Below are positions 1-64,000 of a stretch of 64,000 nt of DNA, piece after piece (the first letter of the stretch is position 1; each line of letters begins with the position of its first letter). Below the pieces are notes generated by a model. It did no database searches, was not told the DNA's origin, and saw only the letters and a list, made by a program, of their open reading frames with translations. The translations under genes and the position numbers were made by a program. The stretch comes from a virus (lineage: Duplodnaviria; Caudoviricetes). The stretch covers positions 2,575 through 66,574 of the IMG/VR virus record IMGVR_UViG_3300031853_000035, one strand, 5' to 3'.

Positions 1-11
1 TTTCTGAGAAC

Positions 12-374
12 TTGGAAAGCTCTATCATAAATATGGACGTGTATCGACAATCTCATCGAAGCGCCGCGCTAACTGCTGGCATGACGTCTCTCCCAGAAGC
101 TAACGTGCTTTACGTTAAAGACTACAGCGATAACGCAGGACTTACCAGCGCTACAACGGTCACAATTCCAAGATCTCAACTTGACTCGCAAAACATTGTT
201 TATATTCTGCTAGGCGCGGCAACAAGCAAGGACTATAAAGATAAAAACGGTCCTTTAAGTAGAGATGGAGCACTTCCAATGACGTATGGTGCCGACTATG
301 AGCAAGATGGTACATACAGATCAGGCATAGCGATGCGTATAGATCATGATAACGCTATATTTAGGCGCACATAA
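12..374 (+). CDS. C-terminal part of a tail-region protein (frame is open back to the window start)
   Basis: No in-frame stop before position 12; TAA is followed directly by the GGAGG RBS of the next gene. Confidence 0.55.
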   Translation: MESSIINMDVYRQSHRSAALTAGMTSLPEANVLYVKDYSDNAGLTSATTVTIPRSQLDSQNIVYILLGAATSKDYKDKNGPLSRDGALPMTYGADYEQDGTYRSGIAMRIDHDNAIFRRT

Positions 375-386
375 GGAGGTGATAGT

Positions 387-1238
387 ATGACTGAAAATTT
401 ACAGGAAACACTTAATGCTATCACGTCTTCTGTCTACGGGAGCGATATTAGAACTGCAATGTACACGGCGGCAAGTATAATTAATGGTGATGAGAGGGCT
501 TTAAAGTCTTTGGCAGATAGGTGCGACGGTTTATCTAACGCTGCGCTTGCTGAGGCTGCCGCAATTCTTTCTGTTATATTTAAGAACTGTACGCCATCGC
601 AAAAAAGCCAAATTGAAGCTTTGCCATCTTATAGCGCTTTCGCCTCTAAGATTAATCCGGAGATCGCTAATGTTACTGTAGCGAACGTTGCAACTGGCCT
701 TATAAATGCTGGCATTAGTATTAGTGATCCGTCTGATCCGGTGGCTGTTACCGATGCATTTAAGACATTTATAAGTGATTACACAAGGCGGTTTACATAT
801 TACACAAGTAATTCCAGGTTTACTGCGGATAGCAACAATAGATTCTATATAGCTAACTTTACTAATTACGCTTCAATTAACATATCAGATGCTAAGAAAC
901 TAGAAGTTAGTTGCCAGCTTTTATCGGATAGTCATGACCAATCTCCTAGCTGCTGTATACTATTTACCCGGCGGCCATCTGCCTATTACAGTTTTGAGAG
1001 CCTCATCAACGGTGGCGGGTATCCAGTATCATATGTCACTGATCACATAGCATCAATAGAATCTGATACGGTTTATCAACTTAACGCAAATATTCGATTT
1101 GCTGTCGACAAAGAGATTTTGGATTTCTACGATATGGCTTATTTATATGTTGGCCTTGTAACCAAGTCTTGCAGTAGCAAAGCAAAGTTCGACATCACTA
1201 TAACCGCAAACCGCTTAATTCACAGAGGCGTTACTTAA
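387..1238 (+). CDS. Tail-associated hypothetical protein
   Basis: AAGGAGG RBS; N-terminus ITSSVYGSDIRTAM resembles the AxYGxxVR helical N-termini of phage tail appendage proteins. Confidence 0.55.
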   Translation: MTENLQETLNAITSSVYGSDIRTAMYTAASIINGDERALKSLADRCDGLSNAALAEAAAILSVIFKNCTPSQKSQIEALPSYSAFASKINPEIANVTVANVATGLINAGISISDPSDPVAVTDAFKTFISDYTRRFTYYTSNSRFTADSNNRFYIANFTNYASINISDAKKLEVSCQLLSDSHDQSPSCCILFTRRPSAYYSFESLINGGGYPVSYVTDHIASIESDTVYQLNANIRFAVDKEILDFYDMAYLYVGLVTKSCSSKAKFDITITANRLIHRGVT

Positions 1239-1251
1239 TGGAGGTGATTAT

Positions 1252-2202
1252 ATGGCTACGATAAGTCAGAATCTGCTGCTGTTAAGTAGCGTTAAGACGG
1301 GAAAAGAAGCCAGGCCGTTAATTCTATCTATATTTTACGGCATGGAAGATGCCATGAAAAGCATCGAAAGCATAGGCAGTACGCTTTCCGAAACATTCCC
1401 AGTTGCGGTGAGTAATTATAACACGGCTATCGTCGCGGCTGTCGACGCTTTTGGAACTATGGGAATGATATCTACAAGCATTCCTGATCGTGCTTACGCT
1501 GGCAATAGCGAGATAACGTCGTTTACGGGGTCTTTTGTTAGAAGTATTGGCGCCCGTGCGTTTGCTAGCTGCGTCAACTTAGAAACTGTTGATTTTCCGG
1601 TCGCTTCTTATATTGGCGGCACGGCATTCCAAGATTGTTATAGTTTGGCTGCGGTTAGTTTTCCTGCTGCAACTGATATTGGGGATTATGCTTTTTACAA
1701 ATGCAGCGCTCTGACAAGCGTTAACTTTCCTTCCGCGATAAACATCGGATCAAACGCGTTTAATAGTTGCGCTTCTTTAACAAATGCTGACTTTAAAGCT
1801 GCAGCGAGCATAGGTCAGAACGCATTCTCAAGTTGCATTGCTTTAACAAACGTTAGTGTTCCAGCCGTCACAACAATTGGTCAGTACGCATTCCAAAGTT
1901 GCCATGCTCTAGCAAGTATCAGCTTGCCGGCAGCAACAAACATTGGATCGTATGCATTTTTTAATTGCATAAATCTATCAATCATCGATTTGACAGAGGT
2001 GTCGCAGCCTCCTAGCCTTATCTCAAATGCGTTTTTTAATACTCCGATATCAAAATCATCCTACCTTGGATATTTTGGATCGATCTGGATTCCTGAGGGC
2101 ATGATGAGCGCGTTCCTCTTAACGTCCGGCTGGAGTTACTATTCGGAGAGACTAACGGAAGTTGAAGAAATTGACGATCCTGGCTGGGAAGGATGGGGAT
2201 AA
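1252..2202 (+). CDS. BspA-type leucine-rich repeat (LRR_5) protein
   Basis: About 8 repeats of 23 aa such as LTSVNFPSAINIGSNAFNSCAS; GGAGG RBS. Confidence 0.9.
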   Translation: MATISQNLLLLSSVKTGKEARPLILSIFYGMEDAMKSIESIGSTLSETFPVAVSNYNTAIVAAVDAFGTMGMISTSIPDRAYAGNSEITSFTGSFVRSIGARAFASCVNLETVDFPVASYIGGTAFQDCYSLAAVSFPAATDIGDYAFYKCSALTSVNFPSAINIGSNAFNSCASLTNADFKAAASIGQNAFSSCIALTNVSVPAVTTIGQYAFQSCHALASISLPAATNIGSYAFFNCINLSIIDLTEVSQPPSLISNAFFNTPISKSSYLGYFGSIWIPEGMMSAFLLTSGWSYYSERLTEVEEIDDPGWEGWG

Positions 2203-2226
2203 CAAGTCACAAAAAAGGAGATACAA

Positions 2227-3204
2227 ATGAAACTTGAGATTTTAATTCCGCAGTATAAGGAAGATGAGAGCATATTAAAGAGTATGCTAACTTCCATCGA
2301 GGTTCAGCAAAGCATTGACCTTGCTAAAGATATTGGAGTGATCATCGCAAACGATGGATCAGACACACTGCTATCTAGGGAATTCTTAGATAGCTTTTCT
2401 TTTCCCATAAAGTATCTTAAGTTGGAGCATGGCGGGGTATCGAAGACAAGAAATGCTTGTCTTGACGCAGCAACAGCGGACTACGTTATGTTCTGTGATG
2501 CCGATGATATGTTCATCAACGCCTGCGGACTATACGTTATCCTTAGAGAGATTGCTAACGGGGGGTTTGACTCTCTAATCTCCATATTCGTAGAGGAGAC
2601 AAGGCACCCGAAAACTGGTGAGATTCTATACATCAACCGGGAGATGGACTCCACATTCGTTCACGGCAAGGTGCATAGGAGACGCTATCTGATCGATAAA
2701 GGGATCAGGTGGAACGATGCACTTACCATTCACGAGGATAGCTACTTTAACTGTCTTTGCCAGAGCCTTTCTAAGGACGTTAAATACTGCCAGACGCCGT
2801 TCTATCTTTGGAAATGGAGAGACGAGAGCGTGTGCAGGCATGATCCAAAGTATATTTTAAAGACCTATAACAATATGCTGGACTCGAATACAGCGCTTGT
2901 TAACGAGTTTATGCGGCGGGATAAGAAAGACAAAGCAGCCTTTTACGCAACTTCGATGATCATGGATGCTTACTACACCATGAATAAAGACGAGTGGCTA
3001 AATCAGGAAAATAAAGAATACCGGGCCAAAACGGAGAGGCGCTTTAAAGACTACTACGTAACATTCAAGGATCTATTCGATACGATCGATGAGACCGTAA
3101 AGAACCAGATCATTGTTGGTATTAGAAATAGGATGTTTTCGGAGGGCATGATGATGGAGTCCGTCACGTTTTCCGACTGGATCAATCATATTCTAACACT
3201 CTAG
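2227..3204 (+). CDS. Glycosyltransferase family 2
   Basis: ILIPQYK, IIANDGSD, GVSKTRN, YVMFCDADD (DxD) and IHEDSYF motifs. Confidence 0.9.
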   Translation: MKLEILIPQYKEDESILKSMLTSIEVQQSIDLAKDIGVIIANDGSDTLLSREFLDSFSFPIKYLKLEHGGVSKTRNACLDAATADYVMFCDADDMFINACGLYVILREIANGGFDSLISIFVEETRHPKTGEILYINREMDSTFVHGKVHRRRYLIDKGIRWNDALTIHEDSYFNCLCQSLSKDVKYCQTPFYLWKWRDESVCRHDPKYILKTYNNMLDSNTALVNEFMRRDKKDKAAFYATSMIMDAYYTMNKDEWLNQENKEYRAKTERRFKDYYVTFKDLFDTIDETVKNQIIVGIRNRMFSEGMMMESVTFSDWINHILTL

Positions 3205-3219
3205 AATGGAGGGCTTATT

Positions 3220-3453
3220 ATGGCTAATGATGTTAAAGTTCCGGAAAGCGCCTTGTACTATAACAAGGGCGTTACAGCATATGTGAAAGACGGCAACGTT
3301 GTATTTAACGCTCCGAATGACGGGGTTCTTATTGGATCCGAGTCCGATTTAGATGTTCTTACGATGTTCGAGCCCGGCACGATTGCTTTTACTTCCGGAT
3401 TTACGAGCATGTGGATGAAAAATATTGGCACCGGCTGGACTAAGTTCGTATAA
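3220..3453 (+). CDS. Small tail-module hypothetical protein
   Basis: GGAGGG RBS; ends PGTIAFTSGFTSMWMKNIGTGWTKFV; tightly packed in the operon. Confidence 0.65.
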   Translation: MANDVKVPESALYYNKGVTAYVKDGNVVFNAPNDGVLIGSESDLDVLTMFEPGTIAFTSGFTSMWMKNIGTGWTKFV

Positions 3454-3464
3454 GGAGGTCTTAT

Positions 3465-4502
3465 ATGGATATTATGACATGGATTGCCACATTTGGCATC
3501 AATAAAGGTACTCCATCTCCAGGTCCAGATCCAGGTCCTGATCCCGGAGGAGACAGTAGTATTGACGGCCTTATCGATGGAACCGCCAGTACGTATTATA
3601 ATTCGACGGTTACTGGTATCGCGCCATACATGTTTGCCAGTAACTCCGCTTTGACATCTGTTGACTTTCCGGCTGTTACGAGTATTGGTAGTCAGGCGTT
3701 TGACTGGTGTTCTAAATTAACCAGTATAAACTTTCCAGCGGCAACAGAGATTGGCAGCAATGCGTTTAATGCATGCAGAGCACTAACCAGTATAAGTTTT
3801 CCTGCGGCGGAGATAATTGATTACGGAGCGTTTGCCAATTGCTATGAGTTACTTACTGTCGACTTTCCTTCGGCTAAAAGCATAGGTACGTATGCCTTTT
3901 CGAATTGCTCTAAGTTAACATCTATAAATTTTCCATCTGTAGAAACTATTGGCGCTAACGCATTCTCCTTTTGTTCAAAATTAACTGAAGCCAGCTTTCC
4001 GTGTGCTATTAGCATTTCTAGTGGCGCTTTTTGTTCTTGCTATAATTTAAGTAACATCTATTTTCCAGTGTTAACTTCAATATCGGCAAACGCGTTCAAG
4101 TCATGCCAATCACTAACAAATATTAGTTTTCCAAACGTACTATCCATAGGTGGAACTGCATTCAATGGTTGCCGCATGCTAACTTCTATTAGCGTTCCTG
4201 CTTTAAAAACTATTAATGCGATGGCATTCACACATTGTTCGGCATTAACAGCCATTAGCCTGCCGGCAGTAAGCAGTATTGGCGCTGATGCTTTCATGGG
4301 TTGCATCTCATTAGTAAGCATGTACTTGAACGTGAGCAGCATTCCAGGAATGAACACCACAGCACTTTCAGAAACCCCAATCGGCAAAAGTTCCTACACC
4401 GGCTCATTCGGCTCAATCTTCGTGCCATCATCTCTCTATGAAAGCTTTATTTCGGCTAGTGGTTGGCGCGTTTACTCAGATAGGATTGTACCATATTTCT
4501 AA
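3465..4502 (+). CDS. BspA-type LRR_5 protein with a Pro/Gly/Asp linker
   Basis: About 11 LRRs such as LTSINFPAATEIGSNAFNACRA; PSPGPDPGPDPGG linker; C-cap similar to 1252..2202. Confidence 0.9.
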   Translation: MDIMTWIATFGINKGTPSPGPDPGPDPGGDSSIDGLIDGTASTYYNSTVTGIAPYMFASNSALTSVDFPAVTSIGSQAFDWCSKLTSINFPAATEIGSNAFNACRALTSISFPAAEIIDYGAFANCYELLTVDFPSAKSIGTYAFSNCSKLTSINFPSVETIGANAFSFCSKLTEASFPCAISISSGAFCSCYNLSNIYFPVLTSISANAFKSCQSLTNISFPNVLSIGGTAFNGCRMLTSISVPALKTINAMAFTHCSALTAISLPAVSSIGADAFMGCISLVSMYLNVSSIPGMNTTALSETPIGKSSYTGSFGSIFVPSSLYESFISASGWRVYSDRIVPYF

Positions 4503-4514
4503 AGGAGGCAGGCT

Positions 4515-6074
4515 ATGCCACTTAATATTATAGACTATACTTGTACCAAAAACAGGTGTTATATTCAAGGCAAAAAACGCAAGCCGATAGGTATCCAGAT
4601 ACATTCTATCGGATGCGCTCAGGGAACGGCTAAGAGCGTCGCAGACTATTGGAACTCACCAAACGTCTCGGCGCTTGTTCATTATATTTGTGACAGCGAC
4701 AGCCCGGGGAAGGTACTTAAAACCCTCCCTGAAGAGATCGCCCCATGGGCTGATGCCGGATACGGAAATAGGAATCTTATTGCAATCGAAATGTGCGAGA
4801 GCGATTTCATGAAGTATACCGGAGGGGCCAGCTATTATGTCACAGATGAGAAGCAGTTTAAAAAAGATATCCTGCAATCTTACAACAGCGCGGTAATGCT
4901 TTGCGCTGATATTTGCAGGCGCTACGGATGGAATCCTTGGAGCAAGCTCTCTAGCGGTCTATACCTCATTTCCTCTCACAACGAGGGCAGAAGGGCAGGA
5001 CTATCTAGCTCTCACGTAGATCCAGATCATGTGTGGGAGAAAGTCGATAAGACCATGGAAATGTTTAGAAACGATGTTCTTTATGCTATTGGCGATTCAT
5101 TTGAGCCTTTAATTACTGCCGAAAAGGTCTGGTACAGAGTTAGAAGAACGTGGGGAGATGTTACTTCTCAGCTTGGTGCGTACGAAGTAAAAGAGAACGC
5201 TATAAATAACTGCCCGTACGGATACTCGGTGTTTGACGAGAACGGTGAGGCCATTTACTCAAATAACGAGAGGAACAGCGGGCTTCAGGCAAGCGACTTT
5301 AATGTATCTAGCGAATCTGTTGCAGCGGATCTGATCCTTGAGACAGTTCACAAATGCGATAAGAGCGGAATTTTCTACTCAGTCACAGCGGCTCAGGGGA
5401 TCCTTGAGAGCGGGTATGTTAAGACCGAGCTTGCTAGAAAAGCTAACAACTGCTTTGGAATGAAGGTAAATCTTTCCGGAAACACCTGGGAGGGATCAAC
5501 CTGGGACGGAACCAGCAAGGTTAACATCCTTACGTGGGAAGTATATAACGGCAAATCGGTTCAGGTGCATGCCGACTTTAGGAAGTATAAGACTGTGGAG
5601 GATTCCATTAAGGATCACTCGGCTTACCTTCTTGGGGCTATGAACGGCTCTAAAAAGAGGTACGAAGGGCTGCTTAACGCCAAAACGGCCAAGGATGCTA
5701 TCACCATCATAAAGAACGGCGGCTATGCAACGGATCCGAATTATATTTCGAAGATTCTAAAGCTGATCGATCGCTTCAACCTTGATCAGTATGATAGCGA
5801 GATCACTGGGGTTGTTAAAAAGGAAGAAGCACCTGCGCCGGCTAAGACTTACTATAGAGTTCAGGTCGGACGTTTTAAGTCTCTTGCTCTTGCAAAGGGA
5901 TGGGCCGCAACTGTTACTGATATTACAAGGATGCAGTGCTCAGTTGAGATTTACGAGGATGACTATCAGGTTGTTTGTGGATCCTTCACCAATAAGGAAA
6001 AAGCCGATGCAGTAAAGATGCTGCTTAAGAAAGAATTTATGGTAGATAGTGAGGTCAAGATGGTTGTGATATAA
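4515..6074 (+). CDS. Endolysin: Amidase_2 + cell-wall-binding motif + GH73 glucosaminidase + SPOR
   Basis: IQIHSIG...SALVHY...IAIEMCE...HVDP (amidase); AQGILESG, NNCFGMK, GYATDPNY (GH73); YYRVQVGRF (SPOR). Confidence 0.9.
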   Translation: MPLNIIDYTCTKNRCYIQGKKRKPIGIQIHSIGCAQGTAKSVADYWNSPNVSALVHYICDSDSPGKVLKTLPEEIAPWADAGYGNRNLIAIEMCESDFMKYTGGASYYVTDEKQFKKDILQSYNSAVMLCADICRRYGWNPWSKLSSGLYLISSHNEGRRAGLSSSHVDPDHVWEKVDKTMEMFRNDVLYAIGDSFEPLITAEKVWYRVRRTWGDVTSQLGAYEVKENAINNCPYGYSVFDENGEAIYSNNERNSGLQASDFNVSSESVAADLILETVHKCDKSGIFYSVTAAQGILESGYVKTELARKANNCFGMKVNLSGNTWEGSTWDGTSKVNILTWEVYNGKSVQVHADFRKYKTVEDSIKDHSAYLLGAMNGSKKRYEGLLNAKTAKDAITIIKNGGYATDPNYISKILKLIDRFNLDQYDSEITGVVKKEEAPAPAKTYYRVQVGRFKSLALAKGWAATVTDITRMQCSVEIYEDDYQVVCGSFTNKEKADAVKMLLKKEFMVDSEVKMVVI

Positions 6075-6075
6075 G

Positions 6076-6100
6076 TCGCAAAATTTTCACTTCCTATAGT
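6076..6100 (+). promoter_or_regulatory. Phage-specific promoter motif, copy 1
   Basis: TCGCA aaattttCActtcc TATAGT. Confidence 0.75.
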
Positions 6101-6243
6101 AGAAAGGAGGTGGACCGGGTGGCCGGCATAAATCACGTCCGTCTGGCGTTGCTAACCAGACATCAGCACGTCTTAATGCCACATCTATAGAGCACATCAC
6201 CCATAAGGTCTTGGAGTAATTCAGGGCCTTATGTCTTTTTTTT
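6101..6243 (+). ncRNA. Short promoter-to-terminator transcript beginning AGAAAGGAGG (sRNA or 23-aa peptide)
   Basis: Flanked by the promoter motif and a cataaggtct/agggccttatg hairpin + T-tract; internal gtctgg/ccagac hairpin. Confidence 0.45.
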
Positions 6244-6252
6244 TCAAATCCC

Positions 6253-6290
6253 AAATTTTTCCCGGTGGGAATTTTTCGAAAATGTTTCAA
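6253..6290 (+). promoter_or_regulatory. Second-class motif, candidate late regulatory site (similar to 39422..39460)
   Basis: aaatttttcccggtgggaatttttcgaaaatgtttcaa, upstream of a structural gene block. Confidence 0.4.
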
Positions 6291-6304
6291 CGAGGTACTA
6301 TGAT

Positions 6305-6445
6305 ATGCTGAAAATACTGAAGAAGATATTCTGCAAACATGACTACAAGTTCGTACGCCTGTTATATGGTGACGAAATCAACGAGCATTGTGGTAAACGG
6401 AAAGAATATTGCTGTGTGAAATGCGGTATGTACAAATGGGAGTGA
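6305..6445 (+). CDS. 46-aa Cys/His zinc-binding-type protein (DUF1660-like)
   Basis: MLKILKKIFCKHDY...CCVKCG; GAGGT RBS; not in the supplied ORF track. Confidence 0.6.
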   Translation: MLKILKKIFCKHDYKFVRLLYGDEINEHCGKRKEYCCVKCGMYKWE

Positions 6446-6558
6446 CGGAGATGTTGTAATAAGTGCCCACCACGCATAAGGTGAAAGCACTGCGGACCAC
6501 GGTGGGACTTTTTATAATGACACTTTAAACTAACTTTATATTTTCGGAGGTAACGTAA

Positions 6559-6887
6559 TTGATCAAGAAAGACATAGAACTAACCAGAGGAGATACCCTT
6601 AGCTTCGACGTAACAATCTCTGAGATCGAAGATGTTACCGTCGAAAGCCTATACTTCTCGGTTAAGAAGAGACCGATGGATACTAGTTATATTTTCCAGA
6701 AGAAGTTAGAAGACGGAATAACATTTTTGGAAGAGAACAAGTATCGTGTCCGAGTTGCTCCGGAGGATACCTGTGAATTGCCTGCCGGGAAGTATACATA
6801 TGATCTGCAGGTCGGTCTCGGCAGTGATATTTACACACCACTTATGGGAACGTTTAAGCTTAACTGGGATGTAACGGAGGAAATCGA

Positions 6888-6891
<4 letters not shown>
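6559..6891 (+). CDS. BppU-like baseplate/fibre N-terminal Ig-fold protein
   Basis: LTRGDTLSFDV...LYFSVKK...LPAGKYTYDLQV; GGAGGT RBS, TTG start. Confidence 0.65.
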
Positions 6892-8153
<1,262 letters not shown>

Positions 8154-8176
8154 GTAAGATTTAAAGGAGATACAAT

Positions 8177-8395
8177 ATGTCAGTTATATTTGTAATTATT
8201 CTTGTTATAGTCGGCTTATTTGTCGGATTCCTTGTCGGAGCGTGTGTATTTCATGAACCGTATCCGAACGTCGGCGACTTTGTTCTTAACTTTAAGAATC
8301 CGGATGAGCCGCCAGTAGCAATAAAACTACACGACGATATCAACGTTGACGACCCGCCTAGTAAGGTGATCATGAAACTTGATATTCTAAAATAG
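8177..8395 (+). CDS. Small membrane-anchored protein
   Basis: N-terminal hydrophobic helix; AAAGGAG RBS. Confidence 0.7.
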   Translation: MSVIFVIILVIVGLFVGFLVGACVFHEPYPNVGDFVLNFKNPDEPPVAIKLHDDINVDDPPSKVIMKLDILK

Positions 8396-8404
8396 GAGGT
8401 AGCC

Positions 8405-9151
8405 ATGGGGGAGAATTCAAAAGCGTTTCTTGACGCGCTTAAAGGCATGGACGTTACCATGCGAGAAGACATTGCAAACGATATGCCTTGGGTTTACGAT
8501 AATGCCAGAACGCCGGCCGCATCTTTTAGAGTCGCTAGAAAGACCGGAAAACGTTATATTTCCTGTGCCAATGCCGTTAAGTGGGCGCTTAAGGCTATCG
8601 GTATTCCAAGCGCCTCCCTTAGTTGGTGGGGCGACATGGGAGTCATTCACTGGAGCAGCGCAAATGCTGAAAAAGAAGCTAAGAAATTCTTTAACATCAT
8701 CAAGATCGGCAATAAGACGCAAAAGCAGTGCATCGCAGAAGGACTTATCTTACCTGGCGATGTGCTTATGTTTAACGACTATAGGCACACCAACGCGGTA
8801 TATTCTAAGACCAAATCGTTCGATGCCGGTCATGCGTACTGCAACGGCGAAGCTTTTACTAAATGGATCGGCAAGATGGTGTGTGCTAACGATAAGGTTT
8901 CTTATATTTTTAGGCTAAAAGAACTCTACTACCGGGTACAGATCGAGGCTGATTCTAAGAAGGCTACTGCTTACGCAACGGCAAAGAAAGCTAAAGAGGC
9001 GCTAGGACTTGAGACCTTCACCGAATACATGAGTGATAAGAGGTGGCATGTGTTCTGTGGATCGTTTGACAGCGAGGATAATGCTCTCAAACGCCGTGAC
9101 GTTGTGCGCAGCGTCTACCCGAAAGCCTTTGTTAAAGAGGTCCTCGCATAA
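8405..9151 (+). CDS. Second cell-wall hydrolase: papain-like (NlpC/P60/CHAP-type) domain + SPOR
   Basis: ISCANAVKWAL (Cys), RHTNAV (His), FDAG; C-terminal YYRVQ...HVFCGSF SPOR-like domain. Confidence 0.65.
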   Translation: MGENSKAFLDALKGMDVTMREDIANDMPWVYDNARTPAASFRVARKTGKRYISCANAVKWALKAIGIPSASLSWWGDMGVIHWSSANAEKEAKKFFNIIKIGNKTQKQCIAEGLILPGDVLMFNDYRHTNAVYSKTKSFDAGHAYCNGEAFTKWIGKMVCANDKVSYIFRLKELYYRVQIEADSKKATAYATAKKAKEALGLETFTEYMSDKRWHVFCGSFDSEDNALKRRDVVRSVYPKAFVKEVLA

Positions 9152-9168
9152 ATTTCATGTTCTATAAT
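9144..9168 (+). promoter_or_regulatory. Phage-specific promoter motif, copy 2
   Basis: TCGCA taaatttCAtgttc TATAAT. Confidence 0.8.
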
Positions 9169-9293
9169 GAAGAGAAGGTAAACATATAGAACCTTAAGAC
9201 TACAACGATGTATAGGCATAGACCGAATACTAGTAGGTGGGCGCAAACCCCACTCTATATGTATAAGCAGTAGCGTGGCTCGCCTTCTCTTTC
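9169..9293 (+). ncRNA. Candidate structured small RNA (about 125 nt)
   Basis: gaagagaagg/ccttctcttt closing stem, acatataga/tctatatgt stem, gtggg-cgcaaac-cccac hairpin; no RBS-led ORF. Confidence 0.65.
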
Positions 9294-9295
9294 AT

Positions 9296-9328
9296 GCTCG
9301 TGAATAATTCACGGGCTTTATTTTTTTC
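9296..9328 (+). terminator. Intrinsic terminator
   Basis: gctcgtgaa-taa-ttcacgggc + T-tract. Confidence 0.8.
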
Positions 9329-9358
9329 TCGAACGTATGAACGACTAGACGTTATTTT

Positions 9359-9383
9359 TCGCAAATATTACAGCGTCTATAAT
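9359..9383 (+). promoter_or_regulatory. Phage-specific promoter motif, copy 3
   Basis: TCGCA aatattaCAgcgtc TATAAT. Confidence 0.8.
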
Positions 9384-9401
9384 AGAAAGGAGGTATCTAA
9401 A

Positions 9402-9626
9402 ATGAAAAAAAGTGATGTATATGGTTGTCAGAAGTATAGTGATGGCTATGCAGACTATCCTGGTAAAGGTAAAATCTATGATAAAGATGTTGCGAAGCTT
9501 GTCAGTAAGCATCTCAGATTCTTTGATAGATTCAACGTAAGGAAAGTTGTAGAAGCCGGAATATATGCTCAACTTATGCTGATGGGAGTCGTTGAAGAAC
9601 CTAAAAAGAAAAATTGGAAGTTTTAA
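9402..9626 (+). CDS. 74-aa hypothetical protein
   Basis: AGAAAGGAGG RBS, ATG at 9402; lies between a promoter and a terminator. Confidence 0.75.
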   Translation: MKKSDVYGCQKYSDGYADYPGKGKIYDKDVAKLVSKHLRFFDRFNVRKVVEAGIYAQLMLMGVVEEPKKKNWKF

Positions 9627-9632
9627 TTTAAT

Positions 9633-9666
9633 AAGCCTCGGAAGAAATTCTGGGGCTTTCATTTTT
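9633..9666 (+). terminator. Intrinsic terminator
   Basis: aagcctcgg-aagaaatt-ctggggctt + T-rich tail. Confidence 0.75.
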
Positions 9667-9755
9667 CTCCGCGAACTCTCGAAGAGAGTAAGCTGGTCTT
9701 GAGCAAAGCGAAAGTTCCCTACGCAGGTGACAACTTTTCGTTTTAGAATGCTACC

Positions 9756-10985
9756 ATGTTTGCAAATGTATTGAGCGAGGCCGTATCCCTTGGTATAATC
9801 GATCTGACCCATCTCCAAGGGATAGTGGAAATGAAAAAAGAAGACTTATATTTGAAAAACCACGCCTTTAGCATATGGCAAGGCAAGAACGGCAAGTGGT
9901 ATACGTATCTGCCGAGCGCAAACGGAAGGAGGCTTGTAAAGAAAAGCAGCGAGGAAGATTTAAAAGCCGCTATTGTGTCTTTCTACAAGGAAGAAGATAA
10001 GAAAGATTCACTAACATTTATAGATGTCTACCATGAATGGAGGGAATTTAAAGACAAACTGGTAGATGGAAACTCAGTTGCGAAGTACGAAACGGATGAG
10101 AGGAGGTACTTTACGGATCCGTTTTTCTCTAGAAGGATTGATATTTACATAGAAGATGAGATCATGGTACAAATTAGGACTATGATTGACGAAAAGAAGT
10201 TATGCAAAAGCGCTACGAAGTCACTAGTTGGATACATTAAGAATACTTTCACCTTTGCACTTAGAAAGGGATACATACAAAAAGACCCTTGTGCATTTAT
10301 AACGCCAAAGGTCTTCAACAAGTATTGCTACGCATCTAAAAGGTCCGCTAAGAGCCAGGTAATTGAGCGAGCCGATATAGGTAAGCTAAATGATATTTTT
10401 AAGGAAGATTACCTAAAGCGGCCGTGGTATATGCCAACTTATGCCGTTGAGATGGCGTCTTTAACTGGCATGAGAGTTGGCGAATTGTCTGCTCTTAGGT
10501 GGGACCATGTGCTATCAGACTATATTTTAGTTGATTCTTCCGAAAAATACAAGAGGAAGAGTAAAGAGTATTGTGTTGAGAGCACAAAGAACGATAAGAT
10601 CAGGGCTTTTCCTTTGACGGATGAGCTTAAAGACCTTCTTCGGCGTATACGATTAGCGCAGGAGGAATACGTTGGCAAAAGCGAGTGGATATTTGCAGAT
10701 GAAAATGGAAGGATACACGCACCAGTTATCTCATCTTGCATAAAGAATAAATGCCGGATGCTTGGAATAACTGAGAGGGGCATACACGCATATCGAAAGA
10801 CTCTAAATTCAGCTATGAGAGCAAACGGTGTCCCATCTGTTGTCGCTGCTTCGATTATCGGTAATTCTGTTGAGGTGAACGACAAATACTATACGTATGA
10901 CGTCGCCACAATAAAAGAAAAGAGCCTAGCAGTAAGCCAGGCCCTAAAGGTAATCAAAGGTAATCAGGCAGCTATGTTAGGTTAA
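9756..10985 (+). CDS. int: Tyrosine integrase
   Basis: TGMRVGELSAL, HAYRK, IGNS (Asn at the second His position), YYTY; attP immediately downstream. Confidence 0.93.
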   Translation: MFANVLSEAVSLGIIDLTHLQGIVEMKKEDLYLKNHAFSIWQGKNGKWYTYLPSANGRRLVKKSSEEDLKAAIVSFYKEEDKKDSLTFIDVYHEWREFKDKLVDGNSVAKYETDERRYFTDPFFSRRIDIYIEDEIMVQIRTMIDEKKLCKSATKSLVGYIKNTFTFALRKGYIQKDPCAFITPKVFNKYCYASKRSAKSQVIERADIGKLNDIFKEDYLKRPWYMPTYAVEMASLTGMRVGELSALRWDHVLSDYILVDSSEKYKRKSKEYCVESTKNDKIRAFPLTDELKDLLRRIRLAQEEYVGKSEWIFADENGRIHAPVISSCIKNKCRMLGITERGIHAYRKTLNSAMRANGVPSVVAASIIGNSVEVNDKYYTYDVATIKEKSLAVSQALKVIKGNQAAMLG

Positions 10986-11117
10986 GTCCGATTACCAATG
11001 ATTCTAAAAGAAAAATCGGGGTAACAGGATTTGAACCTGCGACCTCACGGGTCGCGAAATAGCGAAAAAGCGTGATATTTACAGTGCTTAAGTAAGCAGG
11101 TAATCAAAAAGTAATCA
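10949..11117. repeat. Integrase arm-type sites (GGTAATCA family) flanking the attP core
   Basis: GGTAATCA at 10949, 10959 and 11099, AGTAATCA at 11110, inverted GATTACC at 10990. Confidence 0.7.
11016..11050 (-). other. attP core: 3' part of a tRNA (probably tRNA-Pro); not a complete tRNA
   Basis: Minus strand reads ccgtgaggtcgcaGGTTCAAATCCtgttaccccga (T-arm plus an acceptor ending ACCCCGA, typical of tRNA-Pro); no D-arm or 5' half. Confidence 0.85.
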
Positions 11118-11154
11118 AGAAAGGAGAGTCCTTGGAGATGGGCTCTTTTTTTTT

Positions 11155-11179
11155 TCGCAGACTTTTCATCTCCTATAAT
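11155..11179 (+). promoter_or_regulatory. Phage-specific promoter motif, copy 4
   Basis: TCGCA gacttttCAtctcc TATAAT. Confidence 0.8.
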
Positions 11180-11212
11180 GAAACTATTGATGCTTTATTA
11201 AGGAGGATTAAC

Positions 11213-11431
11213 ATGGAAGAGAAGCTTAAAAGGATTGAAGAAGTTGAGCGGAAACTTAGAAGATTTGAGCGGAAAGGTTATAAACTTATGGCTGAACTTA
11301 GAGCAATTGAAGCCTATGACTGTAGCCTTTCTGCCAAATGGGCAGATGATTCGTTCGCTCGGACAATCAAATGGAGCAACGGCACCATTAATACTGCTCG
11401 TGAATGGGCATTGAAGGAAATTGAAAAATGA
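11213..11431 (+). CDS. 72-aa coiled-coil hypothetical protein
   Basis: AAGGAGG RBS, ATG at 11213. Confidence 0.75.
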   Translation: MEEKLKRIEEVERKLRRFERKGYKLMAELRAIEAYDCSLSAKWADDSFARTIKWSNGTINTAREWALKEIEK

Positions 11432-11435
11432 TGGT

Positions 11436-11476
11436 AAGCTCCTGGGACATAAAAATCTCAGGGGCTTTATATTTTT
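11436..11476 (+). terminator. Intrinsic terminator
   Basis: aagctcctggga...tctcaggggctt + T-rich tail. Confidence 0.75.
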
Positions 11477-11492
11477 CGTCAGTTTTGCTAAA

Positions 11493-11521
11493 TTGTATAC
11501 TGTTCTGGCTTATGATATACT
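11493..11521 (+). promoter_or_regulatory. Host sigma-A-type promoter
   Basis: TTGTAT-17 nt-TATACT with TGn extended -10. Confidence 0.6.
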
Positions 11522-11551
11522 TGCCTCTATCAAAATGAAGGAGGTTACTAT

Positions 11552-11818
11552 ATGTCAAGGTATACTAATGAACAGATCAAAGAAGCTGTTGAACATTTAA
11601 CAAATGACCCATTAGGCTGTTGCATAAGACCTGAAAAAATAGATTATTTTGATCAGAGTGTACAGATTAGAGTTAAGTCGCGAAGCGGTAAAGAGTCACA
11701 TATTTTACATTACGAATTTGAGGAAGATGGGCATTTAAATGTTTGGGGTGGATACAGTAGTGAAAGTAGTAAAATGAAATTTGCACATCAATTAGTAAAC
11801 TTTCTTCAAGCTCTCTAA
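11552..11818 (+). CDS. 88-aa hypothetical protein (moron-like)
   Basis: AAGGAGG RBS; has its own host-type promoter and a gctctc/gagggc terminator. Confidence 0.75.
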   Translation: MSRYTNEQIKEAVEHLTNDPLGCCIRPEKIDYFDQSVQIRVKSRSGKESHILHYEFEEDGHLNVWGGYSSESSKMKFAHQLVNFLQAL

Positions 11819-11835
11819 ATAGAGGGCTTTTTTTT

Positions 11836-11860
11836 TCGCAAATAATACATGCCATATAAC
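11836..11860 (+). promoter_or_regulatory. Phage-specific promoter motif, copy 5
   Basis: TCGCA aataataCAtgcca TATAAC. Confidence 0.75.
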
Positions 11861-11894
11861 GACAGAGAAGTTCACAAAAGAAAGGAGATACATT

Positions 11895-12176
11895 ATGAAT
11901 GCATATGTCGTAACCTGCTTGATGAGTGCATTTACCGATGAGGTAGCGGACTATAAAGATCGTAAGATTCTTGGCGCGTTTGGAACGAGGAGTCGAGCAA
12001 TGACATTTATCCTTGGGATAGATGCAGTTGAAGTAGAATTCCCGATAGCAACGAAGGTCAAGATACTTGCGTCTTCTGACATTACTTTAAAGGATGCTGT
12101 GCGTATCGGACGAGGATTGGACGAAGAAACAGAGTGGTATTTTGAATTTAACATTGAAAAGGTTCCTGTCAAATAA
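11895..12176 (+). CDS. 93-aa hypothetical protein
   Basis: GAAAGGAG RBS. Confidence 0.75.
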   Translation: MNAYVVTCLMSAFTDEVADYKDRKILGAFGTRSRAMTFILGIDAVEVEFPIATKVKILASSDITLKDAVRIGRGLDEETEWYFEFNIEKVPVK

Positions 12177-12181
12177 AAGTT

Positions 12182-12214
12182 ACCCTCGGGAGAAATCCTG
12201 AGGGTTTTTATTTT
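12182..12214 (+). terminator. Intrinsic terminator
   Basis: accctcggg-agaaat-cctgagggt + T-tract. Confidence 0.8.
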
Positions 12215-12266
12215 TGTTGTATACTAATGTTCGTTCCTACAATTTTATTTTCAAAGGAGGTTAAAC

Positions 12267-12673
12267 ATGGGAACAAACGTTAGAGTAAAGCTCTCAAAAA
12301 GGGGCGCTATTATTTAAGCAAAGAAAGGAGACTGGAGTTAACGCACTTTTGCTTGCAGTATTATGAGTGGAAAAGGGAGCTTACCGCAATAAATATGCTT
12401 CCTGTATGCTCATATCAGGAGGTTAAAGGTAGTATTCCTAGTGATACAACTGCGAAAACGGCACTGAGAGACTTATATTTTAAGGAAAAGTGCGAAATGG
12501 TAGAAAGGTCCGCAAGAGAATGTGATCCGGACATCGGATCGTTTATATTTGAAGCGGTAACTACTGGAAAGAGTTTTTCATGCTTTGAAGCTTCTGGAAT
12601 ACCTTGCGGAAGAGACATGTTTTATGACAGACTGCGCAAATTCTATTGGATCCTCGATAAGTATCGCAAATAA
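12267..12673 (+). pseudogene. Frameshifted gene (ArpU/RinA-like regulator type), broken at an A5G4 run near 12296..12304
   Basis: RBS-led frame MGTNVRVKLSK stops at 12317; the -1 frame continues YYLSKERRLELTHFCLQYYEWK...IPCGRDMFYDRLRKFYWIL. Confidence 0.65.
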
Positions 12674-12688
12674 TTCATCTTCTATAAT
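12664..12688 (+). promoter_or_regulatory. Phage-specific promoter motif, copy 6
   Basis: TCGCA aataattCAtcttc TATAAT. Confidence 0.8.
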
Positions 12689-12809
12689 GAGAATAAATTA
12701 AGAAAGGAGGTATGATCTGTTAGGTAACTGACAGATGCCTGAAATCTAAAATTTAATAACATAACCCCATACGGAATGACCTGTGATATTTCATGGGTCA
12801 TTTCTTTTT
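12689..12809 (+). ncRNA. Short transcript with a perfect SD but only a 3-codon ORF (M-I-C-stop)
   Basis: AGAAAGGAGGT-ATG ATC TGT TAG; atctgt/acagat hairpin; aatgacc...ggtcatt terminator. Confidence 0.45.
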
Positions 12810-12834
12810 TCGCAGATTTTTCATATCCTATAAT
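12810..12834 (+). promoter_or_regulatory. Phage-specific promoter motif, copy 7
   Basis: TCGCA gatttttCAtatcc TATAAT. Confidence 0.8.
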
Positions 12835-13070
12835 GAAAAGAAGCTTAATGCCACCGGAAGGGGAGTATGCTTAAGGAGCATTGAGTAAAAAGATTTTACT
12901 GTTTGAGTGAATTGACACATTTCAAAACTTAAAGGTGAGCTTAGACGTCAACAGTGTAATAAACTGCGGCGGATCCGAGAACACCCGGCGGGTAAATATA
13001 AAATGACGAATTATTAACGTCAACCTGAGAGCTGGGGCCAATCGCCGGTAAATCATATCTTTTTTATTTT
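12835..13070 (+). ncRNA. Candidate structured RNA (about 230 nt)
   Basis: No RBS-led ORF; stems aatgc/gcatt, agtaaaa/ttttact, cagt/actg, ccggcg/cgccgg, gacg/cgtc; 5' gaaaaga pairs with 3' tcttttt. Confidence 0.6.
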
Positions 13071-13071
13071 T

Positions 13072-13096
13072 TCGCAAATAAATCATCTCCTATAAT
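13072..13096 (+). promoter_or_regulatory. Phage-specific promoter motif, copy 8
   Basis: TCGCA aataaatCAtctcc TATAAT. Confidence 0.8.
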
Positions 13097-13132
13097 GATA
13101 CAATTATTGATTTTTCAATAGGAGGAAACGAA

Positions 13133-13339
13133 ATGAAAAATGACTTAATCGGAAGAGGTATGGCGCTTGTTGTTGTACTCATGATTGTGGCGTGTATTAT
13201 GCATCCGTCGCTCTGGATTGGAGCGTTTGGTGCGATACTCAACATTTTAATCTGGGTGCTGTTAGCAAAGATCGTCTGCCGGCTTGTGTTTAAGAAGTCG
13301 ATCAGAGAATTGATTCTTGGCGAAAAAGACGACGATTGA
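13133..13339 (+). CDS. 68-aa membrane protein
   Basis: Two hydrophobic segments; AGGAGG RBS. Confidence 0.75.
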   Translation: MKNDLIGRGMALVVVLMIVACIMHPSLWIGAFGAILNILIWVLLAKIVCRLVFKKSIRELILGEKDDD

Positions 13340-13379
13340 TCTAATGCGAGGTACGTGTAATCGCTGTAATTACATGGCC

Positions 13380-13404
13380 TCGCAGTTTTTTCATATCCTC
13401 TAAT
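13380..13404 (+). promoter_or_regulatory. Phage-specific promoter motif, copy 9 (overlaps the 3' arm of a hairpin)
   Basis: TCGCA gttttttCAtatcc TCTAAT; gcgagg...cctcgc hairpin. Confidence 0.7.
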
Positions 13405-13439
13405 GAAAAGAAACTAACCAATATTCAAAGGAGGATATT

Positions 13440-13673
13440 ATGAATAGAATAACTAAAACTAGCATTGGTATTGTGATTTGCATGATGATCGGAGCTGTTG
13501 GAATAGCTGCTGTGACATTGGCATTGAGCATGGCTTGTGTGTATACAAGTCTGTTCGATGGGTGGAGCAGCATGTCCATTACACTGCTCTGGCTCGGACT
13601 GGATATTTTTATGGTATCAGCGCCGTTTGGTAATTGGATTTATAAACTGACTGGAAAGGAGGAGCAGAAGTAA
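13440..13673 (+). CDS. 77-aa membrane protein
   Basis: Two hydrophobic segments; AAGGAGG RBS. Confidence 0.75.
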   Translation: MNRITKTSIGIVICMMIGAVGIAAVTLALSMACVYTSLFDGWSSMSITLLWLGLDIFMVSAPFGNWIYKLTGKEEQK

Positions 13674-13717
13674 GTTCAACGAGGCATCGCGTATTATACG
13701 TGGTGTCTCGGCTTTTC

Positions 13718-13742
13718 TCGCAGATTTTTCATCTCCTATAAT
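13718..13742 (+). promoter_or_regulatory. Phage-specific promoter motif, copy 10
   Basis: TCGCA gatttttCAtctcc TATAAT. Confidence 0.8.
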
Positions 13743-13782
13743 GAACACTAATTTTATATTTTCCATTATAGGAGGTACAAAA

Positions 13783-13959
13783 ATGAGAAACTGGTTAAAA
13801 ACAAAAGCAACTGAAATGACCATCGGAGATACACTTAAGTATACCGGATTGATCACGATCGTTGCCTACGGACCGGTTCTTGTTGCTATGTATTGGAGTA
13901 GCATCAAGAGCAAGTGCGGAGAAATGATCGGCATCATAAAGGAAAAGCTTGGGAGGTGA
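13783..13959 (+). CDS. 58-aa single-helix membrane protein
   Basis: AGGAGGT RBS, ATG at 13783. Confidence 0.75.
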   Translation: MRNWLKTKATEMTIGDTLKYTGLITIVAYGPVLVAMYWSSIKSKCGEMIGIIKEKLGR

Positions 13960-13962
13960 TCC

Positions 13963-14028
13963 ATGGGCACATTAGGGATCATTTTAATCATAATCGGATG
14001 TGTACTTGTTATTATGAGTAACGATTGA
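13963..14028 (+). CDS. 21-aa hydrophobic micropeptide MGTLGIILIIIGCVLVIMSND
   Basis: GGGAGGTGA RBS; ends just before a terminator. Confidence 0.6.
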   Translation: MGTLGIILIIIGCVLVIMSND

Positions 14029-14039
14029 TGTTCACTTAA

Positions 14040-14078
14040 GACCATGCATGAATGGAAAGTTCACATGGTCTTTTTTTT
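14040..14078 (+). terminator. Intrinsic terminator
   Basis: gaccatg...catggtc + T8. Confidence 0.8.
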
Positions 14079-14126
14079 CTTCACGAGCTCTCAAATAGAG
14101 CAAGTCAGTAACGAAGTTATCTGAGT

Positions 14127-14151
14127 TCGCAGATAAATCATGGGCTTTAAT
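14127..14151 (+). promoter_or_regulatory. Phage-specific promoter motif, copy 11
   Basis: TCGCA gataaatCAtgggc TTTAAT. Confidence 0.7.
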
Positions 14152-14187
14152 GGTACACATAGAACCATTTAAAGAAAGGAGAAACGT

Positions 14188-14631
14188 ATGGTTGTACAGT
14201 TTAGAGATGAATACGAGAAACGGCTTTATGAAGCTAATCAGAAAATTCTCGAATGCTATGCAATGCTGGATCCGTCTGATGATGATTATACCGAAAAGAT
14301 GGAAGCCTTAGCTAAACTGCAGAAGGAAATCGCAGTCGACTACAAAGCATATGGCGATCTTGACATTGAGGAAGCCCAGAACAAGCTCGAAGAAGAGAAA
14401 CTTGTTCATGAGAAGAAATCGAGCAAGATTGGACATATTTTGCAGGGAGCCGGCTTGGCGTTGTCCGGATGTACGTTTATCTTTGGCCAGGTTATGAAGG
14501 ATAAACATTTCAAACGTGCCAGTAAATTTGAGGAAGAGAATGCGTATCTGAAGACTTCTGATAAGAAGGCCGTTGATGACGCGCTCAGGGATGATCAACC
14601 GACAAAGAATTTCTTCCAGTTTTGGAAGTAA
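14188..14631 (+). CDS. 147-aa coiled-coil protein with a C-proximal hydrophobic segment
   Basis: AGAAAGGAG RBS. Confidence 0.75.
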   Translation: MVVQFRDEYEKRLYEANQKILECYAMLDPSDDDYTEKMEALAKLQKEIAVDYKAYGDLDIEEAQNKLEEEKLVHEKKSSKIGHILQGAGLALSGCTFIFGQVMKDKHFKRASKFEEENAYLKTSDKKAVDDALRDDQPTKNFFQFWK

Positions 14632-14636
14632 GTACC

Positions 14637-14664
14637 AAAGACCTCGGGAAAATTTCTCGGGGTC
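14637..14664 (+). terminator. Terminator-like hairpin, identical 28-mer repeated at 21276..21303
   Basis: aaagacctcgggaaaatttctcggggtc. Confidence 0.75.
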
Positions 14665-14687
14665 TGTGTTTTTGAAAGGAGAATGAA

Positions 14688-15242
14688 ATGGATAAAAACT
14701 GTTCAACATGCCTTTACTCTGCGCGTGGACATAAATACGAAGTGATTGAAGCGATTTGCAGAGAATGTGATCCAGAAAAATTTACGAACTGGCATCCAGA
14801 CTACAGAAGTATGCTTACCGTGGACTACAAGGACAAATGGGATAAATGCGCAGAGATATCTGAATATGCTTTCAATCGCATACGCGAAATGTTTGAGAAG
14901 AAAGGCTACGGGCCGCTTAATGATCAGGCTGTTAAAGCGGACGCTGGCAAGCCGAAGCTCACGTTGGTTCCCAGGCAGATTCTATTCGACGTTGCGAGAG
15001 TCAGAGAATACGGCAACAACAAGTATCCGGATGGCGGCGTAGATAATTGGAAGAACGTCGACGTACAACGGTACCGTGACGCTGCGTTCAGGCATTTCGT
15101 GGCATATCTTAACAATCCGTATGGCACGGATGAAGAGTCCGGACTGCCGCATCTTTGGCATCTGGCGTGTAATATTGCGTTTCTTTGCGAGATGGAGAAG
15201 GATGGGTACTGCTTAATTGGCGCGGAGGTAAAAGATGACTAA
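14688..15242 (+). CDS. dATP/dGTP diphosphohydrolase-domain protein (DUF5664-like) with a Cys-rich N-terminus
   Basis: KADAGKPKLTLVP...YGNNKY...NWK...AFRH...DEESGLPHLWHLACNIAFL. Confidence 0.8.
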   Translation: MDKNCSTCLYSARGHKYEVIEAICRECDPEKFTNWHPDYRSMLTVDYKDKWDKCAEISEYAFNRIREMFEKKGYGPLNDQAVKADAGKPKLTLVPRQILFDVARVREYGNNKYPDGGVDNWKNVDVQRYRDAAFRHFVAYLNNPYGTDEESGLPHLWHLACNIAFLCEMEKDGYCLIGAEVKDD

Positions 15243-15540
15243 AAGAATTCGTGTAGCCTTTGCTAGACCGTTAATTCTTATGGACTTCCATAAAGCAAAT
15301 ATACAGGACGCTTCGTATCATGCGTATGTACAGCTCTTATGCAGGCATAATATTAAGATATCTGCGCCGGAGTTTTACATGTATCACTTCGAAATTACAA
15401 TAACGGCAGATGATGAGTTGGCGCTTCGTAACCCCGGAAAGAGGCTGCGCGGTATTGGTCGTTATTTGCTGAACAAATGGCCGGAAAAGTACGGACCAAT
15501 GAAAGTCGGTAGCCGGCTTTTTTATTTTGCGGAGGTATAG
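15235..15540 (+). CDS. 101-aa hypothetical protein
   Basis: GGAGGT RBS; overlaps the upstream stop. Confidence 0.7.
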   Translation: MTKRIRVAFARPLILMDFHKANIQDASYHAYVQLLCRHNIKISAPEFYMYHFEITITADDELALRNPGKRLRGIGRYLLNKWPEKYGPMKVGSRLFYFAEV

Positions 15541-15546
15541 CGCCGT

Positions 15547-15744
15547 ATGACCAGCAGCGTGATATTTTGCCCTAATTGCGGAAGGGCGTCAAAAGTTATT
15601 GACACGCAAAAACGCAGTGACGGATCAATTCATAGGATAAGGAGCTGCAAACCGTGTCTTAAGAGGTGGGAGACTGTCGAAATACTGGTGGAGGAGTCCG
15701 TTAGGTGGTCTCTTCCACGTAATAAGCATAAAGAAAGGGGATAA
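15547..15744 (+). CDS. Stand-alone NrdR-like zinc-ribbon protein
   Basis: CPNCG...SKVIDT...IHRIRSCKPCLKRWETVE; no ATP cone. Confidence 0.75.
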   Translation: MTSSVIFCPNCGRASKVIDTQKRSDGSIHRIRSCKPCLKRWETVEILVEESVRWSLPRNKHKERG

Positions 15745-15746
15745 GA

Positions 15747-16043
15747 ATGGTCACTCATGTTTGCTATTACCGAAAATTGCAAGCTATTTTAGATCTTGGG
15801 TTTAACTTAAAAGAATATATTGATGGTTGCTTCGAGTTTGGTTTAAATTCAGATCCGGATGTCAGAGTTATATTAGACTGCACCGGCATTGATGGAGAGT
15901 ATGTATTACACTCACAATACTATGACGATAGAATTGAGGATTATGTTAGCTATGGTCTTGATGAAAAGCAGCTCGATAGATTTCTAGCATTTATGAAGAT
16001 ATTGTCGAAGATGAAAGTAATTCCGGTGCCGGTATGGAACTAG
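15747..16043 (+). CDS. 98-aa hypothetical protein
   Basis: GAAAGGGG RBS; tight packing. Confidence 0.65.
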   Translation: MVTHVCYYRKLQAILDLGFNLKEYIDGCFEFGLNSDPDVRVILDCTGIDGEYVLHSQYYDDRIEDYVSYGLDEKQLDRFLAFMKILSKMKVIPVPVWN

Positions 16044-16059
16044 TAGAAAGGAGATAAGA

Positions 16060-16518
16060 ATGGGAGCTGTAGTAACGCTTGTTAAAGAAAAAACGGATGA
16101 TATGGTCAGCGTAAAGGATGCTGCCATGCTTCTCGGTGCTGGATATTCTACCGTAAACAGATGGGTATATGATGGAAAGATCCCGGCGTGCAAAGTTAAA
16201 GGATCAAAGACTCATTATATTAAGATTGATGATCTCAATAGCTTTGAGCAGAACGGGTCAATTAGAAAGCGTGGATGCAAAAAGAAAGTGCGCTCATCTG
16301 TTGAGATTTTGGAGACCATGTCGGACACACAGCAGGAGCTTTTACTCGAAGCATATGCCGCGACAGCAAAGCTCTTAGCAATAACGTTTGATATTGATCA
16401 GATCGGCATGATTAAGGCAACGCTCAATAACCTTATTAATAACGACGAGACACTTAGCAGCGTGCTTGAGACGGCGCCGGAGATCATCGAGGCCCTTCCT
16501 AAGAAAGGAGAGAACTAA
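16060..16518 (+). CDS. Excisionase-like HTH (HTH_17/MerR-like) protein
   Basis: SVKDAAMLLGAGYSTVNRWVYDGKIPACK. Confidence 0.75.
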   Translation: MGAVVTLVKEKTDDMVSVKDAAMLLGAGYSTVNRWVYDGKIPACKVKGSKTHYIKIDDLNSFEQNGSIRKRGCKKKVRSSVEILETMSDTQQELLLEAYAATAKLLAITFDIDQIGMIKATLNNLINNDETLSSVLETAPEIIEALPKKGEN

Positions 16519-16523
16519 ATTAA

Positions 16524-16877
16524 ATGAGCAGCTATCTTAAGAAGCTGGCTAAGGCAGTGAACCGAATAAATAACCTTCGAAGGTTTGGCACGCCCGTGGT
16601 CTGGGCTTATATGCTATATGTCTGTGAGGATTGCGGCAATAGGCTTTTCATGTATTTAGAAGAAGGACTTGAGCAAGGCGGAGCGCGACATAAGCCCGTT
16701 CCGTTCGCTATTAGGTGTCCGAAATGCGGTGGGTTTCATTGCTACGACGTAACCGGGTTGATTAAGCTTACGTCTGGACCGAGAGCATTGAACGCAAAAG
16801 AACATTATTTTAAGAACACGCTAAAAGATGACTGCGGTATTCCGGTACATCCGGCGAATATAGAAAGGGATGAATAA
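16524..16877 (+). CDS. Zinc-ribbon protein
   Basis: CEDCG and CPKCGG pairs. Confidence 0.7.
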   Translation: MSSYLKKLAKAVNRINNLRRFGTPVVWAYMLYVCEDCGNRLFMYLEEGLEQGGARHKPVPFAIRCPKCGGFHCYDVTGLIKLTSGPRALNAKEHYFKNTLKDDCGIPVHPANIERDE

Positions 16878-16879
16878 GC

Positions 16880-17581
16880 ATGATTGAAATTACAAATGTT
16901 GATGTTCAGGGTTTTGAACCAGCAATTCGCGGCATGAGAAACCCGCTTAATTCTTGGGAGAAGAGTGACTCCGTGTTTTACGATCAGTGGTCTGGCGAAT
17001 ACCATGATATTTGCGGCAATAGCGGACCGTATGACTCTGATCGAGTCTCTGCCAGCTACGAGCTTGGCGAGAACGACCTCACGCTCATGAAAAAACTAGC
17101 GGCAGCAGGAAGAGAGCACTCCAAGTACAGACGTATGATCGCAGTATGGATGGATATTAAGGCACCTCTTTACTGGTGGAAGGAGTTTGACACGTATAAG
17201 GTTGGCACGGTATCGGACTCTTGCTCAACAATGCATAAAATTGCTGCTAAGGAGTTTGAGCTAGAGGATTTTAGTCACGAGCATCTGTTAAACGACGATG
17301 CACGCGGTTCCTTGACATTTCTTGATTACACGTGTGACGTGCTCAACTATTATCGAAGCGTCTACATTGAAACCAAAAACAAAAAATATTGGTGGCAGTT
17401 AATCCAGCTGCTACCTTCCTCTTACAATCAGAAGAGAACAATTATGCTAAGCTATGAGGTCCTGGCTAAGATCTACCACGAGAGAAAGAATCATAAACTC
17501 GATGAGTGGCGTGAGTTTTGCGAATGGATTAAGACACTGCCGTACGCAAAGGAACTTATTGTTTGCGAGGAGGAGACATGA
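16880..17581 (+). CDS. ThyX-like (flavin-dependent thymidylate synthase-like) protein
   Basis: AIRGMRNPLNSW...HSKYRRMI...APLYWWKEFDTYKVG...SCSTMHKI...LLPSSYNQKRT. Confidence 0.6.
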   Translation: MIEITNVDVQGFEPAIRGMRNPLNSWEKSDSVFYDQWSGEYHDICGNSGPYDSDRVSASYELGENDLTLMKKLAAAGREHSKYRRMIAVWMDIKAPLYWWKEFDTYKVGTVSDSCSTMHKIAAKEFELEDFSHEHLLNDDARGSLTFLDYTCDVLNYYRSVYIETKNKKYWWQLIQLLPSSYNQKRTIMLSYEVLAKIYHERKNHKLDEWREFCEWIKTLPYAKELIVCEEET

Positions 17582-17784
17582 TGTCTATTGAAGAATTTAT
17601 ATTTGGATTTGGGCTTCTCATTATTGCGGCTATTGTATACGTATTTTTCACGCTTGGCGTATCGGCCATTGCTTCATTTGCTGATTCGGAAGACCCTGTG
17701 TTTTGGGGGGTTGCGTGGGTTTTAGGACTTTTGCTGTTTATTACAGCGGTAGGGTACGGCGCTCATAAGTCCGGGCTACTTTGA
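17578..17784 (+). CDS. Small two-helix membrane protein
   Basis: Hydrophobic segments; GAGGAG RBS. Confidence 0.7.
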   Translation: MMSIEEFIFGFGLLIIAAIVYVFFTLGVSAIASFADSEDPVFWGVAWVLGLLLFITAVGYGAHKSGLL

Positions 17785-17797
17785 AAGGAGGAGATTT

Positions 17798-18190
17798 ATG
17801 AAAAAGATTAGAAACCTGTTGCTGGCGTTGTTTATTTTTGGAATTCCGGCTCTTTATCTGACCGGATGCACTGAATCTGAAAAAGTCAGTGCCAACATCG
17901 CAAAAGAAGCTGATAATTTTAATGTGTACAGAAGAGTCGTCATTATTAACACAAGAACCGATAAGATCGAATTTGAGGTTATCGGTAAAATGAGCGTCAA
18001 TGTAGGAAGCAATAGACTCGACTGCATCATTGAAGAGAACGGAAAATATTACAAACACATAATAAACTTAACGAGTAATAACATGTACGTAATTGAGGAT
18101 CTTGGTGGATCAGAAGTTAACAAATACAAGTACGAGATCAATTATATTCCGCAGTCAATCATACCGGTTACTGTTACAACAAGCGATTAA
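17798..18190 (+). CDS. Lipoprotein
   Basis: Signal peptide with lipobox LTGC. Confidence 0.75.
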   Translation: MKKIRNLLLALFIFGIPALYLTGCTESEKVSANIAKEADNFNVYRRVVIINTRTDKIEFEVIGKMSVNVGSNRLDCIIEENGKYYKHIINLTSNNMYVIEDLGGSEVNKYKYEINYIPQSIIPVTVTTSD

Positions 18191-18208
18191 AAGAGGAAAG
18201 GAGAACCG

Positions 18209-18472
18209 ATGGTTTCAGATAATCAAATACAAGTGTGGCAGGACGGAAGCAAAGAGAGCGGTTATGTGCTGAAAGTTCAATCAAGATATCTTGACGATCC
18301 TGTGTTTACGCTAGAGCAAGAAAGAGCCATACACGAAATAGTACGGAGTTTTTTGCTTGTGAATAGGCAAACAGAACGCAGAAGACGTTATGTAGAGAAG
18401 AAAAAGAAAGAAAGGAGAACAGATGATAGAAGATTTGAAGAAAATAGAGAGGTAACGGATCATAATGCGTAA
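18209..18472 (+). CDS. 87-aa hypothetical protein
   Basis: AAAGGAG RBS. Confidence 0.6.
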   Translation: MVSDNQIQVWQDGSKESGYVLKVQSRYLDDPVFTLEQERAIHEIVRSFLLVNRQTERRRRYVEKKKKERRTDDRRFEENREVTDHNA

Positions 18473-18905
18473 GTGGATATTTGGCTGTGAAAACTTTTGT
18501 AACTGTTTTTGCGGAAGGCCCAAAAACAGTGAATTTGTATGGTGCCCTGATATGAAAACTTGTGAAGAGCTAAATATTTGTGCCATATCAATGGACCCCG
18601 AGCGTCCGGATAGCAAGGATCTTATAAATAGGATTCTTAAGACTATAGAGGAGTGGCGTAGTGAATGCATAAATGTAGGCGACGAACTGGCTCCGGATGG
18701 TGATATTTTCAGCGATGATGCTTTCGTTGTTACAAATACGGATGGCGAGAGTATTTATGGTATAACAAAAAGTGGGATGATGCGCGTCATATCTCGCGTG
18801 TATATTTCTTTGGAGTCCTATAAGAAGACAGGCCGACATTTTGATGAGGTTGAAGAGTTTCTTAAAAAGATAAAGACTTCTTCCGAGAAAGGATATCGCA
18901 ATTAA
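18465..18905 (+). CDS. 146-aa Cys-containing hypothetical protein
   Basis: GAGGT RBS; overlapping arrangement. Confidence 0.55.
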   Translation: MRKWIFGCENFCNCFCGRPKNSEFVWCPDMKTCEELNICAISMDPERPDSKDLINRILKTIEEWRSECINVGDELAPDGDIFSDDAFVVTNTDGESIYGITKSGMMRVISRVYISLESYKKTGRHFDEVEEFLKKIKTSSEKGYRN

Positions 18906-18920
18906 ATCAGATGCTTTAAT
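18896..18920 (+). promoter_or_regulatory. Phage-specific promoter motif, copy 12
   Basis: TCGCA attaaatCAgatgc TTTAAT. Confidence 0.7.
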
Positions 18921-18958
18921 GAAGAATGATATATTTCATTAAAGAAAGGAGATTTACG

Positions 18959-19321
18959 ATGAATAACGAAGAGAAAACGATTCCTATGTGGAAACTGAAA
19001 CTCCAGTGTAAGGCAAAACTTGCAAAGGAAAAGGTTAAGGAAGCTGGAAGTAAGGCATGCAAAGTCATGATCGAGCATCCTGTCGAAGCTGCTTCAATCG
19101 TAACCGGCGTATTCGGAATTGCCAAACTTGGCATCAAAGAAAAACGCAGGAGAGATGAGAAGCGAGTGATTGACTGCAGGGTGTACGACAGACGGTCGGA
19201 CACTTACTCCTGGGCTAAAAGACCTTTAAAGCCTGCAGAGAAGCTTGAAATGGAGAGAAGGTACCGCAACGGAGAACTGAAAAGTGAAGTTTTAAAGGAT
19301 CTTGGAATTTTAAAATATTGA
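18959..19321 (+). CDS. 120-aa hypothetical protein
   Basis: AGAAAGGAG RBS, ATG at 18959. Confidence 0.75.
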   Translation: MNNEEKTIPMWKLKLQCKAKLAKEKVKEAGSKACKVMIEHPVEAASIVTGVFGIAKLGIKEKRRRDEKRVIDCRVYDRRSDTYSWAKRPLKPAEKLEMERRYRNGELKSEVLKDLGILKY

Positions 19322-19328
19322 TTTCGGT

Positions 19329-19371
19329 GACCTCATGTAGTTCGAAAGGATTACATGGGGTCGTTGTTTTT
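19329..19371 (+). terminator. Terminator-like hairpin with a TTCGAAAG loop
   Basis: gacctcatgtag-ttcgaaag-gattacatggggtc. Confidence 0.65.
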
Positions 19372-19382
19372 GGGAGTGGGTA

Positions 19383-19583
19383 ATGATGATAAGCAATGTA
19401 CCGTGTCCTTGCGAAGGGTGCACAAAAAGAAACGTTGGATGCCATGGCTCTTGCGAAGAGTATAAGGATTTTCAAGGGGAGCTTGAGCGGATCAGAGACA
19501 ACATCTACGCCGAGCATAAGCATGATAGATATTTTAAGGCTGCGATTATGAGATCTGTTAAGCGAGGTGGCAGTAATAAATGA
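19383..19583 (+). CDS. Small Cys-rich protein
   Basis: PCPCEGCTKRNVGCHGSCEEY. Confidence 0.7.
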   Translation: MMISNVPCPCEGCTKRNVGCHGSCEEYKDFQGELERIRDNIYAEHKHDRYFKAAIMRSVKRGGSNK

Positions 19584-19810
19584 ATAGCAAAAGCATAGAC
19601 TTATATCTTAGAGACATTTGCAATGATCAGATTGCTTTGCAGATCGTTGAAACTCTTGGCACAGATTTTGACTACGATAATGAGCCAGTTGTGACGATCA
19701 ATTTTGATATTTCAGAAAAGGAGGAACCGGCCATTGAATTTGAGGATCAACCGTCAGTTGATGGGAAAAGTATTTACTGGGCTATCCCTCATAGGGGTTG
19801 GCGTAAGTAA
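19580..19810 (+). CDS. 76-aa hypothetical protein
   Basis: GAGGTGG RBS; overlapping stop/start. Confidence 0.5.
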   Translation: MNSKSIDLYLRDICNDQIALQIVETLGTDFDYDNEPVVTINFDISEKEEPAIEFEDQPSVDGKSIYWAIPHRGWRK

Positions 19811-20495
19811 TGTTATCACGGCTAGAAGAACGCTTAAGTATCAGGAGATACTAAATGGATATTCTGGAAATCACGTTAAGGCTGCTGTAAAAACTTATTA
19901 TCCGTCGTTTATCGCGGTTGGGCTTACATGTGGATCAATACTGCTGGCAGAGGGAATTAATCTTAAAGAGATTGCCGCAGTTACTGGCGTTGTTACATAT
20001 CTTACAAGTCAGCGGGATAGAACAATGGACGCTATAGAAAAATTTGGCGGAGAGGAACTGCGCGAAAAGGTTGAAACCGCCGTTCCAAAAGATCAAAAGA
20101 TGGAAGCGGAAATTCGTTATATTTGCAAGGCCGGTCCTTCAGTTGAAGAGACCGGAAGAGGAGATCTACTTTGCTACGATGCATATGCTGGCAGATGGTT
20201 TAGAAGCTGCGAGACGGCTGTTAACAAAGCCATAAAAGATCTTAACGACAAGTTTGCTAGGGGAGAGTATTTGTCGCTTAATGATTTTCATGAGCTTCTC
20301 GGACTTGAGCTTACACACTTTGGGCATACTTTCGGATGGGCAGCAAATCCGGACTATTATGATTGCCCGATCGAGTTTGATGTAACAATACTTGACGAGT
20401 ACAAATCCAAAAATCCGAAAGGGCAGCTTGAGACACTTGATGAGCCTGTGCTTATCATCGATTACCTTGTTTACCCAATGGAATGCTATATGTAG
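19734..20495 (+). CDS. DUF6353-like protein (paralog 1)
   Basis: AGGAGG + TTG at 19734; N-terminal hydrophobic helix; YLSLNDFHELLGL...FGW. Confidence 0.7.
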   Translation: MNLRINRQLMGKVFTGLSLIGVGVSNVITARRTLKYQEILNGYSGNHVKAAVKTYYPSFIAVGLTCGSILLAEGINLKEIAAVTGVVTYLTSQRDRTMDAIEKFGGEELREKVETAVPKDQKMEAEIRYICKAGPSVEETGRGDLLCYDAYAGRWFRSCETAVNKAIKDLNDKFARGEYLSLNDFHELLGLELTHFGHTFGWAANPDYYDCPIEFDVTILDEYKSKNPKGQLETLDEPVLIIDYLVYPMECYM

Positions 20496-20502
20496 GTGTG
20501 AG

Positions 20503-20694
20503 ATGGATAACAAAGAGCTGCTTGAAGCGATCATAGCAGATATTGAAAACGTTTATGTTGAAATTCCTGGATCACTTGGTATGAGCGTTAAGGAGCTTCA
20601 GGGATGGATGAACGGATATGCTGTTTGCCATGCGACCATTCTTGAGCTTCTTAAGAGAAGGGAGGAGAGTTTGCGTGACCCGATTTATAACTAG
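20503..20694 (+). CDS. 63-aa hypothetical protein
   Basis: AGGTG RBS, ATG at 20503. Confidence 0.6.
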   Translation: MDNKELLEAIIADIENVYVEIPGSLGMSVKELQGWMNGYAVCHATILELLKRREESLRDPIYN

Positions 20695-20796
20695 CGCGTT
20701 ACTACTTATATTTTTGGTTTCGACTTGTTGTTTGGACTCGGATACCGGATGGATCTGGGTCTTTTTTATTTGGATTATCTCCGGAGGTTTATCTGT

Positions 20797-20985
20797 ATGG
20801 CACTTTACAAGTACGATGGCCCAGTTACAAGCTTTGGAAGGGTCATTGCCGAGCGTTGGAGCGGGAAAACGCAGGCTACTTCGTATGCCAAAGCCAAAAA
20901 CAACCTGATATTTCAGTTTAAAAGATCAAATAAGCTGCTTCCAAGTTCTAGAATAGAGCTTCCTGGCTCATTTAGCATCATCTAA
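20797..20985 (+). CDS. 62-aa hypothetical protein
   Basis: GGAGGT RBS; MALYKYDGPVTSFG...AKNNLIFQFK. Confidence 0.7.
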   Translation: MALYKYDGPVTSFGRVIAERWSGKTQATSYAKAKNNLIFQFKRSNKLLPSSRIELPGSFSII

Positions 20986-20986
20986 T

Positions 20987-21011
20987 TCGCAAATATTTCT
21001 AGCCTTATAGT
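20987..21011 (+). promoter_or_regulatory. Phage-specific promoter motif, copy 13
   Basis: TCGCA aatatttCTagcct TATAGT. Confidence 0.7.
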
Positions 21012-21049
21012 GAAACTAAAGTATAAATAATTAATAAGGAGATACAACT

Positions 21050-21271
21050 ATGAAGGCAAAAGCAACACTTATTGCACCCGTTAACTATGACGAGATGGTA
21101 AGAGTAAAGCACTTTCTTATTAGCCGAAACAAATCGTTTAGAACGATTCATGTTCCGGTAAGTGAAGAAGAGTCGCTTCCTCTTATCATGACGGACATGG
21201 ATATTTTGGAGAAAGTTGTGTTTAGACTTACATTTAAGACAAAATCCGAACGAATTAGTGTATTTGGTTGA
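21050..21271 (+). CDS. 73-aa hypothetical protein
   Basis: AAGGAG RBS; lies between a promoter and a terminator. Confidence 0.75.
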   Translation: MKAKATLIAPVNYDEMVRVKHFLISRNKSFRTIHVPVSEEESLPLIMTDMDILEKVVFRLTFKTKSERISVFG

Positions 21272-21275
21272 TGAA

Positions 21276-21310
21276 AAAGACCTCGGGAAAATTTCTCGGG
21301 GTCATTTTTT
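21276..21310 (+). terminator. Intrinsic terminator, 28-mer identical to 14637..14664
   Basis: aaagacctcgggaaaatttctcggggtc + T-tract. Confidence 0.8.
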
Positions 21311-21333
21311 CGCAACTTTTGAAAGGAGATACT

Positions 21334-21540
21334 ATGGCACATGAAATATTATACGCTGACGGTGCTAAGGTTCCGTGCAGTGACCCAACCATTGAAATTC
21401 CAGTAAAACAATACTGCGATGCCATTATGGCTATTCAAAAGCTTGATGATATTCGTAGAGTCTGCTGGTGCGGCGGTGCAAGCAACAGTCCATCGTCTAT
21501 ATTAGAGGCCGTTAGAGCAATCGTTAAGAGAGAATCCTAA
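21334..21540 (+). CDS. 68-aa hypothetical protein
   Basis: GAAAGGAG RBS, ATG at 21334. Confidence 0.65.
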   Translation: MAHEILYADGAKVPCSDPTIEIPVKQYCDAIMAIQKLDDIRRVCWCGGASNSPSSILEAVRAIVKRES

Positions 21541-21546
21541 CAAAAT

Positions 21547-21571
21547 TCGCAGAAAAAACAACCGCTATAAT
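21547..21571 (+). promoter_or_regulatory. Phage-specific promoter motif, copy 14
   Basis: TCGCA gaaaaaaCAaccgc TATAAT. Confidence 0.8.
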
Positions 21572-21641
21572 AGAGAACCAGATTTCGTATTGATTTCTAG
21601 TTCTTTTTATTTTTGTAGGCTTTCAAGAAAGGAGATCAAAA

Positions 21642-22406
21642 ATGAAAGCGAACTTTATTAAAGCAATTGGCAAGAGTATCGTAAAGCACGAGCGGATCAT
21701 TCTGACAGGACTTACAATCGTGGCAGAAGGCGTCGCACTCTACCAGGCCATCAAACAGGGACCAAAATTTAAAGAGGTTAAGGAAAAAGTAGAGGCACAG
21801 GAAATCACAAAGAAGGACGCGGCAAAGGAGCTGGCGATCCCTGCTGCTAAAATTGGAGTTCCGTTCCTGGTATCTGCCGGATCAGCGGTTTTAAACCACA
21901 AGAAGGCGTCTGATACGATTGCGTCTCTTGCGAACCTGTACACAATTACAAGAACCGTATCAGATGAGTACAAATCGCAGGTTGAAAAGGAAGTTGACGC
22001 GGAAACGTTAAATAAGATTAACGAGGCTACTGGTCAGGCGATGGTGGATCGCACCGTAAAGTTTGGATCGGCAGCTAGGGTCTATCATACCGGTCATGGT
22101 GATACGAAATTCTATGATAAATTCTCAGATCGATACTTCTATAGCGACGCAAACTACCTGCAGAGCGTTGTAAACGACTTTAACGAGAGGCTTAATGACT
22201 CGAAAGAATACTCTGAGAACAATCCGGTGCTGCTTAGCGAATTATATTCCGAGTGGGGTCTTCCCTACGTTGATACGTTCGAGCATTTCATGTGGGATCA
22301 TGATACAGGACTCATCAGAATGGAGATTACCCCGGCAAAAGGCGATGACAACCAGTTCTACGGAGTCATAGGCTTTAAGAGAGAGCCTAGAGTGATCCGT
22401 TGGTAA
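21642..22406 (+). CDS. DUF6353-like protein (paralog 2)
   Basis: ILTGLTIVAEGVALYQAIK...LLSELYSEWGL. Confidence 0.75.
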   Translation: MKANFIKAIGKSIVKHERIILTGLTIVAEGVALYQAIKQGPKFKEVKEKVEAQEITKKDAAKELAIPAAKIGVPFLVSAGSAVLNHKKASDTIASLANLYTITRTVSDEYKSQVEKEVDAETLNKINEATGQAMVDRTVKFGSAARVYHTGHGDTKFYDKFSDRYFYSDANYLQSVVNDFNERLNDSKEYSENNPVLLSELYSEWGLPYVDTFEHFMWDHDTGLIRMEITPAKGDDNQFYGVIGFKREPRVIRW

Positions 22407-22415
22407 GGAGAGATT

Positions 22416-22583
22416 ATGGATATTTCGAAAATGGAAGTAATGTTTGGCGATTACTGCAAGAAATGCAAGCATTTTGCTAAGGACGGGGCCGAGGAGCCTT
22501 GCAATGAATGTCTTGAAACGTGGTACAGGGACGGAACCAGAGTCCCTGTAAAATACGAATCGCAGAAAAATCAGGCAGTATAA
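22416..22583 (+). CDS. 55-aa Cys-rich protein
   Basis: YCKKCKHF...PCNECL; AAGGAG RBS; its stop codon lies inside the TATAAT of the next promoter. Confidence 0.7.
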   Translation: MDISKMEVMFGDYCKKCKHFAKDGAEEPCNECLETWYRDGTRVPVKYESQKNQAV

Positions 22584-22584
22584 T
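22560..22584 (+). promoter_or_regulatory. Phage-specific promoter motif, copy 15
   Basis: TCGCA gaaaaatCAggcag TATAAT. Confidence 0.8.
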
Positions 22585-22623
22585 GAAACAATTAATTGCC
22601 AAACAAAGTAAAGGAGAATAATT

Positions 22624-22947
22624 ATGGCAAACGAAGTGAAGAAAAACGAAGCAAATGTAGCTGAAATGGATAAAGATCAGGAGATGCCTGCAAAGGAAAC
22701 ATTTCTTGGAAAAGTTGGAAAGGCTATTGGACACGGACTTGGAAAGGCCGGAAAGGTAATCGTAAAAGGCGGAAAGTATGTTCTCAAGGGAGCAACTTAT
22801 GCCGGAGTGGCGACCGTTACGACCGTCGGAGTTCTGAAACTGATGAGTCCGAAGGACAAGTACCACGAGATCCCGATGCAGAAGGATCCTCAGATTGATC
22901 CCTCGGCTGCTTGTGACGCAACACCGTTTGACGATGACGCTCAGTAA
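22624..22947 (+). CDS. 107-aa hypothetical protein
   Basis: AAAGGAG RBS. Confidence 0.75.
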   Translation: MANEVKKNEANVAEMDKDQEMPAKETFLGKVGKAIGHGLGKAGKVIVKGGKYVLKGATYAGVATVTTVGVLKLMSPKDKYHEIPMQKDPQIDPSAACDATPFDDDAQ

Positions 22948-22970
22948 CTTAAGGTAAGTTTCATGATTAT

Positions 22971-23012
22971 GCCCTGTGCAGTTCGAAAGAATTGCATGGG
23001 GTTTTTATTTTT
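22971..23012 (+). terminator. Terminator-like hairpin with a TTCGAAAG loop
   Basis: gccctgtgcag-ttcgaaag-aattgcatggggt + T-tract. Confidence 0.7.
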
Positions 23013-23026
23013 GAAAGGAGAAATGT

Positions 23027-23635
23027 ATGAATGATGCGGTTCAAAACGAAATCGATCGGATAGCAGGATCGGATACGCAGACGAGAGTTCCGATGAAAAA
23101 AGTACAGGGCGAACGTGTCACAAAAACAGCAGCCAGAAAAGCTCTGGAAACATTCTTCGAAATGGATATCGATGACGTAAAAAAAGATCTTAAGCGTGAC
23201 GCAAAAAGGAAACTGCTTTCCATGCTCGGAGAAATGTTAAATTCCGCCATTGACAGGATATTTAGGCAGCGAGGAGGCGTACCATCTAACGGATACGGAC
23301 CAAATGTCAAAACGATCGATCAGCCATCATACAGGAACTATTCAACAAGCAGTAAACCTGCTCAGTCACAGCAGACAAAAAGCAATAAATGGTCATTCTC
23401 AGATCTTATGTGGGTTAAACGTAGCAGTGCTCAGGATCTGCTTGACGGAATGTATCAGGCTATCGTCGATAACGGATCTGTAACGGTTGCAGAAGTTTAC
23501 GATGCAATTGATGATCCTTCTTCTCTGGAAGCAACTGATAGCTTCTTTGGATGGAAAGACTTGTCAGGAGCGTACATAAAGGAAGAAAACGGTCTTTATA
23601 GACTCTATCTGCCAACACCGATTTCACTTAAATAA
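23027..23635 (+). CDS. 202-aa hypothetical protein
   Basis: GAAAGGAG RBS; SVTVAEVYDAI...FGWKDL C-terminal motif. Confidence 0.75.
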   Translation: MNDAVQNEIDRIAGSDTQTRVPMKKVQGERVTKTAARKALETFFEMDIDDVKKDLKRDAKRKLLSMLGEMLNSAIDRIFRQRGGVPSNGYGPNVKTIDQPSYRNYSTSSKPAQSQQTKSNKWSFSDLMWVKRSSAQDLLDGMYQAIVDNGSVTVAEVYDAIDDPSSLEATDSFFGWKDLSGAYIKEENGLYRLYLPTPISLK

Positions 23636-23660
23636 AAGATATTTGAAAGGAGATACTTAT

Positions 23661-24188
23661 ATGGTAAGCAAAACTCTCATTGCTGCAGCTTTAGGACTGT
23701 CTGGACTGGTTACCAGCATCGTAGGGATTATTGTCGCCGCTTCTGCAAACAAAAAGATGAAAGCTATCGCCAAAACGGTGAACCACACCGTTGATGAGCT
23801 TTCGAATGCGGATTTCAAAATTGATATTTCCCAGGATTTTGTTGAGTGTGCGGCAAAGGCCAGGGTCGAGCGTGACATTGATCAGATGCTTCCCGGTGTT
23901 AAAAAGGATGCGATAAAGAGCGCGACAAATGTGTTCAATGCCGCAGTGAATACAGAAATTAACGAGCAGTATAATGATACCAAGACGGCCGTTAAGGCAG
24001 CGCTTATCGAAAGGATCGGTAAGCTTGATATTTCAAGAATCCGCAGAGAAGTGGAGGCAGACGTGAAATACGAAGCTAAAGCAGAGCTTAAGGCAGATCT
24101 TAAGAACGTGATCGAGCAGCAGACAGCTCAAATCAGAGACATTAATGATATTTACAAGTCGATCAAAGCCGGAATTCAGGGCAACTAA
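23661..24188 (+). CDS. Membrane-anchored coiled-coil protein
   Basis: N-terminal hydrophobic helix; ATG at 23661. Confidence 0.75.
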   Translation: MVSKTLIAAALGLSGLVTSIVGIIVAASANKKMKAIAKTVNHTVDELSNADFKIDISQDFVECAAKARVERDIDQMLPGVKKDAIKSATNVFNAAVNTEINEQYNDTKTAVKAALIERIGKLDISRIRREVEADVKYEAKAELKADLKNVIEQQTAQIRDINDIYKSIKAGIQGN

Positions 24189-24204
24189 AGAAAGGAGATA
24201 GGTT

Positions 24205-25167
24205 ATGAGTAAATTTGCAATCGTTGAAAAAGCTGGTGTGCTTGCTAGCAAACTTAAATTCAAAGCAATCGACAAAGCGCCGGAGCTGTATTTTGTAGGA
24301 GGCGTTGCTTTCCTGTTTGGGACGATAGCTCTTACTTACAAAAAGACGCTTAAGTTCCAGGAAATCATGGAAGAACATAACAGAATGCTTGAAGATCAGC
24401 AGGAAATTGCCGATAAGGTCAACGCAGGCATAATTAAAGAAAACTACAGCGTAGAAGCTCAGAAGGCTGATAGGCGCGGCATTTATATCAAGACCGCTAT
24501 CAAAACAGCTAAAAACTGGGCACCTGTTGTACTTACTGGTGTAACGTCGATCCTGATGTTCGGCAAGAGCTTTGGCATTCTTAAGGGAAGATATTTCTCA
24601 GCAGCAAGTATGGCAGCGTCATTAATGGCTGAGAACAAGCAGCTTAAGGAACGGATTAAAGAAGAGTTCGGCGACGACGGTGTCGAGAAAGTAACAAGAC
24701 CTAAAACCGAGACCGTTGTTGATCCGGAAACTGGAGAGTTTGAGAAAGTACCTGTTGATAAGGATTACAAGACCGAGCTTCGTTGGCCATACCAGCGGTT
24801 CTTCGACGAGAGTAATCCTAACTGGACAAAGAGCAACGAGAACAATAAGTTCTGGCTGCGAGCTAGAGAAAAGTGGGCGAATAAGAAACTTCAGGAACGT
24901 GGTTTCCTGTTCTTAAACGAAGTATACGATATGCTTGAGCTCCCGGAATGTGAATGGGCAGAAGGCGGTCAGATCTACGGATGGGTATACTATAAAAATC
25001 CGGAAGTAGCGGAGGCAATGGGCGCGGACAATAAGGTAAGCTTCGGCCTTTTGGATTCGAAGACTTTTGTAAACGGTGTTGAGCCTTCGATACTTCTTAA
25101 TTTTAATATTGATCCGTATCCGATCGTCGGCCGGGCAGGCTTTAGAGGCAGGGAAAGAATGGCATGA
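24205..25167 (+). CDS. DUF6353-like protein (paralog 3)
   Basis: KAPELYFVGGVAFLFG...FLFLNEVYDMLEL...GQIYGW...ILLNFNID. Confidence 0.8.
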   Translation: MSKFAIVEKAGVLASKLKFKAIDKAPELYFVGGVAFLFGTIALTYKKTLKFQEIMEEHNRMLEDQQEIADKVNAGIIKENYSVEAQKADRRGIYIKTAIKTAKNWAPVVLTGVTSILMFGKSFGILKGRYFSAASMAASLMAENKQLKERIKEEFGDDGVEKVTRPKTETVVDPETGEFEKVPVDKDYKTELRWPYQRFFDESNPNWTKSNENNKFWLRAREKWANKKLQERGFLFLNEVYDMLELPECEWAEGGQIYGWVYYKNPEVAEAMGADNKVSFGLLDSKTFVNGVEPSILLNFNIDPYPIVGRAGFRGRERMA

Positions 25168-25298
25168 TATTAACATTGTTTACAATAATAGTAGCATGCA
25201 TCGCTATTAAAGTGGTGCTTGCTGTTTTTGGCTTTATATTTGGGCTTGCGGTTGTAGCGTTAGTGCTTATGGTGGCCTTATTTGCACTGTTCTTATAA
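25164..25298 (+). CDS. 44-aa almost entirely hydrophobic peptide
   Basis: MILTLFTIIVACIAIKVVLAVFGFIFGLAVVALVLMVALFALFL; ATGA overlap with the upstream stop. Confidence 0.6.
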   Translation: MILTLFTIIVACIAIKVVLAVFGFIFGLAVVALVLMVALFALFL

Positions 25299-25307
25299 GG
25301 AGAGAAT

Positions 25308-25931
25308 ATGGTTAAGGAGATAGTTATTGGATGCGCAGGCATAGCCATTGGATATTTTGCCGGGCGATACGTAACAAAGATCCATTATGAAGAAATAATG
25401 GAAAAAGAACGTAAAGATATGCGTGAATACTACGAGGGTAAACATCCGGAAAAGCCTCCGATGCCCGAGTATAGCATGACTCAGAATGTCGAAGTTCATA
25501 ACATGACAGAAGAGTATGTAAAGCCGAACAAGGTCGATTACACAAAGTATTATCAGACTGATCCTGCTGAAAGCGAGAGTCCCTCAGAGGATGCTCCGAG
25601 CGTGGATGAGGATGATCTTGGTGAAGTTATTACTGCCGACTATAAAAAGAATTCGAAAAAGCCGACCAAGATTATAAAAGCTGATGAATTTGGAGATCAA
25701 CCAGGATTTAATACAATGGAGCTTGTATATTATCAGGAGAATGAAGTCCTTACTCTTAAAGAGGGATCGGAAGAGGACATTATTTATTTTGATGAGATAG
25801 AAGATCTAATTGGCGATGCGCTTGTTAAATTTGGCTTTGCTGACAATGACGAGACATGTATATTTGTTCGAAATTATTCCAGAGGGTGTGATTTCGAAAT
25901 CATTAAGGTATTTGGAGCATTTGAAGGATAA
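25308..25931 (+). CDS. Membrane-anchored acidic hypothetical protein
   Basis: N-terminal helix IGCAGIAIGYFAG; AAGGAG RBS. Confidence 0.75.
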   Translation: MVKEIVIGCAGIAIGYFAGRYVTKIHYEEIMEKERKDMREYYEGKHPEKPPMPEYSMTQNVEVHNMTEEYVKPNKVDYTKYYQTDPAESESPSEDAPSVDEDDLGEVITADYKKNSKKPTKIIKADEFGDQPGFNTMELVYYQENEVLTLKEGSEEDIIYFDEIEDLIGDALVKFGFADNDETCIFVRNYSRGCDFEIIKVFGAFEG

Positions 25932-25951
25932 ACCTGCGGGAAAGGAGTTAA

Positions 25952-26440
25952 ATGCAGGATTTATATTTTGATTGGTTACTGTCTAAAGTTGATGGATGGC
26001 CGTACAGACAAGTGTGCGACTATCTGTACCATATTGAGTTTAGATGGGACTACACTATAGAACTTGATGGTGATCGGGCGGAGAAAGGAAAGGCTCTCCG
26101 CTATTTATATTTTACAGAAAAGCGACAGGATTCTGGCATGAGTGGAATGCCATGCACTGTTCTTGAAATGCTTGTTGCACTAGCAATAGACATGGAAAAC
26201 ATTATGGGAGAGCCCGGAAACGATCACCCGGAGCGATGGTTTAGTGATATGCTTTGTAACCTTGGCATAGCGAACAGTTTTAGCAGACAAGACATTGTTA
26301 ATAAGGTTGGTAGATGGATGGCAAGGGATTACATGCCTGACGGAAACGGCGGACTATTTCCGCTTAGTAATTCTCCAAACGATCAACGCAGATCACCAAT
26401 CTGGGCGCAAGCAGGACTTTATATGTGTGAACGAGTATAA
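25952..26440 (+). CDS. 162-aa hypothetical protein
   Basis: AAAGGAG RBS; YFDWLL...DRAEKG...PCTVLEMLVALA. Confidence 0.75.
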   Translation: MQDLYFDWLLSKVDGWPYRQVCDYLYHIEFRWDYTIELDGDRAEKGKALRYLYFTEKRQDSGMSGMPCTVLEMLVALAIDMENIMGEPGNDHPERWFSDMLCNLGIANSFSRQDIVNKVGRWMARDYMPDGNGGLFPLSNSPNDQRRSPIWAQAGLYMCERV

Positions 26441-26451
26441 GGAGGTAAATA

Positions 26452-26616
26452 ATGGCAGCATTTGTTAAAGGTGTTAGATTTGGCGTGTTTCTTGGCGGTG
26501 CAAGCTTAGGTTTTGCCGTTAGTGCTTTTGCCGTAAGCTTTTGTATTAGAGCGACTAAGATCGCCGTTAAGAAACTTACTAATTCAGCAGACAAAGAGGA
26601 GAGCAAAGATGAGTAA
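26452..26616 (+). CDS. 54-aa membrane peptide
   Basis: AAGGAGG RBS; GVFLGGASLGFAVSAFAV. Confidence 0.65.
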   Translation: MAAFVKGVRFGVFLGGASLGFAVSAFAVSFCIRATKIAVKKLTNSADKEESKDE

Positions 26617-26896
26617 ACCGAACTCGCACATTGATCTTACCAAAACGAACTATTTTGCAAATCTTAAACGCAAAGCTAAGAATCCAAAAGACACCAAAGA
26701 ACAGGCAGCAGTGAACATGGAGTTGCTTAATTGCGTTGATATTCTCGAAAAGAGAATTAAGACACTTGAGGCCGCCTTTGTGTCTCTTGGTGAAAAGCAT
26801 AACGAAGCGATGAAAGCTATTGCTAGTAACATGAATTACTTAAAAGCGTTGATGGAAAAAGATGAGTCTAACGGAGGTGAGCCGATGGATGCTTGA
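26609..26896 (+). CDS. 95-aa coiled-coil protein
   Basis: GAGGAG RBS; overlapping arrangement. Confidence 0.65.
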   Translation: MSKPNSHIDLTKTNYFANLKRKAKNPKDTKEQAAVNMELLNCVDILEKRIKTLEAAFVSLGEKHNEAMKAIASNMNYLKALMEKDESNGGEPMDA

Positions 26897-29800
26897 TTTT
26901 GCTAAGACCGTTACATCGGTCAAAGAAACAAGAAAAGAAAAGATCGTTAGGTTCTATACGAAGTTTATTGTAAACTATCGATCCAAGGACCTGATGATCA
27001 AGGGCGGAGACTTTTATGCTGTCTACAATAAAAATACAGGTATGTGGTCGACATGCGAGCAAGATGCCATTGATGCGTTCGATGCAGATCTATTGGAAAA
27101 GAGCAATAAGTATGTTGCGAAGCCTGGAGAAACCGTTGTGGTGGATTGGGTTTGGGATGCTGATACTAAAGCAATTGATAGGTGGCATAAGTTTGTTAAA
27201 GACCAGATGCGCGACAACTTTGTGCAGCTTGATCAGCGTATTATATTTGCAAACACAGAGGTAAAACGAGAAGACTATGCCAGTAAAAGGCTGCCGTATG
27301 AGCTTAAAGAGGGCCCGATTGATGCTTACGAGGAGCTTATAAGCACTTTGTACGATCCTGAGGAGCGAGAAAAAATAGAATGGGCTATTGGGGCTATCAT
27401 AACAGGAGACTCAAAGCGCATTCAAAAGTTCGAGGTTCTTTATGGTGATAAGGGTACTGGAAAGTCTACGATATTTGATAAGATCATCACGCCGCTATTT
27501 GATGGCTACATTAGCGTTTACGATGCCAAAGAACTGACAAGTGCTAGCAACGCGTTCGGCATGGAGTCGTTTAAGGACGGACCGCTTGTATCTATACAAG
27601 ACGATGGTGATCTTAGCAAAATCGAGAACAACACCAAGCTTAACTCTATTGTGTCTCATGCTAGAATGGAAGTTAACGCTAAGTACACAAAGATATTTAC
27701 AACCCAGTTTAATACATTTTTGTTCATGGGAACAAACAAGCCGGTTAAGATTACGGATGCAAAGTCGGGAATATTAAGGCGCCTTATCGACGTGCATCCA
27801 TCCGGCAGAAAGATCCCTTACAGAAAGTATCATCAACTGTGTAATCAAATAAAGTTTGAACTTGGCGGTATTGCGTGGCATTGTCTTCAGGTTTACAACG
27901 AGCTCGGTGAAGACTACTACGAGGATTATGTTCCACTGCGCATGATGGCGGCTACCAATGACTTCTACGGATTTATTGAGCACAACATCGACGAGTACGA
28001 GAAAAGCGATATGGTAACGCTTGCGGAAGCATGGAAGCAGTACGACGAGTATTGTACATTCGCTAATGCATACAAGATGCCGTATAGGATATTTCGTACA
28101 GAGCTCGGCAATTACTTTAAAGAGTTTAAAGAAAGGATGCAGATTAATGGAAAATACGTTAGAAGCGTGTATCTGGGATTTCGTAGCGAGAAGTTTGAAA
28201 ACCCAGAAAGGAAGAAACCTGATAAGAAAGGGCAGGAGTCTTGGCTTATATTTGATAAGAAAACATCCATATTTGATGAAATGTTTGCCAGCTGCCCTGC
28301 TCAAGGATGCAAAGAAGACGGCTCTCCACTTAGATCGTGGGCAAATGTTAAAGGAAGGCTATCTGAAATTGATACAGGTACTCTTCATTGGGTAAAGCCA
28401 CCAGTTAATCTCATATGCATTGACTTTGATATTAAAGGATTAGACGGAGAAAAAGACCTTGATGCTAATCTTAAGGCCGCTTCCATGTGGCCAAAGACGT
28501 ATGCGGAAGTGTCAAAAAGCGGAAAAGCCATCCATTTATATTACTATTATGATGGCGATGTGGAAAAATTATCATCTATTTATGCTCCGTATATCGAAAT
28601 TAAGGTCTTTACGGGAGGATCCGCACTTAGAAGGATGTTAACACTTTGCAATGGACTTGCTATTGCCACTATTAGCAGCGGCTTACCATTAAAGGAGAAA
28701 GGAAAAGTGCTTGATGATAACGTAATTAAGGATGAAAAACACCTTAGAGCCTGTGTTCTTAAGGCATTAAGGAAGGAAATTGAGCCAGGGTACACTTCAA
28801 CCTGCGTAAATTACATAAAAATGGTTACGGATCGCGCGTTTGAGGCAAATCTTGTCTATGATATTTCGGATTTGAGGCAGGCGGTGCTTCAATTTGCTAT
28901 GAAATCATCAAACCAGGCTGATCGATGCGTAAATTTGGTTGGTGAAATGCACTTTGAAGGTAAAAAACGGCCCGAAGTATTAACAGAAGCGGACATTATT
29001 TACAAATTTGAGAGCCGAAATAAGGACGGAAAGCTCGTTTTCTTTGATATTGAGATCTATAGACCAGACGAAAAGACCGATAATCCAGGTCTTTTTTTAA
29101 TTTGCTGGAAATACGAGAACGCTGATACCGTAAATTCCATGATAAATCCAGCTCCTTATGAGGTTGAAGAGCTATTTTCCATGCTTCTGGTCGGATTTAA
29201 CAATAGAAATTACGATAACGCAATGATTTGGGGCGCTTCTCTTGGTAAAACAAACCAGGAATTATACAATTTGAGCCAGGAAATCATTGTCGGGAACCAT
29301 AATCCTTATCCCGGATCAGCTGATGCATCATATTTAGACGTCTATGACATGTGTACGGAAAAGATGGGTCTTAAGAAATGGGAAATCAAGCTTGGGATCA
29401 CACATAAGGAAATGGGTATTCCTTGGGACGAGCCTGCGCCTAAGGATAGGTGGAATGATATTATCGAATACTGTACTAATGACGTTTTAGCCACAGAGGC
29501 GGTATTTCATGCAAGGCAAGGTGACTTTATGGCAAGAAAAATACAGGTCGCAATTGTCGAACTTCTTCATCCTGGCGAAGGCATTAAGGTATGTGTAAAC
29601 GATACCACCAATACATTGTCGAAGAGAATTATATTTGGCAGAAACAAGAAACCACAAAGCTCTTTTAACTATCGAGATCTGTCGAAACCAGTTGGGTCAG
29701 ACAGATATGAGGAGTATAGAGAACGATTTGGAGATGACTACAAGTTTAGAGTCTTCAATAGCGAAGGACTGCCTATGTACAGGGATTATATTCCTGGTGA

Positions 29801-31112
29801 AGTCCTTCCGGATGGTTGGTCTATTCTGCCGTTCTTTCCTGGTTACGAGTTTAAACGTAATGAAAAAGGAAAATGGGAAAGTACGTATCTTGGCGATGTG
29901 ATTGGCGAAGGTGGACGAACCTATTCTAGGAAAGGATATTATGAATGGGTATGGGACGGTGACGTTAGTTCTATGCATCCACATTCAATAATAGCCGAAT
30001 GTCTTTTCGGACCTGTATACACAAAGATATTTAAGGACATAGTTGACGGCAGAGTTGCAGTTAAGCATCATGACTTTGCAACAGCTGGTGCACTTCTTGA
30101 CGGAGCATTAGGTCCTTATTTGTCTGATGAGCACGCCGGCGATCTAGCTCAGGCACTAAAAATAGTTATAAATTCGATCTATGGGCTTACATCAGCAAAG
30201 TTTGAGAACGAATTTAGGGATCATAGAAACGTTGATAATATTGTTGCAAAGCGCGGCGCTCTGTTTATGACACTTCTTAAAAGAGAAGTTGAAAGACGGG
30301 GCGCTGTTGTTTGTCATATTAAGACCGATTCTATTAAGATTCCGAACGCTTCTGATGAAGTTAAAGACTTCGTTATCAAATTTGGAAGAGAGTTCGGCTA
30401 CGAATTCGAAACCGAAGATGTCTTTACGAAGTTCGCACTGTTTAATGACGCAGCGTACCTTGGATATTCTGAAAATGGTAAGTGGGTAACCAAGGCGGAT
30501 CAGTTTAAACAGGAAAAGCAGCCGTTTCTTTTTAAGACTCTCTTTAGTCATGAGCCATATGAGTTTCGTGATTATTGCGAGACAAAGTCTGTTAGTAAAG
30601 GCGCGCTGTATTTAGACATGAATGAAGATCTTGGCGAACCGGTTGACGCGGAGTATGAGAAAGCACTTAAGAAACTTGAAAGGCTGATGTCAAAAGGTGA
30701 TCCAAATGTTGGCGACTGGGCCAAGTATTGTGAGAAGCTTAAGACCGATATTCCAAATCATCATAACTTTGTCTTTATAGGACGTGTGGGTCAGTTTACT
30801 CCAATAAAAAAGGGATGCGGAGGCGGCGTGTTATACCGTAAGGACGGAGACGTACTTGCAGCAGCGACAGGATCTAAGGGATACAGGTGGCTTGAGAGCG
30901 AAACAGTAAAAGAGTATGGACGTATGGACGATATTGATATTTCTTATTACCAGAAAAAGGTAGATGAGGCAAGAAGTGTAATTAACGAAATTATTGACGT
31001 TGATTACTTTGTATCAGATCAAGTTCCAGAAAAAAACGTACTGAAAACGTTTGGCCTTCCAGATGATTTTATGAATATTCCGGAAGGCGTTGGCGATGAA
31101 ATACCGTTTTAA
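26889..31112 (+). CDS. Fused SF3 helicase - AEP primase - 3'-5' exonuclease - family B DNA polymerase
   Basis: GDKGTGKST (Walker A); ICIDFD...EVSKSGKAIH (AEP); FFDIEI, GFNNRNYD, YCTND (Exo I-III); DVSSMHP, KIVINSIYG, HIKTDS (PolB A/B/C); GGAGGTGA RBS before ATG 26889. Confidence 0.85.
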   Translation: MLDFAKTVTSVKETRKEKIVRFYTKFIVNYRSKDLMIKGGDFYAVYNKNTGMWSTCEQDAIDAFDADLLEKSNKYVAKPGETVVVDWVWDADTKAIDRWHKFVKDQMRDNFVQLDQRIIFANTEVKREDYASKRLPYELKEGPIDAYEELISTLYDPEEREKIEWAIGAIITGDSKRIQKFEVLYGDKGTGKSTIFDKIITPLFDGYISVYDAKELTSASNAFGMESFKDGPLVSIQDDGDLSKIENNTKLNSIVSHARMEVNAKYTKIFTTQFNTFLFMGTNKPVKITDAKSGILRRLIDVHPSGRKIPYRKYHQLCNQIKFELGGIAWHCLQVYNELGEDYYEDYVPLRMMAATNDFYGFIEHNIDEYEKSDMVTLAEAWKQYDEYCTFANAYKMPYRIFRTELGNYFKEFKERMQINGKYVRSVYLGFRSEKFENPERKKPDKKGQESWLIFDKKTSIFDEMFASCPAQGCKEDGSPLRSWANVKGRLSEIDTGTLHWVKPPVNLICIDFDIKGLDGEKDLDANLKAASMWPKTYAEVSKSGKAIHLYYYYDGDVEKLSSIYAPYIEIKVFTGGSALRRMLTLCNGLAIATISSGLPLKEKGKVLDDNVIKDEKHLRACVLKALRKEIEPGYTSTCVNYIKMVTDRAFEANLVYDISDLRQAVLQFAMKSSNQADRCVNLVGEMHFEGKKRPEVLTEADIIYKFESRNKDGKLVFFDIEIYRPDEKTDNPGLFLICWKYENADTVNSMINPAPYEVEELFSMLLVGFNNRNYDNAMIWGASLGKTNQELYNLSQEIIVGNHNPYPGSADASYLDVYDMCTEKMGLKKWEIKLGITHKEMGIPWDEPAPKDRWNDIIEYCTNDVLATEAVFHARQGDFMARKIQVAIVELLHPGEGIKVCVNDTTNTLSKRIIFGRNKKPQSSFNYRDLSKPVGSDRYEEYRERFGDDYKFRVFNSEGLPMYRDYIPGEVLPDGWSILPFFPGYEFKRNEKGKWESTYLGDVIGEGGRTYSRKGYYEWVWDGDVSSMHPHSIIAECLFGPVYTKIFKDIVDGRVAVKHHDFATAGALLDGALGPYLSDEHAGDLAQALKIVINSIYGLTSAKFENEFRDHRNVDNIVAKRGALFMTLLKREVERRGAVVCHIKTDSIKIPNASDEVKDFVIKFGREFGYEFETEDVFTKFALFNDAAYLGYSENGKWVTKADQFKQEKQPFLFKTLFSHEPYEFRDYCETKSVSKGALYLDMNEDLGEPVDAEYEKALKKLERLMSKGDPNVGDWAKYCEKLKTDIPNHHNFVFIGRVGQFTPIKKGCGGGVLYRKDGDVLAAATGSKGYRWLESETVKEYGRMDDIDISYYQKKVDEARSVINEIIDVDYFVSDQVPEKNVLKTFGLPDDFMNIPEGVGDEIPF

Positions 31113-31125
31113 AAGGAGAATAAAA

Positions 31126-31746
31126 ATGACACTTAAAGAAATGAAATATGGTTGGATGCTTGAGGATATTATGGAGGATCGGGACTTTAATAAGACTCAG
31201 ATCCGCTTTAAAAACATGGCAGGACGCCAGACAAACCCTAAGTACAATCCATCGCACGTTCTCGTTGTGTGGATCGATGATCCAAATGTTGCCAGATTTA
31301 TGAGGGACGAATTGCACCTTAACGTGCAGGAACGTGAAATTGAAATCAAAGACGAAAACGATAACGTCATTGATATTCAGAAACGCTCATCCCTGCAGCT
31401 TAAGGCTTACCCGAAGGTCAGGCAAAACCGTATTACCGGAAAAGACGAGTCTTATCCTAGGGTTATGCTTAAAACGCCTTCTACTGGGCGCAGCGTGCGT
31501 CTGGATATTGACAAGTTCGGCCTGTTTGATGCTACAAGGCTTCTTAGCGCAGATGTATCTTTTCATACATGGGAGTATGAGAGCGGAAAGTGCGTTGCCT
31601 GCATTGATGAGCTTTGGGCAATCGTTGATGAGAGCGCCGGAGAAGTTGATGGATCCTATCTTATGGATAAGTATGGATATTCTGAGGCAAACGAGCTTGC
31701 TGGTGTTGGAGTAGCCGAAAGCGAAGAAGAGGTGCCTTGGAACTAA
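31126..31746 (+). CDS. Probable single-stranded DNA-binding protein
   Basis: Follows the polymerase; IRFKNMAG...KYN; acidic C-tail ending EEEVPWN. Confidence 0.55.
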   Translation: MTLKEMKYGWMLEDIMEDRDFNKTQIRFKNMAGRQTNPKYNPSHVLVVWIDDPNVARFMRDELHLNVQEREIEIKDENDNVIDIQKRSSLQLKAYPKVRQNRITGKDESYPRVMLKTPSTGRSVRLDIDKFGLFDATRLLSADVSFHTWEYESGKCVACIDELWAIVDESAGEVDGSYLMDKYGYSEANELAGVGVAESEEEVPWN

Positions 31747-31766
31747 TAGCCTCTGTGATTGATATT

Positions 31767-31857
31767 TGTGGTGCCGGCTTCGCATGTTCGGTTAAATGTC
31801 CAGTGAGGTAAGCTTAATGAGCGCGCAACATTGGCTAAAGAGGAAACAGCCACATTT
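31767..31857 (+). ncRNA. Candidate structured intergenic RNA / 5' leader
   Basis: tgtgg/ccaca, gccg/cggt and ccagtg/cattgg nested stems. Confidence 0.4.
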
Positions 31858-31871
31858 AAAAGGAGATAGAG

Positions 31872-32069
31872 ATGAAGACAAAACATAATGTCGGTGATAT
31901 TGTTGCCGTTGTTTGCAGGGTAAAGTCGATTGAGGTTGATGGCTACGGCGAGAAGTACCATGTTATGATTAACCGCGCTGACGGCGCTCCCCCTTTGTAT
32001 GCTGACGTGTCCAGCTATAATGTACTGCCTCTAAATCAGGAGGATCCGGAAGTGGACGACCTTAAATGA
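31872..32069 (+). CDS. 65-aa hypothetical protein
   Basis: AAAAGGAG RBS. Confidence 0.65.
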   Translation: MKTKHNVGDIVAVVCRVKSIEVDGYGEKYHVMINRADGAPPLYADVSSYNVLPLNQEDPEVDDLK

Positions 32070-32281
32070 TAGGATCAGGGAGGCCAAAAACCGGGCGTCC
32101 AAAAGACGGAAGCTATAGGCAAGGCAGAAACAAAAAGCTATGCATTAGGCTTAGTGATGGTGATCTTAGGAAGCTAGAAGAGGTGTGTAATTACTATTAT
32201 ATTTCTAAGTCCGACTTTCTAATAGACGCTATCACTAGTGCCTTTAAGGAGGTAAAAAGGGGTGAAAAAGAAAGAAAGTAA
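32066..32281 (+). CDS. Ribbon-helix-helix DNA-binding protein
   Basis: GRPK N-terminus; LCIRLSDGDLRKLEEVC...ISKSDFL. Confidence 0.7.
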   Translation: MIGSGRPKTGRPKDGSYRQGRNKKLCIRLSDGDLRKLEEVCNYYYISKSDFLIDAITSAFKEVKRGEKERK

Positions 32282-32468
32282 AACTGCGCAATTGCATATT
32301 AGACTTACAGAAGAGGATAAAAACACGTTAGAGCGGCTTGCAAAAAGGAGAGGCGTTAGCATATCTCAATTCGTTACCGATTTAATTTATGAAAAAGATA
32401 GTGATATTATGCGCGAATTAATGTCAAAAGGCGACGTTATTGCCAACAACAACGGATATTTTTATTAA
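32262..32468 (+). CDS. Ribbon-helix-helix (CopG-like) DNA-binding protein
   Basis: QLHIRLTEEDKNTLERLAKRRGVSISQFV. Confidence 0.75.
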   Translation: MKKKESKTAQLHIRLTEEDKNTLERLAKRRGVSISQFVTDLIYEKDSDIMRELMSKGDVIANNNGYFY

Positions 32469-32469
32469 A

Positions 32470-32890
32470 TTTTGTGTACCAAAATCGAAAAAATGTGTAC
32501 CAAAACGAACATTTTGTGTACCAAAATCGAAAAAATGTGTACCAAAAAAGGCATTTTGTGTACACAAAAACGAAAAAATGGTACACAAAAATTGCATTTT
32601 GGTACACAAAAAAATGGCCATTTTTGGATTTTTTTCAAAATAAATGACACTTGACAGGTAAATGACACTTAAATGACACTAACTTTTTTGCCAAAATGTG
32701 ACAATATATTGTCACAAAAGGCTATTTTTGGGCTATTTTGACCTATTTTTGACCTATTTTTACCTATTTTTTACTGATTTTTATTAAAAAGTGTCAAGTG
32801 TCATTTATTTTCCCTAAAAGTTTTTATTTTTAAATAAAAAAATACATTTTTTTTTAGAAAAAGTTGGAAAAATAAATGACACATGACACT
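32470..32890. repeat. Putative replication origin: iterons, palindrome and AT-rich tract
   Basis: 36-bp perfect repeat at 32470 and 32512 (42-bp period, GTAC cores every ~21 bp); AAATGACACT x3 plus an inverted copy; perfect 20-bp palindrome at 32697..32716; CTATTTT x5. Confidence 0.8.
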
Positions 32891-32916
32891 AAGTGATTTT
32901 TGGAGGTAAAAACGAT

Positions 32917-34146
32917 GTGAGTGTGCAGCTAGACGACCAGCAGCTAAGAGCCATACAAGAACTGGATAACGGGTATATACTAAACGCCGATGTTGGAACT
33001 GGAAAGAGCAGAACGGCTGTCGGATATTATTACTTAAAGGTTTGTGAAGGCGGAGCAATCATTAACGGATCTGGCAAATTTAGAAAGATGAAACACCCAA
33101 GGGACCTTTATATTATTACAACAGCAAAAAAGCGAGATTCGATTGAATGGGATAAAGAGCTTGCCATGTTTCTTTTGTTTCGTGGTGAAAACAAAGAGAT
33201 GGGTGTTAACGTAACAATTGATTCTTGGAATAACATCAAGAAGTATAGGAAAACGTTTGGGGCGTTCTTTATATTTGATGAGCAACGGCTTAAAGGATCT
33301 GGTGCTTGGGTAAAGTCTTTCTATGACATTGCAAGAAAGAATAAGTGGGTTTTATTATCTGCCACACCTGGTGACACATGGCAGGATTATATTCCAGTGT
33401 TCGTTGCTAACGGGTTTTATCGTAACAAAAGTGACTTTAATATGCAGCATGTAAAGTTTGCAAGATTTAGTAAGTATCCAAAGATTGAGGGATATTTTAA
33501 TGAAGGCGTCTTGTTTAAACATAAAAAAGACATAACAGTTACGATGGAACTTGAGAAAGATGTGATTAAGCATTACGAAGATGTTTGGTGCTCTTATGAT
33601 AAGACTATTTATAGAACCATATGGAGAGATCGCATTAATCCATATGACGGAGAGCCAATAGAAGAAACTGGAAGCTTGTTCTATTTGATGAGAAGGGTGG
33701 TGAACTTAGATGTATCTCGGTTGGAGGCTGTTAGAGATATTGCTTCAAGGCATTCGAAAGTCATCGTCTATTACAATTTCACAGATGAGCTCCACGCACT
33801 TAGGGAACTATTTGCAAAGCTCGGCTTTGATATCGGAGAATGGAACGGCGAAGTACATTCTGACATACCAGGAGGATCAAAGTGGGCGTATCTCGTTCAG
33901 TATATCGCCGGATCTGAAGGATGGAACTGCATAGATACCAATGCGATGATATTTTACTCGCAGTCATATTCTTATTCACAAACTGTGCAAGCCGAAGGAA
34001 GGATAGACAGACGAAACACGCCGTTTGCTGATTTATATTACTACAAACTTAAAAGCAGGTCACCCATTGACCTTGCAATAGCGAGGGCTCTTAGTAAGAA
34101 AAAGAACTTTAATGAAAAGACATTTGTTGAAAGGAGAACAAAATGA
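32917..34146 (+). CDS. SF2 (SNF2-like) helicase
   Basis: DVGTGKS, FIFDEQR, LLSATP, SEGWN, QAEGRIDR. Confidence 0.88.
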   Translation: MSVQLDDQQLRAIQELDNGYILNADVGTGKSRTAVGYYYLKVCEGGAIINGSGKFRKMKHPRDLYIITTAKKRDSIEWDKELAMFLLFRGENKEMGVNVTIDSWNNIKKYRKTFGAFFIFDEQRLKGSGAWVKSFYDIARKNKWVLLSATPGDTWQDYIPVFVANGFYRNKSDFNMQHVKFARFSKYPKIEGYFNEGVLFKHKKDITVTMELEKDVIKHYEDVWCSYDKTIYRTIWRDRINPYDGEPIEETGSLFYLMRRVVNLDVSRLEAVRDIASRHSKVIVYYNFTDELHALRELFAKLGFDIGEWNGEVHSDIPGGSKWAYLVQYIAGSEGWNCIDTNAMIFYSQSYSYSQTVQAEGRIDRRNTPFADLYYYKLKSRSPIDLAIARALSKKKNFNEKTFVERRTK

Positions 34147-34313
34147 CAGAGGTTGAAATTTACAATGAAGTAAGGCGTATGAGGAAAGATAATCCTGGAA
34201 TTACCGGAAAAGAGATGGCCGAAAAGCTAGGCGTTAAAAATACTTACGGCGAGGCATCAGTCGTAGAGATTAGACGATTATATTCTCTTGGGGCCATTAA
34301 AGCAAAAGGGTAA
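34143..34313 (+). CDS. 56-aa HTH protein resembling the first HTH of the RNAP candidate
   Basis: KDNPGITGKEMAEKLGVKN versus AKYPGITELELAERLGVYN; GAAAGGAG RBS. Confidence 0.65.
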   Translation: MTEVEIYNEVRRMRKDNPGITGKEMAEKLGVKNTYGEASVVEIRRLYSLGAIKAKG

Positions 34314-34322
34314 TAGAACAGT

Positions 34323-34351
34323 TTGACACATTGCTTGTGGATGTATATACT
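34323..34351 (+). promoter_or_regulatory. Near-consensus host sigma-A promoter
   Basis: TTGACA-17 nt-TATACT. Confidence 0.75.
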
Positions 34352-34373
34352 CTTAAAAAAAGGAGGTGCGCTT

Positions 34374-34616
34374 ATGAGCAATGTGTTTTGTTACTATGAT
34401 CATGAGTATCAGTTTATAGAAACTGAGCTTGATGAAGAGGCTGCTGAAATTATAGAGGATCAGGTTAACTCTGGACGCTGCGCTGATTGTAACAGACCAA
34501 TTCTTGATTGGGGAGATGACGCTAATAAGTTTACAGATCTGACTTTAGAATTCCCAATGCCAGTAAATGTTTGCTACAAATGTGCAGCGAGAGCGTTCAA
34601 AGAAGGTAGGATGTAA
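34374..34616 (+). CDS. 80-aa acidic zinc-ribbon protein
   Basis: AAAGGAGG RBS; CADC and CYKC pairs. Confidence 0.7.
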   Translation: MSNVFCYYDHEYQFIETELDEEAAEIIEDQVNSGRCADCNRPILDWGDDANKFTDLTLEFPMPVNVCYKCAARAFKEGRM

Positions 34617-34638
34617 AACAATTATTATATTTTTGCCC

Positions 34639-34663
34639 TCGCAAAAAAAACAACTCCTATAAT
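34639..34663 (+). promoter_or_regulatory. Phage-specific promoter motif, copy 16 (upstream of the RNAP operon)
   Basis: TCGCA aaaaaaaCAactcc TATAAT. Confidence 0.8.
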
Positions 34664-34667
34664 AGAG

Positions 34668-34713
34668 AGAGAAGGGAGAACCGAATTTTATTGGTTTTTT
34701 TCCTTCTCTTTTT
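34668..34713 (+). terminator. Promoter-proximal hairpin + T-tract (attenuator-like)
   Basis: agagaagggagaacc...ggtttttttccttctct followed by TTTT. Confidence 0.55.
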
Positions 34714-34732
34714 GTTTTTAAAGGAGGTTTTT

Positions 34733-35059
34733 ATGGGACTTGAAAGTAATTTTCAAAGAAAGCTTAAAGCTGAGATCAAGGAACGTTATCCGGGATGCTA
34801 TGTTCTAAAAAACGATCCAACTTATATTCAGGGAATCCCAGATCTTACAATCCTCTATAAAGATACTTGGGCAGCGCTCGAAGTTAAAAAAGACAAAGCC
34901 ACTGCTATGTCAGCAATGAAAGGCAAAAGCGGTGGAAGACCAAATCAGCCATTACACGTCGCTAGGATGAATGAGATGTCCTATGCGGCGTTTATTTATC
35001 CAGAAAACAAGGAGGATATTTTTAATGAGCTTGATAGGAAATTCGGCGTATCGAGGTGA
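34733..35059 (+). CDS. VRR-NUC domain nuclease
   Basis: LESNFQ...GIPDLTIL...ALEVKK...NQ. Confidence 0.8.
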   Translation: MGLESNFQRKLKAEIKERYPGCYVLKNDPTYIQGIPDLTILYKDTWAALEVKKDKATAMSAMKGKSGGRPNQPLHVARMNEMSYAAFIYPENKEDIFNELDRKFGVSR

Positions 35060-35720
35060 GCATGCAACGTTCAGCCCAAGCACTGTGTCATGGATTCACT
35101 ATAGCGATGAACAGTTTATGGATGCTCTTAAGAATAAATATAGAGCACAGATAGGAACTGAGATTCATGAATACGCTGCTATTCAGATAACGCTTGGTCA
35201 GAAGTGTTCATCTGTTAGAGAGATGGCCAAAGGGATTAAGACCTTTATATTTAGAAAGTATTATACAGATAAATATGGTCTTTCCGAACTTGGTAGAACT
35301 TTGCTTCAGAACATGAAATATATTCCAAATGAAGTATATGGAACGCTGAAGGCATACATTAATGATAGTATTGCTTACTTTATGGTTCCTGAGGAATGCG
35401 AGGGTGTTACAGATTACTCTAAAGACTTCTTTGGAACATGCGACGCATTATATTTTGAATCTAAGTCAAAGACGCTTAGAATCTTTGATCTTAAAACTGG
35501 GTCTAGGCCGGCTAAGATAGAGCAGGTATTTATTTATGCCGCACTTTATTGTCTACGAAACAAGGTTGACCCTTATGATATTTCGTTTGATCTTAGGGTT
35601 TACCAAAACGAAGAAGTAATTATAGCAGATCAGAACCCGGATCTTGTAAGGCAGTTTATGGATACGATTATCAGGTTTGACGCTATGGTCAGGAAGCATA
35701 ATAAAGGAGGTGCTATATGA
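35025..35720 (+). CDS. PD-(D/E)XK exonuclease (Cas4/RecB-like, DUF2800-like)
   Basis: HATFSPS, GTEIHE, FGTCDAL, IFDLKTG, QVFIYAALY. Confidence 0.75.
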   Translation: MSLIGNSAYRGEHATFSPSTVSWIHYSDEQFMDALKNKYRAQIGTEIHEYAAIQITLGQKCSSVREMAKGIKTFIFRKYYTDKYGLSELGRTLLQNMKYIPNEVYGTLKAYINDSIAYFMVPEECEGVTDYSKDFFGTCDALYFESKSKTLRIFDLKTGSRPAKIEQVFIYAALYCLRNKVDPYDISFDLRVYQNEEVIIADQNPDLVRQFMDTIIRFDAMVRKHNKGGAI

Positions 35721-38700
35721 TCGATCGTGAAGCTCTTCTTTATTTTGTTGATGACGATGAAGATTATATTATGCATTATGGCGTTGGCTGGGATGAAAAC
35801 CCGCCAGGAAGAGGATCTGGTAGATATCCGCATGGATCTGGAGAATTACCTTATCAGCGAAGTGTTGATTTTTATGAACGTGTGCAGTTCCTTAAAGCTA
35901 AGTATCCCGGAATTACTGAACTTGAACTTGCAGAAAGACTTGGCGTTTACAATCGAAGCGGAGTCAATAGAGGAAAGCCGTCTACTACCGAGTTCCGTAA
36001 GAAGCTCTCTGCTGCTACGCAGCTTAGAAAAGCAGCACTTATATCTGAGGCCCAGTCTTTAAAAGAGACGGGCATGTCAAATGTTGATATTGGCAAGCAG
36101 ATGGGTGTTAATGAGTCAGTCGTAAGAAGCTGGTTGTCTGAAGGCCGGTCCGATAGAGCAAATGCATCTATGAAAACGTCCGAGGTTCTTAAAGACTTTG
36201 TCGATAGAAATAAGTATGTTGATATTGGTCCCGGAACAAACTATGCATTTGGTGTAAGTGAAGGCCGGTTTGACACTGCGGTTCATCTTCTTGAAGAGCA
36301 GGGCTATAAAAAGCAGTTCCTTCAGATTGATCAAATGGGTACTGATCATAAAACAACGCTTACGGTTCTTACGAAACCTGATGTTGATTATGCTGAGCTT
36401 AGCGAGAACCGGTTTGATATTCGCTCGCCATTAGTTGCTAATAAGGTCATTGATTCAAAAGGTGACGTTACAGCACTTGGCGTGTCTACAGAGCTTCCTA
36501 GTGTTAGTTCTGACAGAATTATGGTTAATTATGATTCACCAAAGGATGGCCTTGTAGAACTTAGACGAGGCGTAGATGACATTTCTCTTGGAAAAAAGAA
36601 CTATGCTCAGGTTCGAATTGCTGTGGACGGCAGCCATTATATTAAGGGAATGGCTGTGTACAGCGACGACATGCCAAAAGGAGTTGACATTATCTTCAAC
36701 ACCAATAAAAAAGAAGGAACACCATTATATTCTAATGATCCCGATGCCAAGCAGGTGTTAAAACCGATGAAAACAATTAAAGATAGAGACGGTAAAGTAA
36801 TTGGTATCGATTGGGACAATCCGTTTGGCGCCTCTATTGACAAAGATTCAGAAATTATGACAACGGTTGGCAAATACATTGGAAAAGATGGTAAAGAGCA
36901 TATTTCAGCAATTAATGTTGTCAGAGAAGAAGGCGACTGGATGAAATGGGACAAAAACCTTGCATCACAGTATCTTTCAAAGCAGCCATTAAAGACTGCA
37001 GAAAGACAGCTTGCTCTTACAGCTGCAGATAAACGATACGAGCTTGACGAAATAAAAGCGCTTGATAATCCTACGGTTAAAAAGAAGCTTTTAATAGCAT
37101 ATGCTGATAAATGTGATGCTCTTGCGGTTGACTTAAAAGCTGCCCCGTTTAGAGATCAGCAAACTCATGTACTGCTTCCGTCTCCAGATCTTAGTGATAA
37201 TGAAATCTATGCCCCAAAATACAAAGATGGAACAAGGGTTGCTCTTGCTAGATATCCGTTTGCCGGTCCGTTTGAGTCTCCTGAGCTTACGGTGAGAAAC
37301 ACAGGATCTCCTGCGCAGAAGATGATACCGATGTCTTCTCCAGATGCCGTTGTTATATCTAAAAAGCGATTGGACCAGATGTCTGGAGCAGACTGTGATG
37401 GCGATACCGCTATTGTTATTCCGCTTAGCGATAAAGTTAAGGTCAGGACGGCAAAAGACACACTCAAAGAGCTTAAAGGATTCGACCCCAAAGAGCAGTA
37501 TGCTGGATATCCTGGGATGCCAATCGCTAAGCATCAGACGCTTCAGACCGAAATGGGCAAGGTTTCGAATCTTATAACTGACATGTATCAGCAGAATGCT
37601 CCAGATTCTGATATTGCTAAGGCGGTCAGACATTCGATGGTTGTTATCGATGCTGAAAAGCATAAGCTTGACTGGAAAAGGTCAGAGAAAGATAACCAGA
37701 TATTGGAGCTTAAGCAGATCTACCAGAACCATGGTGATGGAAAGACCGGAGCATCCACAATTATATCTAGGGCTAGCTCTGACTACTTAGTTGATCAGCG
37801 TAAGGATTGGCGCCCAAGTAAAGGTAGCGAAAAGAGCCCTGCTACCATTGATGAAGAAGGTAATAAATTATATTCTTTAACCGGTGGTACATATAAAGAA
37901 GGTAAGTTAAATCTTAAAGGCGTAAAGCTTACTAGTGGAGACACCGTTAACCTGTCGTACGATAAGGATAATGGATTATATTTTACGAAAAGAGAAGGTA
38001 AGACATCTACAAGAAATTATATTTCAGATGACGACCTTCCAGAACGTCTTCGTGGCCTGTCCATTAAGCAAGGCGGATGGATAAATGTCAACGAGGATAA
38101 GAAGAGTGGGCAATTATATTTTCTCAAGACTGATACAAACACTGGAAAGAAGACCAGGGTGTATGTATCTGACGGCGATCTTCTTGATACCAAGGAAACT
38201 GTTCGTCAACAAAAGAGTACCAAGATGGCTGAGGCTACGGACGCGTATAAATTAACATCCGGAGGCAGTAAGGAGAATCCTGGATATCCTATGGAGAAGG
38301 TGTACGCGGAGTTCGCCAATAATATGAAGGACCTCGCTAGAGAAGCTAGACGGGAGTGGATGCGGACCGGAAACCTTGAGTATCATCCAGAGGCTTATAA
38401 GAAGTATAAGACAGAAGTGGACTCTCTTAACGAAAAACTTCAGCAGGCCCTTGCAAATGCACCATTTGAGAGGCAGGCCCAGCTTATGGCAAACCGGACC
38501 ATGGCTATAAAGAAGTTTGAAAATCCAGACATGTCAAGAGAAGAAGCTAAAAAGAAGCGTGGTCAAGCCATTGTTGCGGCTAGAACCAAACTTGGCAGTA
38601 AAAAGAAACAGATACAGATAACGGACAAAGAGTATGAGGCTATTCGTGCTGGTGCCATATCAGAAAGTAAGCTTACTAAGATCATGGACAACGCAGACCT

Positions 38701-38863
38701 TGATACTCTTAGACAGCAGGCGACACCTAAGGCGAAGAAGACCATCACACCGAGTATGGAGGCCCTGGCTAGGAGCATGGCAGCCACTGGCGCCACTCAG
38801 GCAGAGATAGCTGATCGTCTTGGCATCTCTACTTCTAGTGTATATAGCATTGTTAAAGGTTAA
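35717..38863 (+). CDS. Single-subunit two-barrel RNA polymerase candidate (YonO/cellular RdRP-like) with three HTH motifs
   Basis: AQVRI...IKGMAV, ARYP, MSGADCDGD (DxDGD), MGKVSNL, HSMVVIDAEKH in the RdRP/YonO order; HTHs at both termini. Confidence 0.8.
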   Translation: MIDREALLYFVDDDEDYIMHYGVGWDENPPGRGSGRYPHGSGELPYQRSVDFYERVQFLKAKYPGITELELAERLGVYNRSGVNRGKPSTTEFRKKLSAATQLRKAALISEAQSLKETGMSNVDIGKQMGVNESVVRSWLSEGRSDRANASMKTSEVLKDFVDRNKYVDIGPGTNYAFGVSEGRFDTAVHLLEEQGYKKQFLQIDQMGTDHKTTLTVLTKPDVDYAELSENRFDIRSPLVANKVIDSKGDVTALGVSTELPSVSSDRIMVNYDSPKDGLVELRRGVDDISLGKKNYAQVRIAVDGSHYIKGMAVYSDDMPKGVDIIFNTNKKEGTPLYSNDPDAKQVLKPMKTIKDRDGKVIGIDWDNPFGASIDKDSEIMTTVGKYIGKDGKEHISAINVVREEGDWMKWDKNLASQYLSKQPLKTAERQLALTAADKRYELDEIKALDNPTVKKKLLIAYADKCDALAVDLKAAPFRDQQTHVLLPSPDLSDNEIYAPKYKDGTRVALARYPFAGPFESPELTVRNTGSPAQKMIPMSSPDAVVISKKRLDQMSGADCDGDTAIVIPLSDKVKVRTAKDTLKELKGFDPKEQYAGYPGMPIAKHQTLQTEMGKVSNLITDMYQQNAPDSDIAKAVRHSMVVIDAEKHKLDWKRSEKDNQILELKQIYQNHGDGKTGASTIISRASSDYLVDQRKDWRPSKGSEKSPATIDEEGNKLYSLTGGTYKEGKLNLKGVKLTSGDTVNLSYDKDNGLYFTKREGKTSTRNYISDDDLPERLRGLSIKQGGWINVNEDKKSGQLYFLKTDTNTGKKTRVYVSDGDLLDTKETVRQQKSTKMAEATDAYKLTSGGSKENPGYPMEKVYAEFANNMKDLAREARREWMRTGNLEYHPEAYKKYKTEVDSLNEKLQQALANAPFERQAQLMANRTMAIKKFENPDMSREEAKKKRGQAIVAARTKLGSKKKQIQITDKEYEAIRAGAISESKLTKIMDNADLDTLRQQATPKAKKTITPSMEALARSMAATGATQAEIADRLGISTSSVYSIVKG

Positions 38864-38879
38864 TGAAAGGAGGTTTATT

Positions 38880-39179
38880 ATGGCTGCTTGCATGGCTACA
38901 ACCATTGACAATCCATACAATCCTTTCACTCACTTTGATGAATGGTATGTGTATGATCAGTCGCATGGTTACAATACTTGTGGCCTTGTTGCTTATTTTA
39001 ATGAAGCATCACGCTTTATGGAAGAAGAAGACTATGAGTTTGAGACAAATGAAGCTATCAATAAGCTTTTGGAACTCAATCCGTATAATCTTCACATGAA
39101 AGTGTATGAAAAAGATGCTGACAAGTTCATAGCTTTGGCAAATAAAGCTTATGACGAACAAAAAGATGCAAAACAGTAA
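38880..39179 (+). CDS. 99-aa hypothetical protein
   Basis: GAAAGGAGG RBS; TTIDNPYNPFTHFDEW. Confidence 0.75.
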   Translation: MAACMATTIDNPYNPFTHFDEWYVYDQSHGYNTCGLVAYFNEASRFMEEEDYEFETNEAINKLLELNPYNLHMKVYEKDADKFIALANKAYDEQKDAKQ

Positions 39180-39361
39180 TGGTATCTTACGTTTTTAATT
39201 CTAACCCAACCATGTTTTATAACGATTAATCTAATTTTAAGACTAATCGTTGACTATTCTTCATTTTTAATCCTTTCTTACACGTTAGACATCCCTTGAT
39301 CCATAATTAAACTCTGTATTATGCAAGTATAGAGTCTAATTATGGTCTCGGGACGTCTAAC

Positions 39362-39460
39362 AAAAAGGGGGAGGGGGGGGTCTAAAATATGGCACCCCCT
39401 TTTGCATCGCGGTCGGTCCTAAAAAATTCTCCGCGGGATATTTTTTGAGAACTTTTCAAG
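39362..39460. other. Putative packaging (cos/pac) region, including a copy of the second-class motif
   Basis: G-run and C-run inverted repeat (aaaagggg/cccctttt) in the non-coding gap before the TerS-like and HNH genes. Confidence 0.45.
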
Positions 39461-39477
39461 GATATTTTCGCTCTGAA

Positions 39478-39633
39478 GAGGTACTGATCGCTTGCCAAAT
39501 AAGTCCTATTAGATACACATGTCACTTAGAGAGGTACCTAACCATGCCAGATTACCTCCAGGACTGCGGTTTAAGGTTTCTTCAGTATCTCCTTTACTTA
39601 AATCAAGGGTTAGGTATCTCTCTAAATGACATG
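39478..39633 (+). ncRNA. Candidate pseudoknotted RNA / 5' leader of the packaging operon
   Basis: 26-nt helix 39518..39543 with 39608..39633 crossing a 10-bp helix 39478..39487 with 39582..39591; imperfections are G-U on the + strand. Confidence 0.55.
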
Positions 39634-39661
39634 CGAACGAAAGAAAGCGAGGATATTTGTA

Positions 39662-40009
39662 ATGGCTAAAGAGAAAACAGAGGCAAAAAAGCCCACAGGA
39701 CCTCGCCCGTCATTTAAAACGCAGGAAGCATATGAACAGTATCTTATTGGTTTAGCTTACAATCTCGTTGAGGAGAGGCTTTTAGATGGAACAGCAACAT
39801 CTCAAGAGACAGTACACTTTCTTAGAATGGGATCGGCAAGAGAAAAGCGAGCGGCAGAGCTTGAAAACACACAGATCAATCTTAAGAAGGCTCAGATAGA
39901 GCAGCTTGAAAGCCAAAAGCATATGGAACAACTGTATCAAGAAGCAATCAATGCTGTAAAGTCATATGCTTCGCCAGTTACAATGGAAGGTCCAGATCTA
40001 CATGAATAG
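39662..40009 (+). CDS. Probable terminase small subunit
   Basis: First gene after the packaging region; GTATSQETVHFL followed by a coiled coil. Confidence 0.5.
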   Translation: MAKEKTEAKKPTGPRPSFKTQEAYEQYLIGLAYNLVEERLLDGTATSQETVHFLRMGSAREKRAAELENTQINLKKAQIEQLESQKHMEQLYQEAINAVKSYASPVTMEGPDLHE

Positions 40010-40415
40010 ATCATATAGTGAATTAATAAAGTTGCCGACATTTCTAGAGAGATTTAACTATTTACAATTATACGGCAAGGTCGGGTCGGCAACATTTGGT
40101 GATCAGAGATATTTGAATCAAACGCTTTATAGGCTTCCCGAGTGGAAGCGAGTTAGGAACGAAATAATCATTAGAGATAATGCATGTGACCTTGCCCATC
40201 CTGACTATCAAATCGATTCACAGTCAGTATACATACATCACATCAATCCTATAACTGTTCAGGATATTTTGGATCGAAACTTTAAGGTCTTTGATCATGA
40301 CAATCTAGTAACAACAACATTCGCTACACATCAGGCTATTCACTATGGCGGCCAGGAAGTTAAAAAGATGCTTTTAGTAGATCGCTGCCCTAATGATACC
40401 TGCCCGTGGAAGTAA
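40002..40415 (+). CDS. HNH endonuclease (packaging-associated)
   Basis: EWKRVRNEIIIRDNACDL...YIHHINP...HQAIHYG. Confidence 0.85.
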   Translation: MNRSYSELIKLPTFLERFNYLQLYGKVGSATFGDQRYLNQTLYRLPEWKRVRNEIIIRDNACDLAHPDYQIDSQSVYIHHINPITVQDILDRNFKVFDHDNLVTTTFATHQAIHYGGQEVKKMLLVDRCPNDTCPWK

Positions 40416-40426
40416 AGGAGGTGCCC

Positions 40427-40789
40427 ATGGAAGATAGCATATTTCGAACAATAAAGTCCATGCTTGGATATGGCACGTTCTATGATCCAGAGGATGCGTT
40501 CGATCAGGACATCATGGTTCACATAAATACTATCCTTATGGTATTGACAGATCTTGGCGTTGGAAAAGAAGACTTCACGATCAGTGACGAAACGGCGACT
40601 TGGGACGACTTTCTGTCTGAGAGTAACGTTCGTTTGGATCACGTTAAGTCTTATATGTATCTTAGGGTGAGACAGCTTTTCGATCCTCCAGCAAGCAGCG
40701 CTTTAGCAACCGCTTTTGATAAGCAGATCGAAGAACTTGGTTGGAGGCTTAGAGAGAAGGCCGACTACTACGAAAAGATTGAGGCATAG
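40427..40789 (+). CDS. Head-tail connector/adaptor-like protein
   Basis: SIFRTIKSMLG...FDQDI...YLRVRQLFDPPASS...WRL. Confidence 0.55.
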   Translation: MEDSIFRTIKSMLGYGTFYDPEDAFDQDIMVHINTILMVLTDLGVGKEDFTISDETATWDDFLSESNVRLDHVKSYMYLRVRQLFDPPASSALATAFDKQIEELGWRLREKADYYEKIEA

Positions 40790-40791
40790 AT

Positions 40792-41038
40792 ATGTCCTAC
40801 ATTCATTACAATCCAAACCCGGCTAATAAATCTGTCGGAGATTGCGTCGTACGAGCGCTAATAATACTATTTAATGACACTTGGGAGAATGTTTATGCAG
40901 ACATCACAATGCAGGGAGCTTTCATTTACAATATGCCAAGCTCGGATGCTGTCTGGGGAGATGACACAGCAGCAGTACAATAACGTGCTGCAACTTGCCG
41001 GGATGATTTCTGGACAAAATAACAATGGGTACCAGTGA
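40792..41038 (+). pseudogene. Deletion-fused remnant of two accessory genes
   Basis: YNPNPANKSVGDCVVRAL...DAVWG ends abruptly; a different frame gives GEMTQQQYNNVLQLA... across the junction. Confidence 0.5.
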
Positions 41039-41197
41039 CCAAACGGTATTTGCTATGAGTATCTAAATCGATATCTGCCATTTATAGGGGACAATAATAA
41101 TCTTAAGTCCAACGTTAAGCAGCGTACGCTTTAATGGAGGTCGATTTAGATTCCTAGCAGCCGTTTAGTTACATTAAAATTTAATGTCGTTTGGTCA
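41036..41197 (+). ncRNA. Candidate multi-branch structured RNA with an alternative pairing
   Basis: aaacgg/ccgttt, tgcta/tagca, atctaaatcga/tcgatttagat, ccatt/aatgg, ggac/gtcc, agcg/cgct; alternative tgaccaaacgg/tcgtttggtca. Confidence 0.55.
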
Positions 41198-41224
41198 AAA
41201 TATTAATTAATGGAGGGAGTAGTA

Positions 41225-41333
41225 ATGAGTTTAACAAATGAAAACTCTGGAATTGTTATGCCTGTCGGACCCATGTACGGGAACGGAAATGGTAGAAAAA
41301 GAGATTCAGCGTCTTAGAAGAGGCGACAGATAA
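41225..41333 (+). pseudogene. Deletion-fused remnant (Gly-rich gene start joined to another gene's end)
   Basis: Strong RBS + MSLTNENSGIVMPVGPMYGNGNG stops after 30 aa; the other frame gives VEKEIQRLRRGDR-stop. Confidence 0.5.
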
Positions 41334-41391
41334 GAGACTATTGTGGAGACCTGCCGCATTGGTGGGTCTTTCCTTTTAGAAGGGAGACTGC

Positions 41392-41772
41392 ATGAATACG
41401 ACTATTATTGTGGCACTAATTGCCGGATTTACATCATCTGGTTTCATGTCTCTTGTCGTCTATCTGCTCAGCAGACATGACCGGATAAAAGAAAAAGAAG
41501 CTGAGAACAATTCAGCGCAATCACGAATGCTGCTTGGCCTTGGCCACGATAAGATTCTTTATCTTACCGATAGGTATGTAAAGAGAGGATCTATAACACT
41601 TAAAGAGAAGAGAAATTTGGAGTTTTTGGCGGAGCCATACTTTGACCTCGGCGGAAATGGAGACTGCAAGATCGGATACGATGCTTGCCAGAAATTACCG
41701 GTGATTTCGGAAGATGATGCTGATGAAATCGACATGAGACACCGGAGAAAGGAGTTCGGCCTTGAAGCTTAA
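41392..41772 (+). CDS. Holin-associated membrane protein
   Basis: N-terminal TM helix; LLGLGHDKI...LGGNG; adjacent to the holin. Confidence 0.65.
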   Translation: MNTTIIVALIAGFTSSGFMSLVVYLLSRHDRIKEKEAENNSAQSRMLLGLGHDKILYLTDRYVKRGSITLKEKRNLEFLAEPYFDLGGNGDCKIGYDACQKLPVISEDDADEIDMRHRRKEFGLEA

Positions 41773-41989
41773 CAATAAGACATATGACATTCTTAAATGG
41801 ATTGCCCAGATTCTGCTTCCGGCGCTCGGAACACTTTACTTTGCTTTATCAAAGATTTGGGGATTTCCGTTCGCAACAGAGGTTGTAGGAACCATAGCTG
41901 CGATCGACACGTTTCTCGGTGCTGTTCTCGGGATCTCTACAACGAACTACAAGAAGAGCTTAGAGGAGAGTGAGACTGGAGGTGAATAA
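41762..41989 (+). CDS. Holin (Dp-1-like family)
   Basis: NKTYDILKWIAQILLPALGTLYFALSKIWGFP...TFLGAVLGIST; TTG start. Confidence 0.85.
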   Translation: MKLNNKTYDILKWIAQILLPALGTLYFALSKIWGFPFATEVVGTIAAIDTFLGAVLGISTTNYKKSLEESETGGE

Positions 41990-41994
41990 TCAAA

Positions 41995-42900
41995 ATGGCT
42001 ATTTACTACGAAAGCTATTACGGTGTTTCATCTCTTGGCGATGACTATTTAATGCACCACGGCATCAAAGGTATGAAGTGGGGTGTTAGACGATACCAGA
42101 ATCCTGACGGGTCTCTTACCGGAGCTGGCAGACTTAGATACGGGATAGCGGAAGGTGCTAAGAAAGTCGGGCAGGCTGCGGCAGCAGCAGGCAAAGGCGC
42201 AAAGAAAGCTTATGTGACAGTTGACCGTGCGCTTGGTAAATGGGCGGCCAAACGTGGCGACGCGGCTTCTTTTCAGAAACATTCAAAGAATTTCACGACA
42301 GAAGAAGTGGCCGATATGGTTAAACGCATCAATACGATGCAGTCTATTGATGATCTAAAAAATAGACGTTCTGCTAATAATGCGGCCAGATTTACCAGAA
42401 ACATTCAGACTATTGGTCTTGCTATTAATACTGGCGTTGCTGTTGGTAAAGCGGCAAAAGGCTTCGTCAAATGGGTTGCTAAGGACAAGGATAAAGAGGC
42501 TTGGAAGGCGGCTAGCGAAAAGCAAGAGGCAGCCATCGTTAAAGACGTGCGAGATAGCGTTATGAAGAATGGAGGCAGTGCGGCAGAGGCAAGTAGAGAA
42601 GCTCAGAAAGCGTTGAAAGAATGGCGCAACGCAAAGCCTAGCTCCTCTGATAATAAATCTGGATCATTCTTAGACCGTGATACGAAATTAAAGCAGGTTG
42701 ACAGCATTTATAGCGAACTAAGCAATAAAAAGCGTAGACAAAACGTACCAATAATTCGCTCAAACGTCGTTCTAAAGAAACCAGTCGAGGACATTGCGAC
42801 AAGAACGTACTCATGGTCGACCGATAGCGATAATCGTCGTTCATATATTGATTATATGAAACTAGCTAACAGGAAAAAGAAGAAAGATAGCGATGATTGA
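41995..42900 (+). CDS. Basic protein with HHGIKGMKWGVRR motif (putative internal virion protein)
   Basis: DDYLMHHGIKGMKWGVRRYQNPDGSLT; Lys/Ala-rich. Confidence 0.7.
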   Translation: MAIYYESYYGVSSLGDDYLMHHGIKGMKWGVRRYQNPDGSLTGAGRLRYGIAEGAKKVGQAAAAAGKGAKKAYVTVDRALGKWAAKRGDAASFQKHSKNFTTEEVADMVKRINTMQSIDDLKNRRSANNAARFTRNIQTIGLAINTGVAVGKAAKGFVKWVAKDKDKEAWKAASEKQEAAIVKDVRDSVMKNGGSAAEASREAQKALKEWRNAKPSSSDNKSGSFLDRDTKLKQVDSIYSELSNKKRRQNVPIIRSNVVLKKPVEDIATRTYSWSTDSDNRRSYIDYMKLANRKKKKDSDD

Positions 42901-43154
42901 CTAACGGCTTCATAAAAGATAATCGGAATGGTTATAAAAAACTAAATTCAGCATGGCGGACCGCTCTTGAAAAATATAATAATACTGCAAATACTTATGC
43001 AAAAGAGTCATATGAAAAGCACGGAAGTGCAGCGATGAAAGCGTGGGCGGAAGCCGAAGGTATCAACTATGAGAACGTACGCGGTAAAGATAAAGATCTG
43101 CTTGCATATATGATAAAGCAACAAACGGAGGAGCGGTATAAGAGAGCCAAGTAA
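42897..43154 (+). CDS. 85-aa hypothetical protein
   Basis: Overlaps the upstream stop; TTG start per the ORF track. Confidence 0.5.
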   Translation: MTNGFIKDNRNGYKKLNSAWRTALEKYNNTANTYAKESYEKHGSAAMKAWAEAEGINYENVRGKDKDLLAYMIKQQTEERYKRAK

Positions 43155-43177
43155 AGTTTTAAAGGAGTTGATAATGC

Positions 43178-44923
43178 ATGCTTTCAAATACAGCAACTCC
43201 AAAGTATTACGGATCGTTTAGAGATAAGGTAATCAGAGGAGAGATACCGGTCAATCAAGAAATCTCAATGGAGATGAACAGAATTGATGAGCTTATCGCA
43301 AATCCTGGTGTTTACTATGACGACGAAGCAGTTGATGGATGGGTAAGATTCTGCGAAAACGAGCTTACTCTAACCGATGGATCTGATCTTTTTCTTTTGG
43401 ATTCGTTTAAACTTTGGGGAGAACAACTTTTTGGTTGGTATTACTTTATTGAGCGATCTGTTTTCGAACCATATGGAAATAAGCCAGGCGGCCAGTTTGT
43501 TATTAAGCGAATACTAAAGAGGCTTGTAAACAAACAATATCTTATCGTTGCCAGAGGCGCTGCAAAAAGTATGTATGGATCATGCATTCAAGGCTACTAT
43601 GAAATGGTTGACCCATCTACAACGCAGCAAATTACCACAGCTCCGACAATGCGTCAGGCGGATGAGATCATGTCACCGCTTAGAACTGCAATCATGAGAG
43701 CTAGAGGTCCGTGGCTTAAGTTTTTAACGGAAGGGTCGCTTAGTAATACGACAGGTTCGAAGGCAAACAGACCAAAGTTAGCATCAACCAAAAAGGGAAT
43801 AGAGAACTTTTTAAATGGCTCTCTTCTAGAAGTTAGACCGATGAGCGTCGATAAGCTTCAGGGAAGTAGAGCTAAAATTTTCACTATCGATGAATGGTTA
43901 TCAGGTGATGTTAGAGAGGATGTCGTTGGTGCTGCTGAGCAGGGCGCTACCAAAAACGGCGATTACCTTATTGTGGCAATGAGTAGCGAGGGTACTATTC
44001 GAAACAGCGTTGGTGACACAATCAAAATGGAGCTCATGGACATACTAAAGGGTAAGTTTTACAACCCTCATGTGTCTATTTGGTATTACCGACTCGACGA
44101 CATAAAAGAAGTTGAAGACCCGGCAATGTGGGTTAAGGCAAATCCAAATATCGGAAAGACCATTTCTTATGAGGTGTATCAGCTTGATAAGGAAAGAGCG
44201 GAGAATGCGCCGGCTGCCAGAAATGATATTTTGGCAAAAAGATTTGGAATACCGATGGAAGGATATACATACTTCTTTACCTATGAGCAGACAATACCGC
44301 ATCGAAAGAAAGAATACTGGCATATGCCTTGTTCTCTTGGTGCTGACCTTTCACAAGGCGACGACTTTTGCGCATTCACTTTTCTATTCCCAATCTCTGC
44401 TGACCTCTTTGGGGTAAAGGCAAGAAGCTATATTTCAGAGCGCACATTTAGCAGGCTTCCATCCGCTGCAAGAAACAAATACGAACAGTTTATGGAAGAA
44501 GGAACGCTTGTGGTAATGAATGGAACGATTCTTAACATGCAAGAGGTTTATGAAGATCTTGACCGCTACATAAACGAGGTTGCTTGCTATGACGTTCGTT
44601 GTCTTGGATATGATCCGTATAATGCTAGGGAATTTGTTGAAGCTTGGTGCTTGGACAATGGAGAATTTGGCGTTGAGAAAGTTATTCAAGGCTCGAAAAC
44701 GGAATCCGTTCCTCTAGGAGAGCTTAGACAGCTTGCTGAGGATAGAAAGCTTCTATTCGACGAAGACATTATGCAGTATTGCATGGGCAATTGTATTACG
44801 CTCGAAGATACCAACGGAAACAGAAAATTGTTAAAGACAAGGTATGATGCGAAGATTGATAACGTGGCTGCTATGATGGATGCGTTTGTTGCTTACAAAC
44901 TAAATCGTGATGCGTTTGAGTAA
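43178..44923 (+). CDS. terL: Terminase large subunit
   Basis: VARGAAKS (Walker A), IFTIDEW (Walker B), MSSEG, LGADLSQGDD, KIDNVAAMMDA. Confidence 0.95.
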   Translation: MLSNTATPKYYGSFRDKVIRGEIPVNQEISMEMNRIDELIANPGVYYDDEAVDGWVRFCENELTLTDGSDLFLLDSFKLWGEQLFGWYYFIERSVFEPYGNKPGGQFVIKRILKRLVNKQYLIVARGAAKSMYGSCIQGYYEMVDPSTTQQITTAPTMRQADEIMSPLRTAIMRARGPWLKFLTEGSLSNTTGSKANRPKLASTKKGIENFLNGSLLEVRPMSVDKLQGSRAKIFTIDEWLSGDVREDVVGAAEQGATKNGDYLIVAMSSEGTIRNSVGDTIKMELMDILKGKFYNPHVSIWYYRLDDIKEVEDPAMWVKANPNIGKTISYEVYQLDKERAENAPAARNDILAKRFGIPMEGYTYFFTYEQTIPHRKKEYWHMPCSLGADLSQGDDFCAFTFLFPISADLFGVKARSYISERTFSRLPSAARNKYEQFMEEGTLVVMNGTILNMQEVYEDLDRYINEVACYDVRCLGYDPYNAREFVEAWCLDNGEFGVEKVIQGSKTESVPLGELRQLAEDRKLLFDEDIMQYCMGNCITLEDTNGNRKLLKTRYDAKIDNVAAMMDAFVAYKLNRDAFE

Positions 44924-44931
44924 GGAGGTGA

Positions 44932-45594
44932 TTGAATGTGCGACTAGTATGGGATGACATTAGTTCTAGAATAGTTAGGGCTGGCGTCGATCATGGCGTG
45001 CTGTATCCGTTGCTTTCGGCAGGATATGGTATCGGCGTAGCTTGGAATGGAATAACTAATGTCGATGACACTTCAACCGGCCATGAAAAAACGCCTCTGT
45101 ACTCTGGCGATTATAAGAAGGCTCTCCTGTTTTCTAAACGAGAAGAATCCGGAACGATTAAGTGTTTTACTTTTCCGGAAGAATTTTATCAATGTATGGG
45201 AAACGAAGATTACGGAGATGGGCTTATCATCAAAGGTAGAGATGCAATTCCATTTGGCCTTTCTTATAGAAGGCTTATAGGAAATGCTGCAGTTGGATTA
45301 AACCTTGGGTATGAGCTCCATATCATATACCAGGCATATTTAACTGAGCATAAAGATGGCGCATCTACAATTGATGCCGATGCTAGCATTGACGAAATGT
45401 CTTTTCCATTTGATTGCTTAGTAGAAGAGTATGAATACGGCGAACCGGTGTCGCATATCGTCCTTGACTCAAGATACGTTGATTCTACGAAGCTTAAAGC
45501 GATCGAGGATGCACTTTATGGGGAAGTGAACGCTCCAATGCTTTTGCGGCCGACCGATATCTATAACATACTTAACGATATTGACGGCAACTAA
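44932..45594 (+). CDS. Divergent paralog of the major tail (tube) protein
   Basis: RLVWDD...GVDHGVLY...VAWNGITNV...FGLSYRRLIG...GYELHIIY aligns by eye with 49628..50572. Confidence 0.75.
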   Translation: MNVRLVWDDISSRIVRAGVDHGVLYPLLSAGYGIGVAWNGITNVDDTSTGHEKTPLYSGDYKKALLFSKREESGTIKCFTFPEEFYQCMGNEDYGDGLIIKGRDAIPFGLSYRRLIGNAAVGLNLGYELHIIYQAYLTEHKDGASTIDADASIDEMSFPFDCLVEEYEYGEPVSHIVLDSRYVDSTKLKAIEDALYGEVNAPMLLRPTDIYNILNDIDGN

Positions 45595-45618
45595 TTCTAA
45601 ATAGGAGAGAAAATCAAA

Positions 45619-46860
45619 ATGAGTATAAAAGACCGTTTGTTATCGGGATGGAATGCTTTTATGGGACGAGATCCGACCCCAAAGACTTACTTCCCGACGT
45701 ACATAACACCGTTTAGGCCAGATCACGTGACGCTAAGTCGAGGCAGCGAAAAGACTATTATTAACTCTATTCTAAATCGAATTTCAGTTGATGTTGCGGC
45801 GCTTACAATTCAGCACGTAAACCTTGATGATGAGGGACGGTATAAAGAACCGCGAGACTCTTATCTCAATGAGTGTTTTACGATTGCTGCCAATCGTGAT
45901 CAAACGGCAAGAGCGTTCTTTCAGGACGCAGTCCTTTCGCTACTTGATGAAGGATGCGTAGCCATCGTACCAACCAGCGCAACCGCAAATCCGACGCTTA
46001 CCGAAGCATATGACATCGGATCAATGCGAGTTGGAAAAGTTGTTAAATGGTATCCACATGACGTTACCGTAAATTTATACAACGAAGATAAGGGCGAAAG
46101 AGAAGACAGAACCTATCCTAAGACTATGGTAGCCTTACCGGAAAATCCATTCTTTCCAATAATGAATGAGCCGAATAGCATCTATAGGCGCCTTATTACA
46201 AAGATGCGTCAGTTAGACACTATCGACAACCAGTCTTCATCCGGGAAATTGGATCTTATACTTCAGCTCCCATATTCTACAAAATCAACGTTTAGACAAA
46301 CACAGGCTAGAGAAAGACAGCAGGAAGTTGAGCAGCAGCTTAATAATTCTAAGTATGGAATAGCCTATATAGATGCAAACGAGCGAGTTATTCAGCTTAA
46401 CAGAGCTATTGAAAACAACTTGTTCTCACAGGTTGAGTATTATACAAACTTGCTCTTTTCACAACTTGGCATGCCACTTTCGGTACTTGATGGGACGGCA
46501 GATGAAGCAACCATGCTTAATTACCAGAATCGCATTATCGAGCCAATTGCTTCTGCGATAGTTGACACAATGAAGTGGAAGTTCCTGTCAAAGAAAGCTC
46601 GTTCACAGGGCCAAACAATCATGATCTTTAAAGAACCGTTCAAACTGGCCCCGGTTAACGATATTGCAAATAATGCCGATAAACTTATTCGTAATGAGAT
46701 TCTTACGAAGAACGAGTTTAGGCAGATCATTGGGTTTAAGCCTTCTTCTGATCCTACTGCTGACCAGCTATCTAACCCAAATATGCCGGTCAAGGATAAA
46801 GAAATAAACCCTCAAAGTAACAACGAGGCGAAAGAAGATTTGCCGGAAGCTTCTAGCTAG
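45619..46860 (+). CDS. Portal protein
   Basis: Located between TerL and the protease; SILNRISVDVA, GKLDLILQLPY, NEILTKNEFRQIIG. Confidence 0.9.
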   Translation: MSIKDRLLSGWNAFMGRDPTPKTYFPTYITPFRPDHVTLSRGSEKTIINSILNRISVDVAALTIQHVNLDDEGRYKEPRDSYLNECFTIAANRDQTARAFFQDAVLSLLDEGCVAIVPTSATANPTLTEAYDIGSMRVGKVVKWYPHDVTVNLYNEDKGEREDRTYPKTMVALPENPFFPIMNEPNSIYRRLITKMRQLDTIDNQSSSGKLDLILQLPYSTKSTFRQTQARERQQEVEQQLNNSKYGIAYIDANERVIQLNRAIENNLFSQVEYYTNLLFSQLGMPLSVLDGTADEATMLNYQNRIIEPIASAIVDTMKWKFLSKKARSQGQTIMIFKEPFKLAPVNDIANNADKLIRNEILTKNEFRQIIGFKPSSDPTADQLSNPNMPVKDKEINPQSNNEAKEDLPEASS

Positions 46861-46941
46861 TCATGGTATGCAATAAGACAATAGCTAATTGCAGAACTGA
46901 CAGGTAAGAGCCCATGGTAAATAGTGAAAGGAAAAATCAAA

Positions 46942-48975
46942 ATGGCCAATAAAACCTATGACTTTGGTGGATGGGCCAGTGAGTACAACGTTCTTTGCGG
47001 TGACGGCAGAACTATTTTGCCTGGTGCGTTTGCTGAACAGGACGGCGTGGAGGTTCCTCTTGTATGGGGGCATGACCATTCTAGTCCGCAGTCCATCCTT
47101 GGAACAGCGCACATTGAGCATCGAGACAAAGGACCGTATGTATGGTGCTCGTTCAACGATACAGAAGATGGGAACTATGCAAAGGCTGCTGTTAAACACG
47201 GAGATATTAAGTATCTTTCAATCTTTGCGGACCATCTTAAGAAAGCTGCCGGCAAGGCAACTGACATTGTTAAAGGAACAATCAAAGAAGTAAGTCTGGT
47301 TCCGTTTGGCGGAGCAAACCCTGGAGCATATATTGATCAGGCTGTAATTGCCCATAGTGACGGAACATACGATACAGCAGATGATCAGGCATACATTACA
47401 ACCGGCGTGCCGATTGACACCGATGAAATGCCTATCGTGCATGCTGATAGTGAAAAGGAGGACAAAGACGTGGCCGACGAAAAGAAAAAAAAGCGTACCG
47501 TTCAGGATGTCCTTGATGATATGACTGACGAGCAGAAAGCCGTTGTTGATTATCTCATGGACGAAGCAGCCAAGGCTGCTAAGAACGGAAAAGCGTCTTC
47601 TGATGATGAGGATGAGGATGAGGAAGACGATGGCGATGATGAAGATGACAATGTAAAACATTCCGAAGGAGGAGATGACGACATGAAATACAATGCTTTT
47701 GAAAACGGTTCTGCGAACCGAAACAGCGAAGTCCTGTGCCACGCGGATCAGGAAACGATTCTTTCCATGGCCAAAGATCGCCGGGTCGGAAGCTTCAAAG
47801 AAGCTATGAAGCAGTTTATGGAAGACAATGACTTTATCCAGCACGCCGATGGAGATCCGACGTTTGTCGGCGGAAACACTGTTGTTGGCGGCCCGGTGCA
47901 GGTTGGTGGCTTTGATAACACTACTTCTATTGACCCGAACAGAACCGGCTATACCTCATTCGTGTCCGTTCTGCCTGAATTTCGGGAAGTAAACGGCATG
48001 ATGCCGCCCCAGCAGATCACTCCGGAATGGGGCTGGGTTGATAACGTAATGAGCAAGGTTCATAAGCTGCCGTTCTCCAGGCTGCGCACCAGCTATATTG
48101 ACCTTAGAGAGTACGAGGAGAACCTTCGTGCCAAGGGTTATGAGAAAGGAAACTACAAGACCTACACCGGACAGATCGCAATCGCCCGCAGAGAGACTGA
48201 GCCGCAGACGATCTACATCAAGAACGCCCTGCATAAGGACGACATCGATGATATTACCGATTTCGATTATGTTAACTACCTGTATCAGATCGACCAGCAG
48301 ATGTATAAGGTTGAGCTGGCTACTGCAATTCTGTTTGGCGATGGTAGGCTGATCAACGATCCGGATAAGATCAAAGAAGATCACATTCGTCCGATCTGGA
48401 CAGATGATGATCTGTATACCATTCATTACGATATGAGCGCCGACAAGACCAACATCCAGGGCAGCAATACCACCGGATACTTTGGGGCGAACTACGTTGA
48501 GGCCGAGGCAATGGTGAATGCCTGCCTGTATTCCAGAGAGACTTATAAGGGAACCGGCACTCCGGATCTGTTTATCGACCAGCATGACCTTAACGTTATG
48601 CTGCTTGCCCGTGACCGTAACGGCCGCAGGATCTATTCTTCTCGCACCGAGCTGGCTACTGCGCTGAATGTTGGCAACATTTTCGTATGTGAGAAGATGA
48701 AGAACAAGGTCAGAACTAAGGGAACCGGTGCCGATACTAAGCAGATGAAGCTGCATGCACTTATGGTCAACCTTGCTGATTACTCTCTTGGCGCGACCAA
48801 GGGCGGACAGGTTACTCATATTACTCAGTTCGATATCGACTTTAACCAGCAGAAGTCCCTTCTGGAAGGTCGAACCTCCGGTGCGCTGACCAGGCTGTAT
48901 TCCGCGATCGTTATCGAGGAAGAGGTAGTGTCTAACGAGACTGATCCTGTTACTGGGGATCTGGCTGGCAACTAA
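46942..48975 (+). CDS. Prohead protease - acidic scaffold linker - major capsid protein fusion
   Basis: YDFGGWA...DGRTI...PLVWGHDH...LSI...EVSLVPFGGANPGA (HK97-type protease), poly-acidic linker, capsid-sized C-terminal part. Confidence 0.88.
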   Translation: MANKTYDFGGWASEYNVLCGDGRTILPGAFAEQDGVEVPLVWGHDHSSPQSILGTAHIEHRDKGPYVWCSFNDTEDGNYAKAAVKHGDIKYLSIFADHLKKAAGKATDIVKGTIKEVSLVPFGGANPGAYIDQAVIAHSDGTYDTADDQAYITTGVPIDTDEMPIVHADSEKEDKDVADEKKKKRTVQDVLDDMTDEQKAVVDYLMDEAAKAAKNGKASSDDEDEDEEDDGDDEDDNVKHSEGGDDDMKYNAFENGSANRNSEVLCHADQETILSMAKDRRVGSFKEAMKQFMEDNDFIQHADGDPTFVGGNTVVGGPVQVGGFDNTTSIDPNRTGYTSFVSVLPEFREVNGMMPPQQITPEWGWVDNVMSKVHKLPFSRLRTSYIDLREYEENLRAKGYEKGNYKTYTGQIAIARRETEPQTIYIKNALHKDDIDDITDFDYVNYLYQIDQQMYKVELATAILFGDGRLINDPDKIKEDHIRPIWTDDDLYTIHYDMSADKTNIQGSNTTGYFGANYVEAEAMVNACLYSRETYKGTGTPDLFIDQHDLNVMLLARDRNGRRIYSSRTELATALNVGNIFVCEKMKNKVRTKGTGADTKQMKLHALMVNLADYSLGATKGGQVTHITQFDIDFNQQKSLLEGRTSGALTRLYSAIVIEEEVVSNETDPVTGDLAGN

Positions 48976-48997
48976 TTAATCAAAATGGAGGTTTTAG

Positions 48998-49333
48998 ATG
49001 GCGAGATTTCACGGGAGAGTTGGGTTTATAACTTATGAGGAATCAGATGGTGGTGTGTTTACCGAAGCCACTACCGAAAGATACTATTCCGGTGATGTTA
49101 ATCGTATTTCCAGACGCTTTGAGTCGTCTGATAAGTTGACCGATGACCTCACTCTTAACAATGAAATCAGCATAATTGCTGATAAGTTCGCTTTTGAGAA
49201 CTTCCAGTATATTCGTTATGTTAATTACTTGGGCGCAAACTGGAAAGTTACAAGTGCAACGCTTGGCGAGCGCCCAAGAATTATTTTGCAGATAGGGGGT
49301 GTCTATAATGGGAGCGAAGGACCGGAGACTTGA
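48998..49333 (+). CDS. Head closure / head-tail adaptor protein
   Basis: Follows the capsid gene; RFHGRVGF...NEISIIADKFA...WKVTS. Confidence 0.65.
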   Translation: MARFHGRVGFITYEESDGGVFTEATTERYYSGDVNRISRRFESSDKLTDDLTLNNEISIIADKFAFENFQYIRYVNYLGANWKVTSATLGERPRIILQIGGVYNGSEGPET

Positions 49334-49616
49334 ACTTCATGCTAAGTTTAAGTCCCTTACTCCAAATGTATATTTTCAGCCGCCCGCTTCTCTAAAGATG
49401 AAATACCCAGCGATTCGCTATGAATTAGCCAGAATCGATCCAACTAGTGCGGATAACAAACCGTATTTACTGGATAGAGCTTATCAGGTCACCGTTATTG
49501 ACTCTGATCCAGATAGCGAAATTGTTGAGGCTATTTCTAAATGGCCGCAATGTGTCTTTAACCGGCAATATACTGCGGATAATCTAAATCACTTTGTTTT
49601 CATACTATACCATTAA
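49308..49616 (+). CDS. Tail terminator-like protein
   Basis: NVYFQPP...MKYPAIRY...YTADNLNHFVF; precedes the tail tube gene. Confidence 0.65.
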   Translation: MGAKDRRLELHAKFKSLTPNVYFQPPASLKMKYPAIRYELARIDPTSADNKPYLLDRAYQVTVIDSDPDSEIVEAISKWPQCVFNRQYTADNLNHFVFILYH

Positions 49617-49627
49617 GGAGGTAACCT

Positions 49628-50572
49628 ATGTCTAGAATCGTATGGGATGTTATTGGCGAGCACTTTTACGAAACTGGTGTAGATCGTGGCGTGTTCTACT
49701 CTTACGATAACGAAACAAGCAGCTTTAAAAACGGTGTGCCTTGGAACGGTCTGACTGCCGTTAATGAGAGCCCTTCCGGTGCCGAGCCGAATGCTCTGTA
49801 TGCCGATAATATTAAATACCTGAACCTGCTTTCCGCAGAAGAGTATGCTGCGACGATCGAAGCGTACACTTGCCCGGATGAATTTATGGAGTGCGACGGA
49901 TTTGCTGAGATCGCGTCTGGTGCTGTTATTGGTCAGCAGGATAGAAAGATCTTTGGTTTTTGCTATCGTACCCTGATCGGTAACGATACTGAAGGTACAA
50001 ACAAGGGCTATAAGATCCACTGCGTCTACAACTGCACAGCGTCTCCGTCCGAGAGAAGCCACTCCACTGTAAATGAGAACCCGGATGCAACACAGCTGTC
50101 TTGGTCCATCTCTACGACTGCTGCCAATGTGACGAACTTCAAGCCGACCGCAACTGTTGAGATCGATTCCACTAAGTGTGATCCTGCGCAGCTTGCAGCG
50201 CTCGAAGACATCCTTTACGGCGATGCTTCAACTGCTCCGAGACTGCCGTTTCCTGACGAGATCGCCGAAATCATTGGCGTTGTCGGCGTAACAGCTAAGC
50301 TTAGCGCTCTGTCAATCGGAACTCTCAATCTGGCTCCGGACTTTGATCCTGCTGTCACCAACTACACCGTATCCACCACAAATGAATCCGATGCGGTTAG
50401 TGCTACGGCTGCCGATGATGCCGATGCCGTTATCCTTGTGAATGGCGAAACGCATACCAGCGGATCTTCTGTTACTTGGAATGCCGGAACAAACACCGTT
50501 GTCGTGATCGTGTCCAAATCTGGCTCCACAAGCAGATCCTACACTGTCACTGTTGAGAAACTTACGGCGTAA
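49628..50572 (+). CDS. Major tail (tube) protein with a C-terminal Ig/cadherin-like domain
   Basis: RIVWD...ETGVDRGV...PWNGLTAV; C-terminal LAPDFDPAVTNYTV...YTVTV beta-sandwich. Confidence 0.88.
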   Translation: MSRIVWDVIGEHFYETGVDRGVFYSYDNETSSFKNGVPWNGLTAVNESPSGAEPNALYADNIKYLNLLSAEEYAATIEAYTCPDEFMECDGFAEIASGAVIGQQDRKIFGFCYRTLIGNDTEGTNKGYKIHCVYNCTASPSERSHSTVNENPDATQLSWSISTTAANVTNFKPTATVEIDSTKCDPAQLAALEDILYGDASTAPRLPFPDEIAEIIGVVGVTAKLSALSIGTLNLAPDFDPAVTNYTVSTTNESDAVSATAADDADAVILVNGETHTSGSSVTWNAGTNTVVVIVSKSGSTSRSYTVTVEKLTA

Positions 50573-50583
50573 AATCAAAATGT

Positions 50584-50618
50584 GGGCTGCTTTGCTTTGG
50601 CTTAGCGGCCCTATTTAT
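50584..50618 (+). terminator. Intrinsic terminator after the tail tube gene
   Basis: gggctgct...agcggccc + tattt. Confidence 0.6.
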
Positions 50619-50633
50619 TGAAAGGAGAATACT

Positions 50634-51053
50634 ATGTTTAGAACCGAGATTAAGTACAAGAACTTTCTTGACGTTGATGTGACGGAAACGCTTAGATTTA
50701 ATCTTCGAGACGACGAGCTGCTGGATCTTGTAAAGGAAGATTCAATGTTCGACGTTGGCTATCTTGCGTATCTTACGCAGGAACGAGACTACCAGAAGAT
50801 GCTCAAGTTTATCCGGAAACTCATCACCGTTTCTTATGGTGAGATGACGGAGGATGGTAGGTCGTTTAGAAAGTCAAAAGAGATTGCGCAGGACTTTATG
50901 CAGTCCAATGCGTACATTGCGTTCAGAGATCGACTTCTGTCTGATGAGTCTGGTAATCTTTTCGCAAAATTTGTCATGGAAACATTGCCGTCTAGCTTTG
51001 CGGCTGCAATCAAAGAGAAGATTGATAACAGCAATTTGACGGTTGTTAAATAA
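50634..51053 (+). CDS. Tail assembly chaperone-like protein (copy 1)
   Basis: IKYKNF...LRFNL...SYGEMTEDGRSFRKS...FMQSNAY. Confidence 0.65.
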   Translation: MFRTEIKYKNFLDVDVTETLRFNLRDDELLDLVKEDSMFDVGYLAYLTQERDYQKMLKFIRKLITVSYGEMTEDGRSFRKSKEIAQDFMQSNAYIAFRDRLLSDESGNLFAKFVMETLPSSFAAAIKEKIDNSNLTVVK

Positions 51054-51068
51054 ATCGGAGGTGAGAGA

Positions 51069-51611
51069 ATGCTCCCGCTAATTATACCAAGTAGTGAGCT
51101 GTGGGATGAAAAAACGGAACAGTTTTTCTACACAAAAGAGACCCATTTGCAGTTAGAACATTCTCTCATTTCCATATCGAACTGGGAAATGAAATGGCAC
51201 ATTCCGTACTTTGACACGACAAAAAGCGCAGAGCAAGCTCTAGATTACATAAAATGCATGTGTTTGACAAAGAATGTGCCTAGTGATGTGTTTAAGGGAC
51301 TAACAACAACGAACGTACAGCAAATAAACGATTACATGTTAGACCCGATGACAGCAACTACGATTGGAGAAATACAGGATCAAAAGCCGCAGCAAAAACG
51401 TGTTGTCACTTCGGAACTAATCTATTACTGGATGATTAAGTTTGGCATTCCGTTTACTTGTGATAAGTGGCATATAAACAAACTTATTATGCTAATTCGG
51501 GTTTGCGCGGAAGAGGATAGGCCAAAGAAAGAACGGGCTAAGAAAGACATAGCTGCCGACTATAGGCGGATCAATGCCGCACGCAGGAAAAAGTATAACA
51601 CAAAGGGGTGA
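51069..51611 (+). CDS. Tail assembly protein
   Basis: LQLEHSLISISNWEMKWH...TSELIYYWM...WHINKLIMLIRVC. Confidence 0.6.
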   Translation: MLPLIIPSSELWDEKTEQFFYTKETHLQLEHSLISISNWEMKWHIPYFDTTKSAEQALDYIKCMCLTKNVPSDVFKGLTTTNVQQINDYMLDPMTATTIGEIQDQKPQQKRVVTSELIYYWMIKFGIPFTCDKWHINKLIMLIRVCAEEDRPKKERAKKDIAADYRRINAARRKKYNTKG

Positions 51612-52000
51612 GTATCGTGGCTGTTCAGTTAAAGTCAACCGGCAACTACGATAAAATCCGCCGGTATTTGGAGAAGATTAAGAAGACACTTAACCTTAAA
51701 ACAATCTATGAAAAATATGGTGAAAAAGGAGTAAGAGCATTGTCGGAAGCCACACCAGTTGACACTGGAAAGACGGCATCTATGTGGCGGTATGAAGTTA
51801 GAGAAACTAGCAATCGGATTGAGATCTCATTTCATAACGACAATGTAAACAAAGGGGTCAATATTGCAATTATTCTGCAATACGGTCATGGAACCGGTAC
51901 CGGCGGCTGGGTAGAAGGACGCGATTACATCAATCCTGCTATCCAGCCTATTTTTGACGAGCTGGCTGAAAAAGTGTGGGAGGAAGCCACGAATGTATAG
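51608..52000 (+). CDS. HK97 gp10-like neck/tail completion protein
   Basis: LSEATPVDTGKTASMW...LQYGHGT...GRDYINPAIQP. Confidence 0.75.
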   Translation: MSIVAVQLKSTGNYDKIRRYLEKIKKTLNLKTIYEKYGEKGVRALSEATPVDTGKTASMWRYEVRETSNRIEISFHNDNVNKGVNIAIILQYGHGTGTGGWVEGRDYINPAIQPIFDELAEKVWEEATNV

Positions 52001-52367
52001 GAAAAGAGTTAGATACAAGGACTATAGAGGAAACGAAAGAAGCGAAGTGTTCGACTTTAATCTTTCCGACTCAGAGATTATGGAGCTTGAGGCTGAGTAT
52101 GAAGGTAGTATCACTGAGATGATTGCAAAGCTTTCAAAAAAGCAACAGCACTCTGAAGTGATAAAAAGCATGAAGCGCATAGTTCTGATGAGTTATGGCG
52201 TCATAAGCGAAGACGGTAGGCGATTCATCAAAAATGATGAGATCCGTGAGGCGTTCTACCAGACACCGGCATACACAGAGATATTTACAGAGCTTGCCAC
52301 TAACGACGCGGCGGCAATTAAGTTCTTTGATCGAATAATTAGTAATGATATTTTTGCAGATGAATAA
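51993..52367 (+). CDS. Tail assembly chaperone-like protein (copy 2)
   Basis: VRYKDY...FDFNL...SYGVISEDGRRFIK...FYQTPAY; paralog of 50634..51053. Confidence 0.7.
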   Translation: MYRKRVRYKDYRGNERSEVFDFNLSDSEIMELEAEYEGSITEMIAKLSKKQQHSEVIKSMKRIVLMSYGVISEDGRRFIKNDEIREAFYQTPAYTEIFTELATNDAAAIKFFDRIISNDIFADE

Positions 52368-52393
52368 TGTTACACGGAAGGAGGCTATGGGGT

Positions 52394-55300
52394 ATGAATC
52401 GTTCTACTGGTCAGGTTGTTGACTCGAAAATCGTTGAGCTCGTATTTAACAACGAGTCTTTCGAGAAAAACGCGGCCACGAGTTTGAAAACCCTCGATAA
52501 ATTAAAGGGGAGTCTGAACTTTGATGGCGCGACTAAAGGATTTGACAACATAGATAAGGCTGCCAAAAAGGTCTCCTTCGTATCTATTCATTCTGGCCTA
52601 GACGCGCTTGAGCGTAGATTTTCTACATTTGGAATTGTTGGTGCCACCATTATCACTGACATTACAAGAAAAGTAGAAGGTTTGATTGGAAATACGCTTT
52701 CGAAGGTTACATCTCTTCCGAGAAACGCTTGGAACATTATAACTCAGGGCGGTAAGAAAAGAGCGTTCGGTATCGAAAACTCAAGATTTATGCTTCAGGG
52801 CTTGTTTCCGGATGATCTTGAAGAAGTTGAGAGAATCATGGCAGATGCTATGGATTCGGTTGACGGAACCGCATATGCATTTGACTCTGCTGCACAGGCA
52901 GCGTCGCAGTTTGCAGCGTCTGGCCTTAAGTCTGGTGAGCAGCTTCAGAAAGCGATGAAGGGTATCACCGGTGTGGCCGCTATGACTAACTCGGAATACG
53001 AAAGTATTTCACAGATTTTTACAACGGTTGCCGGCAACGGAAGACTTATGGGCGATCAGCTTTTGCAGTTGTCGTCACGTGGTCTTAATGCTGCGTCAAC
53101 TATGGCACAGTTCTTTAACGACATAAAAAACGGATCGGAAAACGTTGCTAACGTTTCCGAAGAGGTAAAAAAGAAAGTTAAAGAGCTTGCAAAAACGACA
53201 ACTGTTACAGAGGCAGACATCCGTGATTTCGTGAGTAAGAGTAAGATTTCGTTTGACATTTTCTCTGAAGCTATGTCAAGCGCATTCGGTGAGCATGCAA
53301 AGAAAGCAAATAAGACGTTTGAAGGCTCGTTTGCTAATATGCAGGCCGCTCTTAAAAAGATAGGCGCTAAGTTCTACACCCCGCTTATTGAACAGGAAGG
53401 TCCGCTTGTCGATCTTTTTAATGCAACCAGAGAAAAGATCAATGAGATAAATAGAGCAATCGATCCTCTTGTTAACTCTCTTTCTGGCGGCGTTATTAAG
53501 GGGATTGAAACCATTACCAATCTAGTAAAGAGCTTCGATTTTCAAAATAGCGGGTTTAAACAGTTCTTTGATTCGTTTAGCCTTACAAATAAGGTGAGCC
53601 AGAAAGATTGGGACAAGTTTGCTAACGCTGGTTTTGCATCAGATGCGTATCTTAAGAATCTTCGTAAACGTGCAACAGAGCACGGCATAGTCATCGCTAA
53701 GATCCTTTCAGATGAAGAATGGCTCAACTACGCGCTTGATCATCAGATGCTTACGATTAGTGATCTTAAAGATGCGTTTACCGGTTTTACTACAATGGAA
53801 ACCGGAGCGATCAAGGTCAATGAGTCTTTAAAGAAGTCCATAGAAGAAAAAATGGGCGAGCAGGGCATGCAGGAATACTTTACGAAGATCGAAGAGCTTT
53901 CAAAGAAGTATTCTAGGAAAGATCTTATGAGCATTGTGTTTGGAAATGGTGCTTATGAGGAGGGTGCAAAAGACCTTGAAGAGACTTTGGACTCAATGCT
54001 TAAGTATTTAGGGTTGTCCCAAGAGTCTGGTGAGGACTTAAAAGGCGTTCTTATGTCGATGGGGCATTTTGCCGAGAGTACGACAAAAGATTTGACAGAA
54101 ATGTCAAGAGAAGAACTTAGGCAGCTTGGCTATTCAGGCAAACAAATTAGGCGGATCAGAGAACTTGCAAATGAAGGCAAAAACGCGGACGAGATTTTTA
54201 AAGATCTCGGTATCGACACCATGTCTGGTGGAGATCATTTCATAAACGCAATAGGTAATATTACCAGTACGTTCACTAGTCTTCTTGGCATGATTGGTGA
54301 TGGATGGGCTGCGATCTTTCCAGATACCGAGTCTGGTACGTTTTTCAAGTTCCTGAAAGGGTTTGACGACGCCACGACAAAGATCAGGGAGTTTGTCGAA
54401 AACTCTGATAAGCTGCCTAACGTTTTTAGCGGTGTCGCAGCTGTGTTTGACATAGCAGTTCAGGGCGTTACTGGATTTGGCAAAGGTCTCATGAGCATCG
54501 GAGGAGGGCTCTTAAAAGGTCTTAATATAGATCTTGTCGGGCTTGCCAGTGGGGTCTCCGATGTTGTTCAAAATTTCAGAAATTGGATTACTAATAGCAA
54601 TCTTATTGAGAGTGTCACCACTAATTTAGGAAAGGTGTTTACTGGCGTAGGGACCGTCGTTAGAGAATGGCTTGATTCATTCACTCAAATTCCTGTTGTA
54701 AAACAGAATATTGAGCGTTTTAGAGGCGCATTTAAGACATTTTTCTCAAATGTTGGTGGTTTTGTTCTTAAGGGACGGGATAAATTTGACGGTTTCATAA
54801 AGAAAGTTGAGGGCCTTGACGGAGTACACCTTGATAACTTTATGGATGTTCTTGGCATGCTTAAGGAGGGATTCCTTGAATATATTTCGGAGTTTAAAGG
54901 TTTCGACACGCTAAAAACTGCTTTTTCAGATGCTTGGAATTCGATCGTTGAGGCCGCGAAAGGATATGGAGTCGACCTTTCCTTCGTAACTAACGGTTTT
55001 AACTTTATGAAAAACGCAGCTATGAAAGCGTTTAACAGCATTAAAACTACTGGCGGCAAAGCGTTTAAGAACATCACGACGTTTGGCTCCGCGTTCTCCA
55101 AAACATTTTTAAAGTCTGTCGGAGGCATTCAAGAAAAGTTTACTCCGTTTTTAGACAGCGCAAAACAGAAAGTCTCTGACTTTCTAGCGAATGTCACAAA
55201 TCTTGGTGGGTTTAAGTTTTCCAATATCGCTGAGATTTTTAGATCCCTTCGCAGTACAATAATTGGTTACTTTTCTGATAATGATATTTTTGGAACTATA

Positions 55301-58300
55301 AAAGAATCGTTTAGTAATTTCTGGGAAAACGTTAGGACTGAGCTTAGCGCTTCTGACACAGACTTAAATTGGCTTGTTGACATTTTCGAAGGCTTTGGCA
55401 AAGCTGCGTCTGGTACTTTTAAGGTTGTCACGGATGCCGCGGTAGCAGGCAGTAGCGCTATAGGAAAACTATTTGATAAGGTTAAGAATAGCACTATCGT
55501 TCAAAACGCACTTCAGCGATTCGGCAAAGCATTTGATACTATTTGGAACAATGGCGGCGAGTTTGTGCAAGAGCTCTGGGTAAAGGTTAGAACCTTTGCC
55601 AGCGATCTTGGGGCAAATGGTGGGGTCACGTTTGAAAACATCAAGTCGTTTGGCCAAATGCTTTTGGATAGCCTTGTAAACTTTGAAGGTTTCCAAGATC
55701 TTGGAGATGCTATAGATGGTCTTTGGGGAGATGTTAAGGTAAGTCTTGGCAATGTTGGTATTGACGTCGATGCCGTAGCACAAGGCATCAGTGATGTTAT
55801 CGAAAAGGTTTGGGAAACCATAAAAGGACTTGAGTGGCCTGATGAGCTTTCGGAGATTCCTGTATTTATTGACGATATTGTGCGGTCTGTGCAGGACTTT
55901 ACGCTTCCAGAAACGTTTACCAAGCTATTTGGTAAGATCGACGAGGCTAAAGGATCTGCCGAAGAGGTTCTGGTTGGTATTGGTGCTCCGGCAGAAGACC
56001 CAAATAAGGAAGTTACAATCTTTGACACCGTTAAGATGATATTTGGCAAAATAGTAGATCTTGCTAGCTGGGCTAAAGATCATTTGGCTATTGTGCTTGC
56101 TGGCGCTATCGTATTTAAAGGCTTTAAAAGTATTATTAGTACAATATCGACGATTAAAGATCTTCTTGATGAAAAAGTGTCTTCGATGAAGGCAACAAAC
56201 TTCGAGAAAAGAGGTCTTGGCCTTTTAGCGATTGCTGGTGCTATCTGGGTGGTTGTCGATGCCGTTAATAAGATACAAAACATGCTTCTTAATGACACTG
56301 ATGAATCGGCTCTTGATGAGGCTATTGGAAAGTTTGGTCGAATCATTGCAATGCTTGCTGGTCTTGTTGCGCTTCTTAGTTTTAAGGGTGAACTTAATCT
56401 CGGAGTCGCAAAAGTCGGATATGAAAGTAGCGCGGCGGCGATTTGGGGCGTGGTTGGCATTGTTGCAGCGATTGGTTTGGTTCTTGGTGGACTCCTTGCT
56501 GAAGAAACATTATTTGACTTCGATGGCTCTAGGCTTGACAAAATTGTAGATAATGTAACAACGGTTATCAACTGGATTGCTGGTCTTACCGTAGTATTGG
56601 GTCTATTTGGACCTGGCATTATCACGTCTTTAGCAACACAGCTTCCGCTTATTATTGGTTCACTTTCCGCTATAGCTCCGCAGATAACGTCGCTTGTGGC
56701 GACCGTTGTAATAATAGCGATGGTGATTGGCGTGCTTGACGAGTCTTTGTCGGCATTCACTGGCGGAAAATACACGGTATCCGGCATTGTATCAAAGGGC
56801 TTTGAGGCCATAGGAGATATACTCTCAACAATATCTGAAGGTATTGGTAAAATACTTGGAGCCCTTGTAAGTGGCGCGTTTGAGCAGAATCTGCAGGGAC
56901 TTTCTGATTCATTGAACAATATTAAGAATATTGTAGATACGGCTAAAGGCGATGGTATTTCCACTTTGAAGTTTTCAGATTTCAATGGTCTTGCGAACGC
57001 AGTCGCTGCGTTGCTTCTTATTACGACGGCAATTGATTTTGTTGGTCTTATTCAGGCTCTTCCGAGCGCCGGATTCCAAATTCTTATGGGAAAAACTGCT
57101 GTTGAAGCCCTGGCTAAAGACATAGAAGATCTCGCGGGAGCGATAGCTAAGTGGAACGAGATATTGCCGGAAGAAGGTGATGAACTTCTTAAAGTTGATG
57201 CCGCGGGACTTGATACGCTTAGCGGGGAAATAGCTAAAATTAATGGTGAAGGACTATCTAAAGCAATCGATCAGGTTGTTAAAAATTGGATAGACCCAGA
57301 AGACAAGACGTTCGTTCAGTCCTGGGCTGACGACCTTGAAGCTCTGGCTCTTGCGCTTTTAAAGTGGAACATCATAATGGGTTATGCTGGCGATATTGTG
57401 ATTGACGGCGCCGCTATTACTGCTATTACGGAAGCTGTAAATAACATAACCAAAACCGGCGGTCTCATTGAAGGATTTAAGAATTTTGTTTTTGGAGAGA
57501 CTGATAGCGAAGCGTTTACAACAAATGTTGGATATCTTGCCACAGCGTTAAACGCATTTAATAATGAGCTTGATGAAGGCGTTGATACGGCAAAACTTTC
57601 GTTAGCGTCTAAAGCATTAAATTCTTTAGCGTCTATCGCCTATAATATGGCCGGAGTTACTGATGCATTTACTACGGTTAAATGGTTTAGTGGTGCACTT
57701 ACCGGTAAAGACGGTTTTGCAAGTGCGCTCAATAGCTTTGTGGCAGAGGTTGGTGATAACATTGATGAAGTTATTAAACTTGGTGACGCTACATCGAAAC
57801 TTTCTGGTGTCTTTGTTTCTTTAAACACAATCTTCAAAGGCGACATTATGGACGACGAACAAGTTACGGCCTTTGAGACCAATGTGACTAAAATCGTCGG
57901 CGTTATCGATGGGCTTGATAGTCTTAAAACATCCGGTGTTAGCAAGTTCACTGGCGCATTATCTGATATTGGCGATGCCGCAGTTCCGGATCTTAGTGAT
58001 ACGGCTGACAAAATAGCGGAGCAAGGATCAAAGGCCACAAGCGAAATGGCGTCTAACATGGACTCGTCTGCTGTAACAACGGCAATGAGCGGAGTTATGG
58101 ACGACGCTTTAAATACTGTTAAAGGCGTGCGTGGATTTACTACGGCCGGTTTCGAGATCGTTGAACAGATTGCTAGAGGCATTAGCTCGAACAGGGACGC
58201 AGAGACGGCAATTGGAATGGTCGCTTCTGGTGCGGCATCAACACTTGGTGGATACTACGGATCTTTCTATGACTCTGGTGCATATGTAACGCTTGGTTTT

Positions 58301-58897
58301 TCAAGTGGTATCTACTCGCAGATGTTGCAGGTTATGGCGGCGGCGCAAGCCATTGCACAAGCTGCTGTTAATAAGATTAAAACGATTATTAAGCAGGGCT
58401 CGCCGGCAAAGGTTACCATAGAATCTGGTAATTTCTTCGGCGAAGGTTTTGCCATAGGAATCGCAAATCAGGTGGCAAATGTAGAGTCTGCGTCTGAGAG
58501 TATTGGTGAAGCAGCCAAGAGAGGGCTTAATACGGCAATTTCCGGGATTAATGCTGCTTTAACTGGAGACATCGACGCGGCTCCGGTAATTAGACCAGTC
58601 CTTGATCTTAGCGAAATTCAAAATGGCGCTGGAAACATTGCAGGACTTCTTACTGCTATGGGTCCAATTGATCCTTTTGGCAACTTCGGAGCTATTGGGT
58701 CTGCTGTAGATGCAAGGCGTCAGGCAGCATCTCTTGAAGATGTTGTCAGCGCACTTGGACAGGTTGAACGCTCTACCTCTAATATTAGAGGCGGAGATAC
58801 CTATAATGTAAACGGCATTACTTACGACGACGGCAGTAATATCACCGACGCCATAAGGGTGCTTACACATGCTGTTTTGACTGAAAGGAGGCGGTAA
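52394..58897 (+). CDS. Tape measure protein
   Basis: About 2170 aa, helical and amphipathic; tape-measure domain near SVDGTAYAFDSAAQAASQFAASG; start could also be 52367. Confidence 0.92.
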   Translation: MNRSTGQVVDSKIVELVFNNESFEKNAATSLKTLDKLKGSLNFDGATKGFDNIDKAAKKVSFVSIHSGLDALERRFSTFGIVGATIITDITRKVEGLIGNTLSKVTSLPRNAWNIITQGGKKRAFGIENSRFMLQGLFPDDLEEVERIMADAMDSVDGTAYAFDSAAQAASQFAASGLKSGEQLQKAMKGITGVAAMTNSEYESISQIFTTVAGNGRLMGDQLLQLSSRGLNAASTMAQFFNDIKNGSENVANVSEEVKKKVKELAKTTTVTEADIRDFVSKSKISFDIFSEAMSSAFGEHAKKANKTFEGSFANMQAALKKIGAKFYTPLIEQEGPLVDLFNATREKINEINRAIDPLVNSLSGGVIKGIETITNLVKSFDFQNSGFKQFFDSFSLTNKVSQKDWDKFANAGFASDAYLKNLRKRATEHGIVIAKILSDEEWLNYALDHQMLTISDLKDAFTGFTTMETGAIKVNESLKKSIEEKMGEQGMQEYFTKIEELSKKYSRKDLMSIVFGNGAYEEGAKDLEETLDSMLKYLGLSQESGEDLKGVLMSMGHFAESTTKDLTEMSREELRQLGYSGKQIRRIRELANEGKNADEIFKDLGIDTMSGGDHFINAIGNITSTFTSLLGMIGDGWAAIFPDTESGTFFKFLKGFDDATTKIREFVENSDKLPNVFSGVAAVFDIAVQGVTGFGKGLMSIGGGLLKGLNIDLVGLASGVSDVVQNFRNWITNSNLIESVTTNLGKVFTGVGTVVREWLDSFTQIPVVKQNIERFRGAFKTFFSNVGGFVLKGRDKFDGFIKKVEGLDGVHLDNFMDVLGMLKEGFLEYISEFKGFDTLKTAFSDAWNSIVEAAKGYGVDLSFVTNGFNFMKNAAMKAFNSIKTTGGKAFKNITTFGSAFSKTFLKSVGGIQEKFTPFLDSAKQKVSDFLANVTNLGGFKFSNIAEIFRSLRSTIIGYFSDNDIFGTIKESFSNFWENVRTELSASDTDLNWLVDIFEGFGKAASGTFKVVTDAAVAGSSAIGKLFDKVKNSTIVQNALQRFGKAFDTIWNNGGEFVQELWVKVRTFASDLGANGGVTFENIKSFGQMLLDSLVNFEGFQDLGDAIDGLWGDVKVSLGNVGIDVDAVAQGISDVIEKVWETIKGLEWPDELSEIPVFIDDIVRSVQDFTLPETFTKLFGKIDEAKGSAEEVLVGIGAPAEDPNKEVTIFDTVKMIFGKIVDLASWAKDHLAIVLAGAIVFKGFKSIISTISTIKDLLDEKVSSMKATNFEKRGLGLLAIAGAIWVVVDAVNKIQNMLLNDTDESALDEAIGKFGRIIAMLAGLVALLSFKGELNLGVAKVGYESSAAAIWGVVGIVAAIGLVLGGLLAEETLFDFDGSRLDKIVDNVTTVINWIAGLTVVLGLFGPGIITSLATQLPLIIGSLSAIAPQITSLVATVVIIAMVIGVLDESLSAFTGGKYTVSGIVSKGFEAIGDILSTISEGIGKILGALVSGAFEQNLQGLSDSLNNIKNIVDTAKGDGISTLKFSDFNGLANAVAALLLITTAIDFVGLIQALPSAGFQILMGKTAVEALAKDIEDLAGAIAKWNEILPEEGDELLKVDAAGLDTLSGEIAKINGEGLSKAIDQVVKNWIDPEDKTFVQSWADDLEALALALLKWNIIMGYAGDIVIDGAAITAITEAVNNITKTGGLIEGFKNFVFGETDSEAFTTNVGYLATALNAFNNELDEGVDTAKLSLASKALNSLASIAYNMAGVTDAFTTVKWFSGALTGKDGFASALNSFVAEVGDNIDEVIKLGDATSKLSGVFVSLNTIFKGDIMDDEQVTAFETNVTKIVGVIDGLDSLKTSGVSKFTGALSDIGDAAVPDLSDTADKIAEQGSKATSEMASNMDSSAVTTAMSGVMDDALNTVKGVRGFTTAGFEIVEQIARGISSNRDAETAIGMVASGAASTLGGYYGSFYDSGAYVTLGFSSGIYSQMLQVMAAAQAIAQAAVNKIKTIIKQGSPAKVTIESGNFFGEGFAIGIANQVANVESASESIGEAAKRGLNTAISGINAALTGDIDAAPVIRPVLDLSEIQNGAGNIAGLLTAMGPIDPFGNFGAIGSAVDARRQAASLEDVVSALGQVERSTSNIRGGDTYNVNGITYDDGSNITDAIRVLTHAVLTERRR

Positions 58898-58900
58898 ATC

Positions 58901-61375
58901 GTGGGAACAAATGCGAAGTCGAAGTATGCAGTAACAAACCTTAAGATTCACAACTTAGACGGCGTTGAAAACACGGTTTACGCCAGATGGAATGCGTTCA
59001 ATAACAGCAAACATAACAGCCACTTTGACAAGTATGAGGTTATTTGGAGGTATAATACTGGGCAGGGCGTTTGGTTTGAAGGCTCCACTTCGTCTATTTC
59101 TGAGAGGACGACCGGTGGTGCTCTCTACCAAACGTCCCAGTATTCGCTACCTGCTAATGCCCTGAAAGTTAAGGTGACTGTAAAAGTTGTATCTAAGTAC
59201 AAGACGAAGAGCAACGGACAGCAGACAAAAGAATTATGGTTTAACGGCGGAACTACTTCAAGCGATCCGTTTGATACGCCAGGGCATCCAAAGCTTGCTG
59301 TTCCTGAAACACCAACCGTCACCATCGAAAACAACAAGTTAACCGCAACAATTGACAACTACGATAATACTGGCAATCTTTCTACGCCAGAAAAGATCCA
59401 GTTTGAAATTGTTAAAGACGACGTGATGATTTATGGCGCCATTCAGTCAGCAAACCTTATCGTGTCTACTGGGCATGCTGGCATTGCCGATATTAAAGTT
59501 GAAGATAGCGCAAAGTATAAGGTCAGAGCAAGAGCCGTAGGCAGAGTCGGAAAAGCTAATAATGTAGAGTCTGACTGGTCCTCATATTCATCAAACGTTG
59601 ATTCTTCTCTTGGGCAGGTTAGCGCAGCGCCAGCGGTTGAAGCACTTACGCCGTCATCGGTTAGCTTAACATGGCCGGCTGTTACAGGGGCGTTTAATTA
59701 CGAAATTCAGTATGTAAAGGATAGCGAAGAGTATTTTGTAACTAATCCTTCAGCCATTCAATCGTCAAAACCGGATGGGCGAAATACTGAAACCAAGCGA
59801 ATCATAACGGATCTTGATAACAGCGGCGGCGTAACTTATTACTTTAGGGTAAGAGCTTGCGGCGAAAACGACGATCAGAATGGTCAATGGTCTGCTAGCG
59901 GTATGGGTATAGCAGGGACAAAGCCCGAACCGCCAACGACATGGACTTATACGTCGGCTGTAAAACAAAAGGAAGATGTCATCCTAAACTGGATTCATAA
60001 CAGCGAGGATGGGTCTACGCAAAAAGCCGCTAAAATCAAAATAACGATAAATGGCGTATCAAACGTCATCGAGATACCTGATGAAACGTCTTCCTATACG
60101 TTTCCGACCGATGATCTGGCAGACTCTACAAAGGTTAAATGGGCTGTCTCTACAAAAGGAGCGGTTGCAGAGTATAGTGATTACTCAACTGAGAGAGAGT
60201 TTACTGTCTACGAGCCGCCGATCATTACACGGGGGATTTACGATGACTTTGATTGGTTCTGGAATTACTTAGACTTTGATACTGGTAGCATATACAATAC
60301 GCCGGGTCTTGGCGAAAGCTTTACCAGTAACATTACGTCTTTCCCGTTTGAGCTGTACGCCATAGTAACGCCTCTAACGCAAAACGCAGTGTCAATGTTT
60401 GTAACGATTACGGCCAATAGTGGCTACGAGATAGTTGACGAGACAGGCGTTCAGCGTCAGATATTTGCTGGTGATGAAGTGTTCTCATCATACTTTTCAC
60501 CGGTTGATAACGAGATCTTTAAGGTATTTGAGCCGTTTGATCTTGATCTTGAGAGCGGCGTGGAGTATACAATAACGATTTCTGCAGCCATGGGATCTGG
60601 TTTAGAGGCAACAGTTAGCGATACGTTTACCGTTTCCTGGGAAGACGTTATGTATAATCCAAACGCCGAGTATGTGATTGATGAGAGTAACTATGCGTGT
60701 TATATTAGGCCCTTTGTTCTTGCCGATGAAGACGGCGAGGAAGAGGAATACTTTAACGCCTGGCTATCTGTTTATAGAAGAGAGTATGATGGAAGGTTTA
60801 CCGAAATCGCTTCCCGGCTTGATGCTAATCAGATGCTTACAGTAACTGATCCGCATCCATCTCTTGACTATGCAAGATATAGGATAGTTGCGGTCGATCG
60901 ATCAACCGGAGCAATAACATATGAAGACATCTCGCCAATTCCAGTTGGAGGGAATGAAATCATCATCCAATGGAACGAAAACTGGATCGGGTATACGAAT
61001 GAATATGCCGATGCACCAGATCCTCTTAACGCTCCTCAGCAGGGCTCAATTCTAAGGCTTCCTTACAACATTGACGTTTCTGTTGATAATAAACCTGACG
61101 TTGCACTTGTTGAGTACATAGGCCGGAGTGATCCTGTAAGTTACTATGGCACCCAGCGAGGCGAAACGACACGGTGGACGACTGATATTCCAAAGAGTGA
61201 CTATGAAACACTTTTCCAGATCAGGCGTCTGGCCGCTTATATGGGGGACGTATATGTTAGGGAGCCGTCTGGTCTTGGATACTGGGCTAATATTACCGTA
61301 TCATATAATATTCAGCATACAAAACCGGTTATTCCGGTAACATTTCGCATTACAAGAGTGAATGGAGGGATGTAA
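58901..61375 (+). CDS. Distal tail protein with fibronectin type III domains
   Basis: YKVRARAV, VSLTWPAVTGAFNYEIQY, YYFRVRAC; follows the tape measure gene. Confidence 0.8.
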   Translation: MGTNAKSKYAVTNLKIHNLDGVENTVYARWNAFNNSKHNSHFDKYEVIWRYNTGQGVWFEGSTSSISERTTGGALYQTSQYSLPANALKVKVTVKVVSKYKTKSNGQQTKELWFNGGTTSSDPFDTPGHPKLAVPETPTVTIENNKLTATIDNYDNTGNLSTPEKIQFEIVKDDVMIYGAIQSANLIVSTGHAGIADIKVEDSAKYKVRARAVGRVGKANNVESDWSSYSSNVDSSLGQVSAAPAVEALTPSSVSLTWPAVTGAFNYEIQYVKDSEEYFVTNPSAIQSSKPDGRNTETKRIITDLDNSGGVTYYFRVRACGENDDQNGQWSASGMGIAGTKPEPPTTWTYTSAVKQKEDVILNWIHNSEDGSTQKAAKIKITINGVSNVIEIPDETSSYTFPTDDLADSTKVKWAVSTKGAVAEYSDYSTEREFTVYEPPIITRGIYDDFDWFWNYLDFDTGSIYNTPGLGESFTSNITSFPFELYAIVTPLTQNAVSMFVTITANSGYEIVDETGVQRQIFAGDEVFSSYFSPVDNEIFKVFEPFDLDLESGVEYTITISAAMGSGLEATVSDTFTVSWEDVMYNPNAEYVIDESNYACYIRPFVLADEDGEEEEYFNAWLSVYRREYDGRFTEIASRLDANQMLTVTDPHPSLDYARYRIVAVDRSTGAITYEDISPIPVGGNEIIIQWNENWIGYTNEYADAPDPLNAPQQGSILRLPYNIDVSVDNKPDVALVEYIGRSDPVSYYGTQRGETTRWTTDIPKSDYETLFQIRRLAAYMGDVYVREPSGLGYWANITVSYNIQHTKPVIPVTFRITRVNGGM

Positions 61376-61376
61376 A

Positions 61377-62441
61377 ATGCCGGACTGGACACGGTCTATG
61401 AAACAGACATTCGAGTACAGCATTGTTGATCCCGCAACGTGGAGGGACAAGGAGCGGATTGATAACATTGAAAGCTGTGCTATTACGCGCGATTTAGAGT
61501 CGGATACGTTAGGATCCGCTTCACTTACCTCTTTTGACGATTACTCAGATAAATACATTAGATGCCGCCTTGTAACGGAGCAGGACGGACGAATTGAAAA
61601 GACGGTGCTTGGTACTCATTTGTATCAGTCACCGTCTACTTCTTATAGAGCAAGAAGACAGTCATCATCTCAGGATGGCTATACGTCGCTTATTGAACTT
61701 ACTGAGAAGATGCCATCTTACGGATATTCGCTAGCTAAAAGCACCGATATTATGGGTATGGCGGCTAGCATTATCGAGGAGCAGGCAAGAGCACCGGTGG
61801 TTAGAGCGGATTCTAGCGATCAGCTGTTTGATATTTTTGTATCTAATACGGACGATACCTGGCTTACTTTCTTAACGGATCTTATTGGGAACGCCAACTA
61901 CGACTTTGCGCTAGATCCAATGGGACAGATTCTCTTTGCAAAGAGACAAAACATAAACGGCCTTAACCCCGTATGGACTTATAACGACGATAACTCATCG
62001 ATCCTCTATCCTGATATTTCAATTGCTAGGGACCTTTACGGCGTACCGAACGTTGTTGAAGTGATTTACTCAAGCCCTGAGCGGATTACGCCGCTTATTG
62101 CAACGGCAGAAAACACCGACCCGGCATCTCCAGTATCCATTCCAAATAGAGGCAGAAGAGTAGTCGTTAGGGAAACCAGTCCTAACATCGTAGAAGGGGC
62201 GAAGAAAGAGCAGATAGAAGAGTACGCTAAGAATAGACTTAAAGAGCTATCGTCTCTTGAATATACCATCACTTATAAACACGGATACTGCCCAGTACAG
62301 CTTGGGGATTGCGTTATGCTAAATTACAAGCTTGGAAACCTGTCAGGCGTTAAAGCTAAGGTTATACGTCAGGTTATATCTTGCGAGAGCGGATGCTCTG
62401 TAGAAGAAACTGCCGTATATTCAAAGCAGTTATGGGGGTGA
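61377..62441 (+). CDS. Baseplate hub / tail-associated protein
   Basis: Position; ITRDLESDTLGSASL...VQLGDCVML. Confidence 0.65.
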   Translation: MPDWTRSMKQTFEYSIVDPATWRDKERIDNIESCAITRDLESDTLGSASLTSFDDYSDKYIRCRLVTEQDGRIEKTVLGTHLYQSPSTSYRARRQSSSQDGYTSLIELTEKMPSYGYSLAKSTDIMGMAASIIEEQARAPVVRADSSDQLFDIFVSNTDDTWLTFLTDLIGNANYDFALDPMGQILFAKRQNINGLNPVWTYNDDNSSILYPDISIARDLYGVPNVVEVIYSSPERITPLIATAENTDPASPVSIPNRGRRVVVRETSPNIVEGAKKEQIEEYAKNRLKELSSLEYTITYKHGYCPVQLGDCVMLNYKLGNLSGVKAKVIRQVISCESGCSVEETAVYSKQLWG

Positions 62442-62444
62442 TGT

Positions 62445-62837
62445 ATGGAATTTTCACAGTCTATGCTCATGGACTTTGCCAAAACGGTAAAGCAAGACCA
62501 AAGAGCCGGTGATGTCACTCTCATGGGGAACGTGGTTAACGTAATCGATTCCGAAACGGCAGCGGTTCGAATAGATGGTGCTACGTCTGATACGTTAGCT
62601 TATATTGCGACCGGTGTAGATGTTGGCAATAGGGTCGGCGTTCTAATTAAAAACCACAAAGCAATTATTACATCAAACCTTTCATCTACGGCGTCTCCTG
62701 GGACGGTTACTAACTATAATAATCTGACCAATAAGCCGTCCATTGAAGGCGTTACACTAGAAGGAAACAAAACATTCGAGGAGCTAAACTTGGAGAACAT
62801 AACGAACTCTGAGCTCGAAAGTATGCTTACTTTATGA
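62445..62837 (+). CDS. Tail tip / spike-like protein
   Basis: VRIDG...GNRVGVLIKNHKAII; NYNNLTNKPSIEGVTLEGNK fibre-like motif. Confidence 0.55.
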   Translation: MEFSQSMLMDFAKTVKQDQRAGDVTLMGNVVNVIDSETAAVRIDGATSDTLAYIATGVDVGNRVGVLIKNHKAIITSNLSSTASPGTVTNYNNLTNKPSIEGVTLEGNKTFEELNLENITNSELESMLTL

Positions 62838-62850
62838 AAGGATGAATTCT

Positions 62851-64000
62851 ATGGCAAAGAAATACTTAGACAGCGATGGTCTTTTGTACTTGTGGCAGAA
62901 GATTAAAAACTTATTTACGCTTAAAAGCGATTCAATTAAGAACATAACAAGGAGCGGTACCACGTTTACAGCAACAAGAGCTGATGGTACCACCTTTACA
63001 TTTACGCAGCAGGATAATACGGTTGCTAAGACAAGCACAACACCGAAGATGAATGGAACAGCTGCAATCGGAAGTGAAACCAAGTACGCGGCCGGTGATC
63101 ATGTTCACCCATCAGATACAACGAAAGTCGATAAGGTGGAAGGCAAGGGTCTTTCTACTAATGACTATACTACGACGGAGAAGAATAAACTTGCCGGTAT
63201 TGCTACCGGCGCTGAGGTAAATCAGAACGCGTTTAGCAATGTTAAAGTCGGAGACACGACGATATCTGCAGATACTAAAACAGATACATTAACACTTGTG
63301 GCAGGGAGCAACGTAACTTTTACGTCCGATACTACAAAAGATACGATTACGATCGCTGCTACAGATACGAAATATTCAGCCGCAACGGCCACGCCAACTA
63401 TGAATGGTAACGCTGCGGTTGGAACATCTTCGAAGTACGCAAGGGAAGACCATGTTCACCCATCAGATACAACGAAAGTCGATAAGGTTGAAGGTAAGGG
63501 GCTTTCTACTAATGACTATACGACCGCTGAGATGAATAAGCTTGCCGGAATTGCAGCCGGAGCTGAGGTAAATCAGAACGCTTTTGGCAACTTTAAGGTT
63601 GGAAGCACAACAGTAGCAGCCGATGCTAAAACAGATACGCTGGAGTTTGTGGCCGGAAGTAATGTAACGCTTACACCGGATGCTACGAACGATAAGATTA
63701 CGATCGCCGCCACTGATACGACATATTCCGAGGCAACGACTTCTGCTGCAGGTCTTATGTCTGCCGCGGATAAGACGAAGCTTAATGGGATTCAGTCATG
63801 GGCTGAAGCAAACCAGAATGCGTTTAGTATCGTTAAGATTGGAAGCACGAATGTTGTCGCAGATGATGAAAGTGATACGCTGGAGTTTGTGGCCGGAAGT
63901 AATGTAACGCTTACACCGGATGCTACGAACGATAAGATTACGATCGCCGCCACTGATACGACATATTCCGAGGCAACGACTTCTGCTGCAGGTCTTATGT
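62851..64000 (+). CDS. Repetitive tail fibre protein, truncated by the window end (absent from the ORF track)
   Basis: MAKKYLDSDGLLYLWQKIK...; repeated DHVHPSDTTKVDKVEGKGLSTNDYT and GAEVNQNAF...DTLxxVAGSNVT modules; open to 64000. Confidence 0.85.
   Translation, partial: MAKKYLDSDGLLYLWQKIKNLFTLKSDSIKNITRSGTTFTATRADGTTFTFTQQDNTVAKTSTTPKMNGTAAIGSETKYAAGDHVHPSDTTKVDKVEGKGLSTNDYTTTEKNKLAGIATGAEVNQNAFSNVKVGDTTISADTKTDTLTLVAGSNVTFTSDTTKDTITIAATDTKYSAATATPTMNGNAAVGTSSKYAREDHVHPSDTTKVDKVEGKGLSTNDYTTAEMNKLAGIAAGAEVNQNAFGNFKVGSTTVAADAKTDTLEFVAGSNVTLTPDATNDKITIAATDTTYSEATTSAAGLMSAADKTKLNGIQSWAEANQNAFSIVKIGSTNVVADDESDTLEFVAGSNVTLTPDATNDKITIAATDTTYSEATTSAAGLM
63634..64000 (+). repeat. Perfect direct repeat of at least 127 bp, period 240 bp
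   Basis: 63634..63760 is identical to 63874..64000. Confidence 0.92.

Follow-up and report, generated by a model that had tools for sequence, protein, structure and literature searches.

How does a phage that carries the gene for its own RNA polymerase govern the transcription of that gene, and what part does the host enzyme play in it? This question is raised by a short junction between the replication genes and the polymerase operon of a phage whose best DNA match is bovine gut metagenome, i.e. a cattle-gut phage. The window analysed here is a stretch of 64,000 nucleotides (bases 2575–66574 of a virus record of 66,574 bp, which is complete and has a 111-bp terminal repeat), and all its large ORFs are carried by the + strand. 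The initial annotation listed a near-consensus host-type promoter, a copy of a phage promoter motif, a hairpin and a T-tract at the junction, and every one of these elements is present (Table 1). It linked them into a circuit in which the host RNA polymerase seeds the phage polymerase, which then amplifies its own operon through an attenuator.

Table 1 Features of the junction and of its surroundings
Feature	Position	Strand	Basis or remark
Paralogous promoter and leader, before DUF6353 gene	21547..21613	+	90% identity over 30 nt
PolB-primase fusion	26862–31112		upstream of helicase
Helicase	32893–34146		directly before the junction under study
56-aa gene	34143..34313	+	ATG overlaps helicase stop
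Host sigma-A/sigma-70-type promoter, TTGACA-17-TATACT	34323..34351	+	11/12 match; predicted start ~34358
Hairpin hiding SD and ATG (predicted)	34325..34387	+	−26.4 kcal/mol, z = −6.3
80-aa four-cysteine (CxxC...CxxC) putative zinc-ribbon gene	34374..34616	+	translation
Phage-specific promoter motif, copy 16/16, TCGCA-N7-CA-N5-TATAAT	34639..34663	+	PWM 34.6 bits
Leader, intrinsic-terminator-like hairpin and T-run	34664..34719	+	folds, terminator scan
Endonuclease	34733..35059	+	phrog_93, E 1e-11; SD 34720–34727
Cas4/RecB-type exonuclease	34971..35720	+	phrog_3953, E 5e-46; DUF2800
1048-aa single-chain two-barrel YonO/RdRP-like RNA polymerase	35717..38863	+	phrog_4291, E 1e-293
99-aa gene, last of operon	38880..39179	+	position of 1706 gp76 / ReqiPoco6 gp107

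The polymerase, which has at least about 8000 relatives, bears HTH modules at both ends (HTH_23 and Sigma70_r4 matches). The 56-aa gene product is a stand-alone paralog of its residues 50–98, i.e. of the first N-terminal HTH-like module (39% identity over 49 aa, pairwise E 3e-7 by BLASTP), and gives weak HTH_11/HTH_24 matches under the Pfam cut-offs. Homologues of the endonuclease in cultured Gordonia phages are annotated as VRR-Nuc domain proteins. A cos-like G-run at ~39365–39381 follows the 99-aa gene and precedes the HNH, terminase, portal and tail genes. The mapped cos end of ReqiPoco6 lies directly after gp107, the equivalent of the 99-aa gene, and this position together with the synteny places the polymerase operon at the right end of the packaged genome. 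By this layout, only DNA in circular, concatemeric or prophage form would have the operon next to the structural genes. The Rfam search of positions 34200–34800 gave nothing near any gathering score, and contigs of four bovine/goat gut DNA runs contained no informative variation at the junction.

The PWM detected exactly 16 copies of the phage motif in the window, all of them on the + strand, with a gap in the scores between 10 and 29 bits and with zero matches in the late region. Copy 16 directly precedes the hairpin, and the pair heads the endonuclease–exonuclease–polymerase operon. The motif has no −35 element at 16–18 nt from its TATAAT box and does not fit the geometry of host sigma-70. 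When IMG/VR was scanned for the motif, many 57–61-kb contigs were found to carry several copies, and all five complete motif-bearing contigs tested encode the polymerase (43–49% identical), located at the contig end. The motif was found in phages of both Firmicutes and Actinobacteria. Its geometry, the missing −35 element, this spread and the co-occurrence with the polymerase gene suggest that the motif is most likely read by the phage's own two-barrel polymerase.

Polymerase loci were collected from three partly overlapping sets (IMG/VR, 76 loci; metagenomes, 55; GTDB genomes, 77). The motif stands at the operon head, 0.9–1.3 kb before the polymerase start, in 37/76, 30/55 and 56/77 of them, respectively. 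At the operon head of 30–45% of the relatives no motif was scored, which is weak evidence in distant relatives since the PWM was trained on the studied phage alone. A phage promoter on the polymerase's own operon is a family-wide arrangement, and the proposed autoregulation is well supported as an architecture.

The position of the transcript start determines whether the hairpin belongs to the operon's own RNA. A Shine–Dalgarno sequence (SD) with a start codon and an open frame begins 1–5 nt after the box in 22 of the 318 motif copies (among them the copy at 9359 of the studied phage) and at the very first base after it in three of these, as against 0/223 control TATAAT boxes with an SD 1–5 nt downstream. 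With the SD so placed, the box cannot be a sigma-70 −10 element with the start 7 nt further on. The first base of the transcript from copy 16 would thus lie at the box end (34664 or just after it), as is also the case with T7-type promoters, and the whole hairpin, including the 5′ end, would then be part of the operon's own transcript. A self-immune terminator, whose own transcripts start inside the 5′ arm and so escape it, was also considered and was rejected because the start, judged by the position of the SD, lies at the end of the box.

The leader is composed of a homopurine 5′ arm (34664–34684), a pyrimidine 3′ arm (34691–34713) and a T-run (34709–34719). The hairpin at 34664–34713 folds with −23.6 to −29.3 kcal/mol (z = −3.3 to −5.4), the values varying with the choice of ends. 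It has the signature of an intrinsic terminator, a stable stem-loop directly before a U-run on the transcribed strand, and ranks among the strongest terminator-like sites on the + strand in the terminator scan. The arms are shared with the RNA at 9169, as had been noticed before: GAGAAGG occurs at 9172 and 34669, and CCTTCTC on the + strand only at 9283 and 34702. This likeness is accounted for by a purine-rich start common to the transcripts from the phage promoter, which closes on its complement. Pairing in trans between the two RNAs, which the initial annotation thought conceivable, was not borne out, as the dimer gains only −1.3 kcal/mol over the two monomers and the pair ranks 26th of 511 windows.

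Terminators are dense where the motif promoters cluster (6–25 kb), usually in the order terminator then promoter, and about 14 of them close motif-driven units of the phage genome; the scan found no terminator between 25224 and 34667. With terminators and motif promoters concentrated in the same region, the polymerase that reads the motif would seem to respond to terminators. The polymerase is of the flap-less two-barrel type, which may count against terminator reading, the flap being needed for the response of cellular enzymes to hairpin terminators (PMC5467207).

The order promoter then terminator could partly be a by-product of gene packing, since many relatives have a promoter that reaches into the upstream gene, with the motif covering the last codons of the helicase or of another gene. 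On this observation an explanation can be built in which the hairpin passively ends the upstream replication operon, has been displaced past the overlapping promoter and is ignored by the phage polymerase. We regard this as most improbable. The studied phage has room between the stop codon at 34616 and the motif at 34639 and yet keeps the same order. The 5′ arm has a fixed place at the end of the box, and in 40/40 polymerase-operon leaders the first six bases past the box are all purines. Finally, the terminators that close the motif-driven units would be left unexplained if the polymerase ignored terminators.

The hairpin is specific to this operon. With the threshold set at −7 kcal/mol or stronger plus a T-run, within 70 nt after the motif, the operon-head motif is followed by such an element in 25/37 (IMG/VR), 26/30 (metagenomes) and 41/56 (GTDB genomes) relatives. 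The other motif copies are so followed in 17/282 cases (Fisher p = 2e-17), and in the studied phage the count is 2/16. The second of these two copies, the paralogous leader before the DUF6353 gene, has a weaker hairpin (−9.3 kcal/mol) and a T-run. Altogether, considerably more than a hundred related phages and prophages have the promoter–hairpin layout. It is present in the cultured Gordonia phages Tanis (identical to one IMG/VR record) and Kenosha and in Rhodococcus phage ReqiPoco6, where the same promoter and leader stand before gp104–gp106. Of the attenuator that the initial annotation proposed, the conservation, the operon specificity and the attenuator position hold, and the termination itself is deduced from the sequence.

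The stem sequences are unrelated between clades. In the cultured Gordonia phages the stems co-vary (GGGCAACC/GGTGCC, GGGCG/CGCCC, GGGTA/TACCC, AGGAC/GTCCT and AGGCC/GGCCT), as read from single-sequence folds; RNAalifold on the MAFFT alignment gave no pairs, the stems being misaligned there. In one Firmicutes subfamily RNAalifold found double changes in only 2/15 pairs. G.U pairs make up 15% of the stem pairs, and in 66/79 leaders the fold of the sense strand is better than that of the antisense strand, a count that is biased because the hairpin ends were chosen on the sense strand. The G.U pairs and the sense-strand folding favour an RNA element over a DNA operator. We conclude that the promoter and the hairpin are very probably a real control element for the polymerase.

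The same hairpin might act only as a 5′ stabiliser, shielding the long polymerase mRNA from decay that depends on the 5′ end (RNase J / pyrophosphohydrolase) or tuning its translation, with a T-run that is merely compositional and causes little termination. The hairpin starts 0–5 nt after the box in 20/25 scored leaders, and the start deduced at the box end would put it at the very 5′ end of the RNA. Several Gordonia phages keep the hairpin without the T-run, which fits a 5′ stem-loop better than a terminator; among the relatives from high-GC hosts, Mossy, Fazel, Secretariat and Schwartz33 have kept the stem and have no T-run. Actinobacterial terminators, however, often have no U-runs. In addition, a T-run (≥5 T in 8) follows the stem in 54% of cases as against a baseline of 19%, abutting it directly far above the baseline in the AT-rich relatives, and the leader of the studied phage resembles the unit-ending terminators of the same genome. 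A role as stabiliser only is thus unlikely, although it deserves to be kept in view.

The host-type promoter at 34323 is the sole 11/12 match in the 64 kb on either strand. By itself such a match is not significant, as shuffled sequences yield 0.82 per strand and at least one occurs in 56% of shuffles. The genome is depleted of near-consensus host promoters (4 at ≥10/12 on the + strand versus 11.1 ± 3.7 expected). The −10 element ends 9 nt before the SD of the four-cysteine gene, which together with the ATG at 34374 forms a good ribosome binding site. The cassette was compared with those of L223 and L266, the two closest retrievable relatives, with polymerases 53–54% identical (P0002–P0005 are closer by polymerase, at 65–77% identity). 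In both, TTGACC-17-TATAAT (11/12) occupies the same position directly after the helicase stop and is followed by a 111- or 124-aa four-cysteine protein, the motif, the hairpin and the endonuclease. The residues C36, C39, C67 and C70 and the pattern P-x-N-x-C-x-x-C are invariant across the three proteins.

The reading of the small gene as a putative zinc ribbon, made in the initial annotation, agrees with the invariant CxxC pairs. The 80-aa protein had zero matches to Pfam or PHROG families, and its relative in L266 gave only sub-threshold DZR and zinc_ribbon_16 matches. The Atlas model was poor (pLDDT 0.50), with unnamed phage clusters as the Atlas matches. The single-protein scan of IMG/VR gave no match, and the profile search returned only the three known members.

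The folds indicate how the small gene may be controlled. The hairpin at 34325–34387, which includes a 10-bp perfect repeat (34327–34336 / 34377–34386), pairs the −35 element and the spacer of the promoter with the SD and the ATG of the small gene. In all three phages, RNA containing the promoter is structured (z = −6.3 in the studied phage, −3.2 in L223 and −5.3 in L266), with sequences that differ among them, whereas RNA from the predicted +1 is unstructured (z = 0.2, −0.3 and −1.1, respectively). According to these folds, the SD-hiding hairpin forms only in RNA arriving from upstream. The recurrence of the promoter together with the gene and the SD-hiding hairpin in L223 and L266 makes it very probable that the promoter is real. 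Since the SD would be hidden in read-through RNA only, the promoter appears to be in use and the small protein to be meant for transcripts of the host polymerase only.

These data bear on the circuit proposed earlier, in which host RNA polymerase, having initiated at 34323, would leak past the hairpin and seed the phage polymerase, the junction being the point of the lysis/lysogeny decision. In a prophage the first polymerase has to come from transcription by the host enzyme, and the sole near-consensus host-type promoter, in a genome depleted of them and conserved in L223 and L266, could be its source. The studied phage has an integrase and four complete relatives that have no cassette have none, a sample too small to weigh. 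On the other hand, seeding by the host enzyme from such a promoter is not general. The cassette is absent from nearly all relatives, most of which have the helicase (or another gene) directly followed by the motif, and it is likewise absent from relatives integrated in Butyrivibrio, Cuneatibacter, Faecalibacterium and Lachnospiraceae genomes. Between the promoter and the polymerase gene stands a terminator that is among the strongest of the genome; host read-through is possible in the studied phage. Judged by the translational gate, the product of the promoter is the small protein rather than the polymerase. As for the lysis/lysogeny switch, neither a repressor nor an operator was found. We therefore judge this circuit to be improbable. 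A GenBank note, according to which gp106 of ReqiPoco6 resembles the '1706_gp75 structural protein', hints that the polymerase may travel in the virion; if it is packaged, the need for host seeding on infection would be removed.

The reach of the promoter–hairpin element probably extends beyond the polymerase. From 34719 on there are zero motifs, and the first strong terminators are met only at 41346 and 50584. The packaging and structural genes have neither a phage-type promoter nor a near-consensus host-type promoter of their own. In the 75 relatives with DNA past the polymerase, the motif occurs in the 3.9 kb downstream of the polymerase in 5/75 and in the 3.9 kb upstream in 52/75, and the genes downstream of the polymerase are co-oriented. 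This scarcity makes the promoter of the polymerase operon the last of its kind before the packaging and structural genes. Judging from this layout, the promoter probably feeds the late genes too, and the element is likely to control them along with the polymerase.

A late gate of the lambda kind is suggested by the resemblance of the layout to Q – PR′ – tR′ – late genes, with the four-cysteine gene, the promoter, the immediate terminator and the long motif-free co-oriented block in this order. The leader terminator would then be efficient and would be suppressed by a dedicated phage factor to allow the expression of the polymerase and the late genes, the candidates being the four-cysteine protein made from the host promoter and the 56-aa HTH paralog. 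That the four-cysteine gene was found in only three phages, whereas the leader is family-wide, speaks against this explanation. No candidate factor is conserved beside the leader in other relatives, and no similarity to Q proteins was detected. All this leaves a dedicated suppressor quite improbable. The wider proposal that the leader is a single gate to both the polymerase gene and the late block, opened or kept shut by the adjacent four-cysteine and/or HTH-module proteins, is doubtful as well. If it were true, it would represent a switch of the Q or immunity kind that serves a single-chain two-barrel RNA polymerase and would explain how a temperate member of the family stays silent.

The explanation that we prefer, and to which we give an even chance of being right, is that the segment 34639–34719 is a promoter-proximal attenuator and insulator of a self-transcribed polymerase operon which probably also feeds the late genes. 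The phage polymerase would read a promoter of its own type and thereby transcribe its own gene. Transcription would begin at the end of the TATAAT box with a purine run; about 30 nt later the complementary pyrimidine run would emerge and the hairpin would form, taking in the 5′ end of the RNA. The polymerase would then meet the U-run, where a fraction of the transcripts would end as RNA of ~50 nt and the others would continue. Such a leader could serve three functions: it would stop transcription that enters from the replication genes or was started by the host-type promoter at 34323, it would throttle the self-amplifying polymerase loop, and it would throttle the packaging and structural genes, which have the same orientation and are reached over the junction of the genome ends. 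In the transcripts that read through, the same hairpin would probably protect the 5′ end. Next to it, the host-type promoter would drive the four-cysteine protein, and the hairpin hiding the ribosome site in RNA from upstream would allow only host-made transcripts to be translated.

So far, the 1706/FP_oengus/actinophage branch of two-barrel polymerases is known by sequence-based prediction only (PMC2919709; bioRxiv 10.1101/842583). We found no account of a promoter, start site, terminator response or regulation for this branch in the literature that could be searched. The junction is a concrete and conserved test object, as it combines a candidate promoter, with its start deduced, and a terminator-like leader on the polymerase's own operon, and its layout suggests that the same promoter feeds the late genes. 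The presence of the element in the cultured phages Tanis, Kenosha and ReqiPoco6 makes the predictions directly testable. They bear on whether a polymerase without the flap and most accessory domains recognises hairpin terminators.

Several features of the junction have counterparts in well-known phages. The late control of lambda consists of the PR′ promoter, the 6S RNA, the tR′ terminator and the antiterminator Q. In both phages a promoter is followed almost immediately by a terminator, before a long late block of the same orientation to which transcription passes over the joined cos ends, and a small Cys-containing gene lies just upstream. In contrast to lambda, the promoter of the cattle-gut phage is not of the host type, the first genes gated encode the polymerase itself, and the terminator starts at +1 instead of ~+190; no Q-like protein or pause/QBE element was identified in the studied phage. 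In the T4 genes e, soc, 49 and I-TevI, the late promoter lies inside a hairpin which hides the SD in early read-through RNA. The hairpin at 34325–34387 is similar in that its 5′ arm lies in the promoter, so that only the transcripts from that promoter would be translatable, in three phages. The polarity, however, is reversed, as the hairpin contains a host-type promoter and phage-type promoters would be the source of the read-through RNA. Virion RNA polymerases are represented by N4 vRNAP and by gp66 of the crAss-like phage phi14:2; the likeness here lies in the homolog 1706 gp75 / ReqiPoco6 gp106 being annotated as structural, an annotation note only.

In the T7 group the host promoters A1–A3 transcribe gene 1 and the phage polymerase then takes over. 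The studied phage shares with T7 a host-type promoter upstream of the phage polymerase gene near one genome end, and phage promoters that begin with purine runs directly after a TATA-like box. The polymerases are unrelated, however, and gene 1 of T7 has neither its own T7 promoter nor a preceding terminator, whereas here the host promoter and the polymerase gene have a strong terminator between them. Abortive transcripts of T7 antiterminate at T-phi, where pairing was effective only with the 5′ half of the terminator (PMC2952870). The purine-rich initial transcripts of the studied phage are similarly complementary to a C+U stretch of the terminator stem, and an effect of this kind would grow with the level of the polymerase. 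The mechanism is nevertheless unlikely here, because the C+U stretch forms the 3′ half of the stem and its partner is already present in cis (PMC2952870).

The late genes of SPbeta form one operon with a single start site, which lies before an unannotated non-coding RNA (PMC5467207). The polymerase described here belongs to the same YonO/RdRP-like two-barrel group as the SPbeta enzyme YonO. It differs in falling into the 1706/FP_oengus/actinophage branch with HTH modules, and its phage has 16 promoters, mostly in the early region, with the polymerase gene itself behind one of them.

The 56-aa ORF beside the helicase gene shares 39% identity with residues 50-98 of the phage polymerase (pairwise E 3e-7) and, judged by this similarity, is a free-standing paralog of the first HTH-like module of that protein. 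Its product could compete with the polymerase at the polymerase promoters or assist it there. The ORF was absent from the corresponding junctions of both closest retrievable relatives (L223 and L266). A weak similarity, DDY(L/I)MH(H/Y)G, was found between the DUF7211 motif of the 301-aa protein and the polymerase N-terminus (window 35717-35850; pairwise E 5e-4), and one polymerase relative (P0025) is listed with DUF7211 in the precomputed Pfam list. The motif may be an N-terminal tag common to both proteins.

The promoter and leader of the polymerase operon have a duplicate within the genome (motif copy 14), the leader of which lacks the outer stem of its polymerase-operon counterpart. This duplicate precedes one of the three DUF6353/phrog_2152 paralogs found in the window (19704, 21642 and 24205). 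In the Gordonia phage loci L375-L384 and L137, the VRR-Nuc leader downstream of the small 5' hairpin is nearly invariant (CCATGCA..CTGCATTCTACTTTTT..GATCTGGGAGG) despite the divergence of the phages, which suggests an additional, second conserved element in this clade. Sigma-70-like promoter matches (at least 10/12) were depleted on the coding (+) strand, where 4 were found vs 11.1 ± 3.7 in shuffled sequences; the opposite (−) strand of the window carries 8 such matches.

Positions of the features in the window
Feature	Window position	Description
184-aa amidase-type protein	14688-15242	PHROG families 'endolysin; inhibits RNA polymerase', T7-lysozyme-like, E 3e-15
Motif copy 14 and leader	21547-21641	Within-genome duplicate of polymerase-operon promoter and leader
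Direct-repeat array	32469-32601	~21-nt units with TGTGTACCAAAA core, within 250-nt gap 5' of helicase gene
56-aa ORF	34143-34313	Translationally coupled to helicase
Non-coding stretch	39180-39445	3' of polymerase operon; G run (~39365-39381) adjoining C-rich complement
301-aa protein	41995-42900	Precedes terminase; DUF7211 motif at N-terminus, E 8e-12

The direct-repeat array looks like replication-origin iterons; a similar repeat-rich gap is present 3' of the helicase gene in the Gordonia relatives. The non-coding stretch with the G run is likely the cos site, since in the Rhodococcus phage ReqiPoco6 cos was mapped 3' of gp107, the counterpart of the last small gene of the polymerase operon, and the two regions are syntenic. 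The amidase-type protein is probably a lysin only, because the polymerase of the present phage is unrelated to the RNA polymerase of T7.

Follow-up and report, generated by a model that had tools for sequence, protein, structure and literature searches.

Single-chain RNA polymerases (RNAPs) with two barrels are known from phages and from RNA silencing. YonO, of the Bacillus prophage SPbeta, is a DNA-dependent enzyme of this type from a Firmicutes phage; it transcribes late genes and has no helix-turn-helix (HTH) modules, and how it finds its promoters is a stated open question (PMC5467207). The phage proteins P23-45 gp64 and P74-26 gp62 (PDB 8f72, 8f5m) are single-chain two-barrel RNAPs of ∼590 amino acids, without fused HTHs and with a GC-rich promoter; they have been linked to their own promoter motif and their gene lies near a genome end (PMC10770324). 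That phage also has a second, virion RNAP fused to the tape measure. QDE-1 from Neurospora and plant RDR2 (PDB 2j7n, 7y7s, 7w82), which act in RNA silencing, have both barrels in one chain, use RNA or single-stranded DNA templates, lack HTH modules and have no known promoter use.

A further family, PHROG 4291, is already known from computer prediction, in 2010 and 2021. It was named the '1706 family' in 2010 (Ruprich-Robert & Thuriaux, PMC2919709). HTHs at both ends and a DxDGD loop were subsequently described, along with an HHpred probability of 95.7% for an RdRP match in the family, and the conserved HTH-bearing gene product was presented as a signature genetic element of its supercluster (Koert et al. 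2021, bioRxiv 10.1101/842583). No bench test or biochemistry of any family member was found in the literature. GenBank records mostly label the family 'HTH DNA-binding domain protein', and the homologue in Faecalibacterium phage FP_oengus is called 'putative RNA polymerase'. Promoter finding is an open question for minimal two-barrel polymerases in general, including the QDE-1-like phage enzymes, and the PHROG 4291 family offers a direct route to it: a small enzyme to which HTHs are fused, a well-delimited motif that recurs in phages from two phyla of bacteria, and naturally occurring HTH–promoter variants from which the residue reading each base can be predicted. As several members are cultured (Lactococcus phages 1706 and P092 and many SEA-PHAGES isolates), the model is open to ordinary biochemistry and transcript mapping.

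The probable polymerase gene and its catalytic core

The DNA analysed (the window) is a 64 000 nucleotide stretch of a viral contig that is 66,574 bp long and bears direct terminal repeats. An uninterrupted open reading frame on the plus strand (35717–38863), starting with ATG, encodes 1048 amino acids; comparison of sequences and a structural model indicate that the product is very probably a one-protein RNA polymerase built on the catalytic core of cellular polymerases. Every motif quoted in the initial annotation was located in this frame, in the order given: AQVRIAVDGSHYIKGMAV (residues 297–314), ARYP (511–514), MSGADCDGD (555–563), MGKVSNL (613–619) and HSMVVIDAEKH (639–649), with GITELELAERLGV (65–77) and GMSNVDIGKQMGVNESVVRSW (119–139) as the two N-terminal HTHs and GATQAEIADRLGISTSSVY (1025–1043) as the C-terminal one.

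The PHROG 4291 profile ('RNA-dependent RNA polymerase') matched the protein with E = 1.3e-293 over residues 12–737 and a second stretch, and homologues were found in at least 7997 database clusters at E ≤ 1e-5, which places the motif set far beyond chance. The polymerase was covered to at least 80% by 249 of 250 phage records, with 38–44% identity over at least 85% in 249; ORF75 of Lactococcus phage 1706 showed 38% identity (E = 5e-120). Pfam PF05183 (RdRP) matched 22 of 42 relatives at E ≤ 0.01 (best 1.7e-7) and gave no match to the 1048-aa polymerase itself (P0001) at E ≤ 1. The gene is thus a known one, and the novelty implied by the initial annotation was too high, since both the literature and PHROGs already contain the family. 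What is new here is a candidate promoter motif that tracks one of the polymerase's own DNA-binding modules.

Phage 1706 ORF75, the FP_oengus homologue and the actinophage members share with this polymerase the HTH–core–HTH layout, the DxDGD loop and synteny. Relative to them, the polymerase described here has a beta-rich insertion (residues ∼689–835, 37781–38221, plus strand), strand-rich in the model, that is not found in members of ∼900 amino acids; profile matches split around it, and many homologues of 890–930 amino acids cover only 65–70% of the polymerase. In the metal loop it has DCDGD where the family consensus is DFDGD; the N-terminal tag has diverged further, and its phage encodes an integrase. 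The latter, a tyrosine integrase at 9756–10985, together with one relative classed as a provirus, makes the earlier label 'temperate' plausible.

An AlphaFold model of the polymerase (pLDDT 81.9, pTM 0.70) was compared with known structures. The top Foldseek matches were all two-barrel RNAPs (E ∼1e-7), headed by the P23-45 gp64/P74-26 gp62 type (E = 1.2e-7). In VIA-align comparisons the best structural matches were RDR2 (Z 16.6, 343 aligned residues, rmsd 3.8) and QDE-1 (Z 16.5, 373 residues, rmsd 4.2), at a sequence identity of 13–17%, followed by P74-26 gp62, the Thermus phage non-virion RNAP (Z 14.6, 363 residues, rmsd 4.6), and Rpb1 of Pol II (Z ∼11), for which the alignment starts at residue ∼465. 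The structural alignments cover residues 260–886, and the barrel bounds given here are approximate rather than residue by residue. The proposed likeness to QDE-1 was therefore found again at the level of fold, and the two-barrel reading is supported by this fold, by the invariant catalytic residues and by the Pfam RdRP matches in relatives.

Conservation was assessed in 42 diverse homologues of 45–77% identity. The first double-psi beta-barrel region, which is beta-like (residues ∼258–420, 36488–36976, plus strand), lies within the range aligned to QDE-1 and RDR2 and contains the invariant Q298, R300 and K310-G311-M312; from their position, these residues may be equivalent to the beta-subunit lysines, the conserved basic residues of this barrel being those that contact the NTP and the RNA 3′ end in the superfamily. 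The second, beta-prime-like barrel region (residues ∼478–570, 37148–37426, plus strand) falls in the Rpb1 alignment and carries the metal loop D559-C-D561-G-D563 (nt 37391–37405), in which D559, D561, G562 and D563 are invariant and for which the family consensus is GADFDGD. Past this loop, a helical region (residues 606–670, 37532–37726, plus strand) holds MGKVSNL and HSMVVIDAEKH, with M613, G614, N618, L619, D645 and K648 invariant. Invariant aspartates and basic residues in a family of about 8000 or more clusters form a pattern that fits selection for catalysis. That the polymerase core is a catalytically dead relic, in a protein that is a DNA-binding regulator or purely structural in the virion, would accord with the 'HTH DNA-binding domain protein' of most GenBank records and with the annotation of the phage 1706 homologue; given the invariance of the metal-binding aspartates and of the other barrel's basic residues across such diverse sequences, and the size of the family, we regard it as highly improbable.

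An RNA-dependent RNA polymerase acting on phage or host transcripts, which is how many database records name the family, is an improbable reading as well. The closest solved folds, RDR2 and QDE-1, are eukaryotic RdRPs, and both PHROG and RefSeq names say RdRP; however, they were assigned by homology only, and the genome of the phage is DNA. The protein has three HTHs for binding DNA, its gene is accompanied by a DNA motif (see below), and YonO and P23-45 gp64, the phage relatives that have been characterised, are both DNA-dependent.

The comparison with YonO made in the initial annotation stood in part. Motif order and spacing agree (R..KG, DxDGD, G..SN), with GEYSN of YonO at equivalent spacing. 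However, when a profile of the 42 sequences was aligned to the single YonO sequence with hhalign, the probability was 1.6% over 19 columns, and YonO matches PHROG 8308, not 4291. Membership of the YonO family by sequence was accordingly rejected, YonO being a superfamily relative only.

HTH modules and the N-terminal peptide

The two N-terminal HTHs and the one at the C-terminus were all borne out. HTH1 (residues ∼52–78, 35870–35950, plus strand), which includes residues 65–77, was recognizable only from the model, as a helix-turn-helix (helices 52–62 and 68–74), and from the alignments, as a conserved block, G-x-T/S-x3-IA-x2-LG. HTH2 (residues ∼117–143, 36065–36145, plus strand) resembles sigma region 4 and exceeded the cut-off of Pfam Sigma70_r4_2 at residues 119–144 (27.7 bits against 25.7); its recognition helix is N132-E-S-V-V-R137-S138-W-L. 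HTH3 (residues ∼1012–1047, 38750–38857, plus strand) is kept in all relatives including P092, and matched Pfam HTH_23 at residues 1022–1047 with 38.3 bits against a cut-off of 24.6; HTH_23 also matched 40 of 42 relatives.

Residues 1–49 are disordered in the model (pLDDT <50). Within them lies a peptide (residues 15–47, DYIMHYG...SGRYPHGSGELPYQR; 35759–35857, plus strand) in which H20, G22, S34, G35, G40 and G42 are invariant despite the disorder, and its motif was found in all relatives examined. It appears to be a diverged tag of the DUF7211 type, and one polymerase homologue (P0025) matched Pfam DUF7211 with E = 6.6e-13. A canonical tag of this kind (DDYLMHHGIKGMKWGVRRY; Pfam PF23847, E = 8.3e-12) is found at the N-terminus of a basic 301-aa protein (41995–42900, plus strand), whose gene immediately precedes that for the large terminase. 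In phage 1706 the protein at the corresponding position, orf7, has the DUF7211 motif and is annotated 'structural protein'. The depositors' record of phage 1706 gives orf75, the polymerase homologue, the same label. The DUF7211-like peptide and the label of the 1706 homologue are a hint of delivery in the virion; a peptide shared with the pre-terminase protein and the orf75 label are likewise the points of contact with the virion-packaged class (N4 vRNAP, crAss gp66 and P23-45 gp96).

A bipartite motif and its link to the gene

A bipartite motif, TCGCA-N7-CA-N5-TATAAT(-GA), occurs at 16 co-oriented plus-strand sites between 6076 and 34665; a first scan of the window gave 15 matches, all on the plus strand, against 0.17 expected. 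The candidate promoter copies lie on the plus strand at 6076–6102, at 9144 and 9359 (9144–9385), in a dense cluster of eight to nine copies (11155–14153; at 11155, 11836, 12664, 12810, 13072, 13380, 13718 and 14127), at 18896, 20987, 21547 and 22560 (18896–22586), and at 34639–34665. Copies in the cluster are TCGCA-N7-CA-N5-TATAAT-like and mostly lie right after T-runs, 43–65 nt before a start codon. The last copy, TCGCAAAAAAAACAACTCCTATAATAG, is ∼1.08 kb 5′ of the polymerase start and ahead of the nuclease, exonuclease and polymerase genes. Copies thus precede early and replication genes and the polymerase operon itself, and none was found in the structural region or before late structural genes of the window. 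YonO, by comparison, transcribes late genes.

The same architecture was found in relatives from Streptomyces, Arthrobacter-type, Lactococcus and uncultured phages, spanning Actinobacteria and Firmicutes hosts, with nine copies in Lactococcus phage P092 and 12 in Streptomyces phage Kardashian. A core position weight matrix (PWM), which leaves out the upstream pentamer, gave 4–17 plus-strand and 0–3 minus-strand matches in six relatives on which it had not been trained, and the TCGCR pentamer recurred there at a fixed distance from the core match. Across 59 further related loci there were 64 core matches on the plus strand and one on the minus strand; a match lay upstream of the polymerase frame in 42 of the 59 (nearest, median 930 bp) and none was found upstream in the other 17. 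In a reverse test, the polymerase was encoded by all five complete IMG/VR contigs tested, which had been selected by the motif alone (at least four matches). The gene was absent from three motif-rich contigs, which are only 64–75% complete.

Across relatives, changes in the upstream pentamer go together with changes in the recognition helix of HTH2, in counts uncorrected for phylogeny. T at position 4 of the pentamer accompanied Gly at E+1 (5/5 against 3/44; Fisher p = 3e-5, phylogeny-uncorrected), though the five TCGTA cases could belong to a single clade, and Asn at R+1 went with A at position 5 (11/12 against 10/37; p = 1e-4, likewise uncorrected). The three proteins without Arg137 also lack CG in the pentamer. 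As HTH2 of phage 1706 reads ESSVRN, TCGCA was expected there as an out-of-sample prediction, one half of which held: positions 4–5 were CA in 8 of 10 sites, and positions 2–3 were CG in 1 of 10. These patterns lend indirect weight to the earlier suggestion that promoters may be recognized through the polymerase's own HTHs without a sigma factor, in that motif and gene occur together across host phyla and the pentamer tracks the HTH2 helix.

In its downstream half the motif matches the sigma-A −10 hexamer perfectly, and TATAAT could serve sigma-A in Firmicutes hosts. The protein could therefore be a true polymerase while the motif is read by host RNAP with sigma-A, the HTHs acting only as an activator or anchor, or another phage factor binding TCGCR. 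The polymerase would then have another job, such as the synthesis of primers or of non-coding RNA within the replication module, where its gene lies beside those for a primase-polymerase, a helicase and nucleases; for enzymes of the QDE-1 type, both single-stranded DNA and RNA can serve as template (PMC9508822). We consider this unlikely, as the motif sites have neither a −35 hexamer at 16–18 bp nor a TG extension, no sigma gene was found among the 34 window proteins scanned, and the pentamer covaries with a helix of the polymerase itself. The same bipartite architecture is moreover found in phages of Streptomyces, Arthrobacter-type and Firmicutes hosts, which differ in sigma factors and promoter consensus.

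Proposed transcription programme and gene neighbourhood

Our preferred reading, which we think probable, is that the protein is a single-chain, QDE-1-like two-barrel DNA-dependent RNAP for which the motif is the promoter, recognized via HTH2, and that it carries out early and middle transcription without a sigma factor. HTH2 would read TCGCR by way of Arg137 at the CG step and residue 138 at base 5, and the AT-rich TATAAT would be the site of DNA melting, adjoining the start site. If the bipartite motif is the promoter of the HTH-flanked polymerase in this way, early and middle genes would therefore be transcribed without a sigma factor, with feedback on the polymerase's own operon. HTH2 seems to recognize an upstream element that lies a constant distance from an AT-rich −10-like element, as do HTHs of the sigma-70 region 4 and LuxR-GerE type; in contrast to bacterial sigma-70 region 4, it is covalently built into the polymerase chain, with a spacer of 14 bp in place of 17 and TCGCR in place of TTGACA as the element. 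The intergenic repeats of cluster AU and DJ actinophages, so far read as recombination boundaries or vague regulators, would then be promoters of the phage's own polymerase.

More tentatively, the first polymerase molecules might arrive in the capsid by means of the N-terminal DUF7211-like tag, or be made by host RNAP from a near-consensus host-type promoter, TTGACA-17-TATACT, 5′ of the polymerase operon (34323–34351, plus strand; 11/12 matches, a consensus match only). Equally tentatively, transcription of the motif-free late structural genes may come from read-through past the genome ends once these have been joined. A wider proposal, to which we give somewhat less than even weight, is a self-contained system in phages of Firmicutes and Actinobacteria: a capsid-delivered polypeptide with a fused sigma-4-like HTH, a TCGCR-N6-ACA-N5-TATWAT promoter and early transcription independent of host RNAP. 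Its recognition code would assign CG to Arg137, A or G to Asn or Ser at residue 138, and C or T to Ser or Gly at residue 134. If true, this would be the first case of promoter recognition built into a two-barrel RNAP.

The polymerase gene lies within the replication module. Its upstream neighbours are an endonuclease (34691–35059, plus strand) and a Cas4/PD-(D/E)XK-type exonuclease (34971–35720, plus strand), a pair covered by PHROG 93 and PHROG 3953 and found in the same order in Paella, Kardashian and 1706. Directly 3′ is a gene for a 99-aa acidic protein (38880–39179, plus strand; PHROG 4303, E = 1.4e-26) with its own ribosome binding site, AAGGAGG, and an invariant TT-DN-NPFT-W-D motif; homologues hold the same position in Paella, P092, Kardashian, 1706 and several uncultured relatives. 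The placement at the right genome end, with the exonuclease upstream, PHROG 4303 downstream and packaging genes after, is thus kept among relatives. Many IMG/VR contigs stop 300–450 bp past the polymerase gene.

The putative polymerase and its predicted fold

The source contig is a viral IMG/VR record of 66,574 bp with direct terminal repeats, and the window covers its positions 2575-66574. The ORF at 35717-38863 (+ strand) runs uninterrupted for 1048 codons in the window sequence, and all of the peptides quoted in the initial annotation, which had proposed a DNA-dependent RNA polymerase with built-in helix-turn-helix (HTH) modules, were located inside it in the order claimed. The description of the phage as temperate is plausible, as a tyrosine integrase is encoded at 9756-10985 and a relative carries a provirus classification. 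The product of the ORF (here, the polymerase) was assigned to PHROG 4291, 'RNA-dependent RNA polymerase', at E = 1.3e-293 in a PHROGs search, and its relatives formed at least 7997 clusters in a large protein database. Pfam matched only HTH models on the window polymerase (Sigma70_r4_2 at residues 119-144; HTH_23 and others at 1022-1047), and the Pfam RdRP model PF05183 was matched by 22 of 42 aligned relatives (best E = 1.7e-7).

Residues D559, D561, G562 and D563 were invariant in the 42-relative alignment, and the family consensus, GADFDGD, resembles the NADFDGD of the beta-prime loop. In the other barrel Q298, R300 and K310-G311-M312 were invariant, as were M613, G614, N618, L619, D645 and K648 further along the protein. 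PDB sequence searches with the polymerase and with the family profile yielded HTH look-alikes only and no polymerase, therefore a fold search was needed. An AlphaFold model generated from the 42-relative alignment was confident (pLDDT 81.9, pTM 0.70), and the top Foldseek matches in the PDB were two-barrel RNA polymerases only: P74-26 gp62, the P23-45 gp64-type protein, QDE-1 and RDR2 at E ~1e-7, followed by P23-45 gp96, crAss phi14:2 gp66 and Pol II. VIA-align superposed the model on maize RDR2 (Z 16.6, 343 residues, rmsd 3.8), QDE-1 (Z 16.5, 373 residues, rmsd 4.2), gp62 (Z 14.6, 363 residues, rmsd 4.6) and, over residues ~465-866, Rpb1 (Z ~11). The double-psi beta-barrel fold expected from the initial annotation is present at the level of the whole fold, as judged by Foldseek and VIA-align of the AlphaFold model.

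The domain map was read from the same model. A disordered yet conserved N-terminal peptide (residues 1-49) is followed by a helical part with HTH1 (~52-78) and HTH2 (~117-143) at residues 50-165, a small alpha/beta domain (167-240) and the two-barrel core (~258-670). A beta-rich insertion at 689-835 is absent from relatives of ~900 aa; after residue 835 a helical C-terminal part ends in HTH3 (1012-1047). The observation made in the initial annotation was confirmed, and its interpretation of the gene is supported.

The likeness to SPbeta YonO holds at the superfamily level: the YonO motifs RLPWVKG(266)-DNDGD(535)-GEYSN(593) share order and spacing with QVR..KG(298-311)-DCDGD(559)-GKVSN(614) of the window polymerase. 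By sequence the polymerase is not a member of the YonO family itself, as the polymerase family profile gave no alignment with the single YonO sequence used (probability 1.6%) and YonO belongs to a separate family, PHROG 8308 rather than PHROG 4291. The two are, on sequence comparison, sister families. A phage '1706 family' was listed among YonO-like proteins by Ruprich-Robert and Thuriaux (2010; PMC2919709). The same protein was described by Koert et al. (2021; bioRxiv 10.1101/842583) from cluster BI phages of Streptomyces, from other actinophages and from the Lactococcus/Faecalibacterium group. They recorded the DxDGD loop, HTHs at both ends and an HHpred match to PF05183, and suggested that the HTH-flanked protein acts as an RNA polymerase. 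The polymerase gene therefore belongs to an already known family, whose polymerase activity is predicted. The literature search found no biochemical study of this family, and these phages do not appear in the supplements of the Thermus phage RNA polymerase paper (PMC10770324). Of 250 matching phage records, 40 were listed, and in these the commonest annotation was 'HTH DNA-binding domain protein', with 'RNA-dependent RNA polymerase' used sometimes.

A repeated putative promoter motif and its association with HTH2

The window contains a repeated putative phage-type promoter motif, TCGCA-N7-CA-N5-TATAAT. With up to one mismatch allowed it gave 15 matches, every one of them on the + strand, where 0.17 would be expected by chance. 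The sites number 16 in total, from 6076 to 34665; nine lie inside 3 kb (11155-14153), and one, at 34639, is 1.08 kb upstream of the polymerase gene. Most follow T-runs and lie 43-65 nt ahead of an RBS with its start codon. The sites are accompanied by neither a -35 hexamer at 16-18 bp nor a TG extension, and none was located in the structural region of the window. Within ~140 nt of the promoters at 9144, 12664 and 12810 there is no ORF led by an RBS; these three may drive non-coding RNAs. Strand-biased words such as TTATATTT were considered as a second motif and rejected; they lie inside genes and have no conserved flanks, and so reflect codon usage.

Equivalent motifs were detected in relatives. 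Lactococcus phage P092 carries nine copies of TTTAwsTTTTACAyACCCTATAATGArA, and Streptomyces phage Kardashian (60% GC) carries 12 copies of TCGCA-N7-ACA-N5-(TATAAT-like)-GAGA. As the motif escaped strict patterns in several relatives, a position weight matrix was needed; this was trained on the window phage, P092 and Kardashian using the core only (ACA to GA), with the upstream TCGCR pentamer left out. All six untrained relatives gave matches: plus- and minus-strand hits were 10 and 0 in the Arthrobacter-type genome G008, 8 and 0 in G010, 9 and 0 in G001, 17 and 0 in G005, 10 and 1 in G002, and 4 and 3 in G006. In the controls SPbeta gave one plus- and two minus-strand hits, and shuffled genomes ~1-2. 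A TCGCG, TCGCA or TCGTA pentamer recurred at a fixed distance from the matches in the untrained relatives, despite its omission from the matrix. Among 59 further IMG/VR loci, 42 had a coding-strand match upstream of the polymerase; the same loci gave 64 plus-strand matches versus one on the minus strand, the nearest at a median of 930 bp upstream. In a reverse test IMG/VR was scanned with the motif alone and the matched contigs were then searched for the polymerase, which was present in all five complete contigs tested with at least four motif matches, and in two of five fragments that were 64-85% complete. In the literature, similar repeats of actinophages in clusters AU and DJ are described either as unspecified regulators or as sequences that bound recombination, and no paper linking these repeats to the polymerase was found.

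Kardashian also carries, at 26376-34661, a second repeat family of hairpins, CCCCTACATGGGG followed by a T-rich tail, situated just before many of the promoter copies; these look like terminators paired with the promoters. The predicted transcripts from the Kardashian promoters share a conserved leader, GAGACCCCTAC.

To compare polymerase and promoter, the polymerases of 90-odd loci were aligned and the HTH2 recognition helix (N132-E-S-V-V-R137-S138-W-L) was set against the majority pentamer of each locus, using raw locus counts with kinship ignored. Gly in place of Ser after the Glu accompanied T in place of C at pentamer position 4 (5/5 versus 3/44; Fisher p = 3e-5, kinship ignored), and Asn after the Arg accompanied A at position 5 (11/12 versus 10/37; p = 1e-4, kinship likewise ignored). 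The three proteins with an Arg-less HTH2 (P092, L035 and L033) are associated with pentamers that do not contain CG. HTH1 and HTH3 are conserved, including in P092, and no covariation of either with variants of the -10-like hexamer was seen by eye. For phage 1706, whose helix reads ESSVRN, the pentamer predicted blind was TCGCA; this was only half right, as positions 4-5 were CA at 8 of 10 sites and CG was found at one of 10. These data give moderate support to a reading in which HTH2, the module matching sigma region 4.2, recognizes the upstream promoter element. The value of the promoter and the HTH2 covariation is that they allow a direct test, in cultured phages, of whether a two-barrel polymerase can recognize promoters independently of sigma.

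Gene order and the probable genome ends

All long ORFs of the window are on the + strand. The polymerase gene is preceded by genes for a 1416-aa primase-polymerase, a helicase, an endonuclease and a Cas4-type exonuclease, and is followed by a small conserved gene, a 446-bp non-coding stretch, an HNH endonuclease and a virion protein, beyond which lie a DUF7211 protein, the large terminase and structural genes. The 1416-aa protein (26862-31112; PHROG 4210, E = 0) combines primase and DNA polymerase in one fused chain and is conserved in the same phage supercluster.

The small gene (38880-39179, + strand, with a strong RBS) encodes an acidic 99-aa protein of PHROG 4303. The mechanically called ORF 38863-39099 was rejected as this gene because it is in the wrong frame. 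Comparison of the neighbourhood DNA with phage records revealed no close relative and only a 56-nt match, which fell inside the small gene and led to the correct frame. The protein has an invariant TT-DN-NPFT-W-D motif and, in relatives of both host phyla, is always encoded directly after the polymerase gene and last before the genome end. It is a candidate for a cofactor or for a protein associated with the ends.

Exonuclease, polymerase and small gene, in this order and followed by the genome end, are common to Arthrobacter phage Paella, Streptomyces phage Kardashian and Lactococcus phages P092 and 1706. The small gene stops 52-187 bp short of the genome end in linear relatives, and many IMG/VR contigs end 300-450 bp past the polymerase gene. 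Gene order, these distances and the contig stops indicate that no large gene follows that of the polymerase before the right physical end. The non-coding stretch at 39180-39625 therefore probably holds the genome ends of the window phage, and by comparison with the linear relatives cos or pac physical ends should lie there. This 446-bp stretch contains long inverted repeats and, near 39365, a G-run (GGGGGAGGGGGGGG).

Possible routes to first transcription

Early genes are the ones marked by the phage-type promoters, but the gene for the polymerase itself lies behind one of them; two solutions are proposed. First expression could be seeded from a near-consensus sigma-70-type host promoter, TTGACA-17-TATACT, at 34323-34351, which precedes the polymerase operon's phage-type promoter by 290 bp. 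ORF 34323-34616, as listed, begins exactly on the TTG of TTGACA, and its true start probably lies further in.

Alternatively, the polymerase could be delivered with the virion, to which we assign roughly an even chance. The disordered N-terminus is conserved in all relatives (LxHYG...SGRYPWGSG..P.Q); Pfam DUF7211 was matched by the homologue P0025, and the protein encoded at 41995-42900, just before the terminase, has the canonical DUF7211 form. In phage 1706 both orf75 (the polymerase homologue, 38% identity) and the DUF7211-bearing orf7, the counterpart of the 41995-42900 protein, are entered as 'structural protein' in the depositors' record. These labels reportedly derive from mass spectrometry of virions. 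No paper on DUF7211 was found in the literature search. The 41995-42900 protein (301 aa) is very basic and Lys/Ala-rich, and is encoded in the place expected for a small terminase.

The late genes, which are without the motif, might conjecturally be reached by read-through across the joined ends, which is possible because all genes have the same orientation and the polymerase operon lies right beside the ends.

Paralogues were observed in both the structural and early regions. PHROG 2645, a major tail protein family, is represented at 44932-45594 and 49628-50572, the former in an unusual location between the terminase and portal genes. PHROG 2152, of unassigned function, has three early-region paralogues (19704-20495, 21642-22406 and 24205-25167), two of which are preceded by phage-type promoters.
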